In this document: positions 1-57,893 of the stretch, in pieces
Numbering within the stretch: position 1 is the first letter of the stretch
How the letters are laid out: every line of letters begins with the position of its first letter
IMG/VR virus record: IMGVR_UViG_3300025168_000100
Coordinates: 1 to 57,893 of that record
Length of the DNA: 57,893 nucleotides
From: a virus
Taxonomy: Duplodnaviria; Caudoviricetes
Strand: one strand, 5' to 3'
Translations under genes and position numbers: made by a program
Notes under the pieces: generated by a model
Database searches by the model: none
The model's input: only the letters and a program-made list of their open reading frames with translations
What the model was told of the DNA's origin: nothing

Positions 1-489
1 CAATTTTTTACAATGCGATGAAGTTCTAAAAGGGCTGAACATCGAAGCGGTTAAAACCCTACAGAAAACCACTAACAAAAGTGAACGTGAAGTATTTGAC
101 ATGAAGATACAGCTATCAAAATTGATAGGTAAATCTATAGAGTGGTATAACTCACCCGAAGGAAAAGTACAACGTGAACTAAGCGAAATAACGTGGAACG
201 TATCAGATATGGCGAAGGAAGTTTACAATCTAGGTAAGACTCAACTATATACTTACAACAAAGTATGCAAGGCGCTGAACGAAAACAAAGACATACTCAA
301 GGAGTATACCACCTTTGTACGCAACGAAAAAAGAGCGGGTGAAAGCGAGGTGTATTCGCTTAAGGGATTCATTAGATACGTTGCTGAAGAAACTGCGGCG
401 CATAGTGACGATGATAAGCCCGAGATATTGATACGCTTTGCAATGGGCAAAGGCAAGGACGCCATAAAGTTCAGCGTGCTAGATAATAG
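1..489. repeat. Terminal direct repeat / circular overlap, left copy (matches 57405-57893)
   Basis: Direct comparison shows the same sequence at offset 57404 with about 16 substitutions and no indels seen. Confidence 0.97.
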
Positions 490-628
490 TGAGGTGCAAC
501 TACACGGCAACGCACAGTTTGACGTAGAGAATGCGCTATTGGATGCCCTTGAAAAGCTGACGGGTAAGGCGTACTCTGAAACAGAAGCAACGATTGAGGA
601 AGTAAAGGAGGAACTAGAACTAGCGTAA
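1..628 (+). CDS. Early hypothetical protein, 5'-partial here (full ORF about 210 aa, ATG at 57400 in the right-hand copy)
   Basis: The frame is open from position 2. The right copy reads ATG AGC AAT TTT... into the same frame, and differences between copies are nearly all synonymous. Confidence 0.9.
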   Translation, partial: NFLQCDEVLKGLNIEAVKTLQKTTNKSEREVFDMKIQLSKLIGKSIEWYNSPEGKVQRELSEITWNVSDMAKEVYNLGKTQLYTYNKVCKALNENKDILKEYTTFVRNEKRAGESEVYSLKGFIRYVAEETAAHSDDDKPEILIRFAMGKGKDAIKFSVLDNSEVQLHGNAQFDVENALLDALEKLTGKAYSETEATIEEVKEELELA

Positions 629-629
629 A

Positions 630-673
630 AAGTAGGAAGGTCTTAAGTAGGGGTTCGATTCCCCTACCTACTT
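630..673 (+). ncRNA. tRNA-like minihelix element E1 (T-arm + acceptor-like stem)
   Basis: GTAGGGG-TTCGATT-CCCCTAC hairpin (647-667) with a canonical T-loop, stacked on AAGTAG(630-635)/CTACTT(668-673). No anticodon arm. Confidence 0.6.
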
Positions 674-694
674 CAAAATTAAATCCCTAACCCC

Positions 695-725
695 TTGCAT
701 TTAGACAAGAATTAGACTATCTTTA
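695..725 (+). promoter_or_regulatory. Bacteroidota-type early promoter
   Basis: TTG(695-697)-20 nt-TATCTTTA(718-725); ATG follows 4 nt later. Confidence 0.65.
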
Positions 726-729
726 TACC

Positions 730-933
730 ATGAGAACAATATACAAAAAAGAGGATAGAGCATATCCAAACATAGTCAAGTCAGACTACACCGATGAGCA
801 ACTAGAGAATATGTATCTCGATTACTTCAACAATTTTCTAAGCGTTGAAAGGTGGTGCAAATACTACTCGATTCCCCTTGCTGAGGGTAGGAACGTCATC
901 AATAGAGGCCGAGCAATCAACCATAAAAATTAA
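730..933 (+). CDS. Early hypothetical protein
   Basis: 67 aa ORF directly after the promoter. Confidence 0.75.
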   Translation: MRTIYKKEDRAYPNIVKSDYTDEQLENMYLDYFNNFLSVERWCKYYSIPLAEGRNVINRGRAINHKN

Positions 934-944
934 ATTAATATATC

Positions 945-1097
945 ATGAAAAATCTTTTATCAACTTTACTTTTATTAGCCGTAATAGCTATGTGTTTCAC
1001 TTCATGCAGTAGCAGTAACTCAACTGCGTGTTACGAGCGTGATGGTAACGGAAACATTAACAAGGTGCGTCACCCTCAGTGTGTACAACATTGGTAG
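945..1097 (+). CDS. Small lipoprotein (50 aa; absent from the ORF track)
   Basis: Hand translation MKNLLSTLLLLAVIAMCFTSCSSSNSTACYERDGNGNINKVRHPQCVQHW: basic N-terminus, hydrophobic h-region, lipobox-like FTS-C. Confidence 0.75.
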   Translation: MKNLLSTLLLLAVIAMCFTSCSSSNSTACYERDGNGNINKVRHPQCVQHW

Positions 1098-1114
1098 TTC
1101 ACCGACTGAACTAC
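1094..1114. promoter_or_regulatory. GTTCA-N5-TGAAC palindrome (copy 4 of 5 in genome order)
   Basis: GTAGTTCA-ccgac-TGAACTAC, perfect 8-bp arms; overlaps the TAG of the lipoprotein gene. Confidence 0.75.
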
Positions 1115-1137
1115 AATTAAATCTAAATCTTTTAATC

Positions 1138-1413
1138 ATGAAGTATCAAGTACAAAATTTTATTAGCAATAGCGGAAACCCCGTAGCCAATCAATTCAAA
1201 ATCCGCACACCTCGTGCGGTCTTATTCCAATCTTATCGCAGTATCATAGCGAAGAAAGATACACGGACGGGCAAAGTAACCCTAGATAAATACTATTGGG
1301 ATTACTCGACTACGACAGGTAAATACCGCAACCAATTTTTAGGTGAGGGGATAGCTGAAACGAGGGATAGAATCAAGAGTGGTGAGTACACACTTAAAAA
1401 TTTGAACTCATGA
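1138..1413 (+). CDS. Conserved-looking phage early protein (start moved to ATG 1138)
   Basis: MKYQVQNFISNSGNPVANQF...WDYSTTTGKYRNQFLGE; AT-rich leader before 1138. Confidence 0.8.
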   Translation: MKYQVQNFISNSGNPVANQFKIRTPRAVLFQSYRSIIAKKDTRTGKVTLDKYYWDYSTTTGKYRNQFLGEGIAETRDRIKSGEYTLKNLNS

Positions 1414-1625
1414 CAGTAAAAATGAAAGAGATGCGACTCGAGGACTTCGGCGCATGGTCAGGGGCAATAGATACCCAAGAACTTATACTAGGCGAGAGAA
1501 AGGAAAGGCATTTTGAATCCTTGATAGAGGATTTATATCCCGACGGACTAACGGCAACAGAACTTAATGATATCCTATGGTTTGAAACCGATTGGATATG
1601 TGAATGTTTAAGAATACGATTATGA
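1410..1625 (+). CDS. Acidic early hypothetical protein
   Basis: ATGA overlap with the upstream gene; motif FGAWSGA...TELNDILWFE. Confidence 0.75.
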   Translation: MTVKMKEMRLEDFGAWSGAIDTQELILGERKERHFESLIEDLYPDGLTATELNDILWFETDWICECLRIRL

Positions 1626-1753
1626 AAGAGCAGATAAAAAAAGTACTTGAGTACGCTAAAGACCTTCAGCACGCACAAGATGATGAGAGTTACCTAAGTG
1701 ATGGCGAGGTATTAGACATAGTAATTGAACATTTAGAACGTATACTAAAATGA
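1622..1753 (+). CDS. Small hypothetical protein (43 aa; absent from the ORF track)
   Basis: MKEQIKKVLEYAKDLQ...HLERILK fills the gap with ATGA overlaps at both ends. Confidence 0.7.
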   Translation: MKEQIKKVLEYAKDLQHAQDDESYLSDGEVLDIVIEHLERILK

Positions 1754-1980
1754 AAACTATAGAAACAAAGCACGATGGGTGGGATTGTAACCCTCATGTA
1801 AAACGTATAGCTAGAACTATACAATCCTTTAACACATTAAAATATGAGATAGATTCTTGTTGCAGAACGTCAAGCATGAGGGATATCCATGATGATATAC
1901 TATTCTTATCCGAAGAATTGAAGGCGATATCGAATTGCCTTGACGTTAATGTAGAATATAAAACTCTTGATGATGAGTAA
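1750..1980 (+). CDS. Hypothetical protein
   Basis: 76 aa ORF, translationally coupled. Confidence 0.7.
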   Translation: MKTIETKHDGWDCNPHVKRIARTIQSFNTLKYEIDSCCRTSSMRDIHDDILFLSEELKAISNCLDVNVEYKTLDDE

Positions 1981-2260
1981 TAATAAACTAATAGCAGAAT
2001 TTATGGGGTGGGATATTGAATCCCCAACCACACTACCAAGCAACCTACATCTTTCTAACTTAGAGTTAGATAACAACGAGGTTTTGGAATACAAGTACCA
2101 CACCTCATGGGATTGGTTGATGCCTGTAATAGAATCAATTGACCACCTACAATACGAACTCGTACAAGGCATTGAAGATGCATTAGCTACGAGGCACATA
2201 GGAGATACTTACCAAGCAGTAGTAGAATTTATTAAAGCATATAACAATGAAAGACAATAA
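1967..2260 (+). CDS. NKLIxEFMG/SWDWLMPV family protein, paralog 1 (possibly ABA-sandwich-like)
   Basis: Shares three conserved blocks with the next gene. Confidence 0.75.
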   Translation: MMMSNNKLIAEFMGWDIESPTTLPSNLHLSNLELDNNEVLEYKYHTSWDWLMPVIESIDHLQYELVQGIEDALATRHIGDTYQAVVEFIKAYNNERQ

Positions 2261-2531
2261 ACTAATATCAGAATTTATGGGTGCAGGGTGCGATAAAAGG
2301 ACATTCTTCTTTGAAGGGAAGAAAGTGTACTTCTACGACACATCATGGGATTGGCTAATGCCCGTAGTACAGAAGGTAGAAAGTTTAGGATATGTGTTCA
2401 CTATACAAGGTGGTAAAGCTGAGTACGGAGAGATGATAAGTGAAACTCGATGCTTCATAGCAGAGGACAAGCTATCATCTACATACCAAGCAGTAGTAGA
2501 ATTTATTAAAGAGAATAATCAAATCAAATAG
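2247..2531 (+). CDS. NKLIxEFMG/SWDWLMPV family protein, paralog 2
   Basis: Tandem paralog; 28-nt identical block 2210-2237 = 2484-2511. Confidence 0.75.
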   Translation: MKDNKLISEFMGAGCDKRTFFFEGKKVYFYDTSWDWLMPVVQKVESLGYVFTIQGGKAEYGEMISETRCFIAEDKLSSTYQAVVEFIKENNQIK

Positions 2532-2533
2532 AC

Positions 2534-2872
2534 ATGGGATTTTTTAGTTGGAAAACACAAGATACAGACAAGAGTATAGCGAACAACTACTCTGACCGCT
2601 CGACCTTTAAGGTTGTAATGGTCGATGACAAAGGAAACAAGTACATCGAGAAAGATTACGAAGGGTACGGAGTGTTCGGAGGTAAGGACTTCTACGAACT
2701 ACTAGACGAAATGAATGGGGGTAAAGGAAATAGGCTTTCAGGGATAGACCTTGCTTGTAATAAGGAAGGAAAGAAGTTTATTTCTCCTAGTCTTAGTCAA
2801 GCAGGATTGTATTACGATGGAGAGACACCTCAAGATTGTGATGCACAAGGATATTTTTACGATGATGAATAA
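2534..2872 (+). CDS. Hypothetical protein (MGFFSW...YEGYGVFGGKDFYELL)
   Basis: 112 aa ORF in operon context. Confidence 0.8.
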   Translation: MGFFSWKTQDTDKSIANNYSDRSTFKVVMVDDKGNKYIEKDYEGYGVFGGKDFYELLDEMNGGKGNRLSGIDLACNKEGKKFISPSLSQAGLYYDGETPQDCDAQGYFYDDE

Positions 2873-2893
2873 AGAAATAAAAAGCAAGGTCTC

Positions 2894-2925
2894 TTGACTT
2901 TAGTCTAAGGTTGGACGTATATTGC
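2894..2925 (+). promoter_or_regulatory. Early promoter
   Basis: TTG-21 nt-TATATTGC; 2918-2940 matches 56418-56440 at 22 of 23 nt. Confidence 0.65.
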
Positions 2926-2949
2926 ACCATTATTAAACAATTAAATGAA

Positions 2950-3186
2950 ATGAAAAACTATATCTCAAACAATTTAGCACTCATTATATGTACCATCTTT
3001 AGTGGAGCAATGGTGGTTACAATATCGGGAGCAGTTTACTCTCTACTATGGAAAAACTTCCAATCACCTCAACAATTGTTCGCTCTCGATTATTTAGCCA
3101 TAGGTTTTATATGGACTATAGTAACGGGCATTGCTATCATGTGCCTTTATCTTATCGTTCAAAACTACCGAGATGAAGCGGAGTAA
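2950..3186 (+). CDS. Two-TM membrane protein
   Basis: Two hydrophobic segments; ATG 2950 lies after the promoter. Confidence 0.7.
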   Translation: MKNYISNNLALIICTIFSGAMVVTISGAVYSLLWKNFQSPQQLFALDYLAIGFIWTIVTGIAIMCLYLIVQNYRDEAE

Positions 3187-3448
3187 AGAGATACAAAGAA
3201 TATCCGAAGTTCTTAACGAACATAAGATATGGGATAAAGTTGCCGACGCTTTAGGCAAGACTCTTAATCACCGAGAGATAGACTTCTTCCACGACATAGA
3301 GGAATATATATTGGAGGGAATGGACGAAGCTACCGCACCTTATATGTGCAGTTGGTGTGATGACGTTGAGGTAGAAAGCTACAACGCCCCTTGCTCAAGG
3401 TCGTGTAGAGACAACTACTATGACGACAACTTTAGAGAAAAGATATAG
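3173..3448 (+). CDS. Hypothetical protein with C-terminal Cys cluster (CxxC...CxxxC)
   Basis: ATG 3173; CSWC...PCSRSC suggests a Zn finger. Confidence 0.7.
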   Translation: MKRSKEIQRISEVLNEHKIWDKVADALGKTLNHREIDFFHDIEEYILEGMDEATAPYMCSWCDDVEVESYNAPCSRSCRDNYYDDNFREKI

Positions 3449-3521
3449 CTGAAACGGAGCGCACGTTTAATAATTCTAAACAGGTACTAACGTGCTAGGG
3501 GTTCGAGCCCCCTATATATCT
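3441..3521 (+). ncRNA. tRNA-like four-way element E2
   Basis: AGATATA/TATATCT acceptor-like stem; GCT-gaaacgg-AGC D-like arm; GCACGTT/AACGTGC stem with a 21-nt loop; TAGGGG-TTCGAGC-CCCCTA T-arm. Confidence 0.65.
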
Positions 3522-3544
3522 CTAACATTTTATTACAAGAAACG

Positions 3545-3742
3545 ATGATTAACACCACAAAAGAATGGGATTTTATGGACAAGAAAATTAACAACACACC
3601 TTCCGTTGATGCGCTTATGAAAATGCTAGACGCACAACGTGATACCATAGATAGACTTCGTGAAAACTACGACGAGTTATCTAAGAAGTACACCAACCTA
3701 TACGATGAGAACGAGCGTATGCACAACAAGCTGAAGCTATGA
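3545..3742 (+). CDS. Coiled-coil hypothetical protein
   Basis: Heptad pattern in the C-terminal half. Confidence 0.7.
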   Translation: MINTTKEWDFMDKKINNTPSVDALMKMLDAQRDTIDRLRENYDELSKKYTNLYDENERMHNKLKL

Positions 3743-4029
3743 CTAGAGAAGAATTAAAGAATCAACTTAGTAAATCTTTAGGAGATAGGTATATAGATGG
3801 AGGTGGGCTAACATCTCCCGACCCCCCTATCACTGACGACATGATTGAATTGCAGAGCATAGGCAGTGTACTAGATACACATGAGCGCATGTGCTATGCA
3901 GTCATGAAAGACGGAGAGCGCTACGATATACATAGTGGAGTACATGTACATGACCTTGACATGTATGAACTATACGACAATGATATCAGTGAGCAAGACT
4001 TGGATATCATTACGCAGTTCACCGAGTGA
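3739..4029 (+). CDS. Acidic hypothetical protein
   Basis: ATGA overlap; 96 aa. Confidence 0.7.
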   Translation: MTREELKNQLSKSLGDRYIDGGGLTSPDPPITDDMIELQSIGSVLDTHERMCYAVMKDGERYDIHSGVHVHDLDMYELYDNDISEQDLDIITQFTE

Positions 4030-4033
4030 ACTG
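4015..4033. promoter_or_regulatory. GTTCA-N5-TGAAC palindrome (copy 5)
   Basis: CAGTTCAC-cga-GTGAACTG, perfect 8-bp arms; contains the TGA stop of the upstream gene. Confidence 0.75.
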
Positions 4034-4062
4034 AAAGACAAAACCACTAGGAAACCACCGCT

Positions 4063-4082
4063 GACAAAATTATATTTGTCTA
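4063..4082 (+). promoter_or_regulatory. -7 promoter box TATATTTG inside a GACAAA/TTTGTC inverted repeat
   Basis: TATATTTG at 4071-4078; no consensus -33 seen. Confidence 0.55.
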
Positions 4083-4097
4083 ATAAATAATTAAATC

Positions 4098-4319
4098 ATG
4101 AATAAAAATAAAACTTTAGAGGGCTGCCGCAAGATGGCTAAGACGTTAATGACTTCCGATAAGTCGGGAGAAAGAAGAGAGGGCTTGGGCATGATGCGAG
4201 TGATAAGTATGTTGGAAACAGAAGAACGCAACGCTTATCATGGGCGATGGCTTAACTCTAAGAACACCACCGTAGTGAACGGATATCTGTATGCTAAAGT
4301 AAATGATATACCGTCATGA
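4098..4319 (+). CDS. Hypothetical protein
   Basis: 73 aa ORF after an AT-rich leader. Confidence 0.7.
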   Translation: MNKNKTLEGCRKMAKTLMTSDKSGERREGLGMMRVISMLETEERNAYHGRWLNSKNTTVVNGYLYAKVNDIPS

Positions 4320-4603
4320 ATAGTAAAGAGCAGATAAAAGAAACGTGCCGCAAGGTGTACGAACTATTAGCAGAAAAGAATGATGCGTATGGAAACTCAG
4401 CGTTAGAGCCTATCAATATATTTTCTAAGGGCAACGCCTCAGAATCTTTATGCGCAAGGATAGACGACAAACTATCACGAATTAAAAACAGGGGATTGGG
4501 CGACGCCACCGAAGATACCCTATTCGATTTATGTGGCTATTTAATTTTATTACTAATTGCAAATGAGCAAGACAAAACAAAAACTCCTACCACAAACAAA
4601 TGA
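4316..4603 (+). CDS. Nucleotide-modification-associated domain 1 (DUF1599-like) protein
   Basis: KNDAYGNS...RIDDKLSRI...EDTLFDLCGYLIL motif pattern. Confidence 0.8.
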   Translation: MNSKEQIKETCRKVYELLAEKNDAYGNSALEPINIFSKGNASESLCARIDDKLSRIKNRGLGDATEDTLFDLCGYLILLLIANEQDKTKTPTTNK

Positions 4604-4763
4604 TGGAGACAAGCATCTTGATGATGCGTACCACTATGACAAGTACAATGTCAATAGAGAAAGATTGTGTCACACCGCTACCTCAAGCATTATCTATGAT
4701 ATCTTTCAAGATATCGCTGATATAAATTGTGGTAAGAGAAAATTTACAACAGATGAAAGTTAA
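4563..4763 (+). CDS. Hypothetical protein
   Basis: Fills the gap between neighbours; start uncertain. Confidence 0.5.
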   Translation: MSKTKQKLLPQTNDGDKHLDDAYHYDKYNVNRERLCHTATSSIIYDIFQDIADINCGKRKFTTDES

Positions 4764-5070
4764 AATTTTTAATCAGTATGCTACTAAAGTAGCCAAGTTG
4801 TTTGATATTAGTGAAGAAGAACTCTTTACTAAATCTAAACGTAGAGATATAGTAGACGCTAGACAATTACTTTACTATGCGTGTCATAAAAGACCTATGC
4901 CTATTGTATATATCCAAGCTTACTTATTAAAGAGAGGGTATAAGATAGGGCATACGAGTATACTCCATGGTATAAATGCAGTAGACAACCGCATAGTAAA
5001 TGACTCTGACTACACAGGAATTCTTCAGAAGATACACGCGCCTAAATCAAAAGATAATGTACACTCTTGA
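4753..5070 (+). CDS. Stand-alone DnaA domain IV (Bac_DnaA_C)-like DNA-binding protein 1
   Basis: FDISEEELFTKSKRRDIVDARQLLYY...GHTSILHG resembles DnaA C-terminal HTH motifs. Confidence 0.8.
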   Translation: MKVKIFNQYATKVAKLFDISEEELFTKSKRRDIVDARQLLYYACHKRPMPIVYIQAYLLKRGYKIGHTSILHGINAVDNRIVNDSDYTGILQKIHAPKSKDNVHS

Positions 5071-5470
5071 TGAAGTATTTAATCAAGCCTTAGCAGACAG
5101 GTTTGCAGGTAACGTAAATGGCGTGGGCTATGAGGCTAGAATAAATCACGGAACTAAAATTTCAAAGGACGAAGAGACCGGAGAGATAGAGTTATTTAAT
5201 ATCAGCAAAGGTGGTGGTTACTATCTGAAACTCATGGGGTTAGAGATAGAAAGTTTCTTAGAGGGTGGTTGGAGACACGGAACTTATGTGTTATCTTTGT
5301 CTAACAATCGTTCAAGGCTTGACTCTATCGAGCGCTCTATCAGAAGGGAAGTCAATGGCTCAAACAATCCCGCCACACTTCGAGGACTACAAAAGCGCAG
5401 GGTTCAAGCTTTAGAAAGATATTCTTTTTTTAATCAACTAATAAAACAATCTAAAAATGGCGCAGACTAA
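5057..5470 (+). CDS. Hypothetical protein
   Basis: ATG 5057; coupled to its neighbours. Confidence 0.7.
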   Translation: MYTLDEVFNQALADRFAGNVNGVGYEARINHGTKISKDEETGEIELFNISKGGGYYLKLMGLEIESFLEGGWRHGTYVLSLSNNRSRLDSIERSIRREVNGSNNPATLRGLQKRRVQALERYSFFNQLIKQSKNGAD

Positions 5471-6086
5471 ATCTGTATTTGAAACATTGAGTGCTATCAA
5501 TGTAAACGACAAAGTAGAAAAAAAATCTAACCTTACTTATCTATCATGGGCATGGGCTTGGGCAGAAGTCAAGAAGGCTTACCCCGACGCTACCTATGAG
5601 GTTATTAAAGACCCTCAGACTGACAAGCCATGGTTCTTTGACCCTTCACTTGGGTATATGACTATGACTAAAGTAACTATCAAGAATCAATCTCTTGAGA
5701 TGTGGTTGCCTGTAATGGACGGAGCGAATAAAGCTATGCTTGACAAGCCTCGTAAGTTTACTACTCGCTACGGAGAGAAGTCTGTTGATGCTGCGTCTAT
5801 GTTTGATATAAACAAGACTATCATGCGTTGCTTAACAAAGAACCTCGCTATGTTTGGGTTAGGGCATTACCTCTATGCGGGTGAAGACTTTCCTGAAGTA
5901 AAGCCTGAGGTTGTTGAGCCTAAAGTATTAAAGGTAGGTGATGACAATTGGGTAAACATCTTAAAGTATATGGCTCAGAACAAAGAGCTTGGCTTAGAGA
6001 AAATTGTAGAGCAACTTAACAGTCGTAACTATAAGGTAACTCCTTCTGTTAAGAAGGCTCTTACCAAAGTTATAGCTAAGTCATGA
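5457..6086 (+). CDS. Single-strand annealing recombinase (DUF1071 / Sak-type, Rad52-like)
   Basis: VNDKVEKKSNLTYLSWAWAW...INKTIMRCLTKNLAMFGLGHYLYAGEDFP. Confidence 0.88.
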   Translation: MAQTKSVFETLSAINVNDKVEKKSNLTYLSWAWAWAEVKKAYPDATYEVIKDPQTDKPWFFDPSLGYMTMTKVTIKNQSLEMWLPVMDGANKAMLDKPRKFTTRYGEKSVDAASMFDINKTIMRCLTKNLAMFGLGHYLYAGEDFPEVKPEVVEPKVLKVGDDNWVNILKYMAQNKELGLEKIVEQLNSRNYKVTPSVKKALTKVIAKS

Positions 6087-6817
6087 GTGAGGATATCATC
6101 TTAAAGCTAAGGGATGATGAGCATTACTATGGAGATTTTGGAAAGCAGTTTCTTTCTAACTCAGACATAGGTGCATTGCTCAAGAACCCTACATCTTTTA
6201 AGGAAAGGATACCTGACAACGCGGCCTTCGCTAAGGGCAGATACTTTCATCACCTCATCCTTGAGCCTGAGAAGGCAAAGGAGTGGAGCTTTGTAAGTGT
6301 AGCCTCTCGCAATACTAAAGCATACAAGGAGTATTGTGCGGAGAACGACGTGCCTTTTGCGTTGCTTGAGAAAGAACGTGACGAGGTAGAGTCGTTGGTA
6401 CACACCATGCTTTCTAACTTCCAATTCTTTGAGGATATCAGAGATGGAGGATGTGAGTATGAAGTGCCGGCAGTTGCTACCATACAAGGTGAGAGATGGA
6501 AAGGGAAGGCAGACATAGTACATCCGGAAATGATTATTGATTTGAAAACCACTTCTGATATATATAGTTTTAAGTGGAGCGCAAAGAAATACAACTATGA
6601 CAGTCAAGCTTATCTGTATCAACAGATGTTTGGTAAGCCATTGGTGTTCTATGTGGTATGTAAAACCACAGGGTTACTTGGAGTGTTTGAACCTTCACCT
6701 GAATTTTTAGAGGGAGGAGAAAACAAGGTGGCTCAGGCTATTGAAGTGTATCGTAAGTTCTATGGACAATCTCCATCAGAAGATATAGATGCCTATTTTA
6801 TTAACGAAATTTTATAA
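6083..6817 (+). CDS. RecE/exonuclease VIII-like PD-(D/E)XK exonuclease (DUF3799-like)
   Basis: LSNSDI, KGKADIV, IIDLKTT and YNYDSQAYLY motifs; adjacent to the SSAP. Confidence 0.85.
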   Translation: MSEDIILKLRDDEHYYGDFGKQFLSNSDIGALLKNPTSFKERIPDNAAFAKGRYFHHLILEPEKAKEWSFVSVASRNTKAYKEYCAENDVPFALLEKERDEVESLVHTMLSNFQFFEDIRDGGCEYEVPAVATIQGERWKGKADIVHPEMIIDLKTTSDIYSFKWSAKKYNYDSQAYLYQQMFGKPLVFYVVCKTTGLLGVFEPSPEFLEGGENKVAQAIEVYRKFYGQSPSEDIDAYFINEIL

Positions 6818-6853
6818 CGTGTCATCAGACACATAACCTTTAATATTTTTCAT

Positions 6854-7141
6854 ATGGAAAAAAGAGAAAAGATTTTCCCTGACGGGATTATTTGTAAGCC
6901 AAAAAATAATGGCGCACCTGACTTTGTATTGTGCAAGATGTCTTTTAATGTAGAGCAAGCTATTGCTACACTAAAGACACACTCAAAGAAAGGATGGGTA
7001 AACATGGACATGCTTATGTCTAAGGAGGGGAAGCCTTACTTAGAGATAGATACATGGGAGCCTGACCCAACTAAAGCTTCAGCACCTAAAGCTGCACCGG
7101 AAGTTGTGTTAGAAGACGCGGGAGAAGACCTGCCCTTCTAG
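6854..7141 (+). CDS. Putative ssDNA-binding protein
   Basis: Small beta-rich protein with acidic tail ending EDLPF; located in the SSAP-exonuclease module. Confidence 0.65.
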   Translation: MEKREKIFPDGIICKPKNNGAPDFVLCKMSFNVEQAIATLKTHSKKGWVNMDMLMSKEGKPYLEIDTWEPDPTKASAPKAAPEVVLEDAGEDLPF

Positions 7142-7145
7142 TGTT

Positions 7146-7197
7146 GAGAAGAAGGGGGACGACCACGTTGAAAATATATAGTCCCCCTTCGTTTCTC
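7146..7197 (+). terminator. Long GC-rich stem-loop (terminator or processing site)
   Basis: GAAGGGGGAC(7151-7160)/GTCCCCCTTC(7181-7190), extended by GAGAA/TTCTC. Confidence 0.5.
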
Positions 7198-7204
7198 ACT
7201 TAAC

Positions 7205-7352
7205 TGCTTGCACCGTATTAGTAGTAGTAGTATATTTACTCTCTACTTTTTTTCTTCCCTATGTAAGAAATAAATTAACATTATCAGCATCCTACTGATA
7301 ACCAACACTTTACTCAACACAAAATCAACACAAAGATGACACAAGACGTCAC
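7205..7352. other. Origin-like module A
   Basis: (TAG)4 tract, T-rich stretch, near-consensus IHF site (7300-7312) and AACAC repeats at about 11-bp spacing, just upstream of the primase. Confidence 0.5.
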
Positions 7353-9750
7353 AATCTTTCGCAACATTAAGGAAACGCAGACAGCATACCATGTGGATAT
7401 CAATGTAGTTCTTGATAGAATTAAGAACGGAGCTACTAAAGATTTGGTTAAGCTAATCAGAGCTGAGAAGAATAAGAACGAGCGCAACGAATTAAAGAAA
7501 GGGTTGCCCGCTATTTGTTTCAGTGGCATCTTCAATAAAAGAAATGACTCTTCTCTTGTTTCACACAGCGGAATCGTTTGCTTAGACTTCGATGGGTATG
7601 AGAAGAAAAAAGATTTGCTTACTCACAAGGAGCAGTTAACCAATGACCCTCATGTTTACTCAGTGTTTAACTCACCGTCAGGCAATGGCCTTAAGGTTTT
7701 AGTTAAGATACCCGCTGACCCTGACAATCATGTTAACTACTTCAATGCTTTAGAAAAGCATTTCGACTCACCCAACTTTGATAAAGCTTGCAAGAATATT
7801 TCTAGGGTATGCTATGAATCTTTTGACCCCCTCATATTTATTAATGAGAACTCATCTCTGTGGGATAAGATTGATGAGCCTGAATATAAAGAGCTTGTAG
7901 CTAGAAGAGACCCGCCTTCTATTCCTATAACCGATGAGAACAAGATAGTAGACATACTAATCAAGTGGTGGACTAAGAAGTATCCTATGGTAGAGGGGCA
8001 GAGGAATCAGAACACTTACGTCTTAGCTATGGCTCTCAATGACTATGGCATCAATAAAAGCCTAGCCTCTTATGTGCTCAATAACTACGCAAGTCAAGAC
8101 TTTAATGAAGCTGAGATACAAAGAACTATCGACTCAGCTTATGCTCATGAACAAAACTTCGGGACTAAATATTACGAGGACGAAGACCGAGTAAGTCAGA
8201 TACGCTCCAAGATGAAACGCGGTGTGTCAAAAAAAGAGATACGCTATCAACTAGAAGAGACTGCGATTGATAGTGATACCATAGAAGCAGTTCTTAATAG
8301 AGTAGAAGAGGAGAACTCTATGCAAACTTTTTGGGATAAGAACGACAAGGGTGTAATTAAAATAGTACACTTTTTATTTAAGCAATTCTTAGAAGACAAC
8401 GGGTTCTATAAGTATTGTCCGGAAGGAGGGAAGAACTACGTCTTTGTTAGAGTTACTAATAACTTAATTGACCACACCTCTGAGAAAGAGATTAAAGATT
8501 TTATTCTCAATCATCTCATACAGCTTGATGATATTACGGTTTACAATTACTTCGCTGACCACGTAAGATTTTTTAGAGAGGAGTTTCTTTCTCTCTTGTC
8601 TACAATAGATATATACTTTATTGAAGACAGTAAAGACACCTCTTACTTATACTACCTCAACTGTGCTATAAAGATTACTAAAGATTCAGTGGAGACCATA
8701 GACTACTTAGACCTCGATGGCTACGTATGGAAAGACCATGTGATAGACCGGAAGTTTGCTCTATGTGATTACACTAAAACTATATACGGAACATTTATAT
8801 CTCGTATATGTGGAGATAATAAGCCTCGGATATCTACCATGGAGTCAACTATAGGATTCATGATGCATGGGTATAAGAACTTATCTTACTGCCCCGCTGT
8901 AATCCTTAACGATGAAGTGATAAGCGATAACCCTGAGGGAGGTACGGGCAAGGGGTTGTTTATGAATGCCTTAAGCCACATGAAGAAGCTCGTGGTAATA
9001 GATGGTAAAGCTTTTGCTTTCGAGAAGTCTTTCCCATATCAGTTGGTGTCAGCAGATACACAGATACTATGCTTCGATGACGTTAAAAAGAACTTCGACT
9101 TTGAGAGATTGTTCAGTGTAGTAACTGAAGGGTTAACACTTGAGAAGAAAAACAAGGACGCTATTAAGATTCCTTTCAGTAAGTCCCCCAAGATTTCTAT
9201 TACTACTAACTATGCAATCAAAGGGACGGGTAATTCTTTTGCTCGCAGGAAATGGGAGATAGAATTACATCAGCACTACAATAAAAACCACACTCCTTTA
9301 GACGAGTTTGGTAAACACTTCTTTGCCGATTGGAATGATGAAGATTGGTGTAGCTTCGACAACTATATGGTTAAATGTTTACAAGGATATCTTGACACAG
9401 GTTTAATCAAGTCTCAGTTTGTAAACCTTAAGGTTAGGCAGCTATCAGCCGCTACGTGTCATGACTTTATAGAGTGGTGTGGTCTTATAGGAGATAGTAA
9501 CAACCAACACTTAGAAAGCGGTGGTAAACTATCTATGCAAGAGCTGTACTTAGACTTCATTGTAGAGCACCCTGACTACGCTCGTGGTGGGAAGATGACG
9601 ATAAGTCTGAATCGTTTTTACAAATGGTTAGTGGCCTATGCAGCTTACATAACAGGAGTGTCCCCGGAGTTGGGTCGTGACCCATCAGGGAAGTGGATGC
9701 GCTTAAGAACAAAACATGAATTAGAAACTCAAACAACAATTGAAATATGA
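7336..9750 (+). CDS. Primase-helicase (BT4734/VirE_N-like N-terminus, PriCT, P-loop helicase)
   Basis: KKGLPAICFSG, HSGIVCLDFD, SPSGNGLKVLV, EGQRN (PriCT), Walker A GGTGKGL, Walker B ILCFDD. Confidence 0.88.
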   Translation: MTQDVTIFRNIKETQTAYHVDINVVLDRIKNGATKDLVKLIRAEKNKNERNELKKGLPAICFSGIFNKRNDSSLVSHSGIVCLDFDGYEKKKDLLTHKEQLTNDPHVYSVFNSPSGNGLKVLVKIPADPDNHVNYFNALEKHFDSPNFDKACKNISRVCYESFDPLIFINENSSLWDKIDEPEYKELVARRDPPSIPITDENKIVDILIKWWTKKYPMVEGQRNQNTYVLAMALNDYGINKSLASYVLNNYASQDFNEAEIQRTIDSAYAHEQNFGTKYYEDEDRVSQIRSKMKRGVSKKEIRYQLEETAIDSDTIEAVLNRVEEENSMQTFWDKNDKGVIKIVHFLFKQFLEDNGFYKYCPEGGKNYVFVRVTNNLIDHTSEKEIKDFILNHLIQLDDITVYNYFADHVRFFREEFLSLLSTIDIYFIEDSKDTSYLYYLNCAIKITKDSVETIDYLDLDGYVWKDHVIDRKFALCDYTKTIYGTFISRICGDNKPRISTMESTIGFMMHGYKNLSYCPAVILNDEVISDNPEGGTGKGLFMNALSHMKKLVVIDGKAFAFEKSFPYQLVSADTQILCFDDVKKNFDFERLFSVVTEGLTLEKKNKDAIKIPFSKSPKISITTNYAIKGTGNSFARRKWEIELHQHYNKNHTPLDEFGKHFFADWNDEDWCSFDNYMVKCLQGYLDTGLIKSQFVNLKVRQLSAATCHDFIEWCGLIGDSNNQHLESGGKLSMQELYLDFIVEHPDYARGGKMTISLNRFYKWLVAYAAYITGVSPELGRDPSGKWMRLRTKHELETQTTIEI

Positions 9751-10214
9751 AAAAGAAAAGTCTAAAAGTCTCAAACAAAGGCGTCGTAAGAGGCAAGCTA
9801 AAGCCACGCGCCGAGCGTCGTAAAGCAGAACGTGAGAACGGGTACAAAGCCATGCTTAAAAAGCTTAACCTGACGCAGGAAGAGATGGATAACTTAACCA
9901 ACACAGGGGAGGTGGTTGAATACGAAACCAATAAGTATTACACAGGACCTTCAGAGGTACATGGTGAAGGTGTGTTTTCCGTAAGAGATATTTTACAGCA
10001 TGAGATAATAGGCTTGGGAACGATTGATAATATCCACAAGACTTTGCTTGGTAGATATACAAACCACTCGTCTCAACCTAATGCTAACTTCTATATGCTT
10101 CGTAATAGCGACCTCGTATTGATTGCCCTTGAGAATATACAGGCGGATGAGGAAATCTTTTGTGATTACTCTCACCACAATAGACCAACAAGCGAGACTG
10201 ATGAAGCACTTTAA
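9747..10214 (+). CDS. SET-domain protein-lysine methyltransferase with a basic N-terminal extension
   Basis: SEVHGEGVFS, RYTNHSSQPNA and IQADEEIFCDY match SET motifs GxG, RxxNHSxxPN and ELxxDY. Confidence 0.9.
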   Translation: MKKKSLKVSNKGVVRGKLKPRAERRKAERENGYKAMLKKLNLTQEEMDNLTNTGEVVEYETNKYYTGPSEVHGEGVFSVRDILQHEIIGLGTIDNIHKTLLGRYTNHSSQPNANFYMLRNSDLVLIALENIQADEEIFCDYSHHNRPTSETDEAL

Positions 10215-10776
10215 GGATAGAGAGTTAGAGTTTACCGACACAGCTATCCTTGACCCTGAGTTAGGAGATAGTGTAGTGATGCACGGTTGGGAAGATTCTA
10301 TTATGAAACGAAAGGCAGAGTTTATATGTCAGGGTGGTGGGCATATACTTGAGTTTGGTTTTGGTATGGGTATATCAGCAGACTATATACAGTCTCATGA
10401 CATTGCATCGCATACCATATGTGAGATACACCCTCAGGTTTTACAACGTCTGTTTAAGTGGGCAGAAGATAAGCCCAATGTTATAATCATGGCGGGAGAT
10501 TGGCAGGATAATATTCCTAGTATGGATAAGTATGACGGCATCCTCTTTGATACCTATCAAGACTCAGGCAATCATCAGCGTAAGTTTAAGGAGTTGCTCC
10601 CTACTATATGTAATCCTAACTGTAAAGTAACGTGGTGGAACAACGCCCCTGAAACCATAACCAATAACACTATGGGCTTGGAGGGTGTAGACTACGAGCA
10701 AATGATAGTGAACGTGCCTAGCAACCCTTACTATTGGGGCAACAAATACTCCCTGCCTAAATATATTTTCTCATGA
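10201..10776 (+). CDS. Class I SAM methyltransferase, RMT2/GAMT-like (guanidino N-methyltransferase family)
   Basis: VMHGWEDSIM, GGHILEFGFGMGIS, HTICEIHPQV and YDGILFDTY parallel GAMT/Rmt2 motifs. Confidence 0.85.
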   Translation: MKHFKDRELEFTDTAILDPELGDSVVMHGWEDSIMKRKAEFICQGGGHILEFGFGMGISADYIQSHDIASHTICEIHPQVLQRLFKWAEDKPNVIIMAGDWQDNIPSMDKYDGILFDTYQDSGNHQRKFKELLPTICNPNCKVTWWNNAPETITNNTMGLEGVDYEQMIVNVPSNPYYWGNKYSLPKYIFS

Positions 10777-12002
10777 TAAGCTTTCGTGACTACCAAGAAG
10801 ATATAATACATCAGGGTACAGAGATATTAATATCCAAAGGACTACTGTATTTAGCTATGGAAGTAAGAACGGGTAAGACTCTTACAAGCCTAGGTATTTG
10901 TGATAAGCTAAGGTGCGATAATGTACTGTTCATTACAAAGAAGAAGGCTATATCTTCTATCACTGATGACAGTGATAAGCTATGTCCATCATACAGTTTG
11001 TTTGTAATAAACTACGAATCGCTACACAAAATACCCGAGATTAAGTGGGATGTTATAGTGTGTGACGAGGCGCATAGCATGGGCGCTTTCCCTAAGCCAA
11101 GCAAGAGAGCTAAGGCTGTGCGTTTGTTAGTGAAGAAGACGAAGGCTAAAGTTATTCTCTTGTCCGGCACGCCGACACCTGAGTCTTACTGTCAGATGTA
11201 TCATCAAGTCTATGGTATACCAACCAATCCTTTCCGTGAGTTCAAAAACTTCTATCGCTTCTGCGACAAGTATGCTCTTGTAAAGCAAAGAAAGATAAAC
11301 GGTCTAATGATTAATGATTACTCTCACGGGCTTGAAACTATCCTTGAGATAATGAAACCTTATACTATAAACTATACGCAGAAAGAAGCGGGGTTTAAGG
11401 TAGACACTCGGGAACATGTGCTTCAAGTGCAGATGTCTCCTATGGTATATGGTCTTACGAAAAAGCTGAGTAAAGATTTGGTAGTAGAAGGTGAGGAGGA
11501 AACCATCCTTGCTGATACTCCCGTTAAGTTAATGATGAAGCTGCATCAGTTATATTCAGGGACTATAAAGTTTGAGTCGGGCAAGTCGTTAGTAATAGAC
11601 TACAGCAAAGCAGAGTTTATCAAAGAACATTTCAAAGGTAAAAAGATTGCAGTATTCTATAAATTTAAAGAAGAACTTAACGCTTTAAAAGAAGTGTTCG
11701 GCACTGAGTTAAGCACTGAGTTAAGTACGTTTGCTTCTACAGATAAGAACATAGCACTACAGATTGTAAGTGGGCGTGAAGGTATATCTCTGCGACAAGC
11801 TGACGCTTTAGTATATTACAACATAGACTTTTCAGCTACAAGTTATTGGCAATCAAGGGATAGGATGACAACCAAAGATAGATTAGAGAGCGATGTATAT
11901 TGGGTGTTTGCTAACGGAGGTATTGAAAGAGATATATATAAGGCGGTAACTAAGAAGAAAGATTACACACTACGTCACTTTAAGAAGGACCATGAACTTT
12001 AA
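10773..12002 (+). CDS. SF2 (SNF2-like) helicase
   Basis: RDYQ Q-motif, RTGKT, VCDEAH, LSGTP, QSRDR. Confidence 0.88.
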   Translation: MISFRDYQEDIIHQGTEILISKGLLYLAMEVRTGKTLTSLGICDKLRCDNVLFITKKKAISSITDDSDKLCPSYSLFVINYESLHKIPEIKWDVIVCDEAHSMGAFPKPSKRAKAVRLLVKKTKAKVILLSGTPTPESYCQMYHQVYGIPTNPFREFKNFYRFCDKYALVKQRKINGLMINDYSHGLETILEIMKPYTINYTQKEAGFKVDTREHVLQVQMSPMVYGLTKKLSKDLVVEGEEETILADTPVKLMMKLHQLYSGTIKFESGKSLVIDYSKAEFIKEHFKGKKIAVFYKFKEELNALKEVFGTELSTELSTFASTDKNIALQIVSGREGISLRQADALVYYNIDFSATSYWQSRDRMTTKDRLESDVYWVFANGGIERDIYKAVTKKKDYTLRHFKKDHEL

Positions 12003-12369
12003 TAACGATTTTAGATACGACTTAGAAGTAGGTCAAGAAGGAGAGAGACTCGTAGACGCGTTGTTTAAATCTAAACGCATAGAAGTAAAGAGAGATAGTT
12101 GGGTAGGTAGAACGGGTAACATCGCAATTGAATACGAGAGTAGAGGTAAACCATCAGGCATAGCTACCACCGAGGCAGAGTATTGGATAATTATATTTTC
12201 TCGAGAGTACGAAGACAAAGTAATGCTTGTGTTGGAAACTAAAAGGCTAAAGGAAGTGGCAAGAAAATATCTCAAGGATGGGAGTGTTAAATATATGGGA
12301 GACTCAAACACCTCTAAAGCTGTATTAATTCCTCTTTCAGAAATTAGTAACTTTACTGTACATGACTGA
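11992..12369 (+). CDS. PD-(D/E)XK nuclease-fold protein
   Basis: GQEGE...IEVKRD...TGNIAIEYESRGKPSGI. Confidence 0.65.
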   Translation: MNFNNDFRYDLEVGQEGERLVDALFKSKRIEVKRDSWVGRTGNIAIEYESRGKPSGIATTEAEYWIIIFSREYEDKVMLVLETKRLKEVARKYLKDGSVKYMGDSNTSKAVLIPLSEISNFTVHD

Positions 12370-12601
12370 GCAGAAAATACAATTAAAACGAATTAAGCAA
12401 TTAGAAGCTGAAGGATACTATGTGATTAAGTTAATTCAGACAAATAAAAACGGGATACCTGACCTGATTGCTATACCACCTGACTCTAATGTTATCTTCA
12501 GCGAGGTCAAAAAACCTAAAGGAAAACTGTCGCGTTTACAGGAGTATAGATTAAAAGAGCTAGAATCATATGGACGAACTGAGGTTTACAGGGGCGCTTG
12601 A
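12362..12601 (+). CDS. VRR-NUC nuclease / resolvase
   Basis: TEQKIQ, GIPDL, FSEVKKPKGKLSRLQ. Confidence 0.85.
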   Translation: MTEQKIQLKRIKQLEAEGYYVIKLIQTNKNGIPDLIAIPPDSNVIFSEVKKPKGKLSRLQEYRLKELESYGRTEVYRGA

Positions 12602-12908
12602 TGGCGTAGAGTATGAGATTGATGAATGGTTTGTAGAAAGTTTAGAACCGTTTAGTGTAAAAGATAGAAATTATATTTTACAATCTGTTATACCTACATT
12701 AAGTTACTTACCCATAGATAACAACTTCACACAAATAGTGGGCGGGGTTATAAGAAAAGACGAGCCTTTGTTTTTCTTTATAGAATACTTAAGTCAAGAC
12801 CATGATGCCGTCTTACTATTAGATGTTATGGAGATTACGTCGGACGAATATTTAGATTTAATTTTAGAAAATAATACACTTGAATATTATGCAAACAGAA
12901 AAGATTGA
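12570..12908 (+). CDS. Acidic hypothetical protein
   Basis: 112 aa ORF in operon. Confidence 0.7.
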   Translation: MDELRFTGALDGVEYEIDEWFVESLEPFSVKDRNYILQSVIPTLSYLPIDNNFTQIVGGVIRKDEPLFFFIEYLSQDHDAVLLLDVMEITSDEYLDLILENNTLEYYANRKD

Positions 12909-13428
12909 CTCAGAGTCATATAGATTACAACGAATTACAGAGCGAGTCTTTGGGGTGAAGATTCACTCACGTAGACGTAGCCGACCTGAGGTAGACGCTC
13001 GCTTTGTTTTTAGTTTAATTATGAAAGAAAGAGGGTATGGAGTAACTAGACTTGGAAGACTTCTTAACAAGAACCACGCAACTATTATTCATTATTGGAA
13101 GAATGCAGAGTGGTATATGAAGACTGACGCCGCTCTTAAACGTAAGTATGACGAGGTATCGCAAGAGTTTTATGAGTCTGTTGAGTCTTTAAATGTTGTT
13201 AACAGAGCTATGTTTGAAAGAAAAATAGACGTTTTGGAGAAAAAAAATAAACAATGTATATTGGACTCTAAAGATTTAAAGCTTGAAGTACAGCAACTTA
13301 GGAAAGAGGTAGAGCCTTATAGATTATATAAAGAAATCCTTGACCTAGTAATGGAAAGAGCGAGACCGAAAGAGATGGAGTATACTAAAAAGAAATTAAA
13401 TACCTTTTTCAATGGCTTATACAGTTGA
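12889..13428 (+). CDS. DnaA domain IV-like DNA-binding protein 2 with C-terminal coiled coil
   Basis: SRRRSRPEVDARFVF...LGRLLNKNHATIIHY. Confidence 0.78.
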   Translation: MQTEKIDSESYRLQRITERVFGVKIHSRRRSRPEVDARFVFSLIMKERGYGVTRLGRLLNKNHATIIHYWKNAEWYMKTDAALKRKYDEVSQEFYESVESLNVVNRAMFERKIDVLEKKNKQCILDSKDLKLEVQQLRKEVEPYRLYKEILDLVMERARPKEMEYTKKKLNTFFNGLYS

Positions 13429-13648
13429 AGACATAGACAAGATAGTAGAGTTTACTACTTGGAATGATAAAAAAAAGATTGACGAACTTTTACATATGGA
13501 TGCAAAGATGTATTGTAATCTAGGAATAGATTCTTTACAATCCGAGCGAACAGATGTTAAAAAAAATTCTGTGAAAATATATAGAGCTATTAAAAGAATT
13601 AGCCCTACTCTCGGTCAGAGCTTATTATATCATGTAGATAAAAAATAA
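13412..13648 (+). CDS. Hypothetical protein
   Basis: 78 aa ORF, coupled. Confidence 0.75.
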   Translation: MAYTVEDIDKIVEFTTWNDKKKIDELLHMDAKMYCNLGIDSLQSERTDVKKNSVKIYRAIKRISPTLGQSLLYHVDKK

Positions 13649-13649
13649 A

Positions 13650-13841
13650 ATGGAACGCCCCTCAGCTATAGAACAAGATAGAATAGACCACATCAACCAC
13701 TTGATGCAAAAACTTCATGACGCTAATGCTTCTATATATGAGGGTCTGATGGATAGAGACTTTACTAACCTACCTTTTATCATAGGTATGCAGATAGAGC
13801 TGCTACAAGAGATAAGTAATTCACTTCAAGATGAGCACTAA
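13650..13841 (+). CDS. Hypothetical protein
   Basis: 63 aa ORF, coupled. Confidence 0.7.
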   Translation: MERPSAIEQDRIDHINHLMQKLHDANASIYEGLMDRDFTNLPFIIGMQIELLQEISNSLQDEH

Positions 13842-14547
13842 AGATTTTAGACCACGCCTGTCAGGAGCTAAGAAAGTAGCCTTTGATAACTTAACTAAGA
13901 AGGAGAGAAGGATATTAGTAGTAGGGGATATACATGCACCATTTACTTTAGACGGATACCTTGAGTTCTGTAAAGAAGTCTATGACAAATACCTATGCAA
14001 TCAAGTTATCTTCATCGGAGATATTTTAGATAATCATTACAGCTCATACCATGAGACCGACCCGAATGGTTTGTCAGGTGGAGACGAGCTTGATATTGCT
14101 ATAGCTCAGGTAGCTCAGTGGTCGGAGGCTTTCCCTGTTGCTGATGTAATCATAGGTAATCATGACCGTTTAATAATGAGGAAGGCATTCTCTTCAGCTG
14201 TACCTAAAGAGTGGATTAAATCTTACAACGAAGTGCTCGGTACAAATTGGAATTGGACGGAAAGAATTGTGTATGACAACGTACAATTTGTCCATGGCGA
14301 AGGCGGGACTGCCCGTACCAAAGCGCGTAACGATATGATGAGTACAGTTTCCGGTCACATCCATACGCAGGCTTACTGTGAATGGCTCGTGGGCAGGAAC
14401 TTTAAAGTATTCGGGATGCAGGTGGGGTGTGGAATCGACGCGAGCAGCTATGCCGCAGCTTATGCTAGAAACTTTCGTCGCCAAGCTATTGGATGCAGCG
14501 TTGTGCTTGGTGGTCACACAGCTATTAATTGCTTAATGGAACTATAA
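13831..14547 (+). CDS. Calcineurin-like metallophosphoesterase
   Basis: GDIH, GDILD, GNHD, VHG and GHIH motifs. Confidence 0.9.
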   Translation: MSTKDFRPRLSGAKKVAFDNLTKKERRILVVGDIHAPFTLDGYLEFCKEVYDKYLCNQVIFIGDILDNHYSSYHETDPNGLSGGDELDIAIAQVAQWSEAFPVADVIIGNHDRLIMRKAFSSAVPKEWIKSYNEVLGTNWNWTERIVYDNVQFVHGEGGTARTKARNDMMSTVSGHIHTQAYCEWLVGRNFKVFGMQVGCGIDASSYAAAYARNFRRQAIGCSVVLGGHTAINCLMEL

Positions 14548-14702
14548 TGATTTGTCCTAAATGTACAGACCCTATGATATGGGGTAGCGATTTTGATTAT
14601 GAAGACTACGGATACGAAGGCGAAGGCATCGTAGGAAACTATACCTGCACCAATAAACATTGTGATGTTGACATGGTAGTAGTATATACTCCTATTGATT
14701 AA
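14547..14702 (+). CDS. Small Zn-ribbon protein (51 aa; absent from the ORF track)
   Basis: MICPKC...IWGSDFDYED...YTCTNKHC; TAATG overlaps at both ends. Confidence 0.75.
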   Translation: MICPKCTDPMIWGSDFDYEDYGYEGEGIVGNYTCTNKHCDVDMVVVYTPID

Positions 14703-15118
14703 TGAGGTTTGAGAATGACAGCCACTTAGAAAGAGAAGAGAGGGCTATAAAAAAGTTTTGCTCTTTGCATAACCTTAAGTGTAAAAAGTTAGGCCCAAAT
14801 GATATTGACTTTCAGATACGCAAAGACAATAAGGTAATAGGTTTTGTAGAAGTAAAGGGTAGACATAAAGATATTAAGGATGCATATCCTTTGCCTATTG
14901 CTATTAGAAAAATACATAAACTTCAAGGTGAGCACGGGCCTCGCGTAAACCCCATCATTATATGGGCGTGTCACGACGGCATTATCTACGGTAAGTTGGT
15001 GAAGCTTAAAGGAACTATTCGATTAGGTGGTAGACCTCCACGCAAGGGGGCTGTCAATGACCAAGAGATAATGGCTTACTATAATAAGCAAGAAGACATA
15101 CATCATGAACAATATTAA
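14702..15118 (+). CDS. PD-(D/E)XK endonuclease-like protein
   Basis: DIDFQI...FVEVKGR. Confidence 0.7.
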   Translation: MRFENDSHLEREERAIKKFCSLHNLKCKKLGPNDIDFQIRKDNKVIGFVEVKGRHKDIKDAYPLPIAIRKIHKLQGEHGPRVNPIIIWACHDGIIYGKLVKLKGTIRLGGRPPRKGAVNDQEIMAYYNKQEDIHHEQY

Positions 15119-15194
15119 AAAATACTTAGACTTAGTTCTTGTCTTAGCTATTAACTTTTTACTGCTTTATGGATTGTATAAGTTATTGAGTTAA
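15105..15194 (+). CDS. Possible 29-aa single-TM peptide
   Basis: MNNIKKYLDLVLVLAINFLLLYGLYKLLS at the end of the + arm. Confidence 0.4.
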   Translation: MNNIKKYLDLVLVLAINFLLLYGLYKLLS

Positions 15195-15242
15195 CCTCTA
15201 TTTATTTTAGTCTTATACTTGTATTAAACGGCATGATTGTTA

Positions 15243-18200
15243 TTATTCAGTAGCTTCTCTTATTGCTTCTCTTATTTCTTCTCGAGCCTCCCTGTTAACT
15301 TCATCTATGTCTCCATATATATCTTCGTAAATCTCAGGGTATAATTTTTTAAAGTCTGTCTTACTCATCTTATCAGCCCCTCCTGTTTGAGCTCCTTCAT
15401 TTTTTGGCCTATAAGATGACGACACTCCAATAAGGTCATACACATCGCTTTCTATACCTTCTTCTGAACCACCACCAATTAAATTGTATAACCCTATAGC
15501 AGGGTCAACCCTTGTTCCTAAGATAATCTCTATGATAGGTTTGATTTTTCTATCAAGCCTAGACTCTCCCGTTTCTTTATCTTTTTTAGCAGCCTTTTTA
15601 ATTTCATATATTATCATATCAAGAGGGTTGACTACATCACTCTTGAACTGCGCACCGTAGCTTGGCTTAAAATCTTCTCCTTGAATAAGCTTCGCCCCGA
15701 GCTCCATTTGTTTTACGTTAGCACCAAGGAGAGGTATCTGATAAACTAAGTTAAGACCCATCATAGCTTCAGCTATTCTAGCATAAGCTTTTTCTTTATC
15801 CTCTTCGTCTCCTTTGGTAAGCAGCATGATGTTTGCCATTGTAGTAAACAAGACGTTTGCAATAGCATAGTTCATAACTAATCCCCTATAGTCTTCCGAC
15901 CTTCCTCTTTGAGCATATATTTTTTTAATTGATTCCTTGGCTTTTTGTTTAGTAGAAAAATCTGCATTGGCAATTTCATCTACTGCATTACCATACGAAT
16001 TCATAAGGTTCTTCGTATACTGCATAACCTTATTAATCTGTAAAAATATAGTGCTACCAAACATTATGAAAGGTCTGATAAGAGGGTGACGTATATTTTG
16101 AAGAGGAATTCTTTCAGTTGCCCTACGTGTCTGCTGCGTAGCGTTGTAGTTATTAAAAACTTCAACAGCTTGCTCTTGACCCATTCCGTTTTTAATATTC
16201 CTACGATAGTTAACCATATATCCTAATACTCCACCTATATCTCCAATAGATGTCGTCGCTCCGGCTGCGGTACGAGCTCCTCTTAGTACACGCCCTGCTT
16301 TGGTTTTACTCTTCTTTATTTTTCCCTTAGGGTTTTGCCCCGACTCAAGACCGTATACGTCGCCTTCCAATCCTTGAGCAATACGCTCATCAAAAGTAGC
16401 TGACATTTCTCTAGCCTTAGCTAACGGTCCGTCTTGTGTAAATATCTCTATTCCTAACTCAGCTATTAAGGTAGCTGTGTCTACCATAAACATTACCAAG
16501 TCGATAGGATTAGACACAACTTTAGGTACGTTACTATTTTCCCCAAAGTATCTGTAATTAGTAACAGCCATCGCAAACGAAGACGCCTGCTTAGGTATTT
16601 GCATAACCTTATATGCAAGAGCAAACCCTGTGTACTTTCTTGAAAGCGCGTCAATTATATTGTCGGCATTGGAAGCTTTGACTCCTGCATTAGGATTTAT
16701 ATGGTTGTTTATCAGTTGCTTTAAAGTGCTTTTTACAAATAGCTCATCTAACAAAACATCTACAGCCTCAATATTAAAGAACTCATTAAGCTGTCTTACA
16801 CCCTTAGCATAAGCCTTATACTTCTCCATGGTGTCAATATGATTTTCTAGTACTCCTGTAAATGAAGCATCAAATAGAATTGCACCTTCGGTATCAGTAC
16901 GCTCTTTCAAAGCAGGAGCCGTATCCGCGTTAAAGATGCCGCTGAAATCTCCGTCAGTTAACATCTTGCCGTCTACATTTGACTGCTCTGTACGTGTAGG
17001 AAAGTAGTTAGGAATAAAACCTAAGTTTACATCATTAACATCAGCGTATACATTGTTTACGGAGTCAAAATAAACCTCACTTAGATACTGTACTACTATG
17101 TCTGCAAAACCTACAAGCTCCGGACCAAGCTCTGCTTTAATTCTTTCTAAAGTTCCTGCATCAATACCTTGAGCTTCAAGCTTGGCACGTTGAACTTCAT
17201 TAAGACTAAGTGCATATATTCTTAAGAGCTCATCTGTATTAAAAGCTTTCTTGTACGTCTTACCATCTTTAATTAATTGAATAGTAAGTTTGGTCTCTTT
17301 AAATATACCACGCTCCATAGCTTGCTTCACCCCGGCGTACCCCTTCTCAAAGCCTGCTCTTTTAGCTAACTCATTCATTACCGCACGCATCTTTCTTTTC
17401 CCTTTAGCGTGAGTCTCTACCATGCGGTTAAGTCTATTGTAAACTTTTTCTCTAAATACATTTTTACCGTCCACTACTTTATCAGCAAGATTAGTAATGG
17501 TTTCACTATGTATCATGTTTCCTCTCATAAAGTTTCTTATAAGACTTGGGATAGAACTATCAAGTATCCCCCTCCCTATAGCACGCAAACCTTTTACTAC
17601 CCCCTTTTCTTTGAAGGATTGGTAGATATTTTTTCGGTTGTCTTTACGTTGGTCTTCGTTTAATACATTACCGTCTTCATCAAAGAACTCAGGGTTTGTT
17701 TCTTGGATTTGTTCTGTTACTTCTTTAGATTCAGCTTGATATTCAGCTGCACGTTGAGCTCTCTTTTCTTTCAGCTTCGCTACAGATTCTGCAGTTAGTT
17801 CGTTGATAGTGCTAAGAACGCCCTGCATTTCTTCCTCCGTCATGTTATCTACGTTGCGTAACATGTCAAAAGCTATCTGCCTATCCATTAACGCACGCTC
17901 TTTACGAGTTAAGGTCTCGCCTTCTAAGAGTTCTTTATTGTATATCCTATTTATCTCAGCTTCATTATCCTGCAAGAACTTAGCTTCCGATTGTAAGAAT
18001 GCCTGCCTTATATCTGCACTGCTCTGAATAACACTCTTCGCTACTCTCTTCAAAGCTGTCATAAGGTTCTGTATAGAGGGGTCTACACCTGTACTCCTTC
18101 TCTTGCCGCTCTGAGTCTTACGTACTTTAACTTTAGATTTAATAGCATTAACAATATCCTTTAATGTACTCTTACGCTTTCTGTTCTTTTGGCTGTCTAT

Positions 18201-21200
18201 TATCTTCTTTACCTTCTCAATTTGTACCGCTAAATCCTTGGCGTTTTTAGTGTTGGATACCGCACGAGCTATCCTTTTTATTTCTGCTTCAGTATAGTCT
18301 TTAGACTTCTGTAGGTTTTCTTGAATAAATGTAGTAAGTTGAGCTTGGGCATCCTTCAAATTAGTAAGAGCATTGTTACCTATATCGCTTAACCTCTTAG
18401 CTATTGACCTCTCGGTCTGCTCCTCTACAGCCGTGTCTTCGGTAACGCCTACCTCTTCGGTAACGCCTACCTCTTCGGTAACGCCTACCTCTTCGGTAAC
18501 GTCTACACCCTCTGTAGTATCTTCTGTAATCTCTACACTCTCTGTAGTAGCCACCTCCTCAGCTAACCCAACCTCTTCATCTACCTGTGTTTCTTCAGTG
18601 GCTTCTATGCCTTCTTCTATGCCTTCTTCTACTACAGCTTCGGTATCAGTTTCTATTTGTAACCCCGAGCCTTCCTCAAACTCTTGTTGGACACCTTCTC
18701 TTTCCTGTCTTTGTTCTTCGTCTATTTGCTCCTTTGTTTTTACACCTTCTTCTTCAGTAACCTCCACCTCTTCTGTAGTCTCTACGTCTTCGGTAACCTC
18801 AGTACCTTCACCTAAGATTGCATCTACTTCTGCTGCTGCCTCTGCAGCTACATCCTCTTGGAGCTTCTCATCAAGTTTGGCTTTAACCTCATCATCATTA
18901 GTTACCTCAGCTTTAGACCGAAGCAAACGGCGCACAGACTTCTTATCTATAGCTGCTAAAAATTCAGCTTTAGTTACGTCCCTTCCGTTCAAACGATATC
19001 TACCTACACCCTCACGAATATCTATGTTTGTCGCAGGTCCGATACCCGTTATAGAAGGCAAGACTGTCTGACTTTCTGAATCTCGTAGTGCCTGAGTGTT
19101 AGCTAGTTCAGCGAGCTCTGCATTAATCTCTCGTATTTTATCTGAAAATACTTGCTTTCGATTGGTTGTAGAAGACAGTTCATCTCTTGCCGATAACAAC
19201 TCCATAACTCTTTGGCTTACGGAATTATCATTGGTCTCTACCAATTGATTGGCTTCACGGCGAAGCCCTAAGTTTTCCATTATCCTTTGGTTCTGCTCAG
19301 GAGTTATCTGCCCGAGCTCAAGCATGTTATTAGCCCAAGTGGTAATACGACTACCCGATGCCTTCTCTTTCATCATCCCCTCTATAGTCATTAAGTCCTG
19401 AGCAATAGAAATTTTATTGTTAGCTATAGCATCTAAGGTGATATTCATACCGGCAAAAGCGGTGTTGTTACCAAAGCCTCCCAACATTTCGGCAGTTATA
19501 TCTTTACCGCTTATCTCTTGACCGGATACTACTTGGGCTGATAATTCACCGAACCCTTCGGCCACAGGGTCAAATACCATACGCTCACCCACAAACGCCG
19601 CAGCTTTAACCGGATTGGTAGACAATCTACCTGCAGTAAATATCCTGCCTGATAACCCGGTACTCAAATAATCTACTATAGCAATAGGAATACCACGACT
19701 AAAACCAATTCTCCTACCCTCATCCCATACGTTTTCATCTAAGAACGCTTGCTCTACTTGCAATGGGTCGGTTATATCATAACCTTGATTTCCCATAGCA
19801 TCGAACACAGCGTTAGTATATTCCATAGCTAATGACGTTGCAGCAAAACCTGTCCTTGAGCCGTACGCTGCTCCCCCTATGATACCTGCAGGCACAGTAA
19901 CTTCAGCCAATGGGCCGCCTGCTAGACCTACCCCCGCTCCTACTCCCGCTCCTGTCACTGCGCCTCCTCCTATTAACTTTACTCCATAAGGTAGCATCTG
20001 CGATAAAGACTCTCCGGCTAAAGTAAGTGACAGCTCTAAAGGGTTGTCATATACTACCTGAAACACTTCCCAAAAACCTTTGGCTTGATGGTATCTATTG
20101 GTCACCCTGCTTACATCTCCTGTATTGGCCTTGTCCATGTAGTCTACTACAGCTTGTGCAATTTCGGCACGACTAGCATCGTCATCTAAATCATCAAGAC
20201 CAAGAGATAATCTAAGTATTTCTTCTGCTGCCTGCCCCCTATTCCATCCTGCAGCTACACTGCTCGTAAATCCTTCTACATTCTCTATAAGATTGCCTCG
20301 TAAATTAGGGTCAAATTTTGCGTCGAACCATGTGCTTGCCACTTGATATTCATTGGCTGCCATTTGAGACAACATATTGGCGTCAGCTCTACCTCCATTT
20401 ATTTCGTTGAGAAGGTTTTGTTCATACTCATTAGCCGGGGTTATAGTAGACAATTCATCTAAACCTACACCAAAAGCATCTAAAGCTCTTTGATTTAAGT
20501 CTGACTGAAAAAGCACAGCCACTTGGTTTACTTGTGCTGCTCCCGCTGCTTTTTCTTGAAACACTTCGTCCATCTTTACATCGAAGTCTTCTGTTATTGT
20601 TACATACTCGTCTTCATTAATAATGTCAAAACGTAAGTCTATTTCTTCCTGTAAGGGCTCTGTAAATGTCAAATAATCATTACGCCTCACTCCATTGATG
20701 TAGTATTTTTCACCATACTTTGCTTTTTCTTCATCGCCAAGTTCGTCTAAATATAAAGGAGCTCTATTAATAAAATAAAGTTCATCTTGGCTCATATGGT
20801 AAGCGTCATAGTTTGCTTTGTAGGCTTCATAGTTCAATCCACGTTCAGCAAAAAACGATTGAGCTGCTATGTCTACTGCATTAACATCTTCCCACGAGCC
20901 TTCTGCAAAAGCATTAGCCTCTTCTGCGTCTTCAAATAAAAATACCTCGCCTCTTTCAACAGCTTCTTCATAAGCATCCATACCTTCTAGCTCTGTCCAA
21001 TATCTCGAATGGTTGCTATAGTTGTTTGGGTCAGTAGGAAAAAGTGTAGGTACTACTACATTTTCACCGTCTACTTCCATAGACGTAAACATTACTGTAG
21101 AATGTGTACCGTCATCATTTGTTCTATAGGTATCTCTTAAATTGGTTGCTCTCCACGCCCTATTAAGAACAGCTTCTTCTTCTTCATCAAGAGCTGTACT

Positions 21201-22049
21201 TGGAATTCCATGTTCTTGAATAAAGTTTTTGACCTTATCCATTTCTCCGTCTACAAGCTCTCCATTAATACGTACAGATACAGTCATCCTCTGTTTATCC
21301 GGAGCAATAACTTCTATGTCTCCGCCAATAATGGAAGCGTCTTGGAATATCATTCCGAATTCTCCAAACTGAGAAGTAAAATAATCTATAGCACCTTTGT
21401 CCGAAGCTGCTAAATTTCCCACAGTAGTAGTAGCTAAAGCGTCAGCTAATTCAGTACTTTCTAACAATTCGGTTCTCCTTTTTTCCGCTTCCATTTCACC
21501 CTCAACCTCCTCTTTCCTTTGTCTTTCATCTACTAAAGGTATCTGTGCTTCTATACGCGCTTGCGTCGTGGCCACATCTAAACCATACTGCGCCCATGCA
21601 TTCTCAAGACTTTGGTCGTCCGGATACATACCAAGGCTAACTGCTGACAGGGGTTCTTCATACCCCGTTTCACGCGTGTCTTGACCTGTAGTTGTCGTTG
21701 TGGTTAAAGCCTCTATAACATCTTCATTCGCGTAAAAAGCCTCAGGTGTCAGCGTCTGCTCTACTGCAACAGGAGTTTCTTCTTCAACCTGTGGTGAAAC
21801 CAAAGAACCATCGTCCCCAACAGATTCCGTATCGACTGCGATAACTTCGTCTTTTTTTTTTACGCCTACTAGAATAGAAAAATCTTCTACAGTTCTATCT
21901 GCAGGGTATCCCTGAGACTTAATGTAGTTGAAATTATCTGTTAAGACTTCTTCATCGACAGCAAGCAATGCTTGAAACTCCTCTATAGATTTACCATAGC
22001 CTTGAGATACCGCTCTATTAAATAAGTCTGCTAATACTTCTTCGTCCAT
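15243..22049 (-). CDS. Very large internal virion / ejection protein (2268 aa)
   Basis: Last gene of the morphogenesis block; Gly-rich hydrophobic segment, acidic linker, helical C-terminus. No RNAP motif seen. Confidence 0.7.
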   Translation of the reverse strand: MDEEVLADLFNRAVSQGYGKSIEEFQALLAVDEEVLTDNFNYIKSQGYPADRTVEDFSILVGVKKKDEVIAVDTESVGDDGSLVSPQVEEETPVAVEQTLTPEAFYANEDVIEALTTTTTTGQDTRETGYEEPLSAVSLGMYPDDQSLENAWAQYGLDVATTQARIEAQIPLVDERQRKEEVEGEMEAEKRRTELLESTELADALATTTVGNLAASDKGAIDYFTSQFGEFGMIFQDASIIGGDIEVIAPDKQRMTVSVRINGELVDGEMDKVKNFIQEHGIPSTALDEEEEAVLNRAWRATNLRDTYRTNDDGTHSTVMFTSMEVDGENVVVPTLFPTDPNNYSNHSRYWTELEGMDAYEEAVERGEVFLFEDAEEANAFAEGSWEDVNAVDIAAQSFFAERGLNYEAYKANYDAYHMSQDELYFINRAPLYLDELGDEEKAKYGEKYYINGVRRNDYLTFTEPLQEEIDLRFDIINEDEYVTITEDFDVKMDEVFQEKAAGAAQVNQVAVLFQSDLNQRALDAFGVGLDELSTITPANEYEQNLLNEINGGRADANMLSQMAANEYQVASTWFDAKFDPNLRGNLIENVEGFTSSVAAGWNRGQAAEEILRLSLGLDDLDDDASRAEIAQAVVDYMDKANTGDVSRVTNRYHQAKGFWEVFQVVYDNPLELSLTLAGESLSQMLPYGVKLIGGGAVTGAGVGAGVGLAGGPLAEVTVPAGIIGGAAYGSRTGFAATSLAMEYTNAVFDAMGNQGYDITDPLQVEQAFLDENVWDEGRRIGFSRGIPIAIVDYLSTGLSGRIFTAGRLSTNPVKAAAFVGERMVFDPVAEGFGELSAQVVSGQEISGKDITAEMLGGFGNNTAFAGMNITLDAIANNKISIAQDLMTIEGMMKEKASGSRITTWANNMLELGQITPEQNQRIMENLGLRREANQLVETNDNSVSQRVMELLSARDELSSTTNRKQVFSDKIREINAELAELANTQALRDSESQTVLPSITGIGPATNIDIREGVGRYRLNGRDVTKAEFLAAIDKKSVRRLLRSKAEVTNDDEVKAKLDEKLQEDVAAEAAAEVDAILGEGTEVTEDVETTEEVEVTEEEGVKTKEQIDEEQRQEREGVQQEFEEGSGLQIETDTEAVVEEGIEEGIEATEETQVDEEVGLAEEVATTESVEITEDTTEGVDVTEEVGVTEEVGVTEEVGVTEDTAVEEQTERSIAKRLSDIGNNALTNLKDAQAQLTTFIQENLQKSKDYTEAEIKRIARAVSNTKNAKDLAVQIEKVKKIIDSQKNRKRKSTLKDIVNAIKSKVKVRKTQSGKRRSTGVDPSIQNLMTALKRVAKSVIQSSADIRQAFLQSEAKFLQDNEAEINRIYNKELLEGETLTRKERALMDRQIAFDMLRNVDNMTEEEMQGVLSTINELTAESVAKLKEKRAQRAAEYQAESKEVTEQIQETNPEFFDEDGNVLNEDQRKDNRKNIYQSFKEKGVVKGLRAIGRGILDSSIPSLIRNFMRGNMIHSETITNLADKVVDGKNVFREKVYNRLNRMVETHAKGKRKMRAVMNELAKRAGFEKGYAGVKQAMERGIFKETKLTIQLIKDGKTYKKAFNTDELLRIYALSLNEVQRAKLEAQGIDAGTLERIKAELGPELVGFADIVVQYLSEVYFDSVNNVYADVNDVNLGFIPNYFPTRTEQSNVDGKMLTDGDFSGIFNADTAPALKERTDTEGAILFDASFTGVLENHIDTMEKYKAYAKGVRQLNEFFNIEAVDVLLDELFVKSTLKQLINNHINPNAGVKASNADNIIDALSRKYTGFALAYKVMQIPKQASSFAMAVTNYRYFGENSNVPKVVSNPIDLVMFMVDTATLIAELGIEIFTQDGPLAKAREMSATFDERIAQGLEGDVYGLESGQNPKGKIKKSKTKAGRVLRGARTAAGATTSIGDIGGVLGYMVNYRRNIKNGMGQEQAVEVFNNYNATQQTRRATERIPLQNIRHPLIRPFIMFGSTIFLQINKVMQYTKNLMNSYGNAVDEIANADFSTKQKAKESIKKIYAQRGRSEDYRGLVMNYAIANVLFTTMANIMLLTKGDEEDKEKAYARIAEAMMGLNLVYQIPLLGANVKQMELGAKLIQGEDFKPSYGAQFKSDVVNPLDMIIYEIKKAAKKDKETGESRLDRKIKPIIEIILGTRVDPAIGLYNLIGGGSEEGIESDVYDLIGVSSSYRPKNEGAQTGGADKMSKTDFKKLYPEIYEDIYGDIDEVNREAREEIREAIREATE
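18436..18501. repeat. 18-bp in-frame tandem repeat (3 copies + partial) encoding VTEEVG
   Basis: TCTTCGGTAACGCCTACC at 18436, 18454 and 18472, partial at 18490. Confidence 0.95.
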
Positions 22050-22055
22050 AGTTTA

Positions 22056-24026
22056 TTATTTCTTTCTGTAATCGACTCCTCCGCCGCTTGTAGTTTCTAC
22101 TGTACCTCTACGTGAAGCAAAGTCACTAGCTTGCTGTTCGGCAGGCGCATTGGATAAATAGAACTGTACAAGTTGATTCTTTAATCTTTCAAGGTACTGA
22201 GATTGAGTGTCGGTAGTCATACCGTCAAGGTCAAATTCAGCCAACTCCCCTTTTGACACTACTTCCCCTGCTTTATTTAACACTTTATAAGTTATGCCTA
22301 CTACATCATCCATTCCGTAATCTCTTTCTTCTACTGTAAAAACAAAATTACCCGGCATACTTGCTAATACAGACTCCACATTCTTTTTGGTTTGGGTTTC
22401 ATCATCGGCAATAAATACACTGTCATAGCCTACATATGAAGCCTCAATATCCTGAGTTAGTTGAGCTAGTACAGTCTCTCTAAGACTTTGTTTACCCACA
22501 GTAGTAGTAGCACTTGTTACAGTTCTACCTGTCGTAGGAGATTCCAAACCTATTCCGTCAAGACCTGAAGCTGTAATAGTTTGGTTTACATCTGTTATAA
22601 TTTTATCTTGAGGTAAGAAGAAATTAGTTGCCCCTGTTACCCAACTTCTTTCGTTTAAATTAACTTCGCCGTCCTTGAACGCAAGATTTTCTTTTCGCAC
22701 ATTACCTTTGCTGTCAGCATAAGTGATACTTACACCCGTGTCACTTCGTGTAATAGACTGTATAGAAGGATTTATAGACCTTAAGAAATCTTCTGCTTCC
22801 CTAAATTGTGTCTCATTACCGCTATATAATTTTCTTACGTTAGTTAAAGCGTTGCTTTGGAACTCATCGCCCTGTCTTTCATCACGTGCACCCCCTGATT
22901 CCGGAGTGTAATCAGGAACCACCTTCGTATTCACCACCTCTACGTCCACCTTACTACGCACGCTTGCACGTATAGCTTCTCGTACAAGCTCCTCTTGTTC
23001 CTCCGAGTACTCAGGATTAGGCATTGCCCCGGGATTGTCTTGGTTAACATAAATCATATTTCCTCCCGCCTCATCTTTATTTCTTGTAAACGTAAAAACC
23101 TCTCCACTACCTTGTCCCTCTCCATTATAAACACCAAGAGAGTTGGTAAGGATAGACGAGGTGTGATAAGGGTTAGACATTATGTCGCTTAGAAACAAAT
23201 CTTCTCCGGCAAGGTATATATTAAATGCCTCGCCCTCTTCTACAGACAGTCCCAATTGTTTAATTTCTTCGGTGGTTAATTCTTTGTCCCACCCATTAGT
23301 ACGCATCTGCGTAATAAGACCTTTTGCTTCATCACCACCTATCCTTCGAGCAATTTTATCCCATGTACCTAGCTTGTCTACATAAGTTGTTGAAGCTGCC
23401 TCTAAATCGTACTTGTCAGCATTAAACAAAACTAAAGAGTTAAAGGTAGAAGCACTCACCAAAGAGTTAGGGTCGGCTATTAGTCTGCCTTCGGGGTCAA
23501 GCTTGCCTATACTAACACTCGAGGTCTCAGGGTTTACTAGAAATCCTGACTCATCGAAGTTAAAGAAACTTTGCACCTGCTCAAAAGCCCACGACTCAAG
23601 CCTTTGGCTTTCTCCTAACTCATCATTGCCACCCTGTGCTCTAGCCACCTTGTCTGCATATGTGGTTTGGAAATCATTAAAAACTTTAATCATATTATCC
23701 GTCCCGTCAGTTAGGTTTTGACGCATAATAGTATACTCATTCAACTTAAGAGTTCCATTCTTTAACAAACGGTCTTGCATAAGCATTTGCTGCTCTAATT
23801 GGTGAGCCGCTTGAAGCCACCACTGATTAGCGGTAGCGTGTTGGCCTTGCTCTACAGAGTTAAGCTCGCCAATATAATCTCTTGACGCTTGATTTATAGC
23901 AGCTTTTTTATCTGCACGCTCTTGTAATGCACCGGTAATGCTACCACTTACTTCAGTAGCAATTTCATTCCAATTTATTTGCGCCTCCCTAGCTTGGGGT
24001 TGGTATCCAAAATATGTTTTAGCCAT
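22056..24026 (-). CDS. Internal virion / ejection protein
   Basis: Position in the three-gene ejection cluster; 656 aa. Confidence 0.6.
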   Translation of the reverse strand: MAKTYFGYQPQAREAQINWNEIATEVSGSITGALQERADKKAAINQASRDYIGELNSVEQGQHATANQWWLQAAHQLEQQMLMQDRLLKNGTLKLNEYTIMRQNLTDGTDNMIKVFNDFQTTYADKVARAQGGNDELGESQRLESWAFEQVQSFFNFDESGFLVNPETSSVSIGKLDPEGRLIADPNSLVSASTFNSLVLFNADKYDLEAASTTYVDKLGTWDKIARRIGGDEAKGLITQMRTNGWDKELTTEEIKQLGLSVEEGEAFNIYLAGEDLFLSDIMSNPYHTSSILTNSLGVYNGEGQGSGEVFTFTRNKDEAGGNMIYVNQDNPGAMPNPEYSEEQEELVREAIRASVRSKVDVEVVNTKVVPDYTPESGGARDERQGDEFQSNALTNVRKLYSGNETQFREAEDFLRSINPSIQSITRSDTGVSITYADSKGNVRKENLAFKDGEVNLNERSWVTGATNFFLPQDKIITDVNQTITASGLDGIGLESPTTGRTVTSATTTVGKQSLRETVLAQLTQDIEASYVGYDSVFIADDETQTKKNVESVLASMPGNFVFTVEERDYGMDDVVGITYKVLNKAGEVVSKGELAEFDLDGMTTDTQSQYLERLKNQLVQFYLSNAPAEQQASDFASRRGTVETTSGGGVDYRKK

Positions 24027-24037
24027 AGTTTATTTAT

Positions 24038-24973
24038 TTATCGCCCCATTACCATTGTGTACTCTGCTTCACTCCTAAAAGGCTTCATAGTCTGAGGATT
24101 AATTTGCCCCTTCCAAAACACAGGTTCAGATGTATAGTTAACAGGACCCATAAATTCACCCTCTCCCGGTAGGGGTTGTCTTAAAGGAGCTCCTTGAGAG
24201 ATGGTTTTTACAGGAGCACCACTAGCTATAGTGTTACCCGTAGTTGCTGTCGTAGGGAACATATTCCTAATCTCTTTATTCGTAAAGTTTTTAGTCATGT
24301 AGTCTCTAAACTGTAGGTTGGACATATTCGCTACACCCCCCGTTCCTGTAGGGTCATACTGTTTAGCTACGTCAGCTTGAAAAGTAGCGTTAGAGTCCAT
24401 TTGTCCACTTACAGCTTTCTCTGAACCGTACAGAGAAGCTCCCTGTATTGCACCGCTAACCATCTGCCCGCCGGCTTGAACAGCCTGAGCTGTATGCATT
24501 TGAGCCATCTCACCTTCTCTAGCTGCAGCTAATTGAGCTCCCGCAGCTTCCTGTAAATTTATCTGTGTCTTTACATCACGCAAACGAGAGTCTTCCTCAG
24601 CTACAGCAGCGTCAAGGTTGAAGATAGTTTTCTCCAACTCCGCTCGCTGCACATCTGTCATAGCTTGCTGTGACGCGAGCACACGCCCCGCTGTAGGAGC
24701 TACACCACGTTGGTCACCCTCCCTTGCTGCTTCAAGGACATTAGCACCCACCTGCAACATCTGCTCTGCTTGCTGCTCATAGGCTTCCATAGGTATAGCA
24801 AGGGACTCCATATAGTTAACATCGAGTCTTTTCATAGCCTCTGACATTTTTCTTTCAGCCGCGGCCTCAGCTTTCGCCTGCGCGTCTTTAGCTTGGTTAG
24901 CTTGGTCTATACTATAGCCCATTTGAACCCCCGCAACTACTACGGTGGCTATTAGTGCTCCTATTGCTGTCAT
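24038..24973 (-). CDS. Internal virion / ejection (pilot-like) protein
   Basis: Hydrophobic N-terminus followed by Ala/Gln-rich helices. Confidence 0.65.
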   Translation of the reverse strand: MTAIGALIATVVVAGVQMGYSIDQANQAKDAQAKAEAAAERKMSEAMKRLDVNYMESLAIPMEAYEQQAEQMLQVGANVLEAAREGDQRGVAPTAGRVLASQQAMTDVQRAELEKTIFNLDAAVAEEDSRLRDVKTQINLQEAAGAQLAAAREGEMAQMHTAQAVQAGGQMVSGAIQGASLYGSEKAVSGQMDSNATFQADVAKQYDPTGTGGVANMSNLQFRDYMTKNFTNKEIRNMFPTTATTGNTIASGAPVKTISQGAPLRQPLPGEGEFMGPVNYTSEPVFWKGQINPQTMKPFRSEAEYTMVMGR

Positions 24974-25479
24974 TTTCCTTGTATTTTCATTATTAATTCT
25001 TCACCCAAATCTTTATAGTTGTCAGCATATAACTCAAGCTCTGCTTCTTCTACACTAGTAGCGTCAGTTTTATATACACATGTAATAACAGTATCTTCAT
25101 GAGCATATATTATTCTCTGAGCTCCTATCTGAGTGAATATAGTATAAGGAGCGCTCACCGTATACACCTCTCCGTCATGACCTATGTAAGACATCCTACC
25201 TTTAAGAAGAAAGGTGGGGTGTTGATGTTTGTGAATTAGACTTATTATCAATTGCCCTTTCGTTAAAGACAATTGACGAGTATATAATCCTCCTTCAAAT
25301 GTATGCTTTAAAGGGGCACATTTTTTTAACCCCTCCGACTGAGGCTCTCCTGCTTTATGAGTAAGAGCTCCCGGTAGTGAGGATATATGTTCCTTAAAAT
25401 TAGCTATTCTTTCCCACAACAAACCTCCGCTTTGGGCTACATCAGTTAGCATTTTAACAGGTAGAGTATCATTTTGCAT
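24970..25479 (-). CDS. Cupin-fold protein
   Basis: HTFEGGLYTRQLSLTKGQLIISLIHKHQHPTFLLKG cupin-like pattern. Confidence 0.65.
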   Translation of the reverse strand: MQNDTLPVKMLTDVAQSGGLLWERIANFKEHISSLPGALTHKAGEPQSEGLKKCAPLKHTFEGGLYTRQLSLTKGQLIISLIHKHQHPTFLLKGRMSYIGHDGEVYTVSAPYTIFTQIGAQRIIYAHEDTVITCVYKTDATSVEEAELELYADNYKDLGEELIMKIQGK

Positions 25480-25485
25480 TACCTA

Positions 25486-25493
25486 CAAAGATA
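25486..25493 (-). promoter_or_regulatory. -7 box TATCTTTG, 6 nt before ATG
   Basis: CAAAGATA on the + strand. Confidence 0.6.
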
Positions 25494-25499
25494 GTAAAA

Positions 25500-26381
25500 T
25501 TATGGAAAACTCTTCATAACATCTGATTGCACCGCAAATAACTGTATTGCATTAGTAGAATCGTTAGTTAAAGTCACGCGAGCATAAGCACCAAGGATAC
25601 CATGAGCCTCAGCTACAGAGTTTTTAAGGTATAAATAATATAATACCGGGGCTGTAGGTAAGTTGCCGCTTGCTACAGTAGTGTCTACTACCAATTGGTT
25701 TATTCCCGCTTGAGGATTTACGTTAATAGCGGTAACAATGCCACAGAAAGTAGGGGCTGCCATAGTCGCAGGAGGTACTACAGGAGTAGAAAAATATAAT
25801 TTGTCACCAACATTAATGATACCATTGACTTTTACAGCAGCAGGATAATTTATCTGTACCGCTGCAGGAGCAGCTGTGTCAATAGTTATGCTTTGGCCTA
25901 TACCATTTACTGACCTTAAGCTATAGTTAGGAGCGCTTGTGTCTGAACCACTATTGTCTATAGTGTCTGAAGTACGTATAAAAGCAAACCATACCCCTTC
26001 TTTTTTTTCAAACCACGGGTAGCTAATTGTACCCTCGAGCTCGATATCTGTAACGATAGTAGTATCCCAAGCAGCATGTGACGTAGCTGCAGATGAAGAG
26101 TCTTCAGCCCCTTGAAAAGCTATAGTTTTAAATAGCTTATTCTCAACAGGCCCTTCGTTAAATACTGTTTCTACCCTAGAACTTACCGCTGCCCCGTAAT
26201 ATGTGTTATACAACGAAGTATTAGAATGATGCCTATACAGCCGTCCTTGGTAAAACGTGTAAAAACTATTGCTCATACCCGCCATATAGTCAGGAGTAAA
26301 ACTATAAAATGAAGGCCACCCCTTGATTCTTGTGTCAGAGTCGTATTTTAAAGTATAAGGTAGGGTTATAGGATGTGCCAT
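25500..26381 (-). CDS. Tail muzzle/stabilisation protein, C-terminal part
   Basis: GWPSFYSFTPDYM...FYTF...VFNE...KLFKTI...KKEGVWFAFI resembles the C-terminal region of crAss-like muzzle proteins. Confidence 0.6.
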   Translation of the reverse strand: MAHPITLPYTLKYDSDTRIKGWPSFYSFTPDYMAGMSNSFYTFYQGRLYRHHSNTSLYNTYYGAAVSSRVETVFNEGPVENKLFKTIAFQGAEDSSSAATSHAAWDTTIVTDIELEGTISYPWFEKKEGVWFAFIRTSDTIDNSGSDTSAPNYSLRSVNGIGQSITIDTAAPAAVQINYPAAVKVNGIINVGDKLYFSTPVVPPATMAAPTFCGIVTAINVNPQAGINQLVVDTTVASGNLPTAPVLYYLYLKNSVAEAHGILGAYARVTLTNDSTNAIQLFAVQSDVMKSFP

Positions 26382-26400
26382 AAGTTATTATCTATAGAGT

Positions 26401-29400
26401 TTAACATGAAGCTACTGCTATTATAATACCATCAGAAATCTGATATGAATTCCCGATGTGTGCTATAAACCCATCGGCTGCTGCCGTCACAGCATTTTGG
26501 TCTGTGAAAACAAACGCATGGAGCTCAGGCCCTGTAGTAGTACCATCAGTTCTTACAAAGTAATGGTTAGTTCCTGAAGGAGCAGCGCACGCCGCCACCG
26601 CGGTAACAGATACTGCTGAGGTGCTCACCGCGGGTAAAGCCGAAGGACATAAAACTTCTATTTGCCATGTAGTACTATCTTTAATACATGGAACAAGAAC
26701 TTCTATGTCTATATAGGCATTAGCTAGAAGAAGTTTAGGAACAACCATCACACAATTGCCGGGAGAAGTAGCCGTTAATTGGTCATCAAGAGCAGCAACG
26801 GTAGCGTTCTGAGGAGTGGTACTAAGAATCCAATTTCCATTATTCCAATCATATACATTATAAGAAGATGTATCAGGATATGTAGAAATACATCCTGATG
26901 GAGTAGTCCCGCATAACGTGTAGTTAGACGCTGTACTTTCGAGCTTACCAAAATTTTGAGACGACAGCTTGTAATAATTTACCGCATTGTATATCGCCTT
27001 TATACCGTTAGGGATACTATTAGGAGTGTACTTAATAATTACAGCTCCCAAAGCGCTGCCTATTTGGTAGTTCATTTTATATATACCGCCTTGCCCTAGA
27101 TTTAAAAAAGAGGTGTCAACTGAACATACAGGTAAACATGTAGGACACCCCTGTGCAGGCCCAAGAATAGGTAACCCCGGAGCACCTGTTTGTTCACGAA
27201 CTATGCCATTTTCCTGATAGAAACCATTGGCTGCACCTGTAACTAAAGTGGCATCTGTATATACACCTGTAGATGTCATAAGACTAGGCCCATTTAGATA
27301 GTATGTACCTGAAGGGGTGCACCCACAACAAGCGTCTTCTATACCGGCGGGAGCGGCTTTACTATCGTAACACAAAGACCTAGCTGATTGCTTGTCTCTA
27401 TAATCGTAAACAAGATATAAGTAAGTGTCTACACCTGCAGGCATAGTAAATGTACCGCCTACTATAGGTGATGTACCCGAGAGAACTATATTAGTGGCTG
27501 CCGATAAAAGGCTAGTAATACCTGTAGGGGTATTAGGAAATAGTGTATTTGTTCTTAAATACAACATCTTGTCAGGCGGGTTCGATACAATAAAATCGTC
27601 CGTTCCGTACTTATTAGACTGCACGGTTACGGTAGACCCATCGCTAGGGATAATACCTTCGCCTTGAAATCCTGTATAAGTTTGATACTGTGAAACAAGA
27701 GGGTTTATTAAAGCTCCGCTGAACTGTATCTGAGGACTTGTTATGGACGATGTGTAACTTCCTTGACTGAAAGAAAATTCGTTATGTATAAGGCTGTTAG
27801 ATTCAGACTGACTCGTTATACAAACTTGTACAATAGTAAGCTCTGTACCTATAGGGCAATTAACTGTTGCGAAGACTACGGCCTCTACAGTTGAAGTTAA
27901 AGTAACAATAGCAGTAGTTGGTTTACTATTTGTTTTAACCACAGTTAATGACCCTGCAGCTGCAACTGCTCCTGTACTTGTAGTTACGCCGTCATATAAA
28001 ACTGACACCTGAAAAGTTTCTCCCGCCCCCGCATAATTCCAATCGTAATCAACAGTAAAATTTTCAGCAATTTGCCCTACGTTAACACAGTAGCTATAAG
28101 TAAAAGAATTTTCTGCAGTTAAACTCATAGCTATAGTTGCTCCACAGTTTTCACAGGATTCAATAGAAGGCAACGCTCTTAAGTTAGCTGACAAAACATA
28201 CTCATTAGAGTATGGGTCATAACCTCCTATCTTTTGATTGTTAAGACTGTTTCTAAATAAGTCTCTAAACCAAGTGCTCATATTAGCATCTGATATTAAG
28301 GTAAGAGCTTCATTAGTTCCCGACGTTCCTGTTAGCTGTATAACAGCTCCTCTTTGAGCATCGGTAAAATATTTATCTGCTCCATACTCCGCAAAACTTT
28401 CCGGGTTGTTGGAAATACCATACTCTTCTATACGAGCTATCTGCGTTCCTAATACTTCAGGAACAGAAGCTATTGTTCCGCCACCCGCTGCATCAGAGAG
28501 TAAGTTCTTACCCGCAAGGACGTAAGATATCTTGTCTTGCTGTAAAACTAATACGTCAGTTTCTCTAGCAAACATTTTTTGTACAGACCCAAAAGACTGT
28601 TCAAGAGGTTTAAAGTTTAAAAGACCAAGGTTAAACTCGTTAGTTTTATTTACGTTACTCTCTTGATTGTATACTCCACTATACGTTATATCCGCTTCCC
28701 TCCTTACTTCTTTAAAATCTTTACCTGCGGTACTTGTTGCTCTGTTTCCTAAAAGAAATTCTTTTCCGACTATAGAGTCTCTTATCTTATAGCTCTCTAC
28801 TCCATTGCCAAAAGAATAACAGTTGTTGTAATCTAAATCTACAATAGCAGGCTGCACAGCTGTTTGGTTTTGAACATTACCGTTATGACGCCCCGTAGCA
28901 GTGTCAATAGAGTACGACTGTGACCCCTCATAAAATAAATCGGGATTAGCGTCTTGAGGCTCAGTTTCAAAAACAAAAAGATTAGTCGCTCGGACTACCC
29001 TGATTTTAAACCTTATCTTAGATGTGCGGGCATCGTTTGTACCGCATGACTTACCTCCTTTATAACCTAAATATAAAGGGTCGTTAGCTCCACCTCCTTC
29101 ACGAATAAAACGAAATTGCAAATCTGTAGGGACCTCATCAAATAAAAAGGGAAGCCATCCAAATATATCACATACAGTTCCGTTATCATTATCCCCCGCT
29201 CTTCCCCTAGCTACCTGTCCTCCGGCATCTCCAAAGCCATAAGCGTTACAGCAAGTTCCCGCAGGAGCTAAAGAGTCGTTGACTACTCCCCCATGATAAT
29301 AAACATTACCGTCAGCAGGAGTTTCCCCCCAACTTCCTGTACCTAATGCAGCTCCAATATTGGAATCATCAAACCATTCTTGAAAATTTGCGTATGTATT

Positions 29401-31899
29401 ATTAGCTACAAAAGTTTCGTCAAACGTGTACTCAAAGTTTTCGCAGTTGGCACCCGAGTTTCTACCCTCACGAGAAGCTTCAAATATTATCTGTATACGT
29501 GAATTGGCAGGTATAGTATAATCTGTTCCTGTAGCTCCCGATATGTTATTTACCGGATACCATATAACAGGGAATTCTCTATCACAATTAGTCTCCATGC
29601 TAATGTTTCCAAAATCTACGATATCATCGTCGCCCATTTGAAAATTAACAGAGCTATCTTTTACTACCATATACGTCCCTGACGTCATTAAACCCGAAGG
29701 GTCAATTACTGTAGCCTCCTCTGCTGATATAGCTTTCTTCTCAAGAACGGTGACATAAACGCATGTATTTAAAGCGCCACTCATATCTCGCTTTACAATA
29801 AGTCTATCTCCTTCTTTTACCTTCTGCGCATTCTCTCCCTCTAACAAGATATACGCTCTATTAGATGTACCTGCTTCTATAAAAGAAATATTAGAATATA
29901 TAGTATTGAATTTTTCTTTGTCAGGCTTTACAACAAACTTATACCTTGTAGCCCATGAAGGAGCTAACTGTCCGGTAGGTATCTCTACACGAATTTGGTT
30001 TTTATTATTGCTCCTGCTGCAAGGTACATGAATGGTATTAGTAGGACTCACTAAAGCTGTAGTAGACCTATTGTATTCGTCCATATAAACAATACCGGTT
30101 TCATATCCTCTATTGCTGTGCAGACTAGCTTTATCATCTAAATTAGATAAAGTACATCCAATCTCCGTTATACTGAAAAATTCATATACACTTACTGTTA
30201 TAGCCGTTGGGTCATCTACTAAGCGCAAAGCAGGGAAAGAAAATGAAAGAACCGTACCTAAAACAGATGTTGCAATAGGCTCTCCATCTGCTGTAATTCC
30301 ACTTGCATATGCAGTGTATATACCTAAGTCATTAAGGGCGCAATTAAACCGGTCCGTAAAAGTAATCCCGCTACACGAACTAGGGTTAACGGCGTCATAA
30401 ACAGGTTTAATATTAGCAGCCGTTCCTATAGCAGTACTCCAAGAAGAAGATGCTACGACGTCAGCTAAAGAAGTATAAGAGGTAGGAAGTACGTACTCAA
30501 AGGTTAGCTCAAAAGGAAGGTTATTTACATTCTCTTGAGCAGGAGTGGGGTCGCCAAAAGGGTTAGTAGTGAAGAGATAATGGTCTAATGTGAAATTAAA
30601 AGTAAGTGTGCTCCCCGCTGTATAAGTACTATTCCCAAAAGCGTCTGTATCTATTTGAGAGAAATCAAAATTTGCTACAGATTGAAATACCGTACTTGGG
30701 AAAACGGGATTGATAGTATAGTTTCTGTTAGATAAACTAAGCTGTGGTGCAGCTATGTCTGACCCACCAAACGTAACACTTCTTCTTTGCGTGTTATAAA
30801 TAAACTTAGTTTCGTTATTGTTTAAATCTTTTAAGTTATACCCTTCAATATAGTTTCCATACATCAACCTATTACCCATAATTGTAGAGGCTTGGGCAAA
30901 ACGAGGCACGTTATCATACAGTCTGAGAATTTCTGTCTCAGGTAGTACAGTAAAAACTTTGCTGTCTGCAAAATCTATAGTATAGTTATTGTTGTTAGGG
31001 ATACCTAACTCAGCTTTATCAAGCTTTTCTATAACTTTAATAGTAGGGTCTGCAGCATCTTTAAATAAAATATCTATGCCTTTCACTAAACTGCTACCTG
31101 TATTAAAAGTAACCTGAGCTCTATTGTGCTTATTAACCATACCTTCATTAAGGTAGCTTTCTGCACTAAAATCAAAATCTTTAGGGACAAATGCGGGGTC
31201 AGAGAATTGAGATGTGGCAGAGTATTCATTGTCGTCATAACGCCACCTATACCCAAAACATAAAAACCTTTCCTCCATATAATTAGAGGTTATATTAGGG
31301 CTCTCTTCTGTGACTACGGTAGGGGACTCGCTTGGCGGTTTCTTTATTACTAAAATTTCCTCATCAGTAAATTGGTCTATACCGCCTGTGCTTGGTTCTG
31401 TATATCCTTTAGTGACATTAATTCTGCGTGGAGCATTATAATCATCTGTAAAGAATAATATGTCGTCAATCATATCTACTCCCGTTATAAGATATGAGGG
31501 ATTGAAATTCAATGTAGTGTCTACATTGTTCCCATCATTCATGCTAATAACATGATAGTTTGTTAATCCCGTTATAGGATTAAAAGACATAATAAGGTCA
31601 AGTTTATTTGTTATAGCTGAACCCGTAAAGGCGGGGTCGTGAACAAAGAAATATAATGTCTCCTCTTGTTCATGAGCAAACGTACCTATACATATAGCTT
31701 GAGTACTAATCTCTACAGTATTGTAACGGGGTGTAACTAAAAGCTCATTGGCTCTAGCGTTTTCTACCACACCCATCTCGTCTTGCTCCGTAGAGCCGAC
31801 TGTTATATTTTCTGCATGAATATATTCTCCATCAGGAATCAGACGCTCGTCCAATTCCTTATTCATACGGCCACGTGTAAAAGTCCTTGTAGTTTTCAT
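26401..31899 (-). CDS. Tail muzzle/nozzle (P22 gp10-like stabilisation) protein with a Cys-rich C-terminal extension
   Basis: N-terminal GRMNKELDERLIPDGEY, LFFTDDYNAPRRIN, GNRLMYGNY, YGISNNPESFA, YFTDAQRGAV. Confidence 0.75.
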   Translation of the reverse strand: MKTTRTFTRGRMNKELDERLIPDGEYIHAENITVGSTEQDEMGVVENARANELLVTPRYNTVEISTQAICIGTFAHEQEETLYFFVHDPAFTGSAITNKLDLIMSFNPITGLTNYHVISMNDGNNVDTTLNFNPSYLITGVDMIDDILFFTDDYNAPRRINVTKGYTEPSTGGIDQFTDEEILVIKKPPSESPTVVTEESPNITSNYMEERFLCFGYRWRYDDNEYSATSQFSDPAFVPKDFDFSAESYLNEGMVNKHNRAQVTFNTGSSLVKGIDILFKDAADPTIKVIEKLDKAELGIPNNNNYTIDFADSKVFTVLPETEILRLYDNVPRFAQASTIMGNRLMYGNYIEGYNLKDLNNNETKFIYNTQRRSVTFGGSDIAAPQLSLSNRNYTINPVFPSTVFQSVANFDFSQIDTDAFGNSTYTAGSTLTFNFTLDHYLFTTNPFGDPTPAQENVNNLPFELTFEYVLPTSYTSLADVVASSSWSTAIGTAANIKPVYDAVNPSSCSGITFTDRFNCALNDLGIYTAYASGITADGEPIATSVLGTVLSFSFPALRLVDDPTAITVSVYEFFSITEIGCTLSNLDDKASLHSNRGYETGIVYMDEYNRSTTALVSPTNTIHVPCSRSNNKNQIRVEIPTGQLAPSWATRYKFVVKPDKEKFNTIYSNISFIEAGTSNRAYILLEGENAQKVKEGDRLIVKRDMSGALNTCVYVTVLEKKAISAEEATVIDPSGLMTSGTYMVVKDSSVNFQMGDDDIVDFGNISMETNCDREFPVIWYPVNNISGATGTDYTIPANSRIQIIFEASREGRNSGANCENFEYTFDETFVANNTYANFQEWFDDSNIGAALGTGSWGETPADGNVYYHGGVVNDSLAPAGTCCNAYGFGDAGGQVARGRAGDNDNGTVCDIFGWLPFLFDEVPTDLQFRFIREGGGANDPLYLGYKGGKSCGTNDARTSKIRFKIRVVRATNLFVFETEPQDANPDLFYEGSQSYSIDTATGRHNGNVQNQTAVQPAIVDLDYNNCYSFGNGVESYKIRDSIVGKEFLLGNRATSTAGKDFKEVRREADITYSGVYNQESNVNKTNEFNLGLLNFKPLEQSFGSVQKMFARETDVLVLQQDKISYVLAGKNLLSDAAGGGTIASVPEVLGTQIARIEEYGISNNPESFAEYGADKYFTDAQRGAVIQLTGTSGTNEALTLISDANMSTWFRDLFRNSLNNQKIGGYDPYSNEYVLSANLRALPSIESCENCGATIAMSLTAENSFTYSYCVNVGQIAENFTVDYDWNYAGAGETFQVSVLYDGVTTSTGAVAAAGSLTVVKTNSKPTTAIVTLTSTVEAVVFATVNCPIGTELTIVQVCITSQSESNSLIHNEFSFSQGSYTSSITSPQIQFSGALINPLVSQYQTYTGFQGEGIIPSDGSTVTVQSNKYGTDDFIVSNPPDKMLYLRTNTLFPNTPTGITSLLSAATNIVLSGTSPIVGGTFTMPAGVDTYLYLVYDYRDKQSARSLCYDSKAAPAGIEDACCGCTPSGTYYLNGPSLMTSTGVYTDATLVTGAANGFYQENGIVREQTGAPGLPILGPAQGCPTCLPVCSVDTSFLNLGQGGIYKMNYQIGSALGAVIIKYTPNSIPNGIKAIYNAVNYYKLSSQNFGKLESTASNYTLCGTTPSGCISTYPDTSSYNVYDWNNGNWILSTTPQNATVAALDDQLTATSPGNCVMVVPKLLLANAYIDIEVLVPCIKDSTTWQIEVLCPSALPAVSTSAVSVTAVAACAAPSGTNHYFVRTDGTTTGPELHAFVFTDQNAVTAAADGFIAHIGNSYQISDGIIIAVASC

Positions 31900-31903
31900 T
31901 CTT

Positions 31904-32830
31904 TTACTTTATCCACTTATCCATGCCTCTCATATTCATCAGAAGGCGTCCCGGATGTATATTGCTAATTCGAATTTTCGCGTTTCTTAAAAGCGCTGAT
32001 TTTCTTTTCATAGCTCTACGCACTACATACTCTTGCACATTAAGTTTACTATTAAGAATAGCAGCTTCAATGTAAGCGTATATATAGTCTTCAAACATTT
32101 TGTTAACAGTAATTTTTGAATCATCACCATTTTCCATTCCATCAGACACATACTCAAGAATTACAAGGTTGTCTCCTATGTTTGAACTAAAATTAATAAC
32201 CCCCATAGATTTATCTATAGAAAAAGTAGGATTGGCATTTGCAGTTTCTGTATTTAAAGCATACCATCCACCTCCAAATGGAGTATCAAAATACCATTGT
32301 CCATTCCAAAAATACCCCTCATACCCATCAAAAGGATGACCGCTATTTAGATAAATACTTTTCTTTCCTCCATATATTCTTTGGTAATCAATATCAGAAA
32401 ACTCAGGACTTAATGCATTCCCTTCTTGGTCAAATAAAATTCTGTCATTATTGTCCTGCAAATATGCTTTCGCATAATTCACTTGAATGTTTTCAGTTAA
32501 AGTATATAGATATCCGTTTTTATAAAGAGACACCCTCACCCAATTAACATAATCCGAAGGAAGAACATATCTGAATTGGTCTGTGACATTAAGCTCGAGA
32601 ACTTTTATTTCTTTGAAGGCATCATAGTTTAATTCTTGTACAGCTCTCTTAGCGTGAAACAAAATCTTAAACCTCTCTTCATTATTTACAAGGCTATGAT
32701 TTCCTTGATACATTAACATAAAATTGTTAACTATATCATATAAGGAAACATACTGATACGAACCCCAATTAGCGTCCTCAGGATTTGCCCCATCATTCTC
32801 ATAGTATTGGTATTGACTGATATATGCCAT
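31904..32830 (-). CDS. Tail ring / tubular protein
   Basis: LPSDYVNWVRV...LEYVSDG motifs; lies between adaptor and muzzle. Confidence 0.65.
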   Translation of the reverse strand: MAYISQYQYYENDGANPEDANWGSYQYVSLYDIVNNFMLMYQGNHSLVNNEERFKILFHAKRAVQELNYDAFKEIKVLELNVTDQFRYVLPSDYVNWVRVSLYKNGYLYTLTENIQVNYAKAYLQDNNDRILFDQEGNALSPEFSDIDYQRIYGGKKSIYLNSGHPFDGYEGYFWNGQWYFDTPFGGGWYALNTETANANPTFSIDKSMGVINFSSNIGDNLVILEYVSDGMENGDDSKITVNKMFEDYIYAYIEAAILNSKLNVQEYVVRRAMKRKSALLRNAKIRISNIHPGRLLMNMRGMDKWIK

Positions 32831-33801
32831 TATGCTTCTTGTTGATTCTCCTCAGCAGTTTCGTCTTTAGCAAAAGCATAAACATCTGCCTCTCTAATTG
32901 AAACTCCTGCGTATTGTAATATCTTCATAATAAGATTGCTCTCATCATCTAAGGGTAATTCAAAGTCTTGAAAATCCGCAAGCGATTGGTCAAATACAGG
33001 TTCTCCACTAGCAAGAGTTTGATAAGTCCACATGGGGTCTTTAGGGTATCTATAGTACTGTGCTGTAACCATACCTACATTACCTACTGTAGTAGGGTAT
33101 ATAGAAAGCAATGCTTCGCTTGAAGTGTAAGAAGGGTAAGTAGTCGTAGGAGCTGTATATATAGAATTTGTAAGCATAGTAATTTTACTTGGGCTTACTT
33201 TCTCTGCTTCATTCTGCTGCGTTCCTGTTTTGATAATAGTGTAACCAAAACCGGCAGCTGAAAGAATTGTTCCTGTAACTGTAATGTTATTGTTATCAGT
33301 AACTGTTACAACTGTTACGTATTGAACTCCTTGAGTAGTTGTTTGTACCCCTACTATATCTCCCGGAACAATACCTAATAATGCCGACGTAAAATTAGCC
33401 GTAGCGTCTGTCAAAATATTATTTCCCGGACCTGTAAATGCGCTAGTAACTCCGCTTGTAATAAGAGTTTTGTATACAAGAACTTTGTTTACAAAGTAAT
33501 AATCATCTCCCGTAGTAGTTAGCGATGGCATAAAATAATTGTTGTCTGAACTAAAGTTCAAACCGTTAACCATCGAAAACAAATCTATAGATTCCTCTAT
33601 ACTCTTTGCTAAGTCAGCAACACCCGAGCCTGATAGCCTAGCGTTCTCTTTGTTTAACTGACGGTTGTACTGATAAAAATAACTCTCGAATATATCTAAC
33701 TGTGCTTGCTTTGCAAATAAGTTAAAATCAGACGGAGATAGATATCCGTAGTTATTCTTGTTAAGTACAGAGAGAACAGTATTTCTAACTGTATTAATCA
33801 T
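32830..33801 (-). CDS. Head-tail adaptor / ring protein with an inserted beta domain
   Basis: NKNNYGYLSPSDFNLFAKQAQLDIF...YYRYPKDP...DFELP. Confidence 0.65.
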   Translation of the reverse strand: MINTVRNTVLSVLNKNNYGYLSPSDFNLFAKQAQLDIFESYFYQYNRQLNKENARLSGSGVADLAKSIEESIDLFSMVNGLNFSSDNNYFMPSLTTTGDDYYFVNKVLVYKTLITSGVTSAFTGPGNNILTDATANFTSALLGIVPGDIVGVQTTTQGVQYVTVVTVTDNNNITVTGTILSAAGFGYTIIKTGTQQNEAEKVSPSKITMLTNSIYTAPTTTYPSYTSSEALLSIYPTTVGNVGMVTAQYYRYPKDPMWTYQTLASGEPVFDQSLADFQDFELPLDDESNLIMKILQYAGVSIREADVYAFAKDETAEENQQEA

Positions 33802-33816
33802 TGCCTTGTTTTAAGA

Positions 33817-33824
33817 CAAAGATA
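33817..33824 (-). promoter_or_regulatory. -7 box TATCTTTG after a U-tract
   Basis: CAAAGATA followed by an A-run on the + strand. Confidence 0.55.
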
Positions 33825-33857
33825 AGGAAAAAAAAGAGGGGAGGTTTCTAAGCCACT

Positions 33858-34178
33858 CTACTTCCACGTAGCAGTAGTAGGTTGGAAGGAAGTTAAAGCT
33901 GATGGTAAAGGAACAGGAATGATTGCCGTTACTGAAGTTAACGCTCTAGCCCACGCATCAATAATAGCTTGAGGCTGCGTAGCGTCTGTAGCTCCTAACC
34001 CTACAGCTTCAACTAAATCGTAAGTTGCTACCTCAGGGTTTGTACCGTCATCAAAAGTAAGGATAGTGGTATATAGTCGTACAGTAGTAGAATTAATTCG
34101 GCGTACCTCCTGTAAAGTTTTAACAGGCACATAGTACCTATTATTGCTTTGGTCTCGTATAAGTAATAGTCTATTCAC
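33858..34178 (-). CDS. Small putative virion accessory protein (GTG start 34178)
   Basis: The ORF-track N-terminus runs through terminator/promoter DNA; GTG lies 5 nt after the -7 box. Confidence 0.6.
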   Translation of the reverse strand: MNRLLLIRDQSNNRYYVPVKTLQEVRRINSTTVRLYTTILTFDDGTNPEVATYDLVEAVGLGATDATQPQAIIDAWARALTSVTAIIPVPLPSALTSFQPTTATWK

Positions 34179-34183
34179 TTTAG

Positions 34184-34225
34184 CAAAGATAAAGAAAAAA
34201 AAGAGGGGCATAAAGCCCCTCTCTT
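34184..34225 (-). terminator. Intrinsic terminator abutting a -7 promoter box
   Basis: AGAGGGGC-ttta-tGCCCCTCT then a U-tract on the - strand, then TATCTTTG (34191-34184). Confidence 0.75.
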
Positions 34226-34244
34226 TCATTAATTAAACTGTATC

Positions 34245-34556
34245 CTATGCAGGGATGCCTGTTATAGCTAATGGTGGAGTAATAGCTTTAGAAGTCACTC
34301 TCCAATTAGTAGCAAGTAAAGCTTCCATCTGTGTAATAAACCACAACTTAAACTCATTAGATGTAGTATCAGCTGCATGAGTAATAGCAATGTCAGTAAG
34401 AGCAGTATTGCCTAGTGCGCTTACATCTGTTACTGTGTCTAAGTACTGAACAGTAAGTACAGTTGTTGAAGTAGTACCTACGGTAACAATATTGTTCAAA
34501 GGAATGCGGTAGTTAATACCGTCATGCGTAAGGGTAAGAAATTTTTTGTTATTCAT
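34245..34556 (-). CDS. Small putative virion accessory protein
   Basis: Thr-rich beta protein downstream of the capsid genes. Confidence 0.65.
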   Translation of the reverse strand: MNNKKFLTLTHDGINYRIPLNNIVTVGTTSTTVLTVQYLDTVTDVSALGNTALTDIAITHAADTTSNEFKLWFITQMEALLATNWRVTSKAITPPLAITGIPA

Positions 34557-34567
34557 GATGGTATAGA

Positions 34568-34891
34568 TTAAGCGAGAACAATATCAGTAATAGTCAATGG
34601 ACCGTAAAAATCTGCTTTACGCTCAAGCATAGGAGCTGTATAGCTCTGCTGATTAGCCGTATCGTAGATATCGTCAAGCAATGAATTTACCGCAGCTTTA
34701 TATTTAGCTTCGTCGGTAGTTCCGTCAAAACTTATAGTAAATATATCTGCATCAGTCTCTCCTTTCGTTAGTTTTAAAGTAACAAAACTAAAAGGGCTTA
34801 CTGTATCAAGAGCTAACTGTTGATATGCTACGCAAGGGAGAAGTAACGTGTCATGCGTAGCTATGCCCGTTACTTTGATAAACTTTTCCAT
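34568..34891 (-). CDS. Small putative virion accessory protein
   Basis: Size and pattern similar to its neighbours. Confidence 0.65.
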   Translation of the reverse strand: MEKFIKVTGIATHDTLLLPCVAYQQLALDTVSPFSFVTLKLTKGETDADIFTISFDGTTDEAKYKAAVNSLLDDIYDTANQQSYTAPMLERKADFYGPLTITDIVLA

Positions 34892-34929
34892 GTAAAAATT
34901 TTTGGAAGGTTAGTAAAAAAATATCGTCA

Positions 34930-34970
34930 CAAAGATAGAGCAAAAAAAAGAAGGGCTTACGCCCCTCTCT
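34930..34970 (-). terminator. Intrinsic terminator abutting a -7 promoter box
   Basis: GGGC-gtaa-GCCC hairpin and U-tract, then TATCTTTG (34937-34930). Confidence 0.6.
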
Positions 34971-34991
34971 TTCACCTAGTATAGATTGGGA

Positions 34992-35744
34992 TTACTCCTC
35001 AAGTAAAGACTCTAACATTTTTAGAGCTTCAATACCATCGTCACTCTTTAAGAATGAAGCGGCTGCTTGAACTGCATCAAGTCCAAAAGGAACTGATAAC
35101 ATTTTTCTTTTATTGTTAGGAGTTGTAAACCACACCTCAGTATTGTTACGTCGTGTGCTTAGGTAGCCTGCATCAAAGAATTTCTGCACATTAGAGTTGT
35201 ACTCTAACTCAGGGTCTTTAAGCATGTCTAAGAAGCCCTGAGGGTCTCTCTTGGCAGCTACTAACACGTCACGCTTCATCTCTGCAGTAGTAAGCTTATC
35301 CGTATTACGTCCGTACATTACACGGCAAATATTTTCAAGCTTCGCAATAGACATCTGTCTAGCTTCAATAAGAGCATCTACCTCTACATTGAGACTTTCC
35401 ATTTGTTCTACTGCATCTTTTTCGTAATTCATTTCTACGAAATACTTTCCATTAAGCGGATGTAAAGCTAAAAATTTTTGGAGAACCTGATTGGTTCTGT
35501 TAACATGAAGGAATCCATCGTCAAAAATCACAGGCTCTACGATAGCATTACCGTCCTGTTCATCTTCAAATGGTGTCTTTTGATTTCGCGCATATCTTAA
35601 AGCGCGGTTCTCTCCGCGTTCTTCATCAAACCACAGTAGTGGTGAGCGTCGGCTATTCCTTGTTGGCAGCATAAATGATAAAGGTGCTGCATCCTTCGTT
35701 AGTTTGTATGTCTTATCGACATACTTGTTTTTCTTTTGATTCAT
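34992..35744 (-). CDS. Conserved-looking protein downstream of the capsid gene
   Basis: 250 aa; RALRYARNQKTPFEDEQ; position immediately after the MCP. Confidence 0.7.
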   Translation of the reverse strand: MNQKKNKYVDKTYKLTKDAAPLSFMLPTRNSRRSPLLWFDEERGENRALRYARNQKTPFEDEQDGNAIVEPVIFDDGFLHVNRTNQVLQKFLALHPLNGKYFVEMNYEKDAVEQMESLNVEVDALIEARQMSIAKLENICRVMYGRNTDKLTTAEMKRDVLVAAKRDPQGFLDMLKDPELEYNSNVQKFFDAGYLSTRRNNTEVWFTTPNNKRKMLSVPFGLDAVQAAASFLKSDDGIEALKMLESLLEE

Positions 35745-35778
35745 AATTAAATAAGATTTTTTAAAAAAAAATAAGTTA

Positions 35779-35804
35779 GGAGGCGCACCCGAGAGTACGC
35801 CTCC
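35779..35804 (-). terminator. Terminator after the major capsid gene
   Basis: GGAGGCGTAC/GTGCGCCTCC stem followed by a T-rich tract on the - strand. Confidence 0.7.
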
Positions 35805-35831
35805 CTCCTTACATATTCAGTCTAGCGTAGA

Positions 35832-37298
35832 TTACGCATTGAAGATAACAAAGTTGTTAGCTCCAAGAGTACATACCGCTCTTTCAGAAAGGAAGTTAAC
35901 CTGCATCTTATCAATGTCAGATGTCATAGCCCCTCCTGCAGAACCTGTAATCCAAGACTTATAACGACGGTCCTCAGTCTCAGACGCACGGTAACGCACG
36001 TGTAGGAATGGACGCTTCGCGTTCTTTCCGAGAACTTGGTCGTATACTGTCGTAGAACCTGCAGGTACTAGAAGACCGTTTACTGCACCGCTACCTGCCA
36101 CTGAAGACAAGTCACCACGCATAGTTGGGTCGTTTAAGTATTTCCAATCAGTCTTGTAGAAGTCATATCCTCTACGGAAGCCTGTGAAACCTAGGTTCAA
36201 CGCCATTTCTTTATCATTATCAAAAAGACCGTATGAAGTACCACCCGCTCCGTAAGAGTTTTGTGCTGCTAACATATCGTCGATATCGAATCCGAAATCA
36301 CGGTTTACAAATAGTACATTCTCCTCGATAGCACCTTGCTTATCAAGACGAGAAATAACTGTATCGAAGTCTGCAAGAGTAGTTGGATTACCACCTGCCC
36401 ATACATTACCACGGTTACCTACTACGTAGAAGATACCTTCAGAACCGTTAAGTCCTGCTACAGATGCTCCTGCTCCTACTGCTTGCAAGTAGTCACCTGC
36501 ACCTGAAGCGGCATCAGCGGGAACAGCTTCAATCATAGCTGTCTCTAAGTAATCATCAAAACGTAAGCGAGTCTCGTGCTCCGACTTAAGATACCATAGG
36601 TATCCTGCAGCACCATTCTCAGTAGTTACTTCTACCCATCCAATCTGAGCCATATCAGAACCATTTACTTCGTAAGTGTCCTTAAGGATAATAGGCTTGT
36701 TTTGGAAGATGAAATCGTCAGCCTCTAAAGACTCACTCATTCCCGAAGCTCCTTTGTTAAATTCAGAACCGTAGATAAATACAGTAACATCAGAGTTACC
36801 TGCACCTGTAGTAGCGCCTGCTGAACCTGCTGCTTCGTAGTAGTTAGCTTGGAAAGTTCCTGCTGCGTGGTCTACTGCACTAACGATAGCTTTGTTAGAA
36901 CCTAATCCGTTATTCCAAACAATCATAACAGTTTGGTTATTACGAATAGCGATTCCACCTGCTGCTGTAGCTGTAGTTCCTGCAGGAGCAATGTCATCAT
37001 TTACTGTGAATACCTGAGTATCCTGTCCTGCTGCAATAGCTGCTGCACCTACTTGTACATATTTAGTATGAAGTCTTCCTTGCTCCGCCCACTTAATAAG
37101 GTCAGAGTTAGAAGGCATTTCCGCACCTACCATACGTAGGAACGAAGAAATTGTGCGATTTCCATATCTTTCAAATTCTTTCTCGTAAGTATCAGGAAGA
37201 TACTGATTCAAGAAATCAAATGTCTTGATATAGTTTGAGGCTACGGGGATTCGCTGCGCACTTGGTTGCAAATCCACACCTGCTGCTGTTAAGCTCAT
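35832..37298 (-). CDS. Major capsid protein
   Basis: 488 aa, follows portal and scaffold, followed by a terminator; IKWAEQGRLH, FLSER...LGANNF. Confidence 0.85.
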   Translation of the reverse strand: MSLTAAGVDLQPSAQRIPVASNYIKTFDFLNQYLPDTYEKEFERYGNRTISSFLRMVGAEMPSNSDLIKWAEQGRLHTKYVQVGAAAIAAGQDTQVFTVNDDIAPAGTTATAAGGIAIRNNQTVMIVWNNGLGSNKAIVSAVDHAAGTFQANYYEAAGSAGATTGAGNSDVTVFIYGSEFNKGASGMSESLEADDFIFQNKPIILKDTYEVNGSDMAQIGWVEVTTENGAAGYLWYLKSEHETRLRFDDYLETAMIEAVPADAASGAGDYLQAVGAGASVAGLNGSEGIFYVVGNRGNVWAGGNPTTLADFDTVISRLDKQGAIEENVLFVNRDFGFDIDDMLAAQNSYGAGGTSYGLFDNDKEMALNLGFTGFRRGYDFYKTDWKYLNDPTMRGDLSSVAGSGAVNGLLVPAGSTTVYDQVLGKNAKRPFLHVRYRASETEDRRYKSWITGSAGGAMTSDIDKMQVNFLSERAVCTLGANNFVIFNA

Positions 37299-37313
37299 GT
37301 GTTCTAGTTTATA

Positions 37314-38441
37314 TTATTTTCTATGACTCCGAATTTTAAGCCCTCGACCTGAGTCAGTGTTCAAAGACTTTACTTGCATTCCCCCCTGCTTTGTTACTTC
37401 CGGCGTGTTACGTGTAGACATATCAATATTTTTCATCTTACGCATCGAGTCGTCCGCTTGAGCTGATTTACCTTGTTCATAAAAGAACTTAGCAAATTTA
37501 TCGGGGTTCATCGCTAATGCCAACGCTCTATGATATCCTGACCAATCTACTATAGCTCCACCATCATCTGTAAATTGCTTTACAAAATTCTGCGGATTAT
37601 TAAGCATCTCGGTAGCATCTCCGGGGACGTAGAAAGCTTTTTTATCTTCACCAATGGCGAACTCAAAACCTTTGAATTCTTGGTTAAATAATTTCTCACT
37701 CTCCTGCTTAAACACCTCTTGTTGGCGCTTAAGCCTTTCGTCGTAGCTCGCTGACTCATCGACATATTTACTATAAGCATCAAGTTTTTCTTGGTCTTCT
37801 TTAGAAATAGACGCCCCGCTTGACTCAAGGGGGAGTTGATACTTTTCTTTTTCTGACTCAAAATAGTCTCGGGCTTTAGCAATAGCCTTTTTCTTTGCTA
37901 GTCTAGTTTTCTTTACTGTAGATTCATCATCAATGTCTTCATCATATGAATACCCTTCCATTAGGGTATCTATATCTTCCGCATCGAGACCTTTCTCTGT
38001 AGCTACTAGATAGTCGTGAAGGATTTGGTCGGCAGGAACTTCATCAATATCTCGTTGGATTTTAATGAAATCATTTATTCCGCGTCCCGTCTCCTTTTTA
38101 TAATTTAGATAAGCTGATACATCCTCAGGCAATGGCTCTGACTCTTCACGAGCTTCAAACAATTGTCCTACAGAATCTATCTTTTTATCGTAACGATTTT
38201 TAATATATGAAAGAACTTCATCCTCGGTTAACTCCGTGGGTGTTTTTTGTGCCTCTGCTTCCGGTTGTACCGCCTCTTCTTGAGGGGGTGCTGCAGGAAC
38301 TTCATTACGTTGTTCCACAACCTCAACCTTAACTTCGGCCTCATTATTAAATTTTTCCTCATGTTTAGTAAGGAGTTCTTGTTCAATTTCGGCTTGAGAC
38401 TTTTCGTCTGTTGAACCTACTGCTCTAACTTTAATTTCCAT
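37314..38441 (-). CDS. Capsid scaffolding protein
   Basis: Acidic helical protein between portal and MCP; FYEQGK motif. Confidence 0.7.
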   Translation of the reverse strand: MEIKVRAVGSTDEKSQAEIEQELLTKHEEKFNNEAEVKVEVVEQRNEVPAAPPQEEAVQPEAEAQKTPTELTEDEVLSYIKNRYDKKIDSVGQLFEAREESEPLPEDVSAYLNYKKETGRGINDFIKIQRDIDEVPADQILHDYLVATEKGLDAEDIDTLMEGYSYDEDIDDESTVKKTRLAKKKAIAKARDYFESEKEKYQLPLESSGASISKEDQEKLDAYSKYVDESASYDERLKRQQEVFKQESEKLFNQEFKGFEFAIGEDKKAFYVPGDATEMLNNPQNFVKQFTDDGGAIVDWSGYHRALALAMNPDKFAKFFYEQGKSAQADDSMRKMKNIDMSTRNTPEVTKQGGMQVKSLNTDSGRGLKIRSHRK

Positions 38442-38456
38442 AGATTTAATTTATTG

Positions 38457-38464
38457 CAAAAATA
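38457..38464 (-). promoter_or_regulatory. -7 box TATTTTTG upstream of scaffold/capsid genes
   Basis: CAAAAATA on the + strand. Confidence 0.5.
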
Positions 38465-38482
38465 ATGCAGAAAAATTAGACA

Positions 38483-40918
38483 TTATCGAGGAGAAAACTC
38501 CGCCATGTCGAATCCATCTAAACTATCTTCATTTGATTCAAAATTTTGTGGTGGTAAATTATTCTTACGTTGGTTTATTAATTTACTCTGTTCTGTGTTC
38601 TGCTGACTTATACGTTCACTTTTAGCTCCCTCTCTTTCTTCTTCTCTTTGCTGTAAAGCACTTTCAGAAATATTACGAAGCTGTTGGTTGTAAGCAAACT
38701 CTTCAGCCATAAGCATTCTCTTAAGCTCGGCTTCATTCTTCATCTTCTCAATCTCAAAAGAAATCTCTGCTTGCTTAATTTGCATCTTAGATTGAGTCTC
38801 AGCTTGAATTTTTTGCATAGCTGCTTGTGCCGCCATCTGTTGAGATTGCTGATTTATCTTAGCTTGCATAGCTTGCTTCTGCGCTTCTCTATTGAGAGTT
38901 TGCTCCTCCTTCTTCATCCTCTTTAATTTAAGAAGTTGATTGCCAAGTTTTAAATTTTTAATCTCCCGTATATCAATAGCATCTTCAAGGTTGATGTCAC
39001 CTTTGCTTAATGCCATATTAATATTCTGTTCAAGCATAGCTTTTTGCTCTTCATCAGGGGCTACCTCAATGAAAATACCAAAGTCATAAATATATAAATC
39101 AGAAATATCTCTAAGTATACTTACATTATATTTTCCAATTTGATTTATAAACTGTTCAGTAAAATCTGAATACTCTAATATATCAGCTACACGATAGGAT
39201 AAACCTTCAGCTAAAGTTCTATACATATATAAACTCGCATCAAGAATATGACGAGTAGCTGTATTAGAATTAAGAGCTGCTAACTTCTGAACACCAACTA
39301 AAGCATTAGGGTCAGGTGTGCTTCCATCTCTCGCTTCGTTAAGACCTGTCACAGCTCTAATCATACCAAGGTAATGATTGTAGTTGGCTATAAGCATTTG
39401 AGTCTTTGAAGCCCCTGAGTTAGATGTTAACTGTTGTATAGGAATTTTCCCTTGGTTATATTCTCCATCTTGCGTATAAGACCTTCCAATTACAGAGCCT
39501 GTTTGGAAATAAAGCCTTAAAGCATCTTCAGGATTATAAGCATTACCTGTGCCTAAATCCACTTCATTTAATCCATCCGCATCAATGTATACTCCATCAG
39601 GCACAGTTCTAGCTATTACCTGTTGTAACTTAAGGTGAGTCATCTGAATTAAATCAGCAAAAGGAATCATCCTTCTAACCAATGACTCTACTACACCTTT
39701 GTACATACGAGGAGCTACGGCTACATAGTTAGGGATAGCGTGCTGAGTGGCAGACTGAGGGCGTACCATGTTCTTAGCCATCTCCCATTGTAGGACATAG
39801 TTAGTACCCATCACCATTACTCCTTCATACCATACATCTATAACTTTCTCCACTTTCTCAAAGTTACCCTCCTCCATCATATCAGTAGGCGGATTAAATG
39901 TATCATCCTTTGGTATCATCTTCATGTTACCATTGTCAGAAATCTTTTTCTTATATACTACTTTATTAGAAGACTTATAATTAAAGTATAATAAAGTAAC
40001 AGTATCTCTATAGAATATATCGTTCTGATAAAACTGAGCTACATTAAAGTAATCATACCAACTTTGTCCCCTTTTAGATATCTCTTCTAAATCTTCATTA
40101 GTAAGACTTGGGTCAATCTTGCGTAACTCATTAATATTAACAGTCTTCACCTCTCCCCAATAAAAACAATCTTTAAAGTGGGGGTCTTCGGTATAGCTAT
40201 ATACTATGTTTACAGGGTCTACATATGAAACTTTTACGCCTGCGCCTTTTAGAAACTCATGCTTACCAACAGATATCCCTAATACAGTTAAGTCATAGTC
40301 AAACCTCTTGCGTAAATCTATATAATGATTGTCAGCGAAAATAGTATTAATAGCTTCTTCTTCAGCTATCTCTATAGCAGGCTTATAATTAAGCTGCATA
40401 TATAACGACAACTCTGCATCATCGTTAGGAAGTTGTTCCGGGCTTACTACAAAAGGGTCCGCACCGGTAGCTTTTTGAATTTTCTCAAGAAGAGGTTTGG
40501 CCACCATTTGACCTTCAATCATATCCTGATACTTGTTTCTTTTAGATTGCGACAAAGCGTCTTGAGCATATGCTTTAACTTGAAATAACCTGTCGGACAT
40601 TCCATTTACTACAATATCTACAAACTTAGGCAATATTGGAACAGGTGTCCAATCCAAGTTTAAATAAGAAAGGTCGCCATCTACGGCTAACTCTTGTTTA
40701 TACTTTGCTATTGCCTGCTCTCCACGCGCGTAAAGTCTTAACCTATGGAATGCTCTCCATTGGTCGTAGAACCTACACTGACTTCCATCCTTCTTAAACC
40801 ATTCATACTGAATAGCTTGCCCAATTTGGAGTCCAAACTCATAAGAGTCTTTTTCCGCGTCGGACACGAATTGACTTGGAAAACCTGTGGATGTTATACT
40901 TATCTTAACATCTTTCAT
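38483..40918 (-). CDS. Portal protein
   Basis: 811 aa directly after TerL; PVPILPKFVDIVVNGM, TGLNEARDG, Gln-rich C-terminal barrel helix. Confidence 0.88.
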   Translation of the reverse strand: MKDVKISITSTGFPSQFVSDAEKDSYEFGLQIGQAIQYEWFKKDGSQCRFYDQWRAFHRLRLYARGEQAIAKYKQELAVDGDLSYLNLDWTPVPILPKFVDIVVNGMSDRLFQVKAYAQDALSQSKRNKYQDMIEGQMVAKPLLEKIQKATGADPFVVSPEQLPNDDAELSLYMQLNYKPAIEIAEEEAINTIFADNHYIDLRKRFDYDLTVLGISVGKHEFLKGAGVKVSYVDPVNIVYSYTEDPHFKDCFYWGEVKTVNINELRKIDPSLTNEDLEEISKRGQSWYDYFNVAQFYQNDIFYRDTVTLLYFNYKSSNKVVYKKKISDNGNMKMIPKDDTFNPPTDMMEEGNFEKVEKVIDVWYEGVMVMGTNYVLQWEMAKNMVRPQSATQHAIPNYVAVAPRMYKGVVESLVRRMIPFADLIQMTHLKLQQVIARTVPDGVYIDADGLNEVDLGTGNAYNPEDALRLYFQTGSVIGRSYTQDGEYNQGKIPIQQLTSNSGASKTQMLIANYNHYLGMIRAVTGLNEARDGSTPDPNALVGVQKLAALNSNTATRHILDASLYMYRTLAEGLSYRVADILEYSDFTEQFINQIGKYNVSILRDISDLYIYDFGIFIEVAPDEEQKAMLEQNINMALSKGDINLEDAIDIREIKNLKLGNQLLKLKRMKKEEQTLNREAQKQAMQAKINQQSQQMAAQAAMQKIQAETQSKMQIKQAEISFEIEKMKNEAELKRMLMAEEFAYNQQLRNISESALQQREEEREGAKSERISQQNTEQSKLINQRKNNLPPQNFESNEDSLDGFDMAEFSPR

Positions 40919-43164
40919 GTAACAATTTCACTTATAGTCCCCGCGTTATTATACCTCGCAAAGGTAAGACTTATTTTATTATTCTTTTTTTCCGGTTGAT
41001 AGAGATGTTTTTGACAAGCCATTATAGCTAAACCTGAACTTATAGAAGCGTCAAACTTAGTTCTATTGGTTATATCAAACTTCGCCCAATCCTCAAGAGT
41101 GTTAGTAAAAATCATAGAACCCATATCGTCTCTATCTCTAAACACCCCCTCTAAATCCATTCCTACATATTTTTCAATATAAGATTCAATAGCTGAAGCA
41201 TGAGCTTGCTTTACATCTTCCGAGGAGTTAGGTATACCACCTAATTCCTTTTCAGTTTTAGATAACTTATTATACAACTTGTCAGGCCGATTAATAGAAA
41301 AACCTCTATATCCTCTATTCTTAAAATGATAAAGCATACGAGGTTTGTTGTTCTCTATTAAAATAGGCATGCCGTAAAAAACACAAGCCATTAATACTTC
41401 TTCATAAAATATTTCTGCAGTTTGAGGTCGAGCTATGTATTCTAAAAAAAACTCATTACTCGGAGCATCATCCATATTAAATTTGGTTAGACCATGTAAA
41501 GCTCCGTTAGAACCTCCACCACCTACTACTCCTGATATATCATATGAGTCACATCCAAACGCGCCTACGTGTTCGTTGCCCGGATATTTAATTCCATTAC
41601 GAGTTACTACTTGATTTTGTAATCCTTTTTTAGGAGTCCAACTAACCAAGAACCTTCCTTTTTTATCAGGAGAAAAAATAACCTTAGTATCTTTTACACC
41701 ATCCCTCCACCTAAAACTACCACGAGTTATGTGGTGCTCTTTTATTAAGCTGTCATTATAATCTATTTGCTGATAAATTCTAGTAAGATTAAATAAAGAC
41801 TGCTTGCTTTCATCTCTAAAAGCATGAGACTCTGTTCGAGGAAATTGACGATAGTATTCATTTAAAGCATCTGCATCATTTTTTAATGAGTCTACTTCAG
41901 CTTCCCAATAGTCAAGCGCTCCTTGATGTATGTCTTCACCATCAATTCCGAGTACGGGTAAGCGGGGATTCCTAAAAACAGGCATACCATATATATCAAT
42001 AAATCCTTCCATATTCCATTCCATAGGAATAAATAAAGAGTATAACCCACTTTTCGTTTGGCCATTTCTATTTCTTTTCTTTACATCTGAATCTTCATAT
42101 AACTTTTTAAAGTTACCTCCCCCTTTATTTAATGCGTTAGATGTAGAACCCATCATACATTTTCCTATTATCTTACTACCTAACCTCAAACAGGTTTTAG
42201 TAACGCGCCAATTATTTAAAATATTATTTGGCTTTATCCATTTTCCACTCTCATCATGCACAAGTAACAATAACTTTTCTCCATCATAAGAGTTGTCATC
42301 AGTATTTTTCCAATCTATAGTAGTATCTAATCCTTCAATTTCCTCCTGCTCTATGTTAAACATATTCTTTTTGGTAATCTTAGCTGCCGGAACTCGATAA
42401 GCAAGTTCTGTCTTAGGCTTATCCATACCATCCATAATAGGTTTGAAAAAAAATGGAAGTCTACTGTTAATAGGGACTACCTTATCGGTAAACATTTTTT
42501 TTGCATCAGTACCCGTCTTAGATAAAATTCCAACACGAGAATCTTTGGCTAGAGTAGCAGTGTTCACACATTCAGATGATGACATAAAAGAAAATCCTGA
42601 ACGACGAATCTTAAGATAAACCATTCCGAAACAACGGTTATCTGCTTTACAAGCTTCCCAATATATATATAGTAATCTATTGGCTTCTCTAAAATCAGGG
42701 TATCCAATATCAATATTAGTCCACTGTAGATACATATAGTGAGCTCCCGTAAGATAAGTAGGAATGTTCTGATTCATAAACCAATGCCCTTCTTCTCTAT
42801 AGTCAAATTCTTTTTCTATGTATTCTACATATCGACTTTTAAAATCTTTATGCATTTCATTCCATTGAAATATTGACTGTATCTTACTTAACTGTTTGCT
42901 TATATCACTCCTTTCCCAATACTGTTCTACTTCCTTTTTACTTCGAGTGTAACATTCTTTAGGAGCTTTCGGTAAAGCTATACGTAAATTTTGTATTTCA
43001 TATACTTCTCCTACAGTTCCGTTTTTAGAAATAATAACTACATCATATTTAGAGTTATATCCATACTTCCATGTCTTAGCCTTATTTTTTGAGGTAAGTA
43101 CATGTTTAGGAATATAATCTTTTACTACTCTGTGTAATTTATTATTTTGACCTTCGTTCTGCAA
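40915..43164 (-). CDS. terL: Terminase large subunit
   Basis: KIRRSGFS (Walker A-like), LLVHDESGKW (Walker B), MGST, FGCDSYD nuclease motif. Confidence 0.9.
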   Translation of the reverse strand: MQNEGQNNKLHRVVKDYIPKHVLTSKNKAKTWKYGYNSKYDVVIISKNGTVGEVYEIQNLRIALPKAPKECYTRSKKEVEQYWERSDISKQLSKIQSIFQWNEMHKDFKSRYVEYIEKEFDYREEGHWFMNQNIPTYLTGAHYMYLQWTNIDIGYPDFREANRLLYIYWEACKADNRCFGMVYLKIRRSGFSFMSSSECVNTATLAKDSRVGILSKTGTDAKKMFTDKVVPINSRLPFFFKPIMDGMDKPKTELAYRVPAAKITKKNMFNIEQEEIEGLDTTIDWKNTDDNSYDGEKLLLLVHDESGKWIKPNNILNNWRVTKTCLRLGSKIIGKCMMGSTSNALNKGGGNFKKLYEDSDVKKRNRNGQTKSGLYSLFIPMEWNMEGFIDIYGMPVFRNPRLPVLGIDGEDIHQGALDYWEAEVDSLKNDADALNEYYRQFPRTESHAFRDESKQSLFNLTRIYQQIDYNDSLIKEHHITRGSFRWRDGVKDTKVIFSPDKKGRFLVSWTPKKGLQNQVVTRNGIKYPGNEHVGAFGCDSYDISGVVGGGGSNGALHGLTKFNMDDAPSNEFFLEYIARPQTAEIFYEEVLMACVFYGMPILIENNKPRMLYHFKNRGYRGFSINRPDKLYNKLSKTEKELGGIPNSSEDVKQAHASAIESYIEKYVGMDLEGVFRDRDDMGSMIFTNTLEDWAKFDITNRTKFDASISSGLAIMACQKHLYQPEKKNNKISLTFARYNNAGTISEIVT

Positions 43165-43426
43165 ATCCTTGCTTAGTATCTATATTTTTTGCTATAGGAT
43201 TATCTATTTCCTCAAGAGCTTCCTTCTCCGCTTCAATACGGTTTAGAATCTCGAATGCATCAAATATAGCTAATTTTTTTGTAGCAGCTGCATTTTTTAA
43301 TCTATCTGCTGATAAATCATCTTCAGGGTCGTGCTTAATAATAGCTTCCTTAGCTACTTTAATAAGTTGTTCTACCGCCCTATGCCCTGCTTCGATTATT
43401 TTTAATTTAGTTTCTTTGGATGTCAT
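43142..43426 (-). CDS. Putative terminase small subunit
   Basis: Small helical protein overlapping the TerL start; assigned by position only. Confidence 0.5.
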   Translation of the reverse strand: MTSKETKLKIIEAGHRAVEQLIKVAKEAIIKHDPEDDLSADRLKNAAATKKLAIFDAFEILNRIEAEKEALEEIDNPIAKNIDTKQGFAERRSK

Positions 43427-43986
43427 ACCTGTAAAGTTATCTGATGGTCAAAGATTCTATACATAATTTCTCCATCTACTTTAAAAGCGTACTCACTATC
43501 GGGAGTAAAGGACACTTTTGTCCCTTCTAATATACCATGCTCTTGCATATAAGAATTAGGATATTTCATTATCCCCATTAACGGTTCATAAGTAAAGGGT
43601 TTATAAATGTAAGACTCTTCTGCTTCAACAGGAGCAACAAAACAATATCTGTCATGAGCTTTCCATTGTGTACCATTATGGTACATATAAAATTGCTCCG
43701 TATCGACAAAAAATAAATCTTCTTTAAAAAAACTTTTACCGCTCTTACGCCTACCTCTCATGTCATTATAAAACTTAAAAACATTGTGGTGCACAAGAAG
43801 AGTGTCCCCCTTTTTTATAGGTCCTTCATAACCAATAGGCACTTCTACTACAATAGCTTTTCTATTAGCAGAGCTGTGGTCTTCTTCAGAAGTATGAGTT
43901 ATAAACTCTACACCTTCCCACTCAACGGTATTGTCGTAGCGTTTTCCTTTAGAAGGTTTAACGATAAAATTAGATGGCGACTTCAT
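43423..43986 (-). CDS. Tandem GroES-like co-chaperonin-fold protein
   Basis: Two units with GroES-like patterns: FIVKP...AIVVEVP...IKKGDTLLVH and YCFVAP...GTKVSF...FKVDGEIMYRI. Confidence 0.6.
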   Translation of the reverse strand: MKSPSNFIVKPSKGKRYDNTVEWEGVEFITHTSEEDHSSANRKAIVVEVPIGYEGPIKKGDTLLVHHNVFKFYNDMRGRRKSGKSFFKEDLFFVDTEQFYMYHNGTQWKAHDRYCFVAPVEAEESYIYKPFTYEPLMGIMKYPNSYMQEHGILEGTKVSFTPDSEYAFKVDGEIMYRIFDHQITLQV

Positions 43987-44165
43987 TAAGACCCACAACC
44001 TTCACACTCTATAGGGTCATGCCCCGTAGGTTTCACTCCATTTAATTTCATCTCAAGCACATGTATTTGCGAATGCAAATCTAATCTTTCTACAAAATCG
44101 TTTGTAGCTTTTTTTTTCTCTACAAGCTTTGCGATTTCATTTTTTATAGATTCTTCACGAGTCAT
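43986..44165 (-). CDS. 59-aa helical peptide ending CEGCGS (absent from the ORF track)
   Basis: Hand translation; TAATG overlap with the downstream gene. Confidence 0.7.
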   Translation of the reverse strand: MTREESIKNEIAKLVEKKKATNDFVERLDLHSQIHVLEMKLNGVKPTGHDPIECEGCGS

Positions 44166-44295
44166 TATTTTTCAAGTTAAGTTGGTTGTAAATACTTTTA
44201 TCAATTGTACTTTGTTTAACTTGACCTGACCATTTATCAGGATTGCCATTTTTAGAAATGGCTGCTGAAAAATAAGGTTTTAATGTTTTATCCAT
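44155..44295 (-). CDS. Possible 46-aa hypothetical protein
   Basis: Fills the gap between neighbours. Confidence 0.4.
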   Translation of the reverse strand: MDKTLKPYFSAAISKNGNPDKWSGQVKQSTIDKSIYNQLNLKNNDS

Positions 44296-44298
44296 TAC

Positions 44299-44517
44299 TT
44301 AGAAGTGTATATTATATTCAATTGAAACAGGCATTGTATTAGTAAAAGATTTCCATAAAGTAATTTCATCTTCTTTCTGTATCCAAATTTTTATCTCATC
44401 TCCGGTACGTTGAATAAGATGGATTTGGTATTTACCGTTAAGCACTTGCTGCCCTACGATGTAGTGCATAGCTCCTGACTTGTAGTCAGGCCCTATGGAA
44501 ATCTTTCGGATATCCAT
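44299..44517 (-). CDS. Hypothetical protein
   Basis: MDIRKISIGPDYKSGAMHYIVGQ...MPVSIEYNI. Confidence 0.75.
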   Translation of the reverse strand: MDIRKISIGPDYKSGAMHYIVGQQVLNGKYQIHLIQRTGDEIKIWIQKEDEITLWKSFTNTMPVSIEYNIHF

Positions 44518-44518
44518 A

Positions 44519-45184
44519 CTACTGCTTTACCATTAAGATGCCGGCTATATTTAAAGGAGCAGCTCCTGTACCATTTGTTACGTACATATCTCCTGCTACT
44601 AGCCCACCTACACCTGCCGCCGCATCGTCAGCATACTTGGTCATAGTATTAGATGTTGATTGCCAATTGTTAGCTATCCATCTAACTTCCGTGCCGGTAC
44701 TAGACAATATTGCACCTGAAGTTCCTGAACTAGTTGTTCCATCCTTTAAGCCACCATCAATAAATAAATCTTGTCCGGCCGTAATATTAGCTCCACCATT
44801 GAAGTTAGCAGGAGTTTGGAACGTGTTTACTCCACCTACAGTTCCAAAGGTAGAGTTAGTAGTTACCGTAAGAGAGTTAGTGCCTACACTGCCAAAGCTA
44901 CATACTCCTGAAGCATCAATTGTCCCAACATTTTGGATGTCTCCCGTACCTAATCCATCAAACTTACCCGTCACCAAAATGGAACCTGTCAAACTAATGT
45001 TATTAGTAGCAGTATTCCCGGCAGTAAGCACTTGCTCAAGGTTAACTAATCCCCCTGTACCTGCTAAAGCAGCTATTTCTTCTACCTTAAAGTTTTTAGT
45101 TACATCTGATGCGGTAACATCTGTGCCAATAACTAAGTCTCCTGTTACAGGCTTCTCGGTACTATACGTGCTAATTCTAGCCAT
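44519..45184 (-). CDS. Gly/Thr-rich fibre-like structural protein
   Basis: MARISTY N-terminus, LEQVLTAGNTAT, GTSGAILSSTG fibre-type motifs. Confidence 0.6.
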   Translation of the reverse strand: MARISTYSTEKPVTGDLVIGTDVTASDVTKNFKVEEIAALAGTGGLVNLEQVLTAGNTATNNISLTGSILVTGKFDGLGTGDIQNVGTIDASGVCSFGSVGTNSLTVTTNSTFGTVGGVNTFQTPANFNGGANITAGQDLFIDGGLKDGTTSSGTSGAILSSTGTEVRWIANNWQSTSNTMTKYADDAAAGVGGLVAGDMYVTNGTGAAPLNIAGILMVKQ

Positions 45185-45189
45185 CTTTA

Positions 45190-45426
45190 TTATTCTTTAT
45201 CTTCTTTCTTTCCTACCTCACCGGTTTGTACATTAATCATTGCGTCTTCACCATACTTCACCATTAACTCTCCTTCGTAAGTGTTATACTCGTCTTTAAG
45301 CATCTTCACCTGCTCGGTCATAGAGTGTTGGGCAAGTACCGCATCACCAATTTTCATTTTTAATGTATTAAACTCAGTTAGAAAAGATTGAACTTTGTTT
45401 AACTCTTCTTTAGTTAGATTTTCCAT
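45190..45426 (-). CDS. Small coiled-coil protein
   Basis: ...LMVKYG...INVQTGEV; -7 box at 45449-45456. Confidence 0.7.
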   Translation of the reverse strand: MENLTKEELNKVQSFLTEFNTLKMKIGDAVLAQHSMTEQVKMLKDEYNTYEGELMVKYGEDAMINVQTGEVGKKEDKE

Positions 45427-45467
45427 TAGAATAAAATTTATTGTACCGCAAAGATACAGATTTTTAA

Positions 45468-45911
45468 TTAGCCTTTTTTTGCTGACCCTCCAAAGAAGAA
45501 ATCTACAACGGTATTAACCTTGGCGCTCATTGCCCCAAAGATAGTAGAGATAAAGCTAATTTCAAACTCTCCAAGATTTATATCTTCAGTAACAAAGTAT
45601 TTAAACATTACAAAACTTAATCCAAAATATGCTATAGTAAATACTGTCGCTAAAATTTTTTGTATGATACTGTCATCATTATATAAATTCCTTGCGCTTT
45701 CACGGTCTTGTACTTCTAGCTGATATAGCTCTACAATCTGAGCGTGAGCCTGAGCTTTATCTTCCGGCGTAAGCTGTGACTCATCAATCATCTTACCTAC
45801 CGCACCAAGTAATCCGGCATCAGGAAGCAACTCACCTGCTACATTTAGAATGTCGGGGGCTTTATCCTTAAGCCATTTTCCTATCTTAGTGTCTTTAAGT
45901 TTCTTTTTCAT
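45468..45911 (-). CDS. Putative holin (GTA 3TM-holin-like)
   Basis: EVQDRESAR followed by two TM segments ending VVDFFFGGS. Confidence 0.65.
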   Translation of the reverse strand: MKKKLKDTKIGKWLKDKAPDILNVAGELLPDAGLLGAVGKMIDESQLTPEDKAQAHAQIVELYQLEVQDRESARNLYNDDSIIQKILATVFTIAYFGLSFVMFKYFVTEDINLGEFEISFISTIFGAMSAKVNTVVDFFFGGSAKKG

Positions 45912-46435
45912 TCGATATATATTTTACGTATGCGTCTCCCATCACTACATATATAGTATCCGTGCTCAACAATATTTACTTTTTGACCTAACAAATTATA
46001 AAATATAGTAGGTATAAAAGGTATATCAGGTATACTATGTATACTATTTTCTCCACAATTTACTGTTACCCATTGTTCAGTATATTCCTGTGGCCATGTA
46101 CCTAACGAATCTATCCAATCTACATCAGAAAGAAATCCATAAGAAGTGGTGTCTATAGTTAAGTATGCTCCATTCCAACCGTCACCATAGGTGTCGGTCA
46201 TGTGAATAATATAACTGTCAGCCATTTGTGCTGCTCCAAAATAAGGAGCTCCTCCTTCTAAAATTAAAGAGCTATCACATGTAAGAATTTCCCACCCTAT
46301 CTCATCAGGATAATCTCCTGCCGTACATTCTACAAATACAGGGGTAGGCTGCCCGAACAAATTAGATGACCCTAGTACCATCATGAGGGCCATAATAATT
46401 GAATACAGTAGTGGTGTTAAATCAATTTTTTTCAT
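45908..46435 (-). CDS. Secreted acidic protein with a T9SS-like C-terminal sorting domain
   Basis: Signal peptide; DTYGDGWNG motif; C-terminus FYNLLGQKV...GYYI...RKIYIE. Confidence 0.65.
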   Translation of the reverse strand: MKKIDLTPLLYSIIMALMMVLGSSNLFGQPTPVFVECTAGDYPDEIGWEILTCDSSLILEGGAPYFGAAQMADSYIIHMTDTYGDGWNGAYLTIDTTSYGFLSDVDWIDSLGTWPQEYTEQWVTVNCGENSIHSIPDIPFIPTIFYNLLGQKVNIVEHGYYICSDGRRIRKIYIE

Positions 46436-46806
46436 TACTGAAACTTCTTTAAAATAATTTCATCTATATTTTCCTGAACCTCTTCTCGTGTAGCGGCTAA
46501 CTGCATTAAGATATTAGGATTATACCGATTTACTTCTTCTCCATTATCAAAGATAATAACTGTAGGAATAGCAAAAATGTTATAAGAAGCTGCAGCTTTA
46601 CTATTTGAGACAATACATAAACGGTATTTTTTACAGTCTTTTAATTTCTCAAGAAACTTTACCTCATTGGCAGAATTCCATTCTGCCCAAAATTCTACCA
46701 CTGTAATTCCTTTAGACGTTTTATTATTTAAAGACTCACCGTCTACAAAGTCTTGACCCCATATAGATATAGGAAAGAATAAAAAAAAAAGAAGTTTAGT
46801 CTTCAT
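46435..46806 (-). CDS. Exported thioredoxin-fold protein lacking CxxC
   Basis: Signal peptide; VVEFWAEWNSAN replaces WCxxC; IPTVIIFDNGEEV cis-Pro loop. Confidence 0.75.
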   Translation of the reverse strand: MKTKLLFFLFFPISIWGQDFVDGESLNNKTSKGITVVEFWAEWNSANEVKFLEKLKDCKKYRLCIVSNSKAAASYNIFAIPTVIIFDNGEEVNRYNPNILMQLAATREEVQENIDEIILKKFQ

Positions 46807-47074
46807 AAAGTTTTTGTTTGATAAGCTTCAGGTCCTCCTTCATCTCCGTCACATCCTCCTGTGTGCTCATGATTGTCTGTCGAACAAGTTGGTCTTTCAT
46901 ATCAAACTCTATACGTGATACTTCGGCAGGTAAAGGCTCAGGTAAACCTTTTGCTTCTTCTATTTGGGCTTGCAAACTAAACCACATTCCGGCAAGAGTA
47001 AAGATAAGAATTCCTATACCTCCTAAAGTTTTAATGCTTACTTTAAATGCTGTCTCTTCACTAAGTTCTTTCAT
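46796..47074 (-). CDS. Single-TM protein with a C-terminal coiled coil
   Basis: Hydrophobic segment around residues 14-33, then heptads. Confidence 0.75.
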   Translation of the reverse strand: MKELSEETAFKVSIKTLGGIGILIFTLAGMWFSLQAQIEEAKGLPEPLPAEVSRIEFDMKDQLVRQTIMSTQEDVTEMKEDLKLIKQKLYED

Positions 47075-47077
47075 GTC

Positions 47078-48118
47078 TTAAAAAAATAGATAGTTAAACC
47101 CTGCTCTACCTGCATATGAATCAATGCCCCAATACTGAAGGTATCGAGCCTCGACAAAGATACTAAAATGTTTATTGAGCTTTGCGCCTATGATGCAACC
47201 CGTATCCCACTCTAGCTGTGCACTTAACTCTCCTATGTAAATGCCTGAATATGTGAAAGAAAAGTCTGACAAACCTTTGTGTAAAAAGTATGTAGAACAC
47301 CATGTATGTATCCACGCTTGCTCAGTATACCAATAGTAGTCTATACCCATCACTGCAGAAAGCTCTTGCTGCAACCCTAATTGCTGAAGCTGCTCTCTGT
47401 TATATTGGTTTACAGCTTTACCGAAATGATAGGTATAAAATTCTACATCAGATTGCGCGACTACATTTCCATTCTGTATCCATACCTCACTGTCATCGCT
47501 ATAGTACCCAAACTCATTTGCCAACTGCCACCAATGTTTATTGTTAGGGTCAGCGAACCATGCGTCTATAGGAGAGTATCCATATACCGGATGCGCTCTA
47601 TGAGACACTCCGAGTGTAAAGTCTATATTCCCTAAGCGCTTTCTCCATCGGACTTCAGCTTGGGTATACTTAAGATTGATAAGCCCATTGTTTACATAAG
47701 TAGCGCGTACTGCTGTATGGTCGCTAATGTATCGAACCCTGTATTCTTGCTGAGTAAACACATCCCCCCTATTTCTTACGGCAGAATATTCAAGGAGGTA
47801 CTCAAGTCCGGGTGCATTAGATATAGTAGCGTTATCGCTTATCTCATTTTCTTCTCCGGTATAGAAGTTGCCCTGCTTGACCTGATAGTCGAAGCGTGCA
47901 AGTTTACGCAACCCCACCGTAAAAACGTAGTTTGCTTTACTTACTTCAGTTATCTCTTCGAGATATCCTGAACCTGCTACTCCGTTTACTCTATACTGTT
48001 GATTCTCAACAAGAGGTGCGTTAGTACTGAAGCTCCCATAGAGCGTAGAAAAGCGTAACAACTGTGCTTGACATACAGAAGCTACGCTTAATAAAAGAGT
48101 TAAGAGGACTAACCTCAT
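47078..48118 (-). CDS. Putative outer-membrane beta-barrel protein
   Basis: Sec signal peptide, amphipathic beta strands, C-terminal beta-signal-like GRAGFNYLFF. Confidence 0.65.
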   Translation of the reverse strand: MRLVLLTLLLSVASVCQAQLLRFSTLYGSFSTNAPLVENQQYRVNGVAGSGYLEEITEVSKANYVFTVGLRKLARFDYQVKQGNFYTGEENEISDNATISNAPGLEYLLEYSAVRNRGDVFTQQEYRVRYISDHTAVRATYVNNGLINLKYTQAEVRWRKRLGNIDFTLGVSHRAHPVYGYSPIDAWFADPNNKHWWQLANEFGYYSDDSEVWIQNGNVVAQSDVEFYTYHFGKAVNQYNREQLQQLGLQQELSAVMGIDYYWYTEQAWIHTWCSTYFLHKGLSDFSFTYSGIYIGELSAQLEWDTGCIIGAKLNKHFSIFVEARYLQYWGIDSYAGRAGFNYLFF

Positions 48119-48197
48119 ATATAAATATTTACTTTGTTTTATAAATGTATGTAAATATTAGATTCGGTATTGTAGTATTTGTGTGCCACATAAGTTG

Positions 48198-49679
48198 TTA
48201 GTGTACACCAAGTCGTGCGTTATATACAGTAGTTACTTGAGTAGGAGTAAGAGCTTTATTGTACCAACCGAGCCAATTCATATTTCTTCCTGAACCTCCG
48301 CTCATTACACTTCCTGAATTTCCAAACAATAAATTGTCTGTATTGTCTTTGATGCCTGCTCCTAAAGCAGATGAATCACTGCCTGTTTCAGTACCGTTAA
48401 GATAAAGTTTAGTCTCATCTGTTCCGTTATAAGTAAAACATATATGATTCCATCCTACCGATGCCGTTCCTGCTGTAGTATCTTTCATTTGATTTGCATT
48501 TGTAGCTACTAAAGTAAAACCCAATTCATCGGCTGCAGTCATTGATATTAGCAGCCCGCCCTTATCCATTAAAACTCCAATTCCCGCCGGGGAAGGAGAA
48601 GCCCCTATATATACCCAAAAGCTTACTGAAAAGCCCTGCGCCCCATCCATCGTAAGAACAGTGTCGTCAGGAATCTCTACTACCCCTACACCCGTGGATA
48701 TTAAAACAAAGTTCATTCCTTCATCTGCAGAAACGGAAGTTTTCTTTTTACGACCAATAGCTGCACCTGAAATATCTTGAGTAGGGTTATTAGGGTCGGG
48801 GAAATTCCATGAAAGTCCACGACCTAAGCCCACTATGGTATAACCGTTTCTCCAATTGGCTAACTGAATGCAACGAGAATTGTATGGGGCACTCACGCTT
48901 TGCGTGCTGAGGAAGCCCGTAAACGCACTGCCGTTATTGGAATTTCCGGAATAATCTATTATAGTGCTATTAGCACTAGCCCCGGGATAAATAATTTCTG
49001 CATCGGCATATGTTATAGCACTAGTTCCGTTATCAAACACAAATAGTCCGTCGGCACTATTTTTTTCATTATAATCAAATGTTACATCAGAAGCTGTCCA
49101 TGCCTCGCTATACACCTCCATCTTTCCACCCATAGCATTAGCAGCATTAGTGACTCCACCATCTTGTAATATATCTTCAAGATACAAAGCACCATCCCCT
49201 GAAGCTCCTGTAGTTACAGCCACTCCATTTATATACATAATATAATTAGAACCATCATACACACATACTACCCTATCCCACCTATCCAAAGCCCATGTTC
49301 CATACGGATGGGTGATTTTATTGGAGCCCGTCTGAAATTCCCAATCCCCACTCCCGCTTCCGTCTATCTGTAATCCATATTTATTACCTCCATTATTGCC
49401 CACCCAAATAGGTTGCGTACTTGTAGGGGCAGAGAGAATACTTACAGATATAGCAAAAGTATAGTTGCTCGAAAAATTTATAGCAGAGAGTATACCTATT
49501 CCGCTGTTGGCAGTTAAGGAATAGTGACACCCGCCCGTCAATAAATTTGCGGCTACAGGACCTTTGCTCTGTACGCCGTCATCTTTCATCGGCCACTCCG
49601 CCATTAAAGCGGCCTCAAGAGGGTCTACTGTTCCGGGACGTGTAGCGTTATCTATAAGATTAGATATGGATATATTCAT
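48198..49679 (-). CDS. LamG / concanavalin-like double-domain fibre protein
   Basis: WDRVVCVYDG...YINGV and FSVSFWV...WNHICFTYNG...LYLNG...YNKALTPTQV. Confidence 0.8.
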   Translation of the reverse strand: MNISISNLIDNATRPGTVDPLEAALMAEWPMKDDGVQSKGPVAANLLTGGCHYSLTANSGIGILSAINFSSNYTFAISVSILSAPTSTQPIWVGNNGGNKYGLQIDGSGSGDWEFQTGSNKITHPYGTWALDRWDRVVCVYDGSNYIMYINGVAVTTGASGDGALYLEDILQDGGVTNAANAMGGKMEVYSEAWTASDVTFDYNEKNSADGLFVFDNGTSAITYADAEIIYPGASANSTIIDYSGNSNNGSAFTGFLSTQSVSAPYNSRCIQLANWRNGYTIVGLGRGLSWNFPDPNNPTQDISGAAIGRKKKTSVSADEGMNFVLISTGVGVVEIPDDTVLTMDGAQGFSVSFWVYIGASPSPAGIGVLMDKGGLLISMTAADELGFTLVATNANQMKDTTAGTASVGWNHICFTYNGTDETKLYLNGTETGSDSSALGAGIKDNTDNLLFGNSGSVMSGGSGRNMNWLGWYNKALTPTQVTTVYNARLGVH

Positions 49680-49689
49680 AGCGCTTAGT

Positions 49690-50178
49690 TTACCAAAGAG
49701 CTACTACATTAGTTGCTGTTGTACCTGTAGCATATATACGTACACATTGTACAGGAACAAACTGTCCGGCTGCTAAACCTGTGAAGGTTACATCATCACC
49801 TCCCATCGTTCTTACCTTTACATTACCACCTACACCTACGTAGAGTACAGCAGGCTCTTTACTCTGAGTCCAAATTTCTATGGTGTTTGTACTAGCAAAC
49901 AGTCCTGTAGTCTGCACCGTAATCTGCGTCTCGCTATCGACACTAACTACTCTACTCGCTTGTGGAGATGAGGTTGCATTAACCACTAAGTCACCGGCTG
50001 TAACCCCGTCAGTAATAAATGTAGCAGTAGCTGCAATAAGAGTAACACCTGTAGTTCCTGCCGTAAGAGCACTACTTGTTAAAGTAATAACACTTTTAAG
50101 GTTTAGCGTGTCCTCAGTGTCACTAAATATTACATCGGCTGCTACTGCATTACCGGCTTGGAGTTTTTGATATCCCAT
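49690..50178 (-). CDS. Head-spike base protein (RcGTA Rcc01079-like) with an inserted beta domain
   Basis: C-terminus LYVGVGGNVKVRTMGGDDVTFTGLAAGQFVPVQCVRIYATGTTATNVVALW. Confidence 0.7.
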   Translation of the reverse strand: MGYQKLQAGNAVAADVIFSDTEDTLNLKSVITLTSSALTAGTTGVTLIAATATFITDGVTAGDLVVNATSSPQASRVVSVDSETQITVQTTGLFASTNTIEIWTQSKEPAVLYVGVGGNVKVRTMGGDDVTFTGLAAGQFVPVQCVRIYATGTTATNVVALW

Positions 50179-50180
50179 GG

Positions 50181-50348
50181 TTAATCGTTGTTATATGGGA
50201 ATACCCTGTTCAGAGTATCCCTTCTTTCTGAGCATCCACAATCTTTGCCTGTTTTATTAGAGACTGCATCTACTACTTTTTTAATACCTGTGGCTTTAGT
50301 AAACCTTTCAATTGAATCCCCTAAGCCTTTTGATTTATTTGAATTCAT
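50181..50348 (-). CDS. 55-aa basic protein (KSKGLGDSIERFTKATGIKK...DCGC)
   Basis: Hand translation; -7 box TAACTTTG 4 nt upstream. Confidence 0.7.
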   Translation of the reverse strand: MNSNKSKGLGDSIERFTKATGIKKVVDAVSNKTGKDCGCSERRDTLNRVFPYNND

Positions 50349-50363
50349 AACACAAAGTTACAA

Positions 50364-50510
50364 CTATTTTTTTGGATTACACTTACATAGCTTATGAGGA
50401 CAGTCATTTACTTTTACCGTCATTTTAACCAATAGAGCGTTCCACAAACATATAACCTTACACCACATACTAGAAATCCACGTTCCTAGCTTTATTAAAG
50501 CTTGACCCAT
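50364..50510 (-). CDS. 48-aa Cys-rich peptide
   Basis: MGQALIKLGTW...CPHKLCKCNPKK fills the gap. Confidence 0.55.
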   Translation of the reverse strand: MGQALIKLGTWISSMWCKVICLWNALLVKMTVKVNDCPHKLCKCNPKK

Positions 50511-50511
50511 A

Positions 50512-50712
50512 TTATTTTGTTTTACATCCAAAGTTCTTTGCGTAGTTAGCCATCTTTACTACTGATTCAGAATACTTATCAGTCTTCTTCATCACAGCAT
50601 TGGCTGCACTACACGCATCTTTGAATCCATTGTTCTTAGCCCAAGCAGTAAACTTACCTTCGTTAGACTTTTTAATTTCAGGGAACTTTCCCTTTTTAGT
50701 ACGTCCCGCCAT
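50512..50712 (-). CDS. Small Lys-rich protein
   Basis: MAGRTKKGK...ANYAKNF. Confidence 0.7.
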   Translation of the reverse strand: MAGRTKKGKFPEIKKSNEGKFTAWAKNNGFKDACSAANAVMKKTDKYSESVVKMANYAKNFGCKTK

Positions 50713-50915
50713 TACTTAGAGATAACACTATCGAGGTGCTTCTTTACGTTATGGATATGGTCAGACTTCATTCCTTGGTCTCCACCATAAGCATGGCCGC
50801 TAGTAGCTTTAGACATACCCTTTGACTCATCTCTACGAGATTTTAAAGATTGAGATTTCTTTCCGTTTCTCGCTCCTAAAGACTCATCTAGTCTTGCGTT
50901 GTAACCTTGTTTCAT
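50712..50915 (-). CDS. Small basic protein
   Basis: MKQGYNARLDESLG...KSRRDESKGM. Confidence 0.7.
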   Translation of the reverse strand: MKQGYNARLDESLGARNGKKSQSLKSRRDESKGMSKATSGHAYGGDQGMKSDHIHNVKKHLDSVISK

Positions 50916-50928
50916 AATATATAATTTT

Positions 50929-51099
50929 TTAATAACTTGAACTCATATTCTTTTCCATGCCATACCCCGGATTGTTCTTAACAGAACCTCCCATAGTATT
51001 TGCAAACTCTACAGCTTGAGCTTTTCCTACTGCGTTGTAAGGAAAAGTTTTTGTTTTAGTTGTACCGCTGTCCGCACACTTGTATTTTACTGTTGGCAT
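50929..51099 (-). CDS. 56-aa protein (MPTVKYK...KTFPYNAVGKAQA)
   Basis: Hand translation; fills the gap. Confidence 0.65.
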   Translation of the reverse strand: MPTVKYKCADSGTTKTKTFPYNAVGKAQAVEFANTMGGSVKNNPGYGMEKNMSSSY

Positions 51100-51104
51100 C
51101 TTTT

Positions 51105-51314
51105 TTATTTTGTTACCCGTGGGGCTTTAGTAGTTGTGGATAAAGTTTTTAATCCTACATTAACAGCTTTAGGTCCTTCTTCTTTTTTTCCTGAACTAGT
51201 AGACCCTCCTTCCTTTTTCTTATTAAGCTCAAGAAGTCTATCAATATCCTTATTACGGAAGTTGATATTGTTTCTCCAATCTCTTGAATCTTGCTCTTCA
51301 GTTTTTTCAGCCAT
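51105..51314 (-). CDS. Small Lys-rich protein
   Basis: 69 aa; -7 box TAAATTTG at 51342-51335. Confidence 0.6.
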   Translation of the reverse strand: MAEKTEEQDSRDWRNNINFRNKDIDRLLELNKKKEGGSTSSGKKEEGPKAVNVGLKTLSTTTKAPRVTK

Positions 51315-51356
51315 AGTATTGTAACTTTACAGTACAAATTTACTCAATTTAATTTA

Positions 51357-51812
51357 ATGCTAAATCCGCGCAACAAACCTGATAAAGATTACCTTAAATA
51401 TTGGAGGGTAGTACGTTACTTTATCAAAGCTAAGTACGGCCTCAGTCAAGCTGACCTTGACATCCTCCTCTTCCTTTACTCTGAAAAGTATTTCTCTAAA
51501 GATAAGTTCGATGATTTCGATGAGCTTATCTCATGGGATGAGAACAGGTTTGACAACCTATTAAAGAATGAGTGGCTTGATGTATTTAGAAAGAAGGAGG
51601 GCAATAGACGTACTGTATATGAGCTGTCATATAAAGCCAAGCGTGTAGTTAACCTTATCTATAAAAAGCTAAACGGAGAGGAACTCCCTGAGCACCCCTC
51701 CGTAAATCCGTTGTTTAAGTACGACGTCTCATATATGGACAAGGTGTACCGAAACTATATCAAGGAGATGAATAGTTTTATTCGACAACAACGACATCGT
51801 GCTCCCGAATGA
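51357..51812 (+). CDS. MarR-like winged-helix protein (only clear + strand gene in the late arm)
   Basis: YGLSQADLDILLFLY...LLKNEWL...RRTVYELSYKAK pattern. Confidence 0.7.
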   Translation: MLNPRNKPDKDYLKYWRVVRYFIKAKYGLSQADLDILLFLYSEKYFSKDKFDDFDELISWDENRFDNLLKNEWLDVFRKKEGNRRTVYELSYKAKRVVNLIYKKLNGEELPEHPSVNPLFKYDVSYMDKVYRNYIKEMNSFIRQQRHRAPE

Positions 51813-52035
51813 TAGTATACTGCGTATCCTTTATCATCATAGTATGTCCTGCGTTTTTGTCGTAGTATATAATATCATCAGGATGTATAACCTCTACATC
51901 TGTGCCTGATGAAACAACTTTACCTTTCTTGTAACGAAAGCTATTGGCGTCTTCACTAGATAAAAGTATACCCGAAGAAGTCTCCATCTCTTCCTCTATA
52001 GTGTTTATAATAATATATTTCCCTATAGGTCTCAT
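51778..52035 (-). CDS. groES: Co-chaperonin GroES
   Basis: MRPIGKYIII...TSSGILL...GKVVSSG...IIREHDVV. Confidence 0.92.
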   Translation of the reverse strand: MRPIGKYIIINTIEEEMETSSGILLSSEDANSFRYKKGKVVSSGTDVEVIHPDDIIYYDKNAGHTMMIKDTQYTIIREHDVVVVE

Positions 52036-53639
52036 GACGTAAGGGTATTTGCGGTAGCGTCTTCTACTGAACGAGCCATAGTGATGATAGCATTGGTAGA
52101 AAGTATAGTAGAAGCTACACTCACTGCATTCTCAAGAGCGCTACGTGTAACTTTGAGCGGGTCTATAACCCCCATCTTATACATATCACCGAACTCATTG
52201 GTCTTTATATTGTACCCTTCGTCATAACCTTTTGATGCATCAAGGCCAAACTCAGCTATCCCTGCGTTGTCAAGAATCTGTTGAAGAGGAGCGCGAAGCG
52301 CGACGCGCAGAATTTTTTGCGCTATCGTTCCGTCCTCTTTAATTTTCTCTGACTCGTTATATAAAGCTATGCCTCCACCGGGGAGTATACCTTCTTCAAG
52401 GGCTGAACGTACAGCACACACCGCATCGTCAATCCTATCGTAAAGCTCTTTCTGCTCAAGGTCTGTATTGCCCCCTGCGTATATCACACCTATGCCGCCT
52501 GTCAGCGAAGCTATGCGTGACAGTATAAACTCACGGTCACCCTTCTTCTCTGTAATCTTAATAGCGTCATGGAGTTGTTTTACTCTCTCGTCAATAGCTT
52601 CTTGGTTCTCACTTATGTCATCCTTCAGGATAACAGAAGAGTCTTTACCTACGATAACTTTCTCAGCATGGCCTAGGTCAGAAGGCGTCATATGTGTAAG
52701 GTCATCGCCTGTCTTCTGTGAGAAATATGTCGCCCCTACACTAAGAGCTATATCGTTCATCAGCTCATGCTGACGGTATCCGAAGCTTGGAGGAGAGATG
52801 ATACATATCTTCACATCGCGCTTCATCACGTTAGCCGCTATGGTGTTCACTACGTTCTGTGAGCAGGGAGCTATAATAAGTAACTTCTTATTGTCAGCGA
52901 TGATAGGCTTAAGGACATTCTCTAGCTGTAGGATATTTGATATCTCAGCGTCAGACACAAGGATATAGGTATCCTCGAAGATACACTCGTCGCGCTTATG
53001 GTCATTAATAAAGAGTGGAGACATATACCCTCTATCAGCCTTTAAGCCATGAGTAGTCTCATAGTATGTCTCACTGTTCATAGAGCGGTCTACCGTTACT
53101 ATGCCTGTAGTACCTACCTCTTTATATATCTTAGATATGATGTCACCGATTTTCGTATCGTTGTTAGCGGAGATGGTAGCTACATCTTTTAATCTCCCCT
53201 TCGTTACTGCACGAGAGTGCTTCTTTAAAGAAGCCACAACCTTGTCAGTCTCTGACATAAGGTCACGCAGTATGTCAGTTTTTTGAGCGTTGTCCTCTAT
53301 CATGTGCATACCCGCACGTACAAGTGCACGTGTTAAGACAATAGATGTAGTAGTCCCATCACCTGCTGAGGTAGCTGTACGCTCGGCGGCCTCCTTCATC
53401 ATACGAACCGCAAGGTTCTCTGTAGGGTCTATAAGGTCAACAGCTTTAGCTACTGTCACACCGTCCTTAGTTACTGTGATACCGTGAGTGTGGTGGGGCG
53501 ATTCAATTAAGACTGTCTGACCTGCCGGGCCTAGTGTGCTGCTTACAGCATTAGCTATAGTCTCAATTCCGTTTACGAGTTTAGCTCGAGCTGCCTCGTT
53601 GAACTCCAATCTCTTTGGAGTGATTCCTGATTCCTGCAT
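52032..53639 (-). CDS. groEL: Chaperonin GroEL
   Basis: TLGPAG, VTKDGVTVAK, AGDGTTT, EEGILPGGG, GVIDPLKVTRSAL; no GGM tail. Confidence 0.97.
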   Translation of the reverse strand: MQESGITPKRLEFNEAARAKLVNGIETIANAVSSTLGPAGQTVLIESPHHTHGITVTKDGVTVAKAVDLIDPTENLAVRMMKEAAERTATSAGDGTTTSIVLTRALVRAGMHMIEDNAQKTDILRDLMSETDKVVASLKKHSRAVTKGRLKDVATISANNDTKIGDIISKIYKEVGTTGIVTVDRSMNSETYYETTHGLKADRGYMSPLFINDHKRDECIFEDTYILVSDAEISNILQLENVLKPIIADNKKLLIIAPCSQNVVNTIAANVMKRDVKICIISPPSFGYRQHELMNDIALSVGATYFSQKTGDDLTHMTPSDLGHAEKVIVGKDSSVILKDDISENQEAIDERVKQLHDAIKITEKKGDREFILSRIASLTGGIGVIYAGGNTDLEQKELYDRIDDAVCAVRSALEEGILPGGGIALYNESEKIKEDGTIAQKILRVALRAPLQQILDNAGIAEFGLDASKGYDEGYNIKTNEFGDMYKMGVIDPLKVTRSALENAVSVASTILSTNAIITMARSVEDATANTLTS

Positions 53640-53659
53640 TTGAGTAGATTGATTTGTTA

Positions 53660-53667
53660 CAAAGATA
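53660..53667 (-). promoter_or_regulatory. -7 box TATCTTTG upstream of groEL
   Basis: CAAAGATA on the + strand. Confidence 0.6.
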
Positions 53668-53684
53668 TAACAAATATCCTACCA

Positions 53685-53975
53685 CTAGTATTTACCCTGA
53701 CGACTTGACGGAGAGCTCTTCGTAGAACCTCCCTTGCCTGCCCATAGTTTTTTACACGACCAATACCTAGCCGTTAACTTACTCTTAGCTGTGCCACACT
53801 TATGCCTAGCCTTGAAAGACTTCCTCGCTGCAGCAGAGTAGTTATGCCCGTACCCCTTAGCTCCAAAGTGTATAAGCTTCTCCTTACCTCCTTCACATGC
53901 TTTCACCATCTTCTTCTTCCCCGCCCTATCGGAAGGAACAACACGGTTGCATTTCATCTTTGATTTGGTAGCCAT
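53685..53975 (-). CDS. Highly basic small protein (LIHFG...RKSFKARHKC...ARYWSC)
   Basis: 96 aa, Lys/Arg-rich with a His/Cys pattern. Confidence 0.8.
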   Translation of the reverse strand: MATKSKMKCNRVVPSDRAGKKKMVKACEGGKEKLIHFGAKGYGHNYSAAARKSFKARHKCGTAKSKLTARYWSCKKLWAGKGGSTKSSPSSRQGKY

Positions 53976-53985
53976 CCACTATAAA

Positions 53986-54267
53986 TTATTGCCTATTTTT
54001 TTTAGCTCGCTTCCTCATTGCAGAAGTTTTCACAGTACCTCCGTAAGTAGTGCCTCCTGCGTCAGGCCCTAACCCCCGAATAATAGGGTATATACCTGTC
54101 TCACCTTTATCTCTTCTCTCCATTCTATCCTGCTGCTTCACGGTTTTTCGCATCTTCCTCATACCTTTCTTTTCCTTACCCTCCTTCAGAGCCTCTTGAG
54201 CTTTAGCGTAAGTTTTTTTTTGGCGCTTTTCTAAACGAGTTTCACCATCTTTCTTTTTTTTTGCCAT
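53986..54267 (-). CDS. Highly basic small protein (start moved to MAKKKKD)
   Basis: -7 box TATATTTG 4 nt upstream of ATG 54267. Confidence 0.7.
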   Translation of the reverse strand: MAKKKKDGETRLEKRQKKTYAKAQEALKEGKEKKGMRKMRKTVKQQDRMERRDKGETGIYPIIRGLGPDAGGTTYGGTVKTSAMRKRAKKNRQ

Positions 54268-54286
54268 GACCCAAATATACGACACA

Positions 54287-54544
54287 TTATCTTTTGGTAT
54301 ATTTCTTAGTTACCTTTCCTGCCTTGGTATTTGCCACTACAGTCTTGCCTTTCCTTCCCGCTCTCTTCTTCTTACGCGCTGTCTTTGCTCGTTCAGCTTT
54401 CGTCATGGACTTAGCCTTAGCTAAAGGAAGACAACGGTCAGGATTCTTTTTATCCTTGCTCGTACCGCAAGCACCTTTGATAGAACCGTCAAGCCCTATG
54501 CGTACCCACTTCTCGTCTCTCCACTTCTTTAGCTCACCTGCCAT
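54287..54544 (-). CDS. Highly basic small protein (LKKWRDEKWV...RCLP)
   Basis: 85 aa, Lys/Arg-rich. Confidence 0.8.
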   Translation of the reverse strand: MAGELKKWRDEKWVRIGLDGSIKGACGTSKDKKNPDRCLPLAKAKSMTKAERAKTARKKKRAGRKGKTVVANTKAGKVTKKYTKR

Positions 54545-54547
54545 AAG

Positions 54548-54667
54548 TTACTTCTTGTTATTTAAAGACTTAAGCATCTTGTCAATTTTAGCTGCTTGAC
54601 CTTTATGCATAGCTGAAGCTTTTTTTAGTTCTGCCGAAATTGTTTTTAATTTTTTCTTATCTATCAT
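54548..54667 (-). CDS. 39-aa Lys-rich peptide
   Basis: MIDKKKLKTISAELKKASAMHKGQAAKIDKMLKSLNNKK. Confidence 0.65.
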   Translation of the reverse strand: MIDKKKLKTISAELKKASAMHKGQAAKIDKMLKSLNNKK

Positions 54668-54673
54668 AATTTT

Positions 54674-54832
54674 TTACCTTTTAGATTTCTTAGCGTAGTT
54701 AGGGTCTTTGCAATATTTACTCGCAGCCATATTCGCATAAGCTGAAGGATACGTATCAAACGTACGCTTTGCCCAAGCAATGCCTGCTGCACATATCTTG
54801 TTCCCTTTTTTTTTAGTTCTTCCCTTAGCCAT
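54674..54832 (-). CDS. 52-aa basic peptide (YPSAYAN motif)
   Basis: MAKGRTKKKGNKICAAGIAWAKRTFDTYPSAYANMAASKYCK...; TAATG overlap. Confidence 0.7.
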   Translation of the reverse strand: MAKGRTKKKGNKICAAGIAWAKRTFDTYPSAYANMAASKYCKDPNYAKKSKR

Positions 54833-55431
54833 TACAACAAGTCACTTTCATTTATTAAAGTATATGTGAAACAATTTTTCCATATGTCTTTTGAATGCTC
54901 ACACGTACGTATAAACTTATTGTACGAAGATACGTTTTTAAATACTTGGCATCCCGCGCTCCATTTGTTTACCTGACTACTCTCTGTGCGAGGATTACTC
55001 CTATGAATGTTTATCCCAAACAATCCTTTATCAAGAGTCTCAGGATTCATATCTAATGTGTTGTCTGTGTCGTTATCTCTATATACCTCCACGTCTAGCT
55101 TTTGAACGAGAGCAAGATACTCACCTCTATGGAAACCCAATTGATAAGCACCCCTATACTGATTGCACTTAAGTATAGCACAACCTTTTTTACTCATAGG
55201 GTTCTTTAACCAATGAGTACCCGCATCCGTCGTAATAGCAAACTCATTAACCTGCCACTCATCATTAACTTTATAAATACATAAAAGCGTATCGTCAAAC
55301 TTGTTCGCCTCCCGACTAGAAGAACGAACCCCTATGATGTTTAAGTTGTAATCACCACGAGTGAAAAAAGAATAACCCTTGCTCTCAATAACACTCTTTA
55401 TCTTATCTACTATTATTTTATTTTTTAGCAT
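54832..55431 (-). CDS. Putative endolysin, L,D-transpeptidase (YkuD)-like Cys peptidase
   Basis: GINIH...WSAGCQV His/Cys motif; start moved to ATG 55431, 4 nt after the -7 box. Confidence 0.7.
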   Translation of the reverse strand: MLKNKIIVDKIKSVIESKGYSFFTRGDYNLNIIGVRSSSREANKFDDTLLCIYKVNDEWQVNEFAITTDAGTHWLKNPMSKKGCAILKCNQYRGAYQLGFHRGEYLALVQKLDVEVYRDNDTDNTLDMNPETLDKGLFGINIHRSNPRTESSQVNKWSAGCQVFKNVSSYNKFIRTCEHSKDIWKNCFTYTLINESDLL

Positions 55432-55457
55432 AGAGCAAATATACACTACCCTAACCG

Positions 55458-55628
55458 TGCTTGTTTAGAGTACCCCATATAGTAGTAGTAGTAGTAGTGA
55501 GTAGATATATTTTTTATTGGTGGAGAAATAGAACTATTTTTTAACATTTTGAGCATCTCTCTAAAAATCAATAAGTTATAAATTAAGAATCAACACAACT
55601 TAACATAAAACCAACATCACCTTAACAT
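55458..55628. other. Origin-like module B
   Basis: (TAG)6 tract, T-rich stretch, perfect IHF consensus AATCAA-taag-TTA (55566-55578), four YYAACAY repeats at 10-11 bp spacing. Confidence 0.5.
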
Positions 55629-55635
55629 ATATAAA

Positions 55636-55658
55636 GCAAAAGAGGGCCTAAGCCCTCT
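55636..55658 (-). terminator. Intrinsic terminator
   Basis: AGAGGGC-ttag-GCCCTCT followed by a short U-run on the - strand. Confidence 0.65.
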
Positions 55659-55687
55659 CCTGTCTTTTAATCAACAAGGGGTCAATC

Positions 55688-55867
55688 CTACCCCATGAAG
55701 TCTTTCATGTCTCTCTCTCGCATGTTAGCAAGAACATTTCCCGCGGCAATCATCTCAACCTTCTCGGCTGTACGCTGTGCCTTTCTTATAGCACATGCTC
55801 TCTGTATTCCCGTAGTACCCGGAGACATATCAGGACGCTGCCATCCAAACTTATCCATGTTTTCCAT
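55688..55867 (-). CDS. 59-aa hypothetical protein
   Basis: Hand translation MENMDKFGWQRPD...; followed by the terminator. Confidence 0.55.
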   Translation of the reverse strand: MENMDKFGWQRPDMSPGTTGIQRACAIRKAQRTAEKVEMIAAGNVLANMRERDMKDFMG

Positions 55868-55872
55868 GTTTC

Positions 55873-56007
55873 CTATTTTTTAAAGTGTACACTAATTAGT
55901 CCTAAGTACAAAATCAACTCATAATAGTCCGCAACTTCCTCCGGTCCGTAATAAGAGAAGCCTAATGCAAAGCCTATATGAATTCTGTTCTGTATCTCGA
56001 TGAACAT
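55873..56007 (-). CDS. 44-aa hydrophobic peptide
   Basis: MFIEIQNRIHIGFALGFSYY...ELILYLGLISVHFKK; TATCTTTG 5 nt upstream. Confidence 0.6.
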   Translation of the reverse strand: MFIEIQNRIHIGFALGFSYYGPEEVADYYELILYLGLISVHFKK

Positions 56008-56029
56008 TCCATCAAAGATACAAAATATA

Positions 56030-56360
56030 TATTAGATATATAGACTGTTTGGGTTCCCTATGGATATACGTGACGACTGCAAGTTTGGAAACCGAAAAAA
56101 AAATCGAGGGGGGGGTGCTCTTTTCAGTCGGGCGGGGTGGATTGTTTGGCGTTTTTCTGTGGCGCTACTCCCTAGCGTAGCCCCTTGCGCCCTTGCCCCG
56201 TGACGGTGCGCCCTGTGTCCCTCCATGCGCCCCTAGTTCACCCGTTGAACCTTCCTCCGCTCCCGTTATCCCGTCAGAGAGTAAGAAGGGAAGGGTAGCC
56301 CCTGCACCCCTTGTAACCCCTCTAAACATTGGGCAGGGATTGCGAGCCCCTTATTTAGAA
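56030..56360. other. GC-rich non-coding divergence region; candidate physical genome end or packaging region
   Basis: Lies between the divergent arms; A9-TCGA-G8 tract, TGCGCCC x3, periodic CCCCT. Confidence 0.45.
56236..56250. promoter_or_regulatory. GTTCA-N5-TGAAC palindrome (copy 1)
   Basis: GTTCAcccgtTGAAC. Confidence 0.65.
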
Positions 56361-56392
56361 TGATTATTGATAACAAAAATACTTGCCTACAA

Positions 56393-56425
56393 TTTGGAGA
56401 TAGACAAAAGATGTACTTATATTGC
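56393..56425 (+). promoter_or_regulatory. First early promoter
   Basis: TTTG(56393-56396)-21 nt-TATATTGC, with TAGACAAAAGAT in the spacer. Confidence 0.7.
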
Positions 56426-56453
56426 ACCATCATTAAACAAAAACAAAGTAAAA

Positions 56454-56792
56454 ATGAGCAACTATAGCGAACTAAAAAACAGATTTTCAAGAGAGCAACT
56501 AGCACTGTGTGAGGTAATCAGACGTAACAGACAGGAATCCCTAAAGGTGGATAATATATTTATCTCAGGCGGTTCAATCTCGAAAGTATGCCTGCGAATT
56601 AACGCAACGCTTATCATCGAATTAACTGATATCGAGGCACAAACCCAAGCGGACAACTATATTAACGCAGTCCTTGAAGATGATTTTGCACTAGAGAACA
56701 CTTTTAGCATCTTGAAGGATTACGATTTTGGCGGTGATGGCGCAGACCTGAGCAGAATACAAATCAAGTCTTTCGAGTACCTTAAGGACTAG
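56454..56792 (+). CDS. First early gene, hypothetical (start moved to ATG 56454)
   Basis: ATG after an A-rich leader downstream of the promoter. Confidence 0.75.
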   Translation: MSNYSELKNRFSREQLALCEVIRRNRQESLKVDNIFISGGSISKVCLRINATLIIELTDIEAQTQADNYINAVLEDDFALENTFSILKDYDFGGDGADLSRIQIKSFEYLKD

Positions 56793-56806
56793 TTCACCGA
56801 CTGAAC
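56792..56806. promoter_or_regulatory. GTTCA-N5-TGAAC palindrome (copy 2)
   Basis: GTTCAccgacTGAAC, core identical to the copy at 1097; overlaps the TAG stop. Confidence 0.75.
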
Positions 56807-56810
56807 CACA

Positions 56811-56857
56811 AGCGGAGGTAGTGCGTGCCTCGTACGGATTCGCTCCCGTGCTCCGCT
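56811..56857 (+). ncRNA. tRNA-like 7+5 bp element E3
   Basis: AGCGGAG/CTCCGCT stacked on TACGG-ATTCGCTC-CCGTG; homologous to E4. Confidence 0.7.
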
Positions 56858-56884
56858 CAAATTATTAACCTAAAAATTTCAATT

Positions 56885-57184
56885 ATGAATCAATCAATTA
56901 AAGCCGAATTAATCGAGCACATCAACGAGTTTGATGGAGAGTCAAAAAACCACTTCACTATGTTCAATGAAGACTATTATATTATTGGCTATTATCAAGC
57001 CGAGCAATGGTTGAAGCGTCATAATATCGGAGAGCTTGAAGCGGTTGCAATATGCAACGAGTACGAGCGTGAGCATTTTGGAGAGGTGCAGAGTACGTTT
57101 GAGGATGCGGAAAAGCTAGTTAATCATCTAGTTTATTGGTTTGGTCAAGACCTTTGCAACGAATTAGAGATACCCAATGAATAA
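56885..57184 (+). CDS. Acidic early protein, possible Ocr-like DNA mimic
   Basis: 99 aa, Glu/Asp-rich, FNEDYYIIGYYQAEQWL; second gene of the early arm. Confidence 0.6.
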   Translation: MNQSIKAELIEHINEFDGESKNHFTMFNEDYYIIGYYQAEQWLKRHNIGELEAVAICNEYEREHFGEVQSTFEDAEKLVNHLVYWFGQDLCNELEIPNE

Positions 57185-57261
57185 GGATAGCCACACGATG
57201 AGCAACGGCGATTTACTCGCCTTGCTTCTGTTCATCCCCTTGTTACTTTTATGCTGCTGCA

Positions 57262-57293
57262 TTTGGTAATAGACAAAAGATAGACTATATTTG
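57262..57293 (+). promoter_or_regulatory. Consensus Bacteroidota promoter
   Basis: TTTG-20 nt-TATATTTG, an exact match to TTTG-N19-21-TAnnTTTG. Confidence 0.85.
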
Positions 57294-57304
57294 TACAAAC
57301 ATTA

Positions 57305-57352
57305 AGCGGTGGGAGTGCGCCCCCTCGCAAAGATTCGCCCCTTTGCACCGCT
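57305..57352 (+). ncRNA. tRNA-like 7+5 bp element E4
   Basis: AGCGGTG/CACCGCT stacked on CAAAG-ATTCGCCC-CTTTG; compensatory changes relative to E3. Confidence 0.7.
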
Positions 57353-57367
57353 CTAAATTAAATCGGA

Positions 57368-57382
57368 GTTCACCAAGTGAAC
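57368..57382. promoter_or_regulatory. GTTCA-N5-TGAAC palindrome (copy 3)
   Basis: GTTCAC-caa-GTGAAC, 17 nt before ATG 57400. Confidence 0.75.
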
Positions 57383-57399
57383 CCACAAAATAAAATCAT

Positions 57400-57893
57400 A
57401 TGAGCAATTTTTTACAATGCGATGAAGTTCTAAAAGGGCTGAACATCGAAGCGGTTAAAACCCTACAGAAGACCACTAACAAGAGTGAACGTGAAGTCTT
57501 TGACATGAAGATACAGCTATCAAAATTGATAGGTAAATCTATAGAGTGGTATAACTCACCCGAAGGAAAAGTACAACGTGAACTAAGCGAAATAACGTGG
57601 AACGTCTCAGACATGGCTAAGGAAGTTTACAATCTAGGTAAGACTCAACTATACACATACAACAAAGTATGTAAGGCGTTGAACGAAAACAAAGATATCC
57701 TTAAGGATTATACCACCTTTGTACGCAACGAAAAAAGAGCGGGTGAAAGTGAGGTGTATTCGCTTAATGGATTCATTAGATACGTTGCTGAAGAAACTGC
57801 GGCGCATAGTGACGATGATAAGCCCGAGATATTGATACGCTTTGCAATGGGCAAAGGCAAGGACGCCATAAAGTTCAGCGTGCTAGATAATAG
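57400..57893 (+). CDS. 5' part of the junction-spanning early gene (continues as 1-628)
   Basis: MSNFLQCDEVLKGLNIE...; open to the end of the window. Confidence 0.9.
   Translation, partial: MSNFLQCDEVLKGLNIEAVKTLQKTTNKSEREVFDMKIQLSKLIGKSIEWYNSPEGKVQRELSEITWNVSDMAKEVYNLGKTQLYTYNKVCKALNENKDILKDYTTFVRNEKRAGESEVYSLNGFIRYVAEETAAHSDDDKPEILIRFAMGKGKDAIKFSVLDN
57405..57893. repeat. Terminal direct repeat / circular overlap, right copy
   Basis: Matches 1-489. Confidence 0.97.

Follow-up and report, generated by a model that had tools for sequence, protein, structure and literature searches.

Two small stand-alone enzymes provide the nearest structural counterparts for the first of the two proteins described here. 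vSET (PBCV-1 A612L, PDB 3kma) and Plasmodium falciparum PFL0690c (4rz0) each consist of a SET domain of ~120 residues, and the vSET type has neither pre-SET nor post-SET zinc clusters. vSET methylates H3K27. The counterpart of the second protein is GAMT (1xcj, 1khh, 3orh; PF27704), an enzyme of 236 aa in which two acidic residues, E45 and D134 in the rat protein, hold the guanidino group and deprotonate it. Yeast Rmt2, the protein arginine delta-N-methyltransferase of ribosomal protein L12, belongs to the GAMT-type superfamily and provides a precedent for such a domain acting on protein arginine. It is far larger than a bare catalytic domain and has an N-terminal extension.

Methylation of proteins during phage infection has just been reported. 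PMC13288928 describes lysine and arginine methylation on phage and host proteins in an infected marine Flavobacterium, and the phages in question are said there to have no known methyltransferase of their own. PMC13445384 shows that a tail protein must be methylated, in a host-dependent manner, for the phage to be infective. In Tian et al. 2024 (PMC11360552), virus-enriched GAMT is read as a creatine-synthesis auxiliary metabolic gene (AMG) of ocean viruses, and a P2-like-virus survey (PMC13100340) repeats this annotation; the main text of PMC8226683 contains no occurrence of GAMT. Our literature search, confined to articles without their supplements, found neither a characterised phage SET enzyme nor a description of a phage SET and GAMT-like pair.

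Here we describe a locus that carries both types of gene side by side. It lies in a 57,893-nucleotide stretch of DNA (IMG/VR virus record IMGVR_UViG_3300025168_000100, Caudoviricetes) that is referred to as the window.

Two overlapping methyltransferase genes between primase and helicase

All genes of the locus are on the + strand. Its left border is a primase/helicase-type replication protein of 804 aa (7336..9750), which was assigned by Pfam (BT4734-like_N, 6.7e-21; PriCT_1; DUF5906) and by PHROG matches to phrog_28855 and phrog_18375 (DNA primase/helicase). The primase stop overlaps the start of a gene for a minimal SET-domain protein of 155 aa (9747..10214) at 9747-9750. This gene is followed by that for a 190-aa, GAMT-like (PF27704) protein, a predicted SAM-dependent guanidino N-methyltransferase (10204..10776). 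The right border is a SNF2/ResIII-type helicase of 409 aa (10773..12002; Pfam SNF2-rel_dom, ResIII and Helicase_C; phrog_62), whose ATG overlaps the GAMT-like stop at 10773-10776 (ATGA). No + strand terminator was found between 6800 and 12600.

The SET stop and the GAMT-like start overlap by 11 nt (10204..10214), as read directly from the sequence, an arrangement that suggests translational coupling. The GAMT-like reading frame is open from TTG 10123, and the likely start is ATG 10204, which agrees with the N-termini of homologues. The initial annotation had placed two overlapping methyltransferase genes here, and both their positions and their overlap are correct.

A minimal SET protein related to vSET

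The Pfam SET model (PF00856) matches the 155-aa protein with 40.4 bits against a cut-off of 22.4 (E 4.1e-10). The protein carries the GxG motif as HGEGVF, the stretch GRYTNHSSQPNA of the RYTNHS..PN type, and EEIFCDY. GxG, NHS..PN and ExxxDY with its catalytic Tyr serve SAM binding and catalysis. In an alignment of 40 sequences, R103, N106, H107, N112, E136 and Y141 are invariant. The AF2 model has a pLDDT of 79 overall, with 81-97 per 10-residue block across residues 31-140 and values above 90 for residues 61-140. Its best Foldseek matches are vSET and the P. falciparum SET protein (E 3e-6), followed by MLL1/3 and EZH2, among 191 PDB matches at E<=0.001. Profile, motifs and fold therefore all uphold the earlier assignment of a SET domain.

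The window protein and vSET (TMt 0.65, 19% sequence identity) are both virus-encoded, share the GxG, NHS..PN and ExxxDY motifs and do without pre-SET and post-SET zinc clusters. Unlike vSET, the window protein has an extra conserved helical hairpin (residues ~21-52) ahead of the SET core and a basic N-terminal tail. The tail, residues 1-32 (9747..9842, + strand), contains 13 K/R residues, whereas the pI of the SET core is 4.8. Residues 1-19 have a pLDDT below 50, suggesting a disordered, Lys/Arg-rich extension. This feature is lineage-specific: it is confined to the window protein and its closest relatives, P0103-P0107, and is missing from the other 34 aligned SET proteins. P0104-P0107 are 62-88% identical to the window protein. 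The GAMT-like neighbour, seen in the window and in near-identical strains, belongs to the one narrow lineage in which the basic tail occurs.

Relatives of the SET protein are numerous, with 656 in the representative library at E<=0.001 and 526 IMG/VR contigs encoding them. Metagenome contigs queried with the window protein yielded distant matches only, queries of viral contigs with the window protein, P0105 and P0107 yielded none, and PADLOC returned nothing for the window protein. The protein is a minimal vSET-like enzyme from a large group of viral SET proteins of 120-150 aa and is predicted to mono- or dimethylate lysine on a protein. Histone H3 is not a possible target, because the phage host is a bacterium.

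A GAMT-like catalytic domain

In a phmmer search of the PDB, GAMT was the sole family matched by the 190-aa protein (four distinct sequences, best E 5.5e-16), and the family profile likewise retrieved GAMT only (E 1.9e-32). The AF2 model (pLDDT 91.7) superimposes best on human and rat GAMT (3orh, 1xcj; TMq 0.78-0.81, E 9e-14); in Foldseek, spermidine synthase follows as the second-best fold (E 1e-7). PF27704, named GuanidinoAc_N-MeTrfase in the atlas, is precomputed on 102/102 homologues and on the nearest atlas clusters. Our own Pfam search, with a set that does not include the PF27704 model, gave a sub-threshold Methyltransf_25 match only. NCBIfam returned nothing above cut-off, and PADLOC gave a weak generic methyltransferase match (mad2, 21.8 bits). 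The GAMT/Rmt2-type identity proposed for the second gene is borne out by these profile and fold searches.

Homology to GAMT begins at the VM..WE segment and reaches as far as the PP..Y motif near the C-terminus: VMHGWE of the window protein aligns with VMERWE of GAMT, and DGILFDTY with DGILYDTY. Both proteins share motif I (E.GFGMG), which is present in the window protein as EFGFGMGIS; among 31 family members, E50, G52, F53, G54 and G56 are invariant and M55 is conserved in at least 90%. The acidic pair E30 and D116, which aligns with the Glu and Asp of the guanidino site of GAMT, is also conserved in at least 90% of the 31. In contrast to GAMT, the window protein has a shorter, non-conserved N-terminal lid and is missing ~40 residues after strand 5; it is a bare catalytic domain, unlike Rmt2. 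Because the enzyme retains the SAM motif of GAMT along with both acidic residues of the guanidino site, we infer that it methylates a guanidino nitrogen.

Phage GAMT-like genes usually lie in a fibre module

The phage clade of GAMT-like genes is represented on at least 496 IMG/VR contigs. The copies at loci L002-L084 belong to this phage-specific clade and are 34-56% identical to the window copy. Their usual place is between a fibre-like gene and a gene of ~230 aa: 68 of 78 upstream neighbours belong to one fibre-like family (with Mtd_N and tail-fibre PHROG matches), and 66 of 82 downstream neighbours to one family of ~230 aa. The fibre-like proteins share a conserved, Arg-bearing C-terminal domain and end in ..VR(V/I)(V/I)GY..IYFNPDNTFVE(I/V)A or ..SGR(S/T)..YFNPS..; the C-terminal motif is present in 67/78 upstream proteins, and its HMM matches 72/83 loci. 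Some phage GAMT-like genes occur instead as fusions with a C-terminal Hint-like domain. A search for longer, fused homologues of the window protein found none, which is a weak result, as Hint-fused forms exist at 34% identity.

The window copy differs from these fibre-adjacent genes, being located in a replication operon beside SET, and neither the fibre-like partner family nor the ~230-aa family was found in the window genome. A quick tree search, which included 77 cellular rows, split the phage clade from all of these by a branch of 1.23 (SH-aLRT 99). In the same quick tree, the window copy and P0001 fall within a starred 11-row subclade of the phage clade; of the other members, eight are loci that have a protein with the fibre-type C-terminal domain upstream, and one has no upstream ORF. 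The window copy nests inside the fibre-module clade but has probably moved into an early/replication operon, without either usual partner.

The context of the gene bears on its substrate. One reading is that the second enzyme is an auxiliary metabolic enzyme that methylates a small guanidino compound, making creatine from guanidinoacetate or methylating agmatine, arginine or guanidine, with SET as unrelated cargo. This reading would fit the structural matches, in which GAMT is the one family with a solved structure found by sequence and the top match by fold, and the conservation of the guanidino-binding acidic pair. So would the cellular homologues: some bacterial ones form the C-terminal domains of NRPS/PKS proteins, and others adjoin polyamine genes for AdoMet decarboxylase or Orn/Arg decarboxylase. 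It would also agree with Tian et al. 2024 (PMC11360552), who rank viral GAMT (K00542) first among virus-enriched AMGs, but the AMG call there appears to be based on KEGG annotation. Moreover, an amidinotransferase/ADI-family gene is carried by 0/50 GAMT-like viral records, and Pfam found none in the window, although the host could be the source of guanidinoacetate; the gene lies mostly inside a fibre/structural module, which is odd for a metabolic gene; and the phage clade is on a long branch from the cellular enzymes and lacks the GAMT segment after strand 5. On this evidence we think it improbable that the gene is such a metabolic one. The caveat in the initial annotation that a small guanidino substrate is possible nevertheless stands. 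As to the substrate itself, we slightly favour protein arginine over a small guanidino compound. Small-molecule chemistry does occur in the wider GAMT family, as the NRPS/PKS domains and polyamine-gene neighbours indicate. A Pfam search of the window detected no 7-deazaguanine or other DNA-modification genes that could give a guanidino or amidino methyltransferase a context of that kind.

The primase-helicase junction is a hypervariable accessory-gene slot

We took 80 related loci through the helicase, of which 76 cover the primase-helicase junction. Their primases are 54-83% identical to that of the window (76 loci), and their helicases 66-80% (80 loci). The gap between the two genes ranges from 0 to 1977 bp and is empty (<=42 bp) in 24/76 loci. 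That primase abuts helicase in these 24 bears out the earlier description of the two genes as inserted between them. The ORFs found in the slot form 53 clusters, with DUF3310, DUF3850/ASCH and DUF1599 among them. The junction is a hypervariable accessory-gene slot.

Among the 76 junctions, 74 contain neither gene, two contain a SET gene of another subtype, and none contains a GAMT-like gene. The closest among the loci compared, L252-L255 (primase 81-83%, helicase 79%), have neither methyltransferase gene. L230, a further syntenic relative, has the order primase-SET-helicase without a GAMT-like gene, and its SET protein is without the basic tail. A megablast of 7000-13000 against GenBank phages gave no match, and a helicase tblastn found one uncultured record at 66.7% and cultured phages only at a distant 26-33%; neither search pointed to a close cultured relative or a host. 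In runs X5, X7 and X8, there are contig joints that skip ~1.6-2.0 kb between primase and helicase; they probably come from related phages and were left out of the comparison. In the RNA run X20, only 0.05 of the sampled words were present.

Both reading frames in the window are intact, and all family-invariant residues are present in both genes, giving them a functional look. In two other studies, near-identical strains have SET and the GAMT-like gene in the same contiguous order, and the pair is retained only in such strains. Among the strain differences listed, the GAMT-like gene has four, none of which changes an amino acid; SET has six synonymous and three non-synonymous ones. One strain variant carries G73D at the nearly invariant GxG glycine of SET. 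This variant, together with the fast turnover of the slot, could mean that either gene or both are degenerating, or ride inertly in a recombination hot spot, and contribute nothing to infection. We regard this as very improbable, given the intact frames with their invariant residues, the confident AF2 models, the purely synonymous GAMT-like differences and the tight operon packing.

The two genes occur independently in other phages

SET genes were found within ~5 kb of 0/83 viral GAMT-like loci (positive control 83/83), and a GAMT-like gene within ~5 kb of 1/80 viral SET loci, where it is not adjacent (positive control 80/80). At the level of whole records, the two genes co-occur in 2/50 and 1/50 cases, never adjacent. 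The figure of 2/50 is higher than either gene's raw frequency on IMG/VR contigs, an excess for which shared ecology or ancestry can account.

The initial annotation had read the two genes as a coupled cassette, a paired writer system, and had named independent occurrence in relatives as what would speak against this. Independent occurrence is what we found: none of the 76 junctions holds the pair, L230 has SET alone, and neighbourhood searches of viral loci in both directions found the genes apart in all but one case. Adjacency across related and unrelated phages, which would mark a conserved two-gene methylation cassette, is not seen.

SET and the GAMT-like enzyme might together, as a complex or in sequence, methylate shared targets, one on Lys and the other on Arg; host proteins, small basic phage proteins, the phage chaperonin and SET's own histone-tail-like N-terminus would be candidates. 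The 11-nt stop/start overlap within one operon, the retention of the arrangement in strains of two other studies and the restriction of the basic Lys/Arg tail to the SET lineage with the GAMT-like neighbour are consistent with such a dual writer. The lysine and arginine methylation on phage and host proteins described in PMC13288928 is a further point in its favour. An independent adjacency exists in a bacterial MAG (L162), where a GAMT-like gene lies directly ahead of a SET-like gene and beside a PRMT/PrmA-like remnant; however, that SET-like gene is split across two ORFs and is below 1e-5 in Pfam. Against a dual writer, neither L230 nor any of the 76 related junctions has the pair, co-occurrence within 5 kb or per record is nearly absent, and the fibre module is the normal context of the GAMT-like gene. 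We consider the dual writer unlikely. The targets proposed in the initial annotation, namely host ribosome, nucleoid or defence proteins and basic phage proteins, are candidates only. Small phage proteins with 27-31% Lys/Arg, which are candidate targets, adjoin the phage GroEL/GroES genes.

Discussion

We judge the chance somewhat better than even that the locus contains two independently acquired accessory methyltransferases, co-transcribed early, that met in a variable slot. According to this proposal, the 1.0-kb segment would be cargo of the hypervariable slot in uncultured marine phages of a widespread lineage whose genomes measure ~55-65 kb, where two unrelated SAM-dependent methyltransferase genes came to adjoin. 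Both would be made early, in a single translationally coupled run that includes the replication genes, and the enzymes would act independently: SET on a host or phage protein, and the GAMT-like enzyme, by a slight margin over a small guanidino compound, on arginine side chains of a protein. Regarding independence, we note as a caution that translational coupling and retention in near-identical strains are also expected of a functional pair.

The stronger claim, that this is the first phage-encoded dual protein-methylation module, with an early SET Lys writer coupled to a GAMT-fold Arg writer acting on basic targets, appears distinctly unlikely to us. With it goes the broader and equally unlikely reading that what is called a GAMT creatine AMG in ocean viruses is really a phage family of protein-arginine methyltransferases. 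Viewed as a cassette, the locus is unremarkable: its two genes are accessory cargo of a slot that turns over fast. Since methylation at infection time is newly reported, phage-encoded candidates for both lysine and arginine writers are timely, and this phage has the two on 1 kb of DNA, which makes cloning and assay practicable. The virus-enriched 'GAMT' belongs to a phage-specific clade that is located mostly in a fibre module and has no amidinotransferase partner. Because of that context and the missing partner, the metabolic reading deserves a direct test.

Arrangement of the two methyltransferase genes

The window is a 57,893-bp IMG/VR virus record with an estimated completeness of 96%. A block of genes on the + strand (101-15118) encodes DnaA-like HTH proteins, a Sak annealing protein, a PDDEXK nuclease, primase, helicase, a VRR-NUC nuclease and a metallophosphatase. 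The remainder, mostly on the − strand, encodes a P22-like portal, a crAss-muzzle-domain protein, two giant ORFs and GroEL/GroES. The SET gene (9747-10214, +) encodes 155 residues and is followed by the GAMT-like gene (10204-10776, +). The reading frame of the latter is open from a TTG at 10123; the ATG at 10204 is the likely start, since it agrees with the N-termini of homologues, and yields a protein of 190 residues. Stop and start codons overlap along the series primase, SET, GAMT-like gene and helicase (ATGA, 11 nt and ATGA, respectively), and no terminator-like site was found on the + strand between 6800 and 12600.

Elsewhere in the window, the giant ORFs (2268 and 1832 residues; 15243-22049 and 26401-31899, both −) have no Pfam match and flank the protein with a crAss-virus muzzle C-terminal domain (25500-26381). 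Small, very basic ORFs adjoin the GroEL/GroES genes (53685-54285 and 50512-50915, both −; 27-31% and 21-24% Lys/Arg, pI 10-10.5) and could encode DNA-binding or internal virion proteins.

A minimal SET protein with a basic tail

The SET ORF lies where the initial annotation placed it, and its assignment is correct: the Pfam SET score exceeds the gathering cut-off. SET enzymes methylate lysine residues of proteins. When 1.84 billion representatives were scanned in full with HMMER, 656 relatives were returned at E ≤ 0.001; among the matches listed, most are stand-alone proteins of 120-150 residues, and many others form the C-terminal SET domain of proteins of ~220-320 residues. A SET relative is encoded on 526 IMG/VR stretches, and the atlas clusters nearest to the window protein are 88-100% viral. 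The SET signature residues, Tyr141 among them, are invariant in a 40-sequence alignment. In the AF2 model the core is confident and residues 1-19 are disordered; the closest solved structures are chlorella-virus vSET and a Plasmodium minimal SET protein, followed by the SET domains of MLL and EZH2. The N-terminal tail is rich in Lys/Arg (13 of the first 32 residues), a feature limited to the window protein and its closest relatives (P0103-P0107, of which P0104-P0107 are 62-88% identical).

Among 157 neighbour proteins of small viral SET genes in other marine phages (L165-L244), 28 are GroES-like co-chaperonins and three are GroEL; the GroES and GroEL genes of the window itself (51778-53639, −) are located away from SET. 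In one contig of sequencing run X5, a G>A change at window position 9964 converts Gly73, the nearly invariant glycine of the GxG motif, to Asp, which may be genuine strain variation or an artefact of assembly.

The second gene encodes a GAMT-type methyltransferase

The second ORF is real and its GAMT-type assignment holds, GAMT being the sole solved family matched by sequence (E 5.5e-16 for the single sequence and E 1.9e-32 for the family profile). The AF2 model (pLDDT 91.7) superimposes on human and rat GAMT with TMq values of 0.78-0.81; the second-best fold, spermidine synthase, has an E-value six orders of magnitude weaker. In BFVD the model best matches (TM 0.90) an uncultured marine phage protein annotated as 'putative guanidinoacetate methyltransferase', and PF27704, named GuanidinoAc_N-MeTrfase in the atlas, is found on 102 of 102 word-search homologues. 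Conserved throughout the family are the SAM motif and a Glu (E30) and an Asp (D116) aligned to the guanidino-binding pair of GAMT. Relative to GAMT, the N-terminus of the phage proteins is shorter and unconserved, and ~40 residues after strand 5 are missing.

SET and GAMT-like genes occur independently in relatives

The initial annotation had read the two genes as a coupled Lys/Arg protein-methylation cassette. Comparative genomics does not support this, because both genes occur independently in relatives. An alignment of the helicase provided 80 loci of the same lineage (66-80% identity, out of at least 554 such contigs), 76 of which span the primase-helicase junction. This junction is 0-1977 bp long and is empty in 24 of the 76; neither gene is present in 74, a SET gene of another subtype is found in the remaining two, and a GAMT-like gene in none. 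The 99 ORFs found in the junctions of the window (9750-10773) and the related loci (L251-L330) fall into 53 clusters, including DUF3310, DUF3850/ASCH, DUF1599, the second SET subtype and many unknowns. Accessory genes in this phage lineage occupy a hypervariable slot between primase and helicase. In a syntenic relative (L230), SET alone separates primase from helicase, the junctions abut or overlap, and a GAMT-like gene is absent from the whole 18.8-kb contig.

The same independence is seen from either gene. No SET gene lies within ~5 kb of the viral GAMT-like gene at any of 83 loci, and only two of 50 whole GAMT-like viral records contain one, located tens of kb away in the single record where it was placed. 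Conversely, a GAMT-like gene is present at one of 80 viral SET loci (L165), 1.4 kb off and non-adjacent, beyond a fibre gene, and in one of 50 whole SET-bearing viral records. The contiguous arrangement recurs in contigs of two other studies that differ by ~1.5-2.7%, which shows stability at strain level only. The independent occurrence of the genes in relatives implies that their pairing is specific to a narrow lineage, within a slot of fast turnover.

At a Deltaproteobacteria MAG locus (L162:4628-6051), a 245-residue GAMT-like gene stands between a 79-residue PRMT/PrmA-like remnant and a SET-like gene broken up into two ORFs; all of these abut and share one strand. The arrangement is a hint that enzymes of these kinds can be allied, but the locus has a degraded appearance and no other of the 80 cellular loci shows it. 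We consider it unlikely that the SET and GAMT-like proteins of the window act as paired Lys/Arg writers.

The GAMT-like gene usually resides in a fibre module

GAMT-like relatives are encoded on at least 496 IMG/VR contigs. In most other phages (L005-L084, for example L012:783-4637) the gene is the second of three, preceded by a fibre-like protein and followed by a protein of ~230 residues. Across 83 loci, one fibre-like family (151-1365 residues), part of which matches Mtd_N and tail-fibre PHROGs, accounts for 68 of 78 upstream neighbours. An invariant Arg lies in its conserved C-terminal domain (..VRVIGY..IYFNPDNTFVEIA), which terminates in ..IYFNPDNTFVE(I/V)A and is present in 2-5 ORFs per locus at 46 of 72 loci. 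Downstream, 66 of 82 neighbours form one family of ~230 residues with a faint resemblance to CBM96. A Hint-fused form of the GAMT-like protein (L002-L004:5977-7062; 360 residues, with a C-terminal extension) is flanked by proteins of 750-1210 residues composed almost wholly of Thr/Ser/Asn repeats.

In a quick ML tree built without eukaryotic GAMT and Rmt2 sequences, a long, well-supported branch sets the phage clade apart from the 77 homologues of cellular origin. The window gene and its 91%-identical relative fall inside one subclade (starred); of its nine other members, eight are loci whose upstream ORF carries the fibre-type C-terminal domain, and one has no upstream ORF. Neither the fibre-like nor the ~230-residue partner family was found in the window. 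With the window gene nested among fibre-module copies and both partners missing, this copy appears to have left a fibre module for the replication operon. The missing partners also mean that the methylation target in this phage cannot be those two neighbours.

Predicted substrate of the GAMT-like enzyme

The enzyme is expected to methylate a guanidino nitrogen. We lean slightly towards a protein arginine over a small molecule, because the phage clade is linked to a structural module, the conservation of the GAMT N-terminal lid is lost in this clade, and an amidinotransferase partner gene was found in none of 50 GAMT-like viral records. The structural-module link and the lack of that partner weigh against a small-molecule guanidino methyltransferase, a reading that we hold to be only slightly less likely: the closest known enzyme is GAMT itself, the cellular homologues include NRPS/PKS-fused domains and genes with polyamine-metabolism neighbours, and the viral gene is treated as a creatine auxiliary metabolic gene in two publications (PMC11360552; PMC13100340).

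In Oxalobacteraceae, Acidobacteriota, cyanobacteria and Planctomycetota, GAMT-like domains are located inside ORFs of ~1200-1865 residues, reaching their 3' end (L095, L096, L098, L106, L108, L112, L117, L118 and L123). The flanking KR/PP-binding or AMP-binding_C/PP-binding proteins suggest that these bacterial domains may catalyse guanidino N-methylation in natural-product assembly lines.

Implications for protein methylation by phages

Each gene falls into a known family (SET or PF27704) and represents a variant group, the basic-tailed SET proteins or the phage GAMT-like clade, in which no member has been characterised. In the main text of the literature that we searched, neither a phage SET/GAMT-like pair nor a characterised phage SET protein is described. 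A 2026 study of Cellulophaga infections describes methylated Lys and Arg residues in proteins of both phage and host, with sites that include a dimethylated lysine of phage GroEL and arginines of tail fibres, and states that the phages studied encode no methyltransferase (PMC13288928). Host-dependent methylation of a tail protein is described as essential for infectivity in another report (PMC13445384). Given these recent accounts of phage and host protein methylation, phage-encoded Lys/Arg writers would be of interest.

Follow-up and report, generated by a model that had tools for sequence, protein, structure and literature searches.

The window, i.e. the whole stretch of 57,893 nt that was analysed, originates from an uncultured marine phage of flavobacteria of about 58 kb and carries a four-gene block at positions 45908-48118 on the minus strand. 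All four open reading frames of the block were confirmed and are listed below, together with the adjoining holin-like gene and a candidate endolysin gene of the same window.

g346: 47078..48118, minus strand; 346 aa; predicted Sec-exported outer-membrane beta-barrel (leader, structural model, fold matches and conservation)
g92: 46796..47074, minus strand; 92 aa; predicted small inner-membrane protein (one predicted membrane helix and a conserved tail)
g123: 46435..46806, minus strand; 123 aa; predicted exported thioredoxin-fold protein with a replaced CxxC site (WNSAN)
g175: 45908..46435, minus strand; 175 aa; putative secreted accessory protein (signal peptide, 'DSYGDGWNG' module and tail)
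g147: 45468..45911, minus strand; 147 aa; holin-like membrane protein, putative holin
Candidate endolysin: 54832..55446, minus strand; PHROG profile matches and likeness to a 202-aa protein of relatives

In the order g346, g92, g123 and g175, the junctions between the genes consist of a 3-nt gap, an 11-nt overlap and a 1-nt overlap, and the stop codon of g175 overlaps the ATG of g147 by 4 nt (ATGA). The genes g346, g92, g123 and g175 form one translationally coupled unit. Export signals were called by hydropathy in combination with a small-x-small/Q cleavage pattern, the slash marking the cleavage site, and the leaders detected in this way end with CQA/Q in g346, WG/Q in g123 and FG/Q in g175. 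The glutamine directly following the leader is nearly invariant among the relatives of g346 and g123. The preliminary description of this DNA had reported four tightly coupled genes that all carry export or membrane signals and run directly into a holin-like gene, and the open reading frames, junctions, leaders, g92 helix and ATGA overlap agree with it throughout. A scan for sigma-70 promoters and terminators remained at the level of shuffled sequences and was uninformative, as Bacteroidota promoters lie outside its models. Among public sequencing runs, 19 DNA rows were obtained, all of them from marine samples. A 226-nt contig inside g346 was found in one oligo-dT RNA run, which is no proof of transcription.

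Deduced proteins of the gene block

The deduced g346 protein displays the class features of an outer-membrane barrel, namely a leader, 14 long strands and a C-terminal LFF with a nearly invariant terminal phenylalanine. Its AlphaFold2 model (pLDDT 78, pTM 0.69) contains the 14 long strands, and the Foldseek matches listed for this model in the PDB were all membrane beta-barrels, the best of them being NanC (E 2.7e-5). The 346-aa protein thus models as a barrel, as had been claimed before, and it is predicted to represent a Sec-exported outer-membrane beta-barrel of about 14 strands that belongs to a phage-only family. No family match was obtained in Pfam, PHROG and NCBIfam, and sequence profile searches of the PDB with g346 and g92 yielded nothing below E 0.7. 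The barrel family is present on at least 553 IMG/VR stretches, whereas a search of 50,697 GenBank phage records, a set that may lack entries very close to the window, gave no match for the block (blastn) or for three divergent barrels (tblastn), and no cultured carrier is known. Look-ups in the Atlas returned viral 'hypothetical' clusters only, with the named neighbours DUF6850, Autotransporter, Phage_OMP and a viral Por_Secre_tail cluster (0.81) serving as leads only; the phage barrel family Phage_OMP (PF24653) is known here by name from an Atlas row alone.

The most conserved segment of g346 outside the strands comprises the 30 residues from position 73 to 103 (0.81), which AlphaFold2 cannot place and which are predicted to face the periplasm under the standard barrel topology. 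The protein also contains the conserved motif HRxHPVYGYSP, and the residues His173, His176, His271 and His280 are invariant or nearly so. The putative surface loops L1 (0.51) and L6 (0.35) are the most variable parts of the barrel, as diversifying pressure would give. This variability is in line with the view, considered unlikely here, that the barrel and its partners remodel the surface of the infected cell, the barrel masking or displacing a receptor in the outer membrane and thereby shielding the cell from further phages or keeping the progeny off the debris, in the way that has been reported for lambda Lom with LamB. According to the accessible part of a 2026 preprint on huge phages, which reports 1,603 barrel OMPs (10.64898/2026.10.24.761521), phage barrels are common and are proposed to alter the receptor landscape, with Lom cited as a blocker of LamB, and the BFVD lists many phage porin-like proteins. 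A phage with its own outer-membrane barrel is therefore less unusual than the preliminary description had assumed. The same view would also account for T9SS-tagged surface proteins beside the barrel in one related locus (L113), but not for the predicted periplasmic orientation of the barrel's most conserved region.

The g92 protein combines a single hydrophobic helix, spanning roughly residues 12-35, with a highly conserved, acidic and charged C-terminal tail of 57 residues, in agreement with the transmembrane part of the earlier claim on this gene. The alignment of its relatives has a mean column identity of 71% with 30 invariant columns, and g92 is predicted from sequence to be a bitopic inner-membrane protein with a periplasmic tail. 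No Pfam or PHROG family and no PDB relative detectable by sequence profile were found for this protein. If fully helical, the 57-residue tail would measure about 8.5 nm and is shorter than typical i-spanin periplasmic domains and much shorter than that of Rz; with only 57 residues, it could not span the periplasm alone.

The g123 protein matched the Pfam thioredoxin model PF00085 (1.6e-5; 25.3 bits, cut-off 23.5), and the profile of its family matched PDB thioredoxins at 9.5e-12, with N..N at the place of CxxC. The active-site motif WCGPC is converted to WNSAN, with N44 and N47 being invariant across 26 sequences; C58 is likewise invariant, C64 is present, the cis-Pro loop is retained and a C-terminal KFQ is conserved. 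The earlier designation as a Cys-less thioredoxin is consequently appropriate with respect to the thioredoxin fold and the missing CxxC, but not with respect to the cysteines C58 and C64. Since CxxC is replaced by NxxN, g123 cannot act as a dithiol oxidoreductase, and the protein appears to be a periplasmic thioredoxin fold devoid of the redox site. In comparison with the thioredoxin family, g123 shares the fold and the sequence profile including the cis-Pro loop, but it differs in being exported by a signal peptide, in carrying NxxN instead of CxxC and in having its sole invariant cysteine, C58, elsewhere.

The g175 protein consists of a signal peptide, one 'DSYGDGWNG' module that is common to large T9SS cargo proteins, and a tail, with three conserved cysteines. 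Large Bacteroidota cargo proteins with this module contain PF18962 in 8 of 19 cases, and g175 itself apparently derives from one module of such T9SS cargo proteins. The structural model (pLDDT 73) is a beta-sandwich with 0 PDB fold matches at E values up to 0.001. With about 35-40 residues, the tail has about half the length of a T9SS sorting domain (about 70-80 residues). When the tail profile was compared with 18 true sorting domains of MAG G001 by hhalign, the score was 17.1 (P 0.005) at a probability of only 7%, and 0 of 200 column shuffles reached this score, the maximum being 14.1; the tail weakly resembles a shortened T9SS sorting domain. Its assignment to a Pfam or NCBIfam sorting domain (Por_Secre_tail PF18962 / TIGR04183) was rejected, as neither model matched g175, and Por_Secre_tail was detected neither in 21 g175 relatives nor in a six-frame scan of the window (E up to 10 in both searches).

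Linkage of the barrel genes and their neighbourhood

To evaluate the linkage of the block genes, 80 unique viral loci were used in which the sequence extends 1 kb or more past the gene for the barrel. In 77 of them the barrel gene is accompanied by a g92-like as well as a g123-like gene, and in 47 of these the three genes are contiguous. The g92 and g123 genes are adjacent in 74 of the 77, including loci in which they are separated from the barrel gene by intervening genes spanning 0.5-4 kb. Flavobacteriaceae MAG contigs whose barrels are 27-29% identical still show the association. From these comparisons, g346, g92 and g123 appear to constitute an obligate, phage-only trio with g175 as an optional addition. 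The genes co-occur in other genomes far beyond chance, and the four-gene system of the preliminary description is accordingly reduced to a fixed trio, whereas g175 or a like-tailed protein was found in 56 of the 77 trio loci and is absent from 21. The view that the genes are unrelated neighbours, or that the open reading frames are not real genes, could refer only to the fact that three of the four proteins match no family and deserves hardly any credence; it is contradicted by the co-occurrence, by identities of 40-93% among the block proteins across hundreds of contigs, by the conserved gene order and by many invariant columns. In the phage MW202828.1, which has a 75%-identical terminase, holin and M15 genes are present and the trio is absent. 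No description of this trio was found in the literature, the search of which did not cover supplements, and flavophage gene tables could hold unlabelled members.

The genes downstream of the block in related phages point to lysis. In locus L008, the gene after the block encodes a Peptidase_M15_3 protein (6.9e-17) and is followed by a holin gene (Pfam GTA_holin_3TM, 5.1e-7; PHROG holin, 9.8e-29). Among the 73 loci with 3 kb or more of downstream sequence, 54 contain an M15- or DUF5675-type gene and four more an 'endolysin' of the type found in L099, adding up to 58 of 73, and a holin-like gene is present in 64; no recognised lysin gene was detected in the fetched stretch of 15 loci. On 22 of the 29 contigs that reach 40 kb or more, an endolysin-type gene occurs within the fetched 6-13 kb, at a distance of 0-1.6 kb from a block gene, compared with about 5.2 expected by random placement; since the loci are related, part of their common synteny is inherited, and the figures of 22 and about 5.2 do not translate into a probability. 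Four lysin types were encountered beside the trio, i.e. M15_3, DUF5675, PG_binding with Amidase_2, and phrog_33083, and both the type and the position of the holin vary among relatives while the trio remains constant. Most related phages carry the trio within the holin-endolysin cluster or immediately beside it, whichever endolysin type the respective lineage uses.

Of the lysis-type genes, only the holin-like g147 adjoins the block in this window. The deduced protein has one strong and one weaker hydrophobic segment, and its sole PHROG match is phrog_1544, a family of unknown function (2.9e-4). Similar proteins with 41-51% identity follow the M15 endolysin in L014, L018, L021, L026 and L028, and a direct BLASTP comparison of g147 with the PHROG holin of L008 gave no match. 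The candidate endolysin gene shares the strand of the block and is located about 6.7 kb upstream of it. Its product matches phrog_33083 'endolysin' (1.8e-16) and phrog_3000 (1.4e-36), lacks a Pfam match and is 43% identical to the 202-aa protein encoded near the trio in L099, L102, L104 and L110. Peptidase_M15_3, DUF5675, Amidase_2, Peptidase_M15_4 and Phage_lysozyme were absent from six-frame scans of the window; the candidate was recognised solely by way of the L099-type protein. The adjacent endolysin has been lost in this phage.

This neighbourhood bears on several readings of the trio. The masking or displacement of a receptor would explain neither the obligate inner-membrane and periplasmic partners nor the repeated placement against the holin and four endolysin types; moreover, the block belongs to the late structural and lysis strand, whereas exclusion genes are usually expressed early. 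Both the location inside lysis cassettes and, in this window, the translational coupling to g147 would suit envelope proteins that sense the envelope state or a superinfection and modulate the holin, in the manner of an antiholin or of lysis inhibition and without breaking the outer membrane, and many holin regulators are, like g92, small bitopic membrane proteins. To our knowledge, however, neither an outer-membrane barrel nor a periplasmic thioredoxin fold occurs in known antiholin systems, and the holin changes in type and position among relatives with a constant trio, so that such a timing function is regarded as very improbable. An uptake pore, as proposed in the preliminary description, found no support, and a nutrient porin was likewise rejected, since no phosphate- or nutrient-gene context was seen.

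The relations of g175 raise a further alternative, in which the barrel would be a phage-supplied outer-membrane carrier or anchor, comparable to the PorV or PorP/SprF barrels that serve host cargo, for secreted phage proteins with full or shortened T9SS tails, with g92 and g123 acting as assembly or coupling factors. Besides the module ancestry of g175, the hhalign score of its tail and the frequency of tailed proteins in the trio loci, two arrangements argue for this alternative: in L113, the gene directly upstream of the barrel gene encodes a protein of 994 aa with a true Por_Secre_tail (3.2e-13), and in a clade of about 40% identity the barrel gene is immediately followed by one for a Cys-rich secreted protein whose tail shows the same pattern. 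On the other hand, the trio also occurs with no tailed protein at all, the g175 tail fits no Pfam or NCBIfam sorting domain and reaches only a low hhalign probability, and the lysis-gene neighbourhood would remain unexplained. In addition, the assignment of g346 to PorV or PorP/SprF (NF033710, PF11751) was rejected, as there was no Pfam match and the hhalign probability was below 1% with thin target alignments. HMM scans of MAG G001 revealed five PorP-like genes and one PorV gene, all located on other contigs, and did not match the barrel of the trio. On balance, we consider a role in cargo handling improbable.

A possible role in the outer-membrane step of lysis

For Proteobacteria phages, disrupting the outer membrane during lysis is the task of Rz/Rz1-type spanins, and we know of no mechanism by which Bacteroidota phages pass the outer membrane at lysis. 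When every ORF of 30 aa or more in the window, irrespective of its start codon, was screened with a lipobox regular expression, only two were detected, 945-1097 on the plus strand and 3487-3597 on the minus strand, both far from the block. Spanin families of Pfam, PHROG and NCBIfam matched neither the four proteins nor their distant relatives. The preliminary remark that no classical spanin pair was seen is consistent with these results, as no spanin-like lipoprotein is encoded near the block. In the related loci, lipoprotein genes were found only in L090, L101 and L103, where they directly follow the barrel gene and encode small proline-rich proteins; in these loci, g92 could have the lipoprotein and not the barrel as its partner in the outer membrane. 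With respect to the literature, about 15% of the phages of Gram-negative hosts lack spanins according to the accessible text of one study (10.1101/515445), the main text of a spanin survey, as far as accessible, makes no mention of Bacteroidetes, Flavobacterium or Cellulophaga (PMC6139136), and spanins are only rarely annotated in flavobacterial phage papers as represented by the accessible part of PMC8776804.

We tentatively favour the reading that the trio is an envelope-spanning device built around the barrel and serving the outer-membrane step of lysis, although the probability of this assignment falls somewhat short of even. The alternative outer-membrane disruption device of the preliminary description is thereby retained as far as the gene neighbourhood is concerned, i.e. 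the M15_3 endolysin and holin adjoining the block in relatives and the other lysin types in other lineages, but no block component is homologous to any annotated lysis or phage family. According to this model, the trio would be assembled late in infection in the cell envelope of the flavobacterial host, g92 occupying the inner membrane, g123 the periplasm and g346 the outer membrane, and the parts would connect via the conserved g92 tail and the barrel segment 73-103. After removal of the wall by holin and endolysin, the assembly would break or open the outer membrane, whereby the barrel might pull the membranes together, open a pore or act as a lipid-cleaving enzyme, for which the conserved histidine residues could be relevant. 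The g175 protein would be an optional rider, probably targeted to the outer membrane through its T9SS-like tail. A complex prediction with mature g346, g123 and the g92 tail, supplied with alignments, gave a score of 0.00 and speaks neither for nor against binding. Several observations run against the lysis reading, among them the short g92 tail, the 15 loci with no recognised lysin gene, the trio-less phage MW202828.1 and the lipoproteins of L090, L101 and L103; moreover, the candidate endolysin of this phage is not adjacent to the block, and the bona fide T9SS cargo beside the barrel along with the T9SS ancestry of g175 points as readily to surface or secretion roles.

Bacteroidota are major marine carbon recyclers and major gut bacteria, and a phage-only barrel trio inside lysis cassettes provides a concrete and testable candidate for the breach of their outer membrane by phages. 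In a bolder version, which is doubtful but deserves to be stated, Bacteroidota phages would breach the outer membrane by a barrel, an inner-membrane helix protein and a redox-dead thioredoxin instead of spanins, and the same barrel would recognise shortened T9SS tails and thus couple the delivery of phage proteins to cell opening. If the lysis reading is true, the trio would add a third solution to those of spanins and disruptin, being the first that employs an integral outer-membrane protein, and the link to T9SS-type tails would mean that phages exploit a phylum-specific secretion signal. If one of the rival readings is right, the trio would still represent an unstudied route by which phages rebuild the host surface.

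Comparison with known systems

Like other phage outer-membrane barrels, i.e. lambda Lom and the huge-phage OMPs as described in the accessible part of the respective report (10.64898/2026.10.24.761521), g346 is encoded by a phage and predicted to be Sec-exported into the host outer membrane. It differs from them as a separate family of about 14 predicted strands with no Pfam match, with apparently obligate inner-membrane and periplasmic partners and a location at lysis genes, in phages of about 58 kb that are not huge. T9SS cargo systems with PorV or PorP/SprF, and the phage-encoded T9SS cargo of 'Cryophage' in the accessible text of Bellas et al. 2020 (PMC7468147), belong to the same host phylum as the trio; in both settings tailed secreted proteins adjoin an outer-membrane barrel gene, and the core module of g175 is found in Por_Secre_tail proteins. 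In contrast to these systems, the barrel of the trio is not PorV or PorP/SprF, the g175 tail of about half length fails the Pfam model, and the trio also occurs without cargo.

Two-component spanins such as lambda Rz/Rz1, as portrayed in the accessible main text of Kongari et al. 2018 (PMC6139136), possess an i-subunit with an N-terminal inner-membrane helix and a helical periplasmic tail as well as a partner in the outer membrane, and the trio resembles them in its predicted layout of an N-terminally anchored inner-membrane protein, which with g92 is much shorter than Rz, and an outer-membrane partner, in the location of its genes in the lysis cassette and in its presumed task, the outer-membrane step of lysis. 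In contrast, the outer-membrane part of the trio would be a 346-aa integral barrel, whereas that of the spanin is a small proline-rich lipoprotein; the trio has a third, apparently obligate subunit with a periplasmic thioredoxin fold, shows no sequence relation to spanins and lacks their embedded or overlapped gene architecture. Finally, disruptin, gp28 of phage phiKT, is described in the accessible text of its report (10.1101/515445) as a spanin-independent means of outer-membrane disruption in a spanin-less phage, as is proposed here for the trio; disruptin is a single small cationic peptide, whereas the trio would be a three-protein, membrane-embedded set.

Layout and linkage of the envelope gene block

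The block consists of g346, g92 and g123, together called the trio, and of g175; all are named by codon count, and the holin-like gene g147 follows.

Genes of the envelope block and the gene that follows it
47078-48118, minus strand: g346, 346 codons, barrel protein
46796-47074, minus strand: g92, 92 codons, membrane-helix protein
46435-46806, minus strand: g123, 123 codons, exported thioredoxin-fold protein
45908-46435, minus strand: g175, 175 codons, secreted protein
45468-45911, minus strand: g147, 147-codon membrane protein, its ATG overlapping the g175 stop codon (ATGA)

From g346 to g175, successive genes are first 3 nt apart and then overlap by 11 nt and by 1 nt, in line with the preliminary description, according to which four tightly coupled genes run into a holin-like gene and all four products bear export or membrane signals. 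Inspection of hydropathy and sequence revealed N-terminal leaders in g346 (..CQA|Q), g123 (..WG|Q) and g175 (..FG|Q), in which a small-x-small pattern precedes Q at the predicted cleavage site, and hydropathy assigned to g92 a single membrane helix at about residues 12-35, after which comes an acidic tail of 57 residues. Relatives almost always keep the Q that follows the leader, in agreement with the 'Bacteroidetes Q rule' described in PMC10367356.

Contig stretches with barrel relatives were fetched as 30 and then 80 viral loci plus five loci from metagenome-assembled genomes (MAGs). After removal of 22 loci that duplicated contigs already in the set, of L001 (the locus of the window itself) and of the GenBank relative L032, 91 unique loci were left, one of which (L030) lacks a complete barrel ORF. 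A search of ATG-started ORFs with HMMs built from our own alignments detected both g92-like and g123-like genes in 77 of the 80 viral loci that continue for 1 kb or more past the barrel gene, which confirms the co-occurrence in other genomes on which the preliminary description depended. The exceptions were L082 and L084, where neither gene was seen in 4-5 kb of flank, and L086, where g92 is present and the contig ends before g123. The trio is contiguous in 47 loci; in a clade of roughly 40% identity, 0.5-4 kb of other genes lie between the barrel and g92-g123. Counted over all 77 loci, g92 and g123 are adjacent to each other in 74, and L109 shows the order g92-g123-barrel. Among the MAG loci, with 27-29% barrel identity, a g92-like gene was found in four of five and a g123-like gene in both of those with room on the contig. 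Since g175 or a like-tailed protein occurs in 56 of the 77 loci whose flank measures 1.5 kb or more, g175 is an accessory member.

The freshwater phage L032 (MW202828.1), whose terminase is 75% identical, has no trio; the same place (4061-5606) holds genes for a 150-aa multi-helix membrane protein and a 207-aa exported protein of no known family, followed by a peptidase M15. Barrel relatives were also seen on two contigs binned into a Woesearchaeota MAG (L114 and L115, the former with a g92-like gene as well), which are most likely phage contigs put in the wrong bin.

Properties of the trio proteins

An AlphaFold2 model of g346, built with a 53-sequence alignment (pLDDT 78, pTM 0.69), contains 14 long strands; residues 183-247 form a helical insertion, and residues 74-100 are left unplaced. 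Every listed Foldseek match in the PDB was a membrane beta-barrel, three of them with E up to 0.001, so that the barrel assignment of the 346-aa protein stands; the best match was NanC (E 2.7e-5, target TM-score 0.51), followed by porins, FapF and autotransporter barrels. Among viral models, the top match was a viral protein without a name (27% identity, E 1.7e-26), and phage 'porin' and 'outer membrane protein' entries came next. The C-terminal F is nearly invariant in the relatives. Pfam, PHROG and NCBIfam returned no family for g346 or ten distant members, and profile comparisons indicated that it is neither PorV nor PorP/SprF. A profile search of 1.84 billion cluster representatives yielded 354 matches with E no higher than 0.001, many of which are fragmentary, and the names attached to relatives in any source were only 'hypothetical protein' or bare gene-call coordinates.

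In the standard topology of outer-membrane proteins, the N terminus is periplasmic and odd strands run outward. Assuming this topology for the g346 model, segment 73-103 would be an extended turn on the periplasmic side. Outside the strands, no part of the protein is more conserved than this segment (0.81), whereas L1 and L6, putatively loops at the surface, vary (0.51 and 0.35).

The g92 protein has no family match in Pfam or PHROG and no PDB relative. Its conservation exceeds that of the other three proteins: mean column identity is 71%, and 30 columns, most of them in the tail, are invariant. The g123 protein had been described as a Cys-less thioredoxin. Its thioredoxin nature was supported by Pfam (1.6e-5, above cut-off) and by a profile comparison with PDB thioredoxins (9.5e-12), and WCGPC is indeed replaced by WNSAN, both Asn being invariant in 26 sequences, but the protein is not free of Cys, as C58 is invariant. 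At L113, a MAG locus, the contig with the exported CxxC-less protein also codes for a leaderless 85-aa thioredoxin of the ordinary kind, its WCGPC intact (12264-12521). An extra 100-aa exported protein lies between g92 and g123 in L012 (7295-7597) and L026 (4141-4443), where tblastn confirmed the homologue, and L041 has a same-sized gap at this position; its match to DUF2279 'periplasmic lipoprotein' is weak (26.2 bits, below cut-off).

Association with lysis genes

In L008, the gene after g175 encodes a Peptidase_M15_3 protein (6.9e-17) and the next one a holin (Pfam GTA_holin_3TM 5.1e-7, PHROG holin 9.8e-29). Some lineages carry the putative lysin DUF5675 just upstream of the barrel (1.1e-27), in L113 the g123-like gene is immediately followed by one for a protein combining PG_binding_1 and Amidase_2, and a 202-aa protein matching PHROG 'endolysin' 33083 was found in L099, L102, L104 and L110. 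Where a viral locus continues for 3 kb or more downstream (73 loci), a lysin type is present in 58 (54 plus four with the L099 type) and a holin-like gene in 64, the latter term pooling three seeds, namely the PHROG holin, g147 and a 70-aa two-helix protein without family. For the 29 contigs that reach 40 kb or more, random placement would land one gene within the fetched stretch in about 5.2 cases; a lysin-type gene lay there in 22, at 0-1,618 nt from the block, and a holin-like gene in 21, the loci being related and the counts not representing a probability. The trio remains associated with lysis genes even where the lysin type, the holin type or the order of the genes differs.

Spanins are phage proteins that disrupt the outer membrane, and the earlier impression that a classical pair is missing held within the limits of a lipobox regex scan that covered all ORFs of the window from 30 aa upward, whichever start codon they use. 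Only two ORFs were detected, neither near the block.

ORFs detected by the lipobox scan
945-1097, plus strand: 50-aa ORF of the early region; its leader is of lipoprotein type (Cys at 21), and it has three more Cys
3487-3597, minus strand: second ORF with a lipobox

The first may encode an exclusion lipoprotein; it overlaps a 124-aa ORF (1039-1413, plus strand; phrog_21575, unknown function). In L090 (6050-6235), L101 (2432-2623) and L103 (6044-6205), a small proline-rich lipoprotein gene directly follows the barrel; the lipoprotein filter flagged L090 alone, and the other two were recognised from the gene list. These lipoproteins resemble o-spanins and could be partners of the g92-like protein in those phages.

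The conservation pattern of g346 agrees with a conserved periplasmic interface and variable exposed loops, and for this reason we favour, tentatively, an envelope-spanning assembly of the trio that acts at the outer-membrane step of lysis. Such an assembly would act by membrane apposition, by pore opening or by lipid cleavage through the conserved His cluster of the barrel. Surface remodelling or exclusion is a less likely role of the trio and could coexist with one in lysis.

The closest relative of the window phage, L031 (barrel 88%, g92 93% identical), carries a Peptidase_M15_3-type endolysin gene (1910-2377) between g175 and g147, whereas these genes overlap directly in the window (45908-45911) with no M15 gene between them. 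Contigs of two other marine runs match the window to 45911 and from 45987 with unlike sequence between, one continuing for 471 unlike letters after the divergence, which fits strains with an insert at this site. Six-frame scans of the window found no M15_3, DUF5675, Amidase_2, M15_4 or Phage_lysozyme, and a single endolysin candidate, 43% identical to the L099 protein and without Pfam match, was found.

Candidate endolysin and further features of the window
54832-55446, minus strand: 204-aa candidate endolysin (phrog_33083 'endolysin' 1.8e-16, phrog_3000 1.4e-36)
25500-26381, minus strand: 293-aa protein with crAss-virus muzzle C-terminal domain (5.7e-13)
52032-53639 and 43423-43998, minus strand: Cpn60/GroEL-type chaperonin (Pfam 2.7e-51) and GroES-like co-chaperonin (phrog_13932 5.4e-21)
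9747-10214, plus strand: SET-domain protein in the replication region (4.1e-10)

The muzzle domain suggests that this 58-kb phage has a crAss-related tail apparatus. The window comprises an entire IMG/VR virus record (57,893 bases), estimated to be 96% complete, and its large terminase was identified by PHROG (2.8e-175). A flavobacterial host is well supported by the names of 87 GenBank phage records with related terminases (Flavobacterium 68, Cellulophaga 15, Tenacibaculum 2, Maribacter 1, Caudoviricetes 1) and by the Flavobacteriaceae or Flavobacteriales labels of the MAG contigs with distant barrels. The phage, previously called lytic, is likely so, the sole basis being that no tyrosine integrase was found in the window.

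The secreted protein and type IX secretion

The g175 model (pLDDT 73) is a beta-sandwich without significant PDB match. Residues of about 33-94 represent one copy of a 'DSYGDGWNG' module that is repeated in proteins of 950-1,900 residues, and 8 of the 19 module-repeat proteins found carry the sorting domain PF18962 of the Bacteroidota type IX secretion system (T9SS). Directly upstream of the barrel, L113 has a gene for a 994-aa protein in which a true sorting domain (Por_Secre_tail 3.2e-13) is combined with GDGW modules matched by the g175 HMM. Judged from its gene content, with 39 sorting-domain matches, five PorP/SprF-like genes and one PorV, the MAG bearing L113 has a T9SS.

In the clade of roughly 40% identity, the gene right after the barrel encodes a secreted Cys-rich protein whose last roughly 30 residues share the tail pattern of g175, ..YNLxGQ.. 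followed by ..G-IYI-x-NG-K-IKY... The Pfam sorting-domain model matched neither g175 nor its relatives, nor any part of the window in a six-frame scan. An hhalign comparison of a profile of 53 distinct tails with 18 true sorting domains of the MAG bearing L113 gave a score of 17.1 (P 0.005, probability 7%), and at a permissive alignment threshold both conserved tail motifs align across a 16-residue deletion. None of 200 column-shuffled tail profiles reached 17.1 (mean 8.4, maximum 14.1), and the reversed profile scored 7.4. These data lend modest support to the g175 tail being a shortened derivative of a T9SS sorting domain. The M15 endolysins of the loci end in ..AYK-D/E-x-D/N-G/N-x-T-KY.., loosely like the end of the shortened tail, which may be just a common beta-hairpin.

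Cargo handling by the trio is a further, likewise less likely role, and it too could coexist with the favoured action in lysis. Full-text literature searches found no description of the trio; a single report describes T9SS cargo encoded by a phage, 'Cryophage' (PMC7468147).
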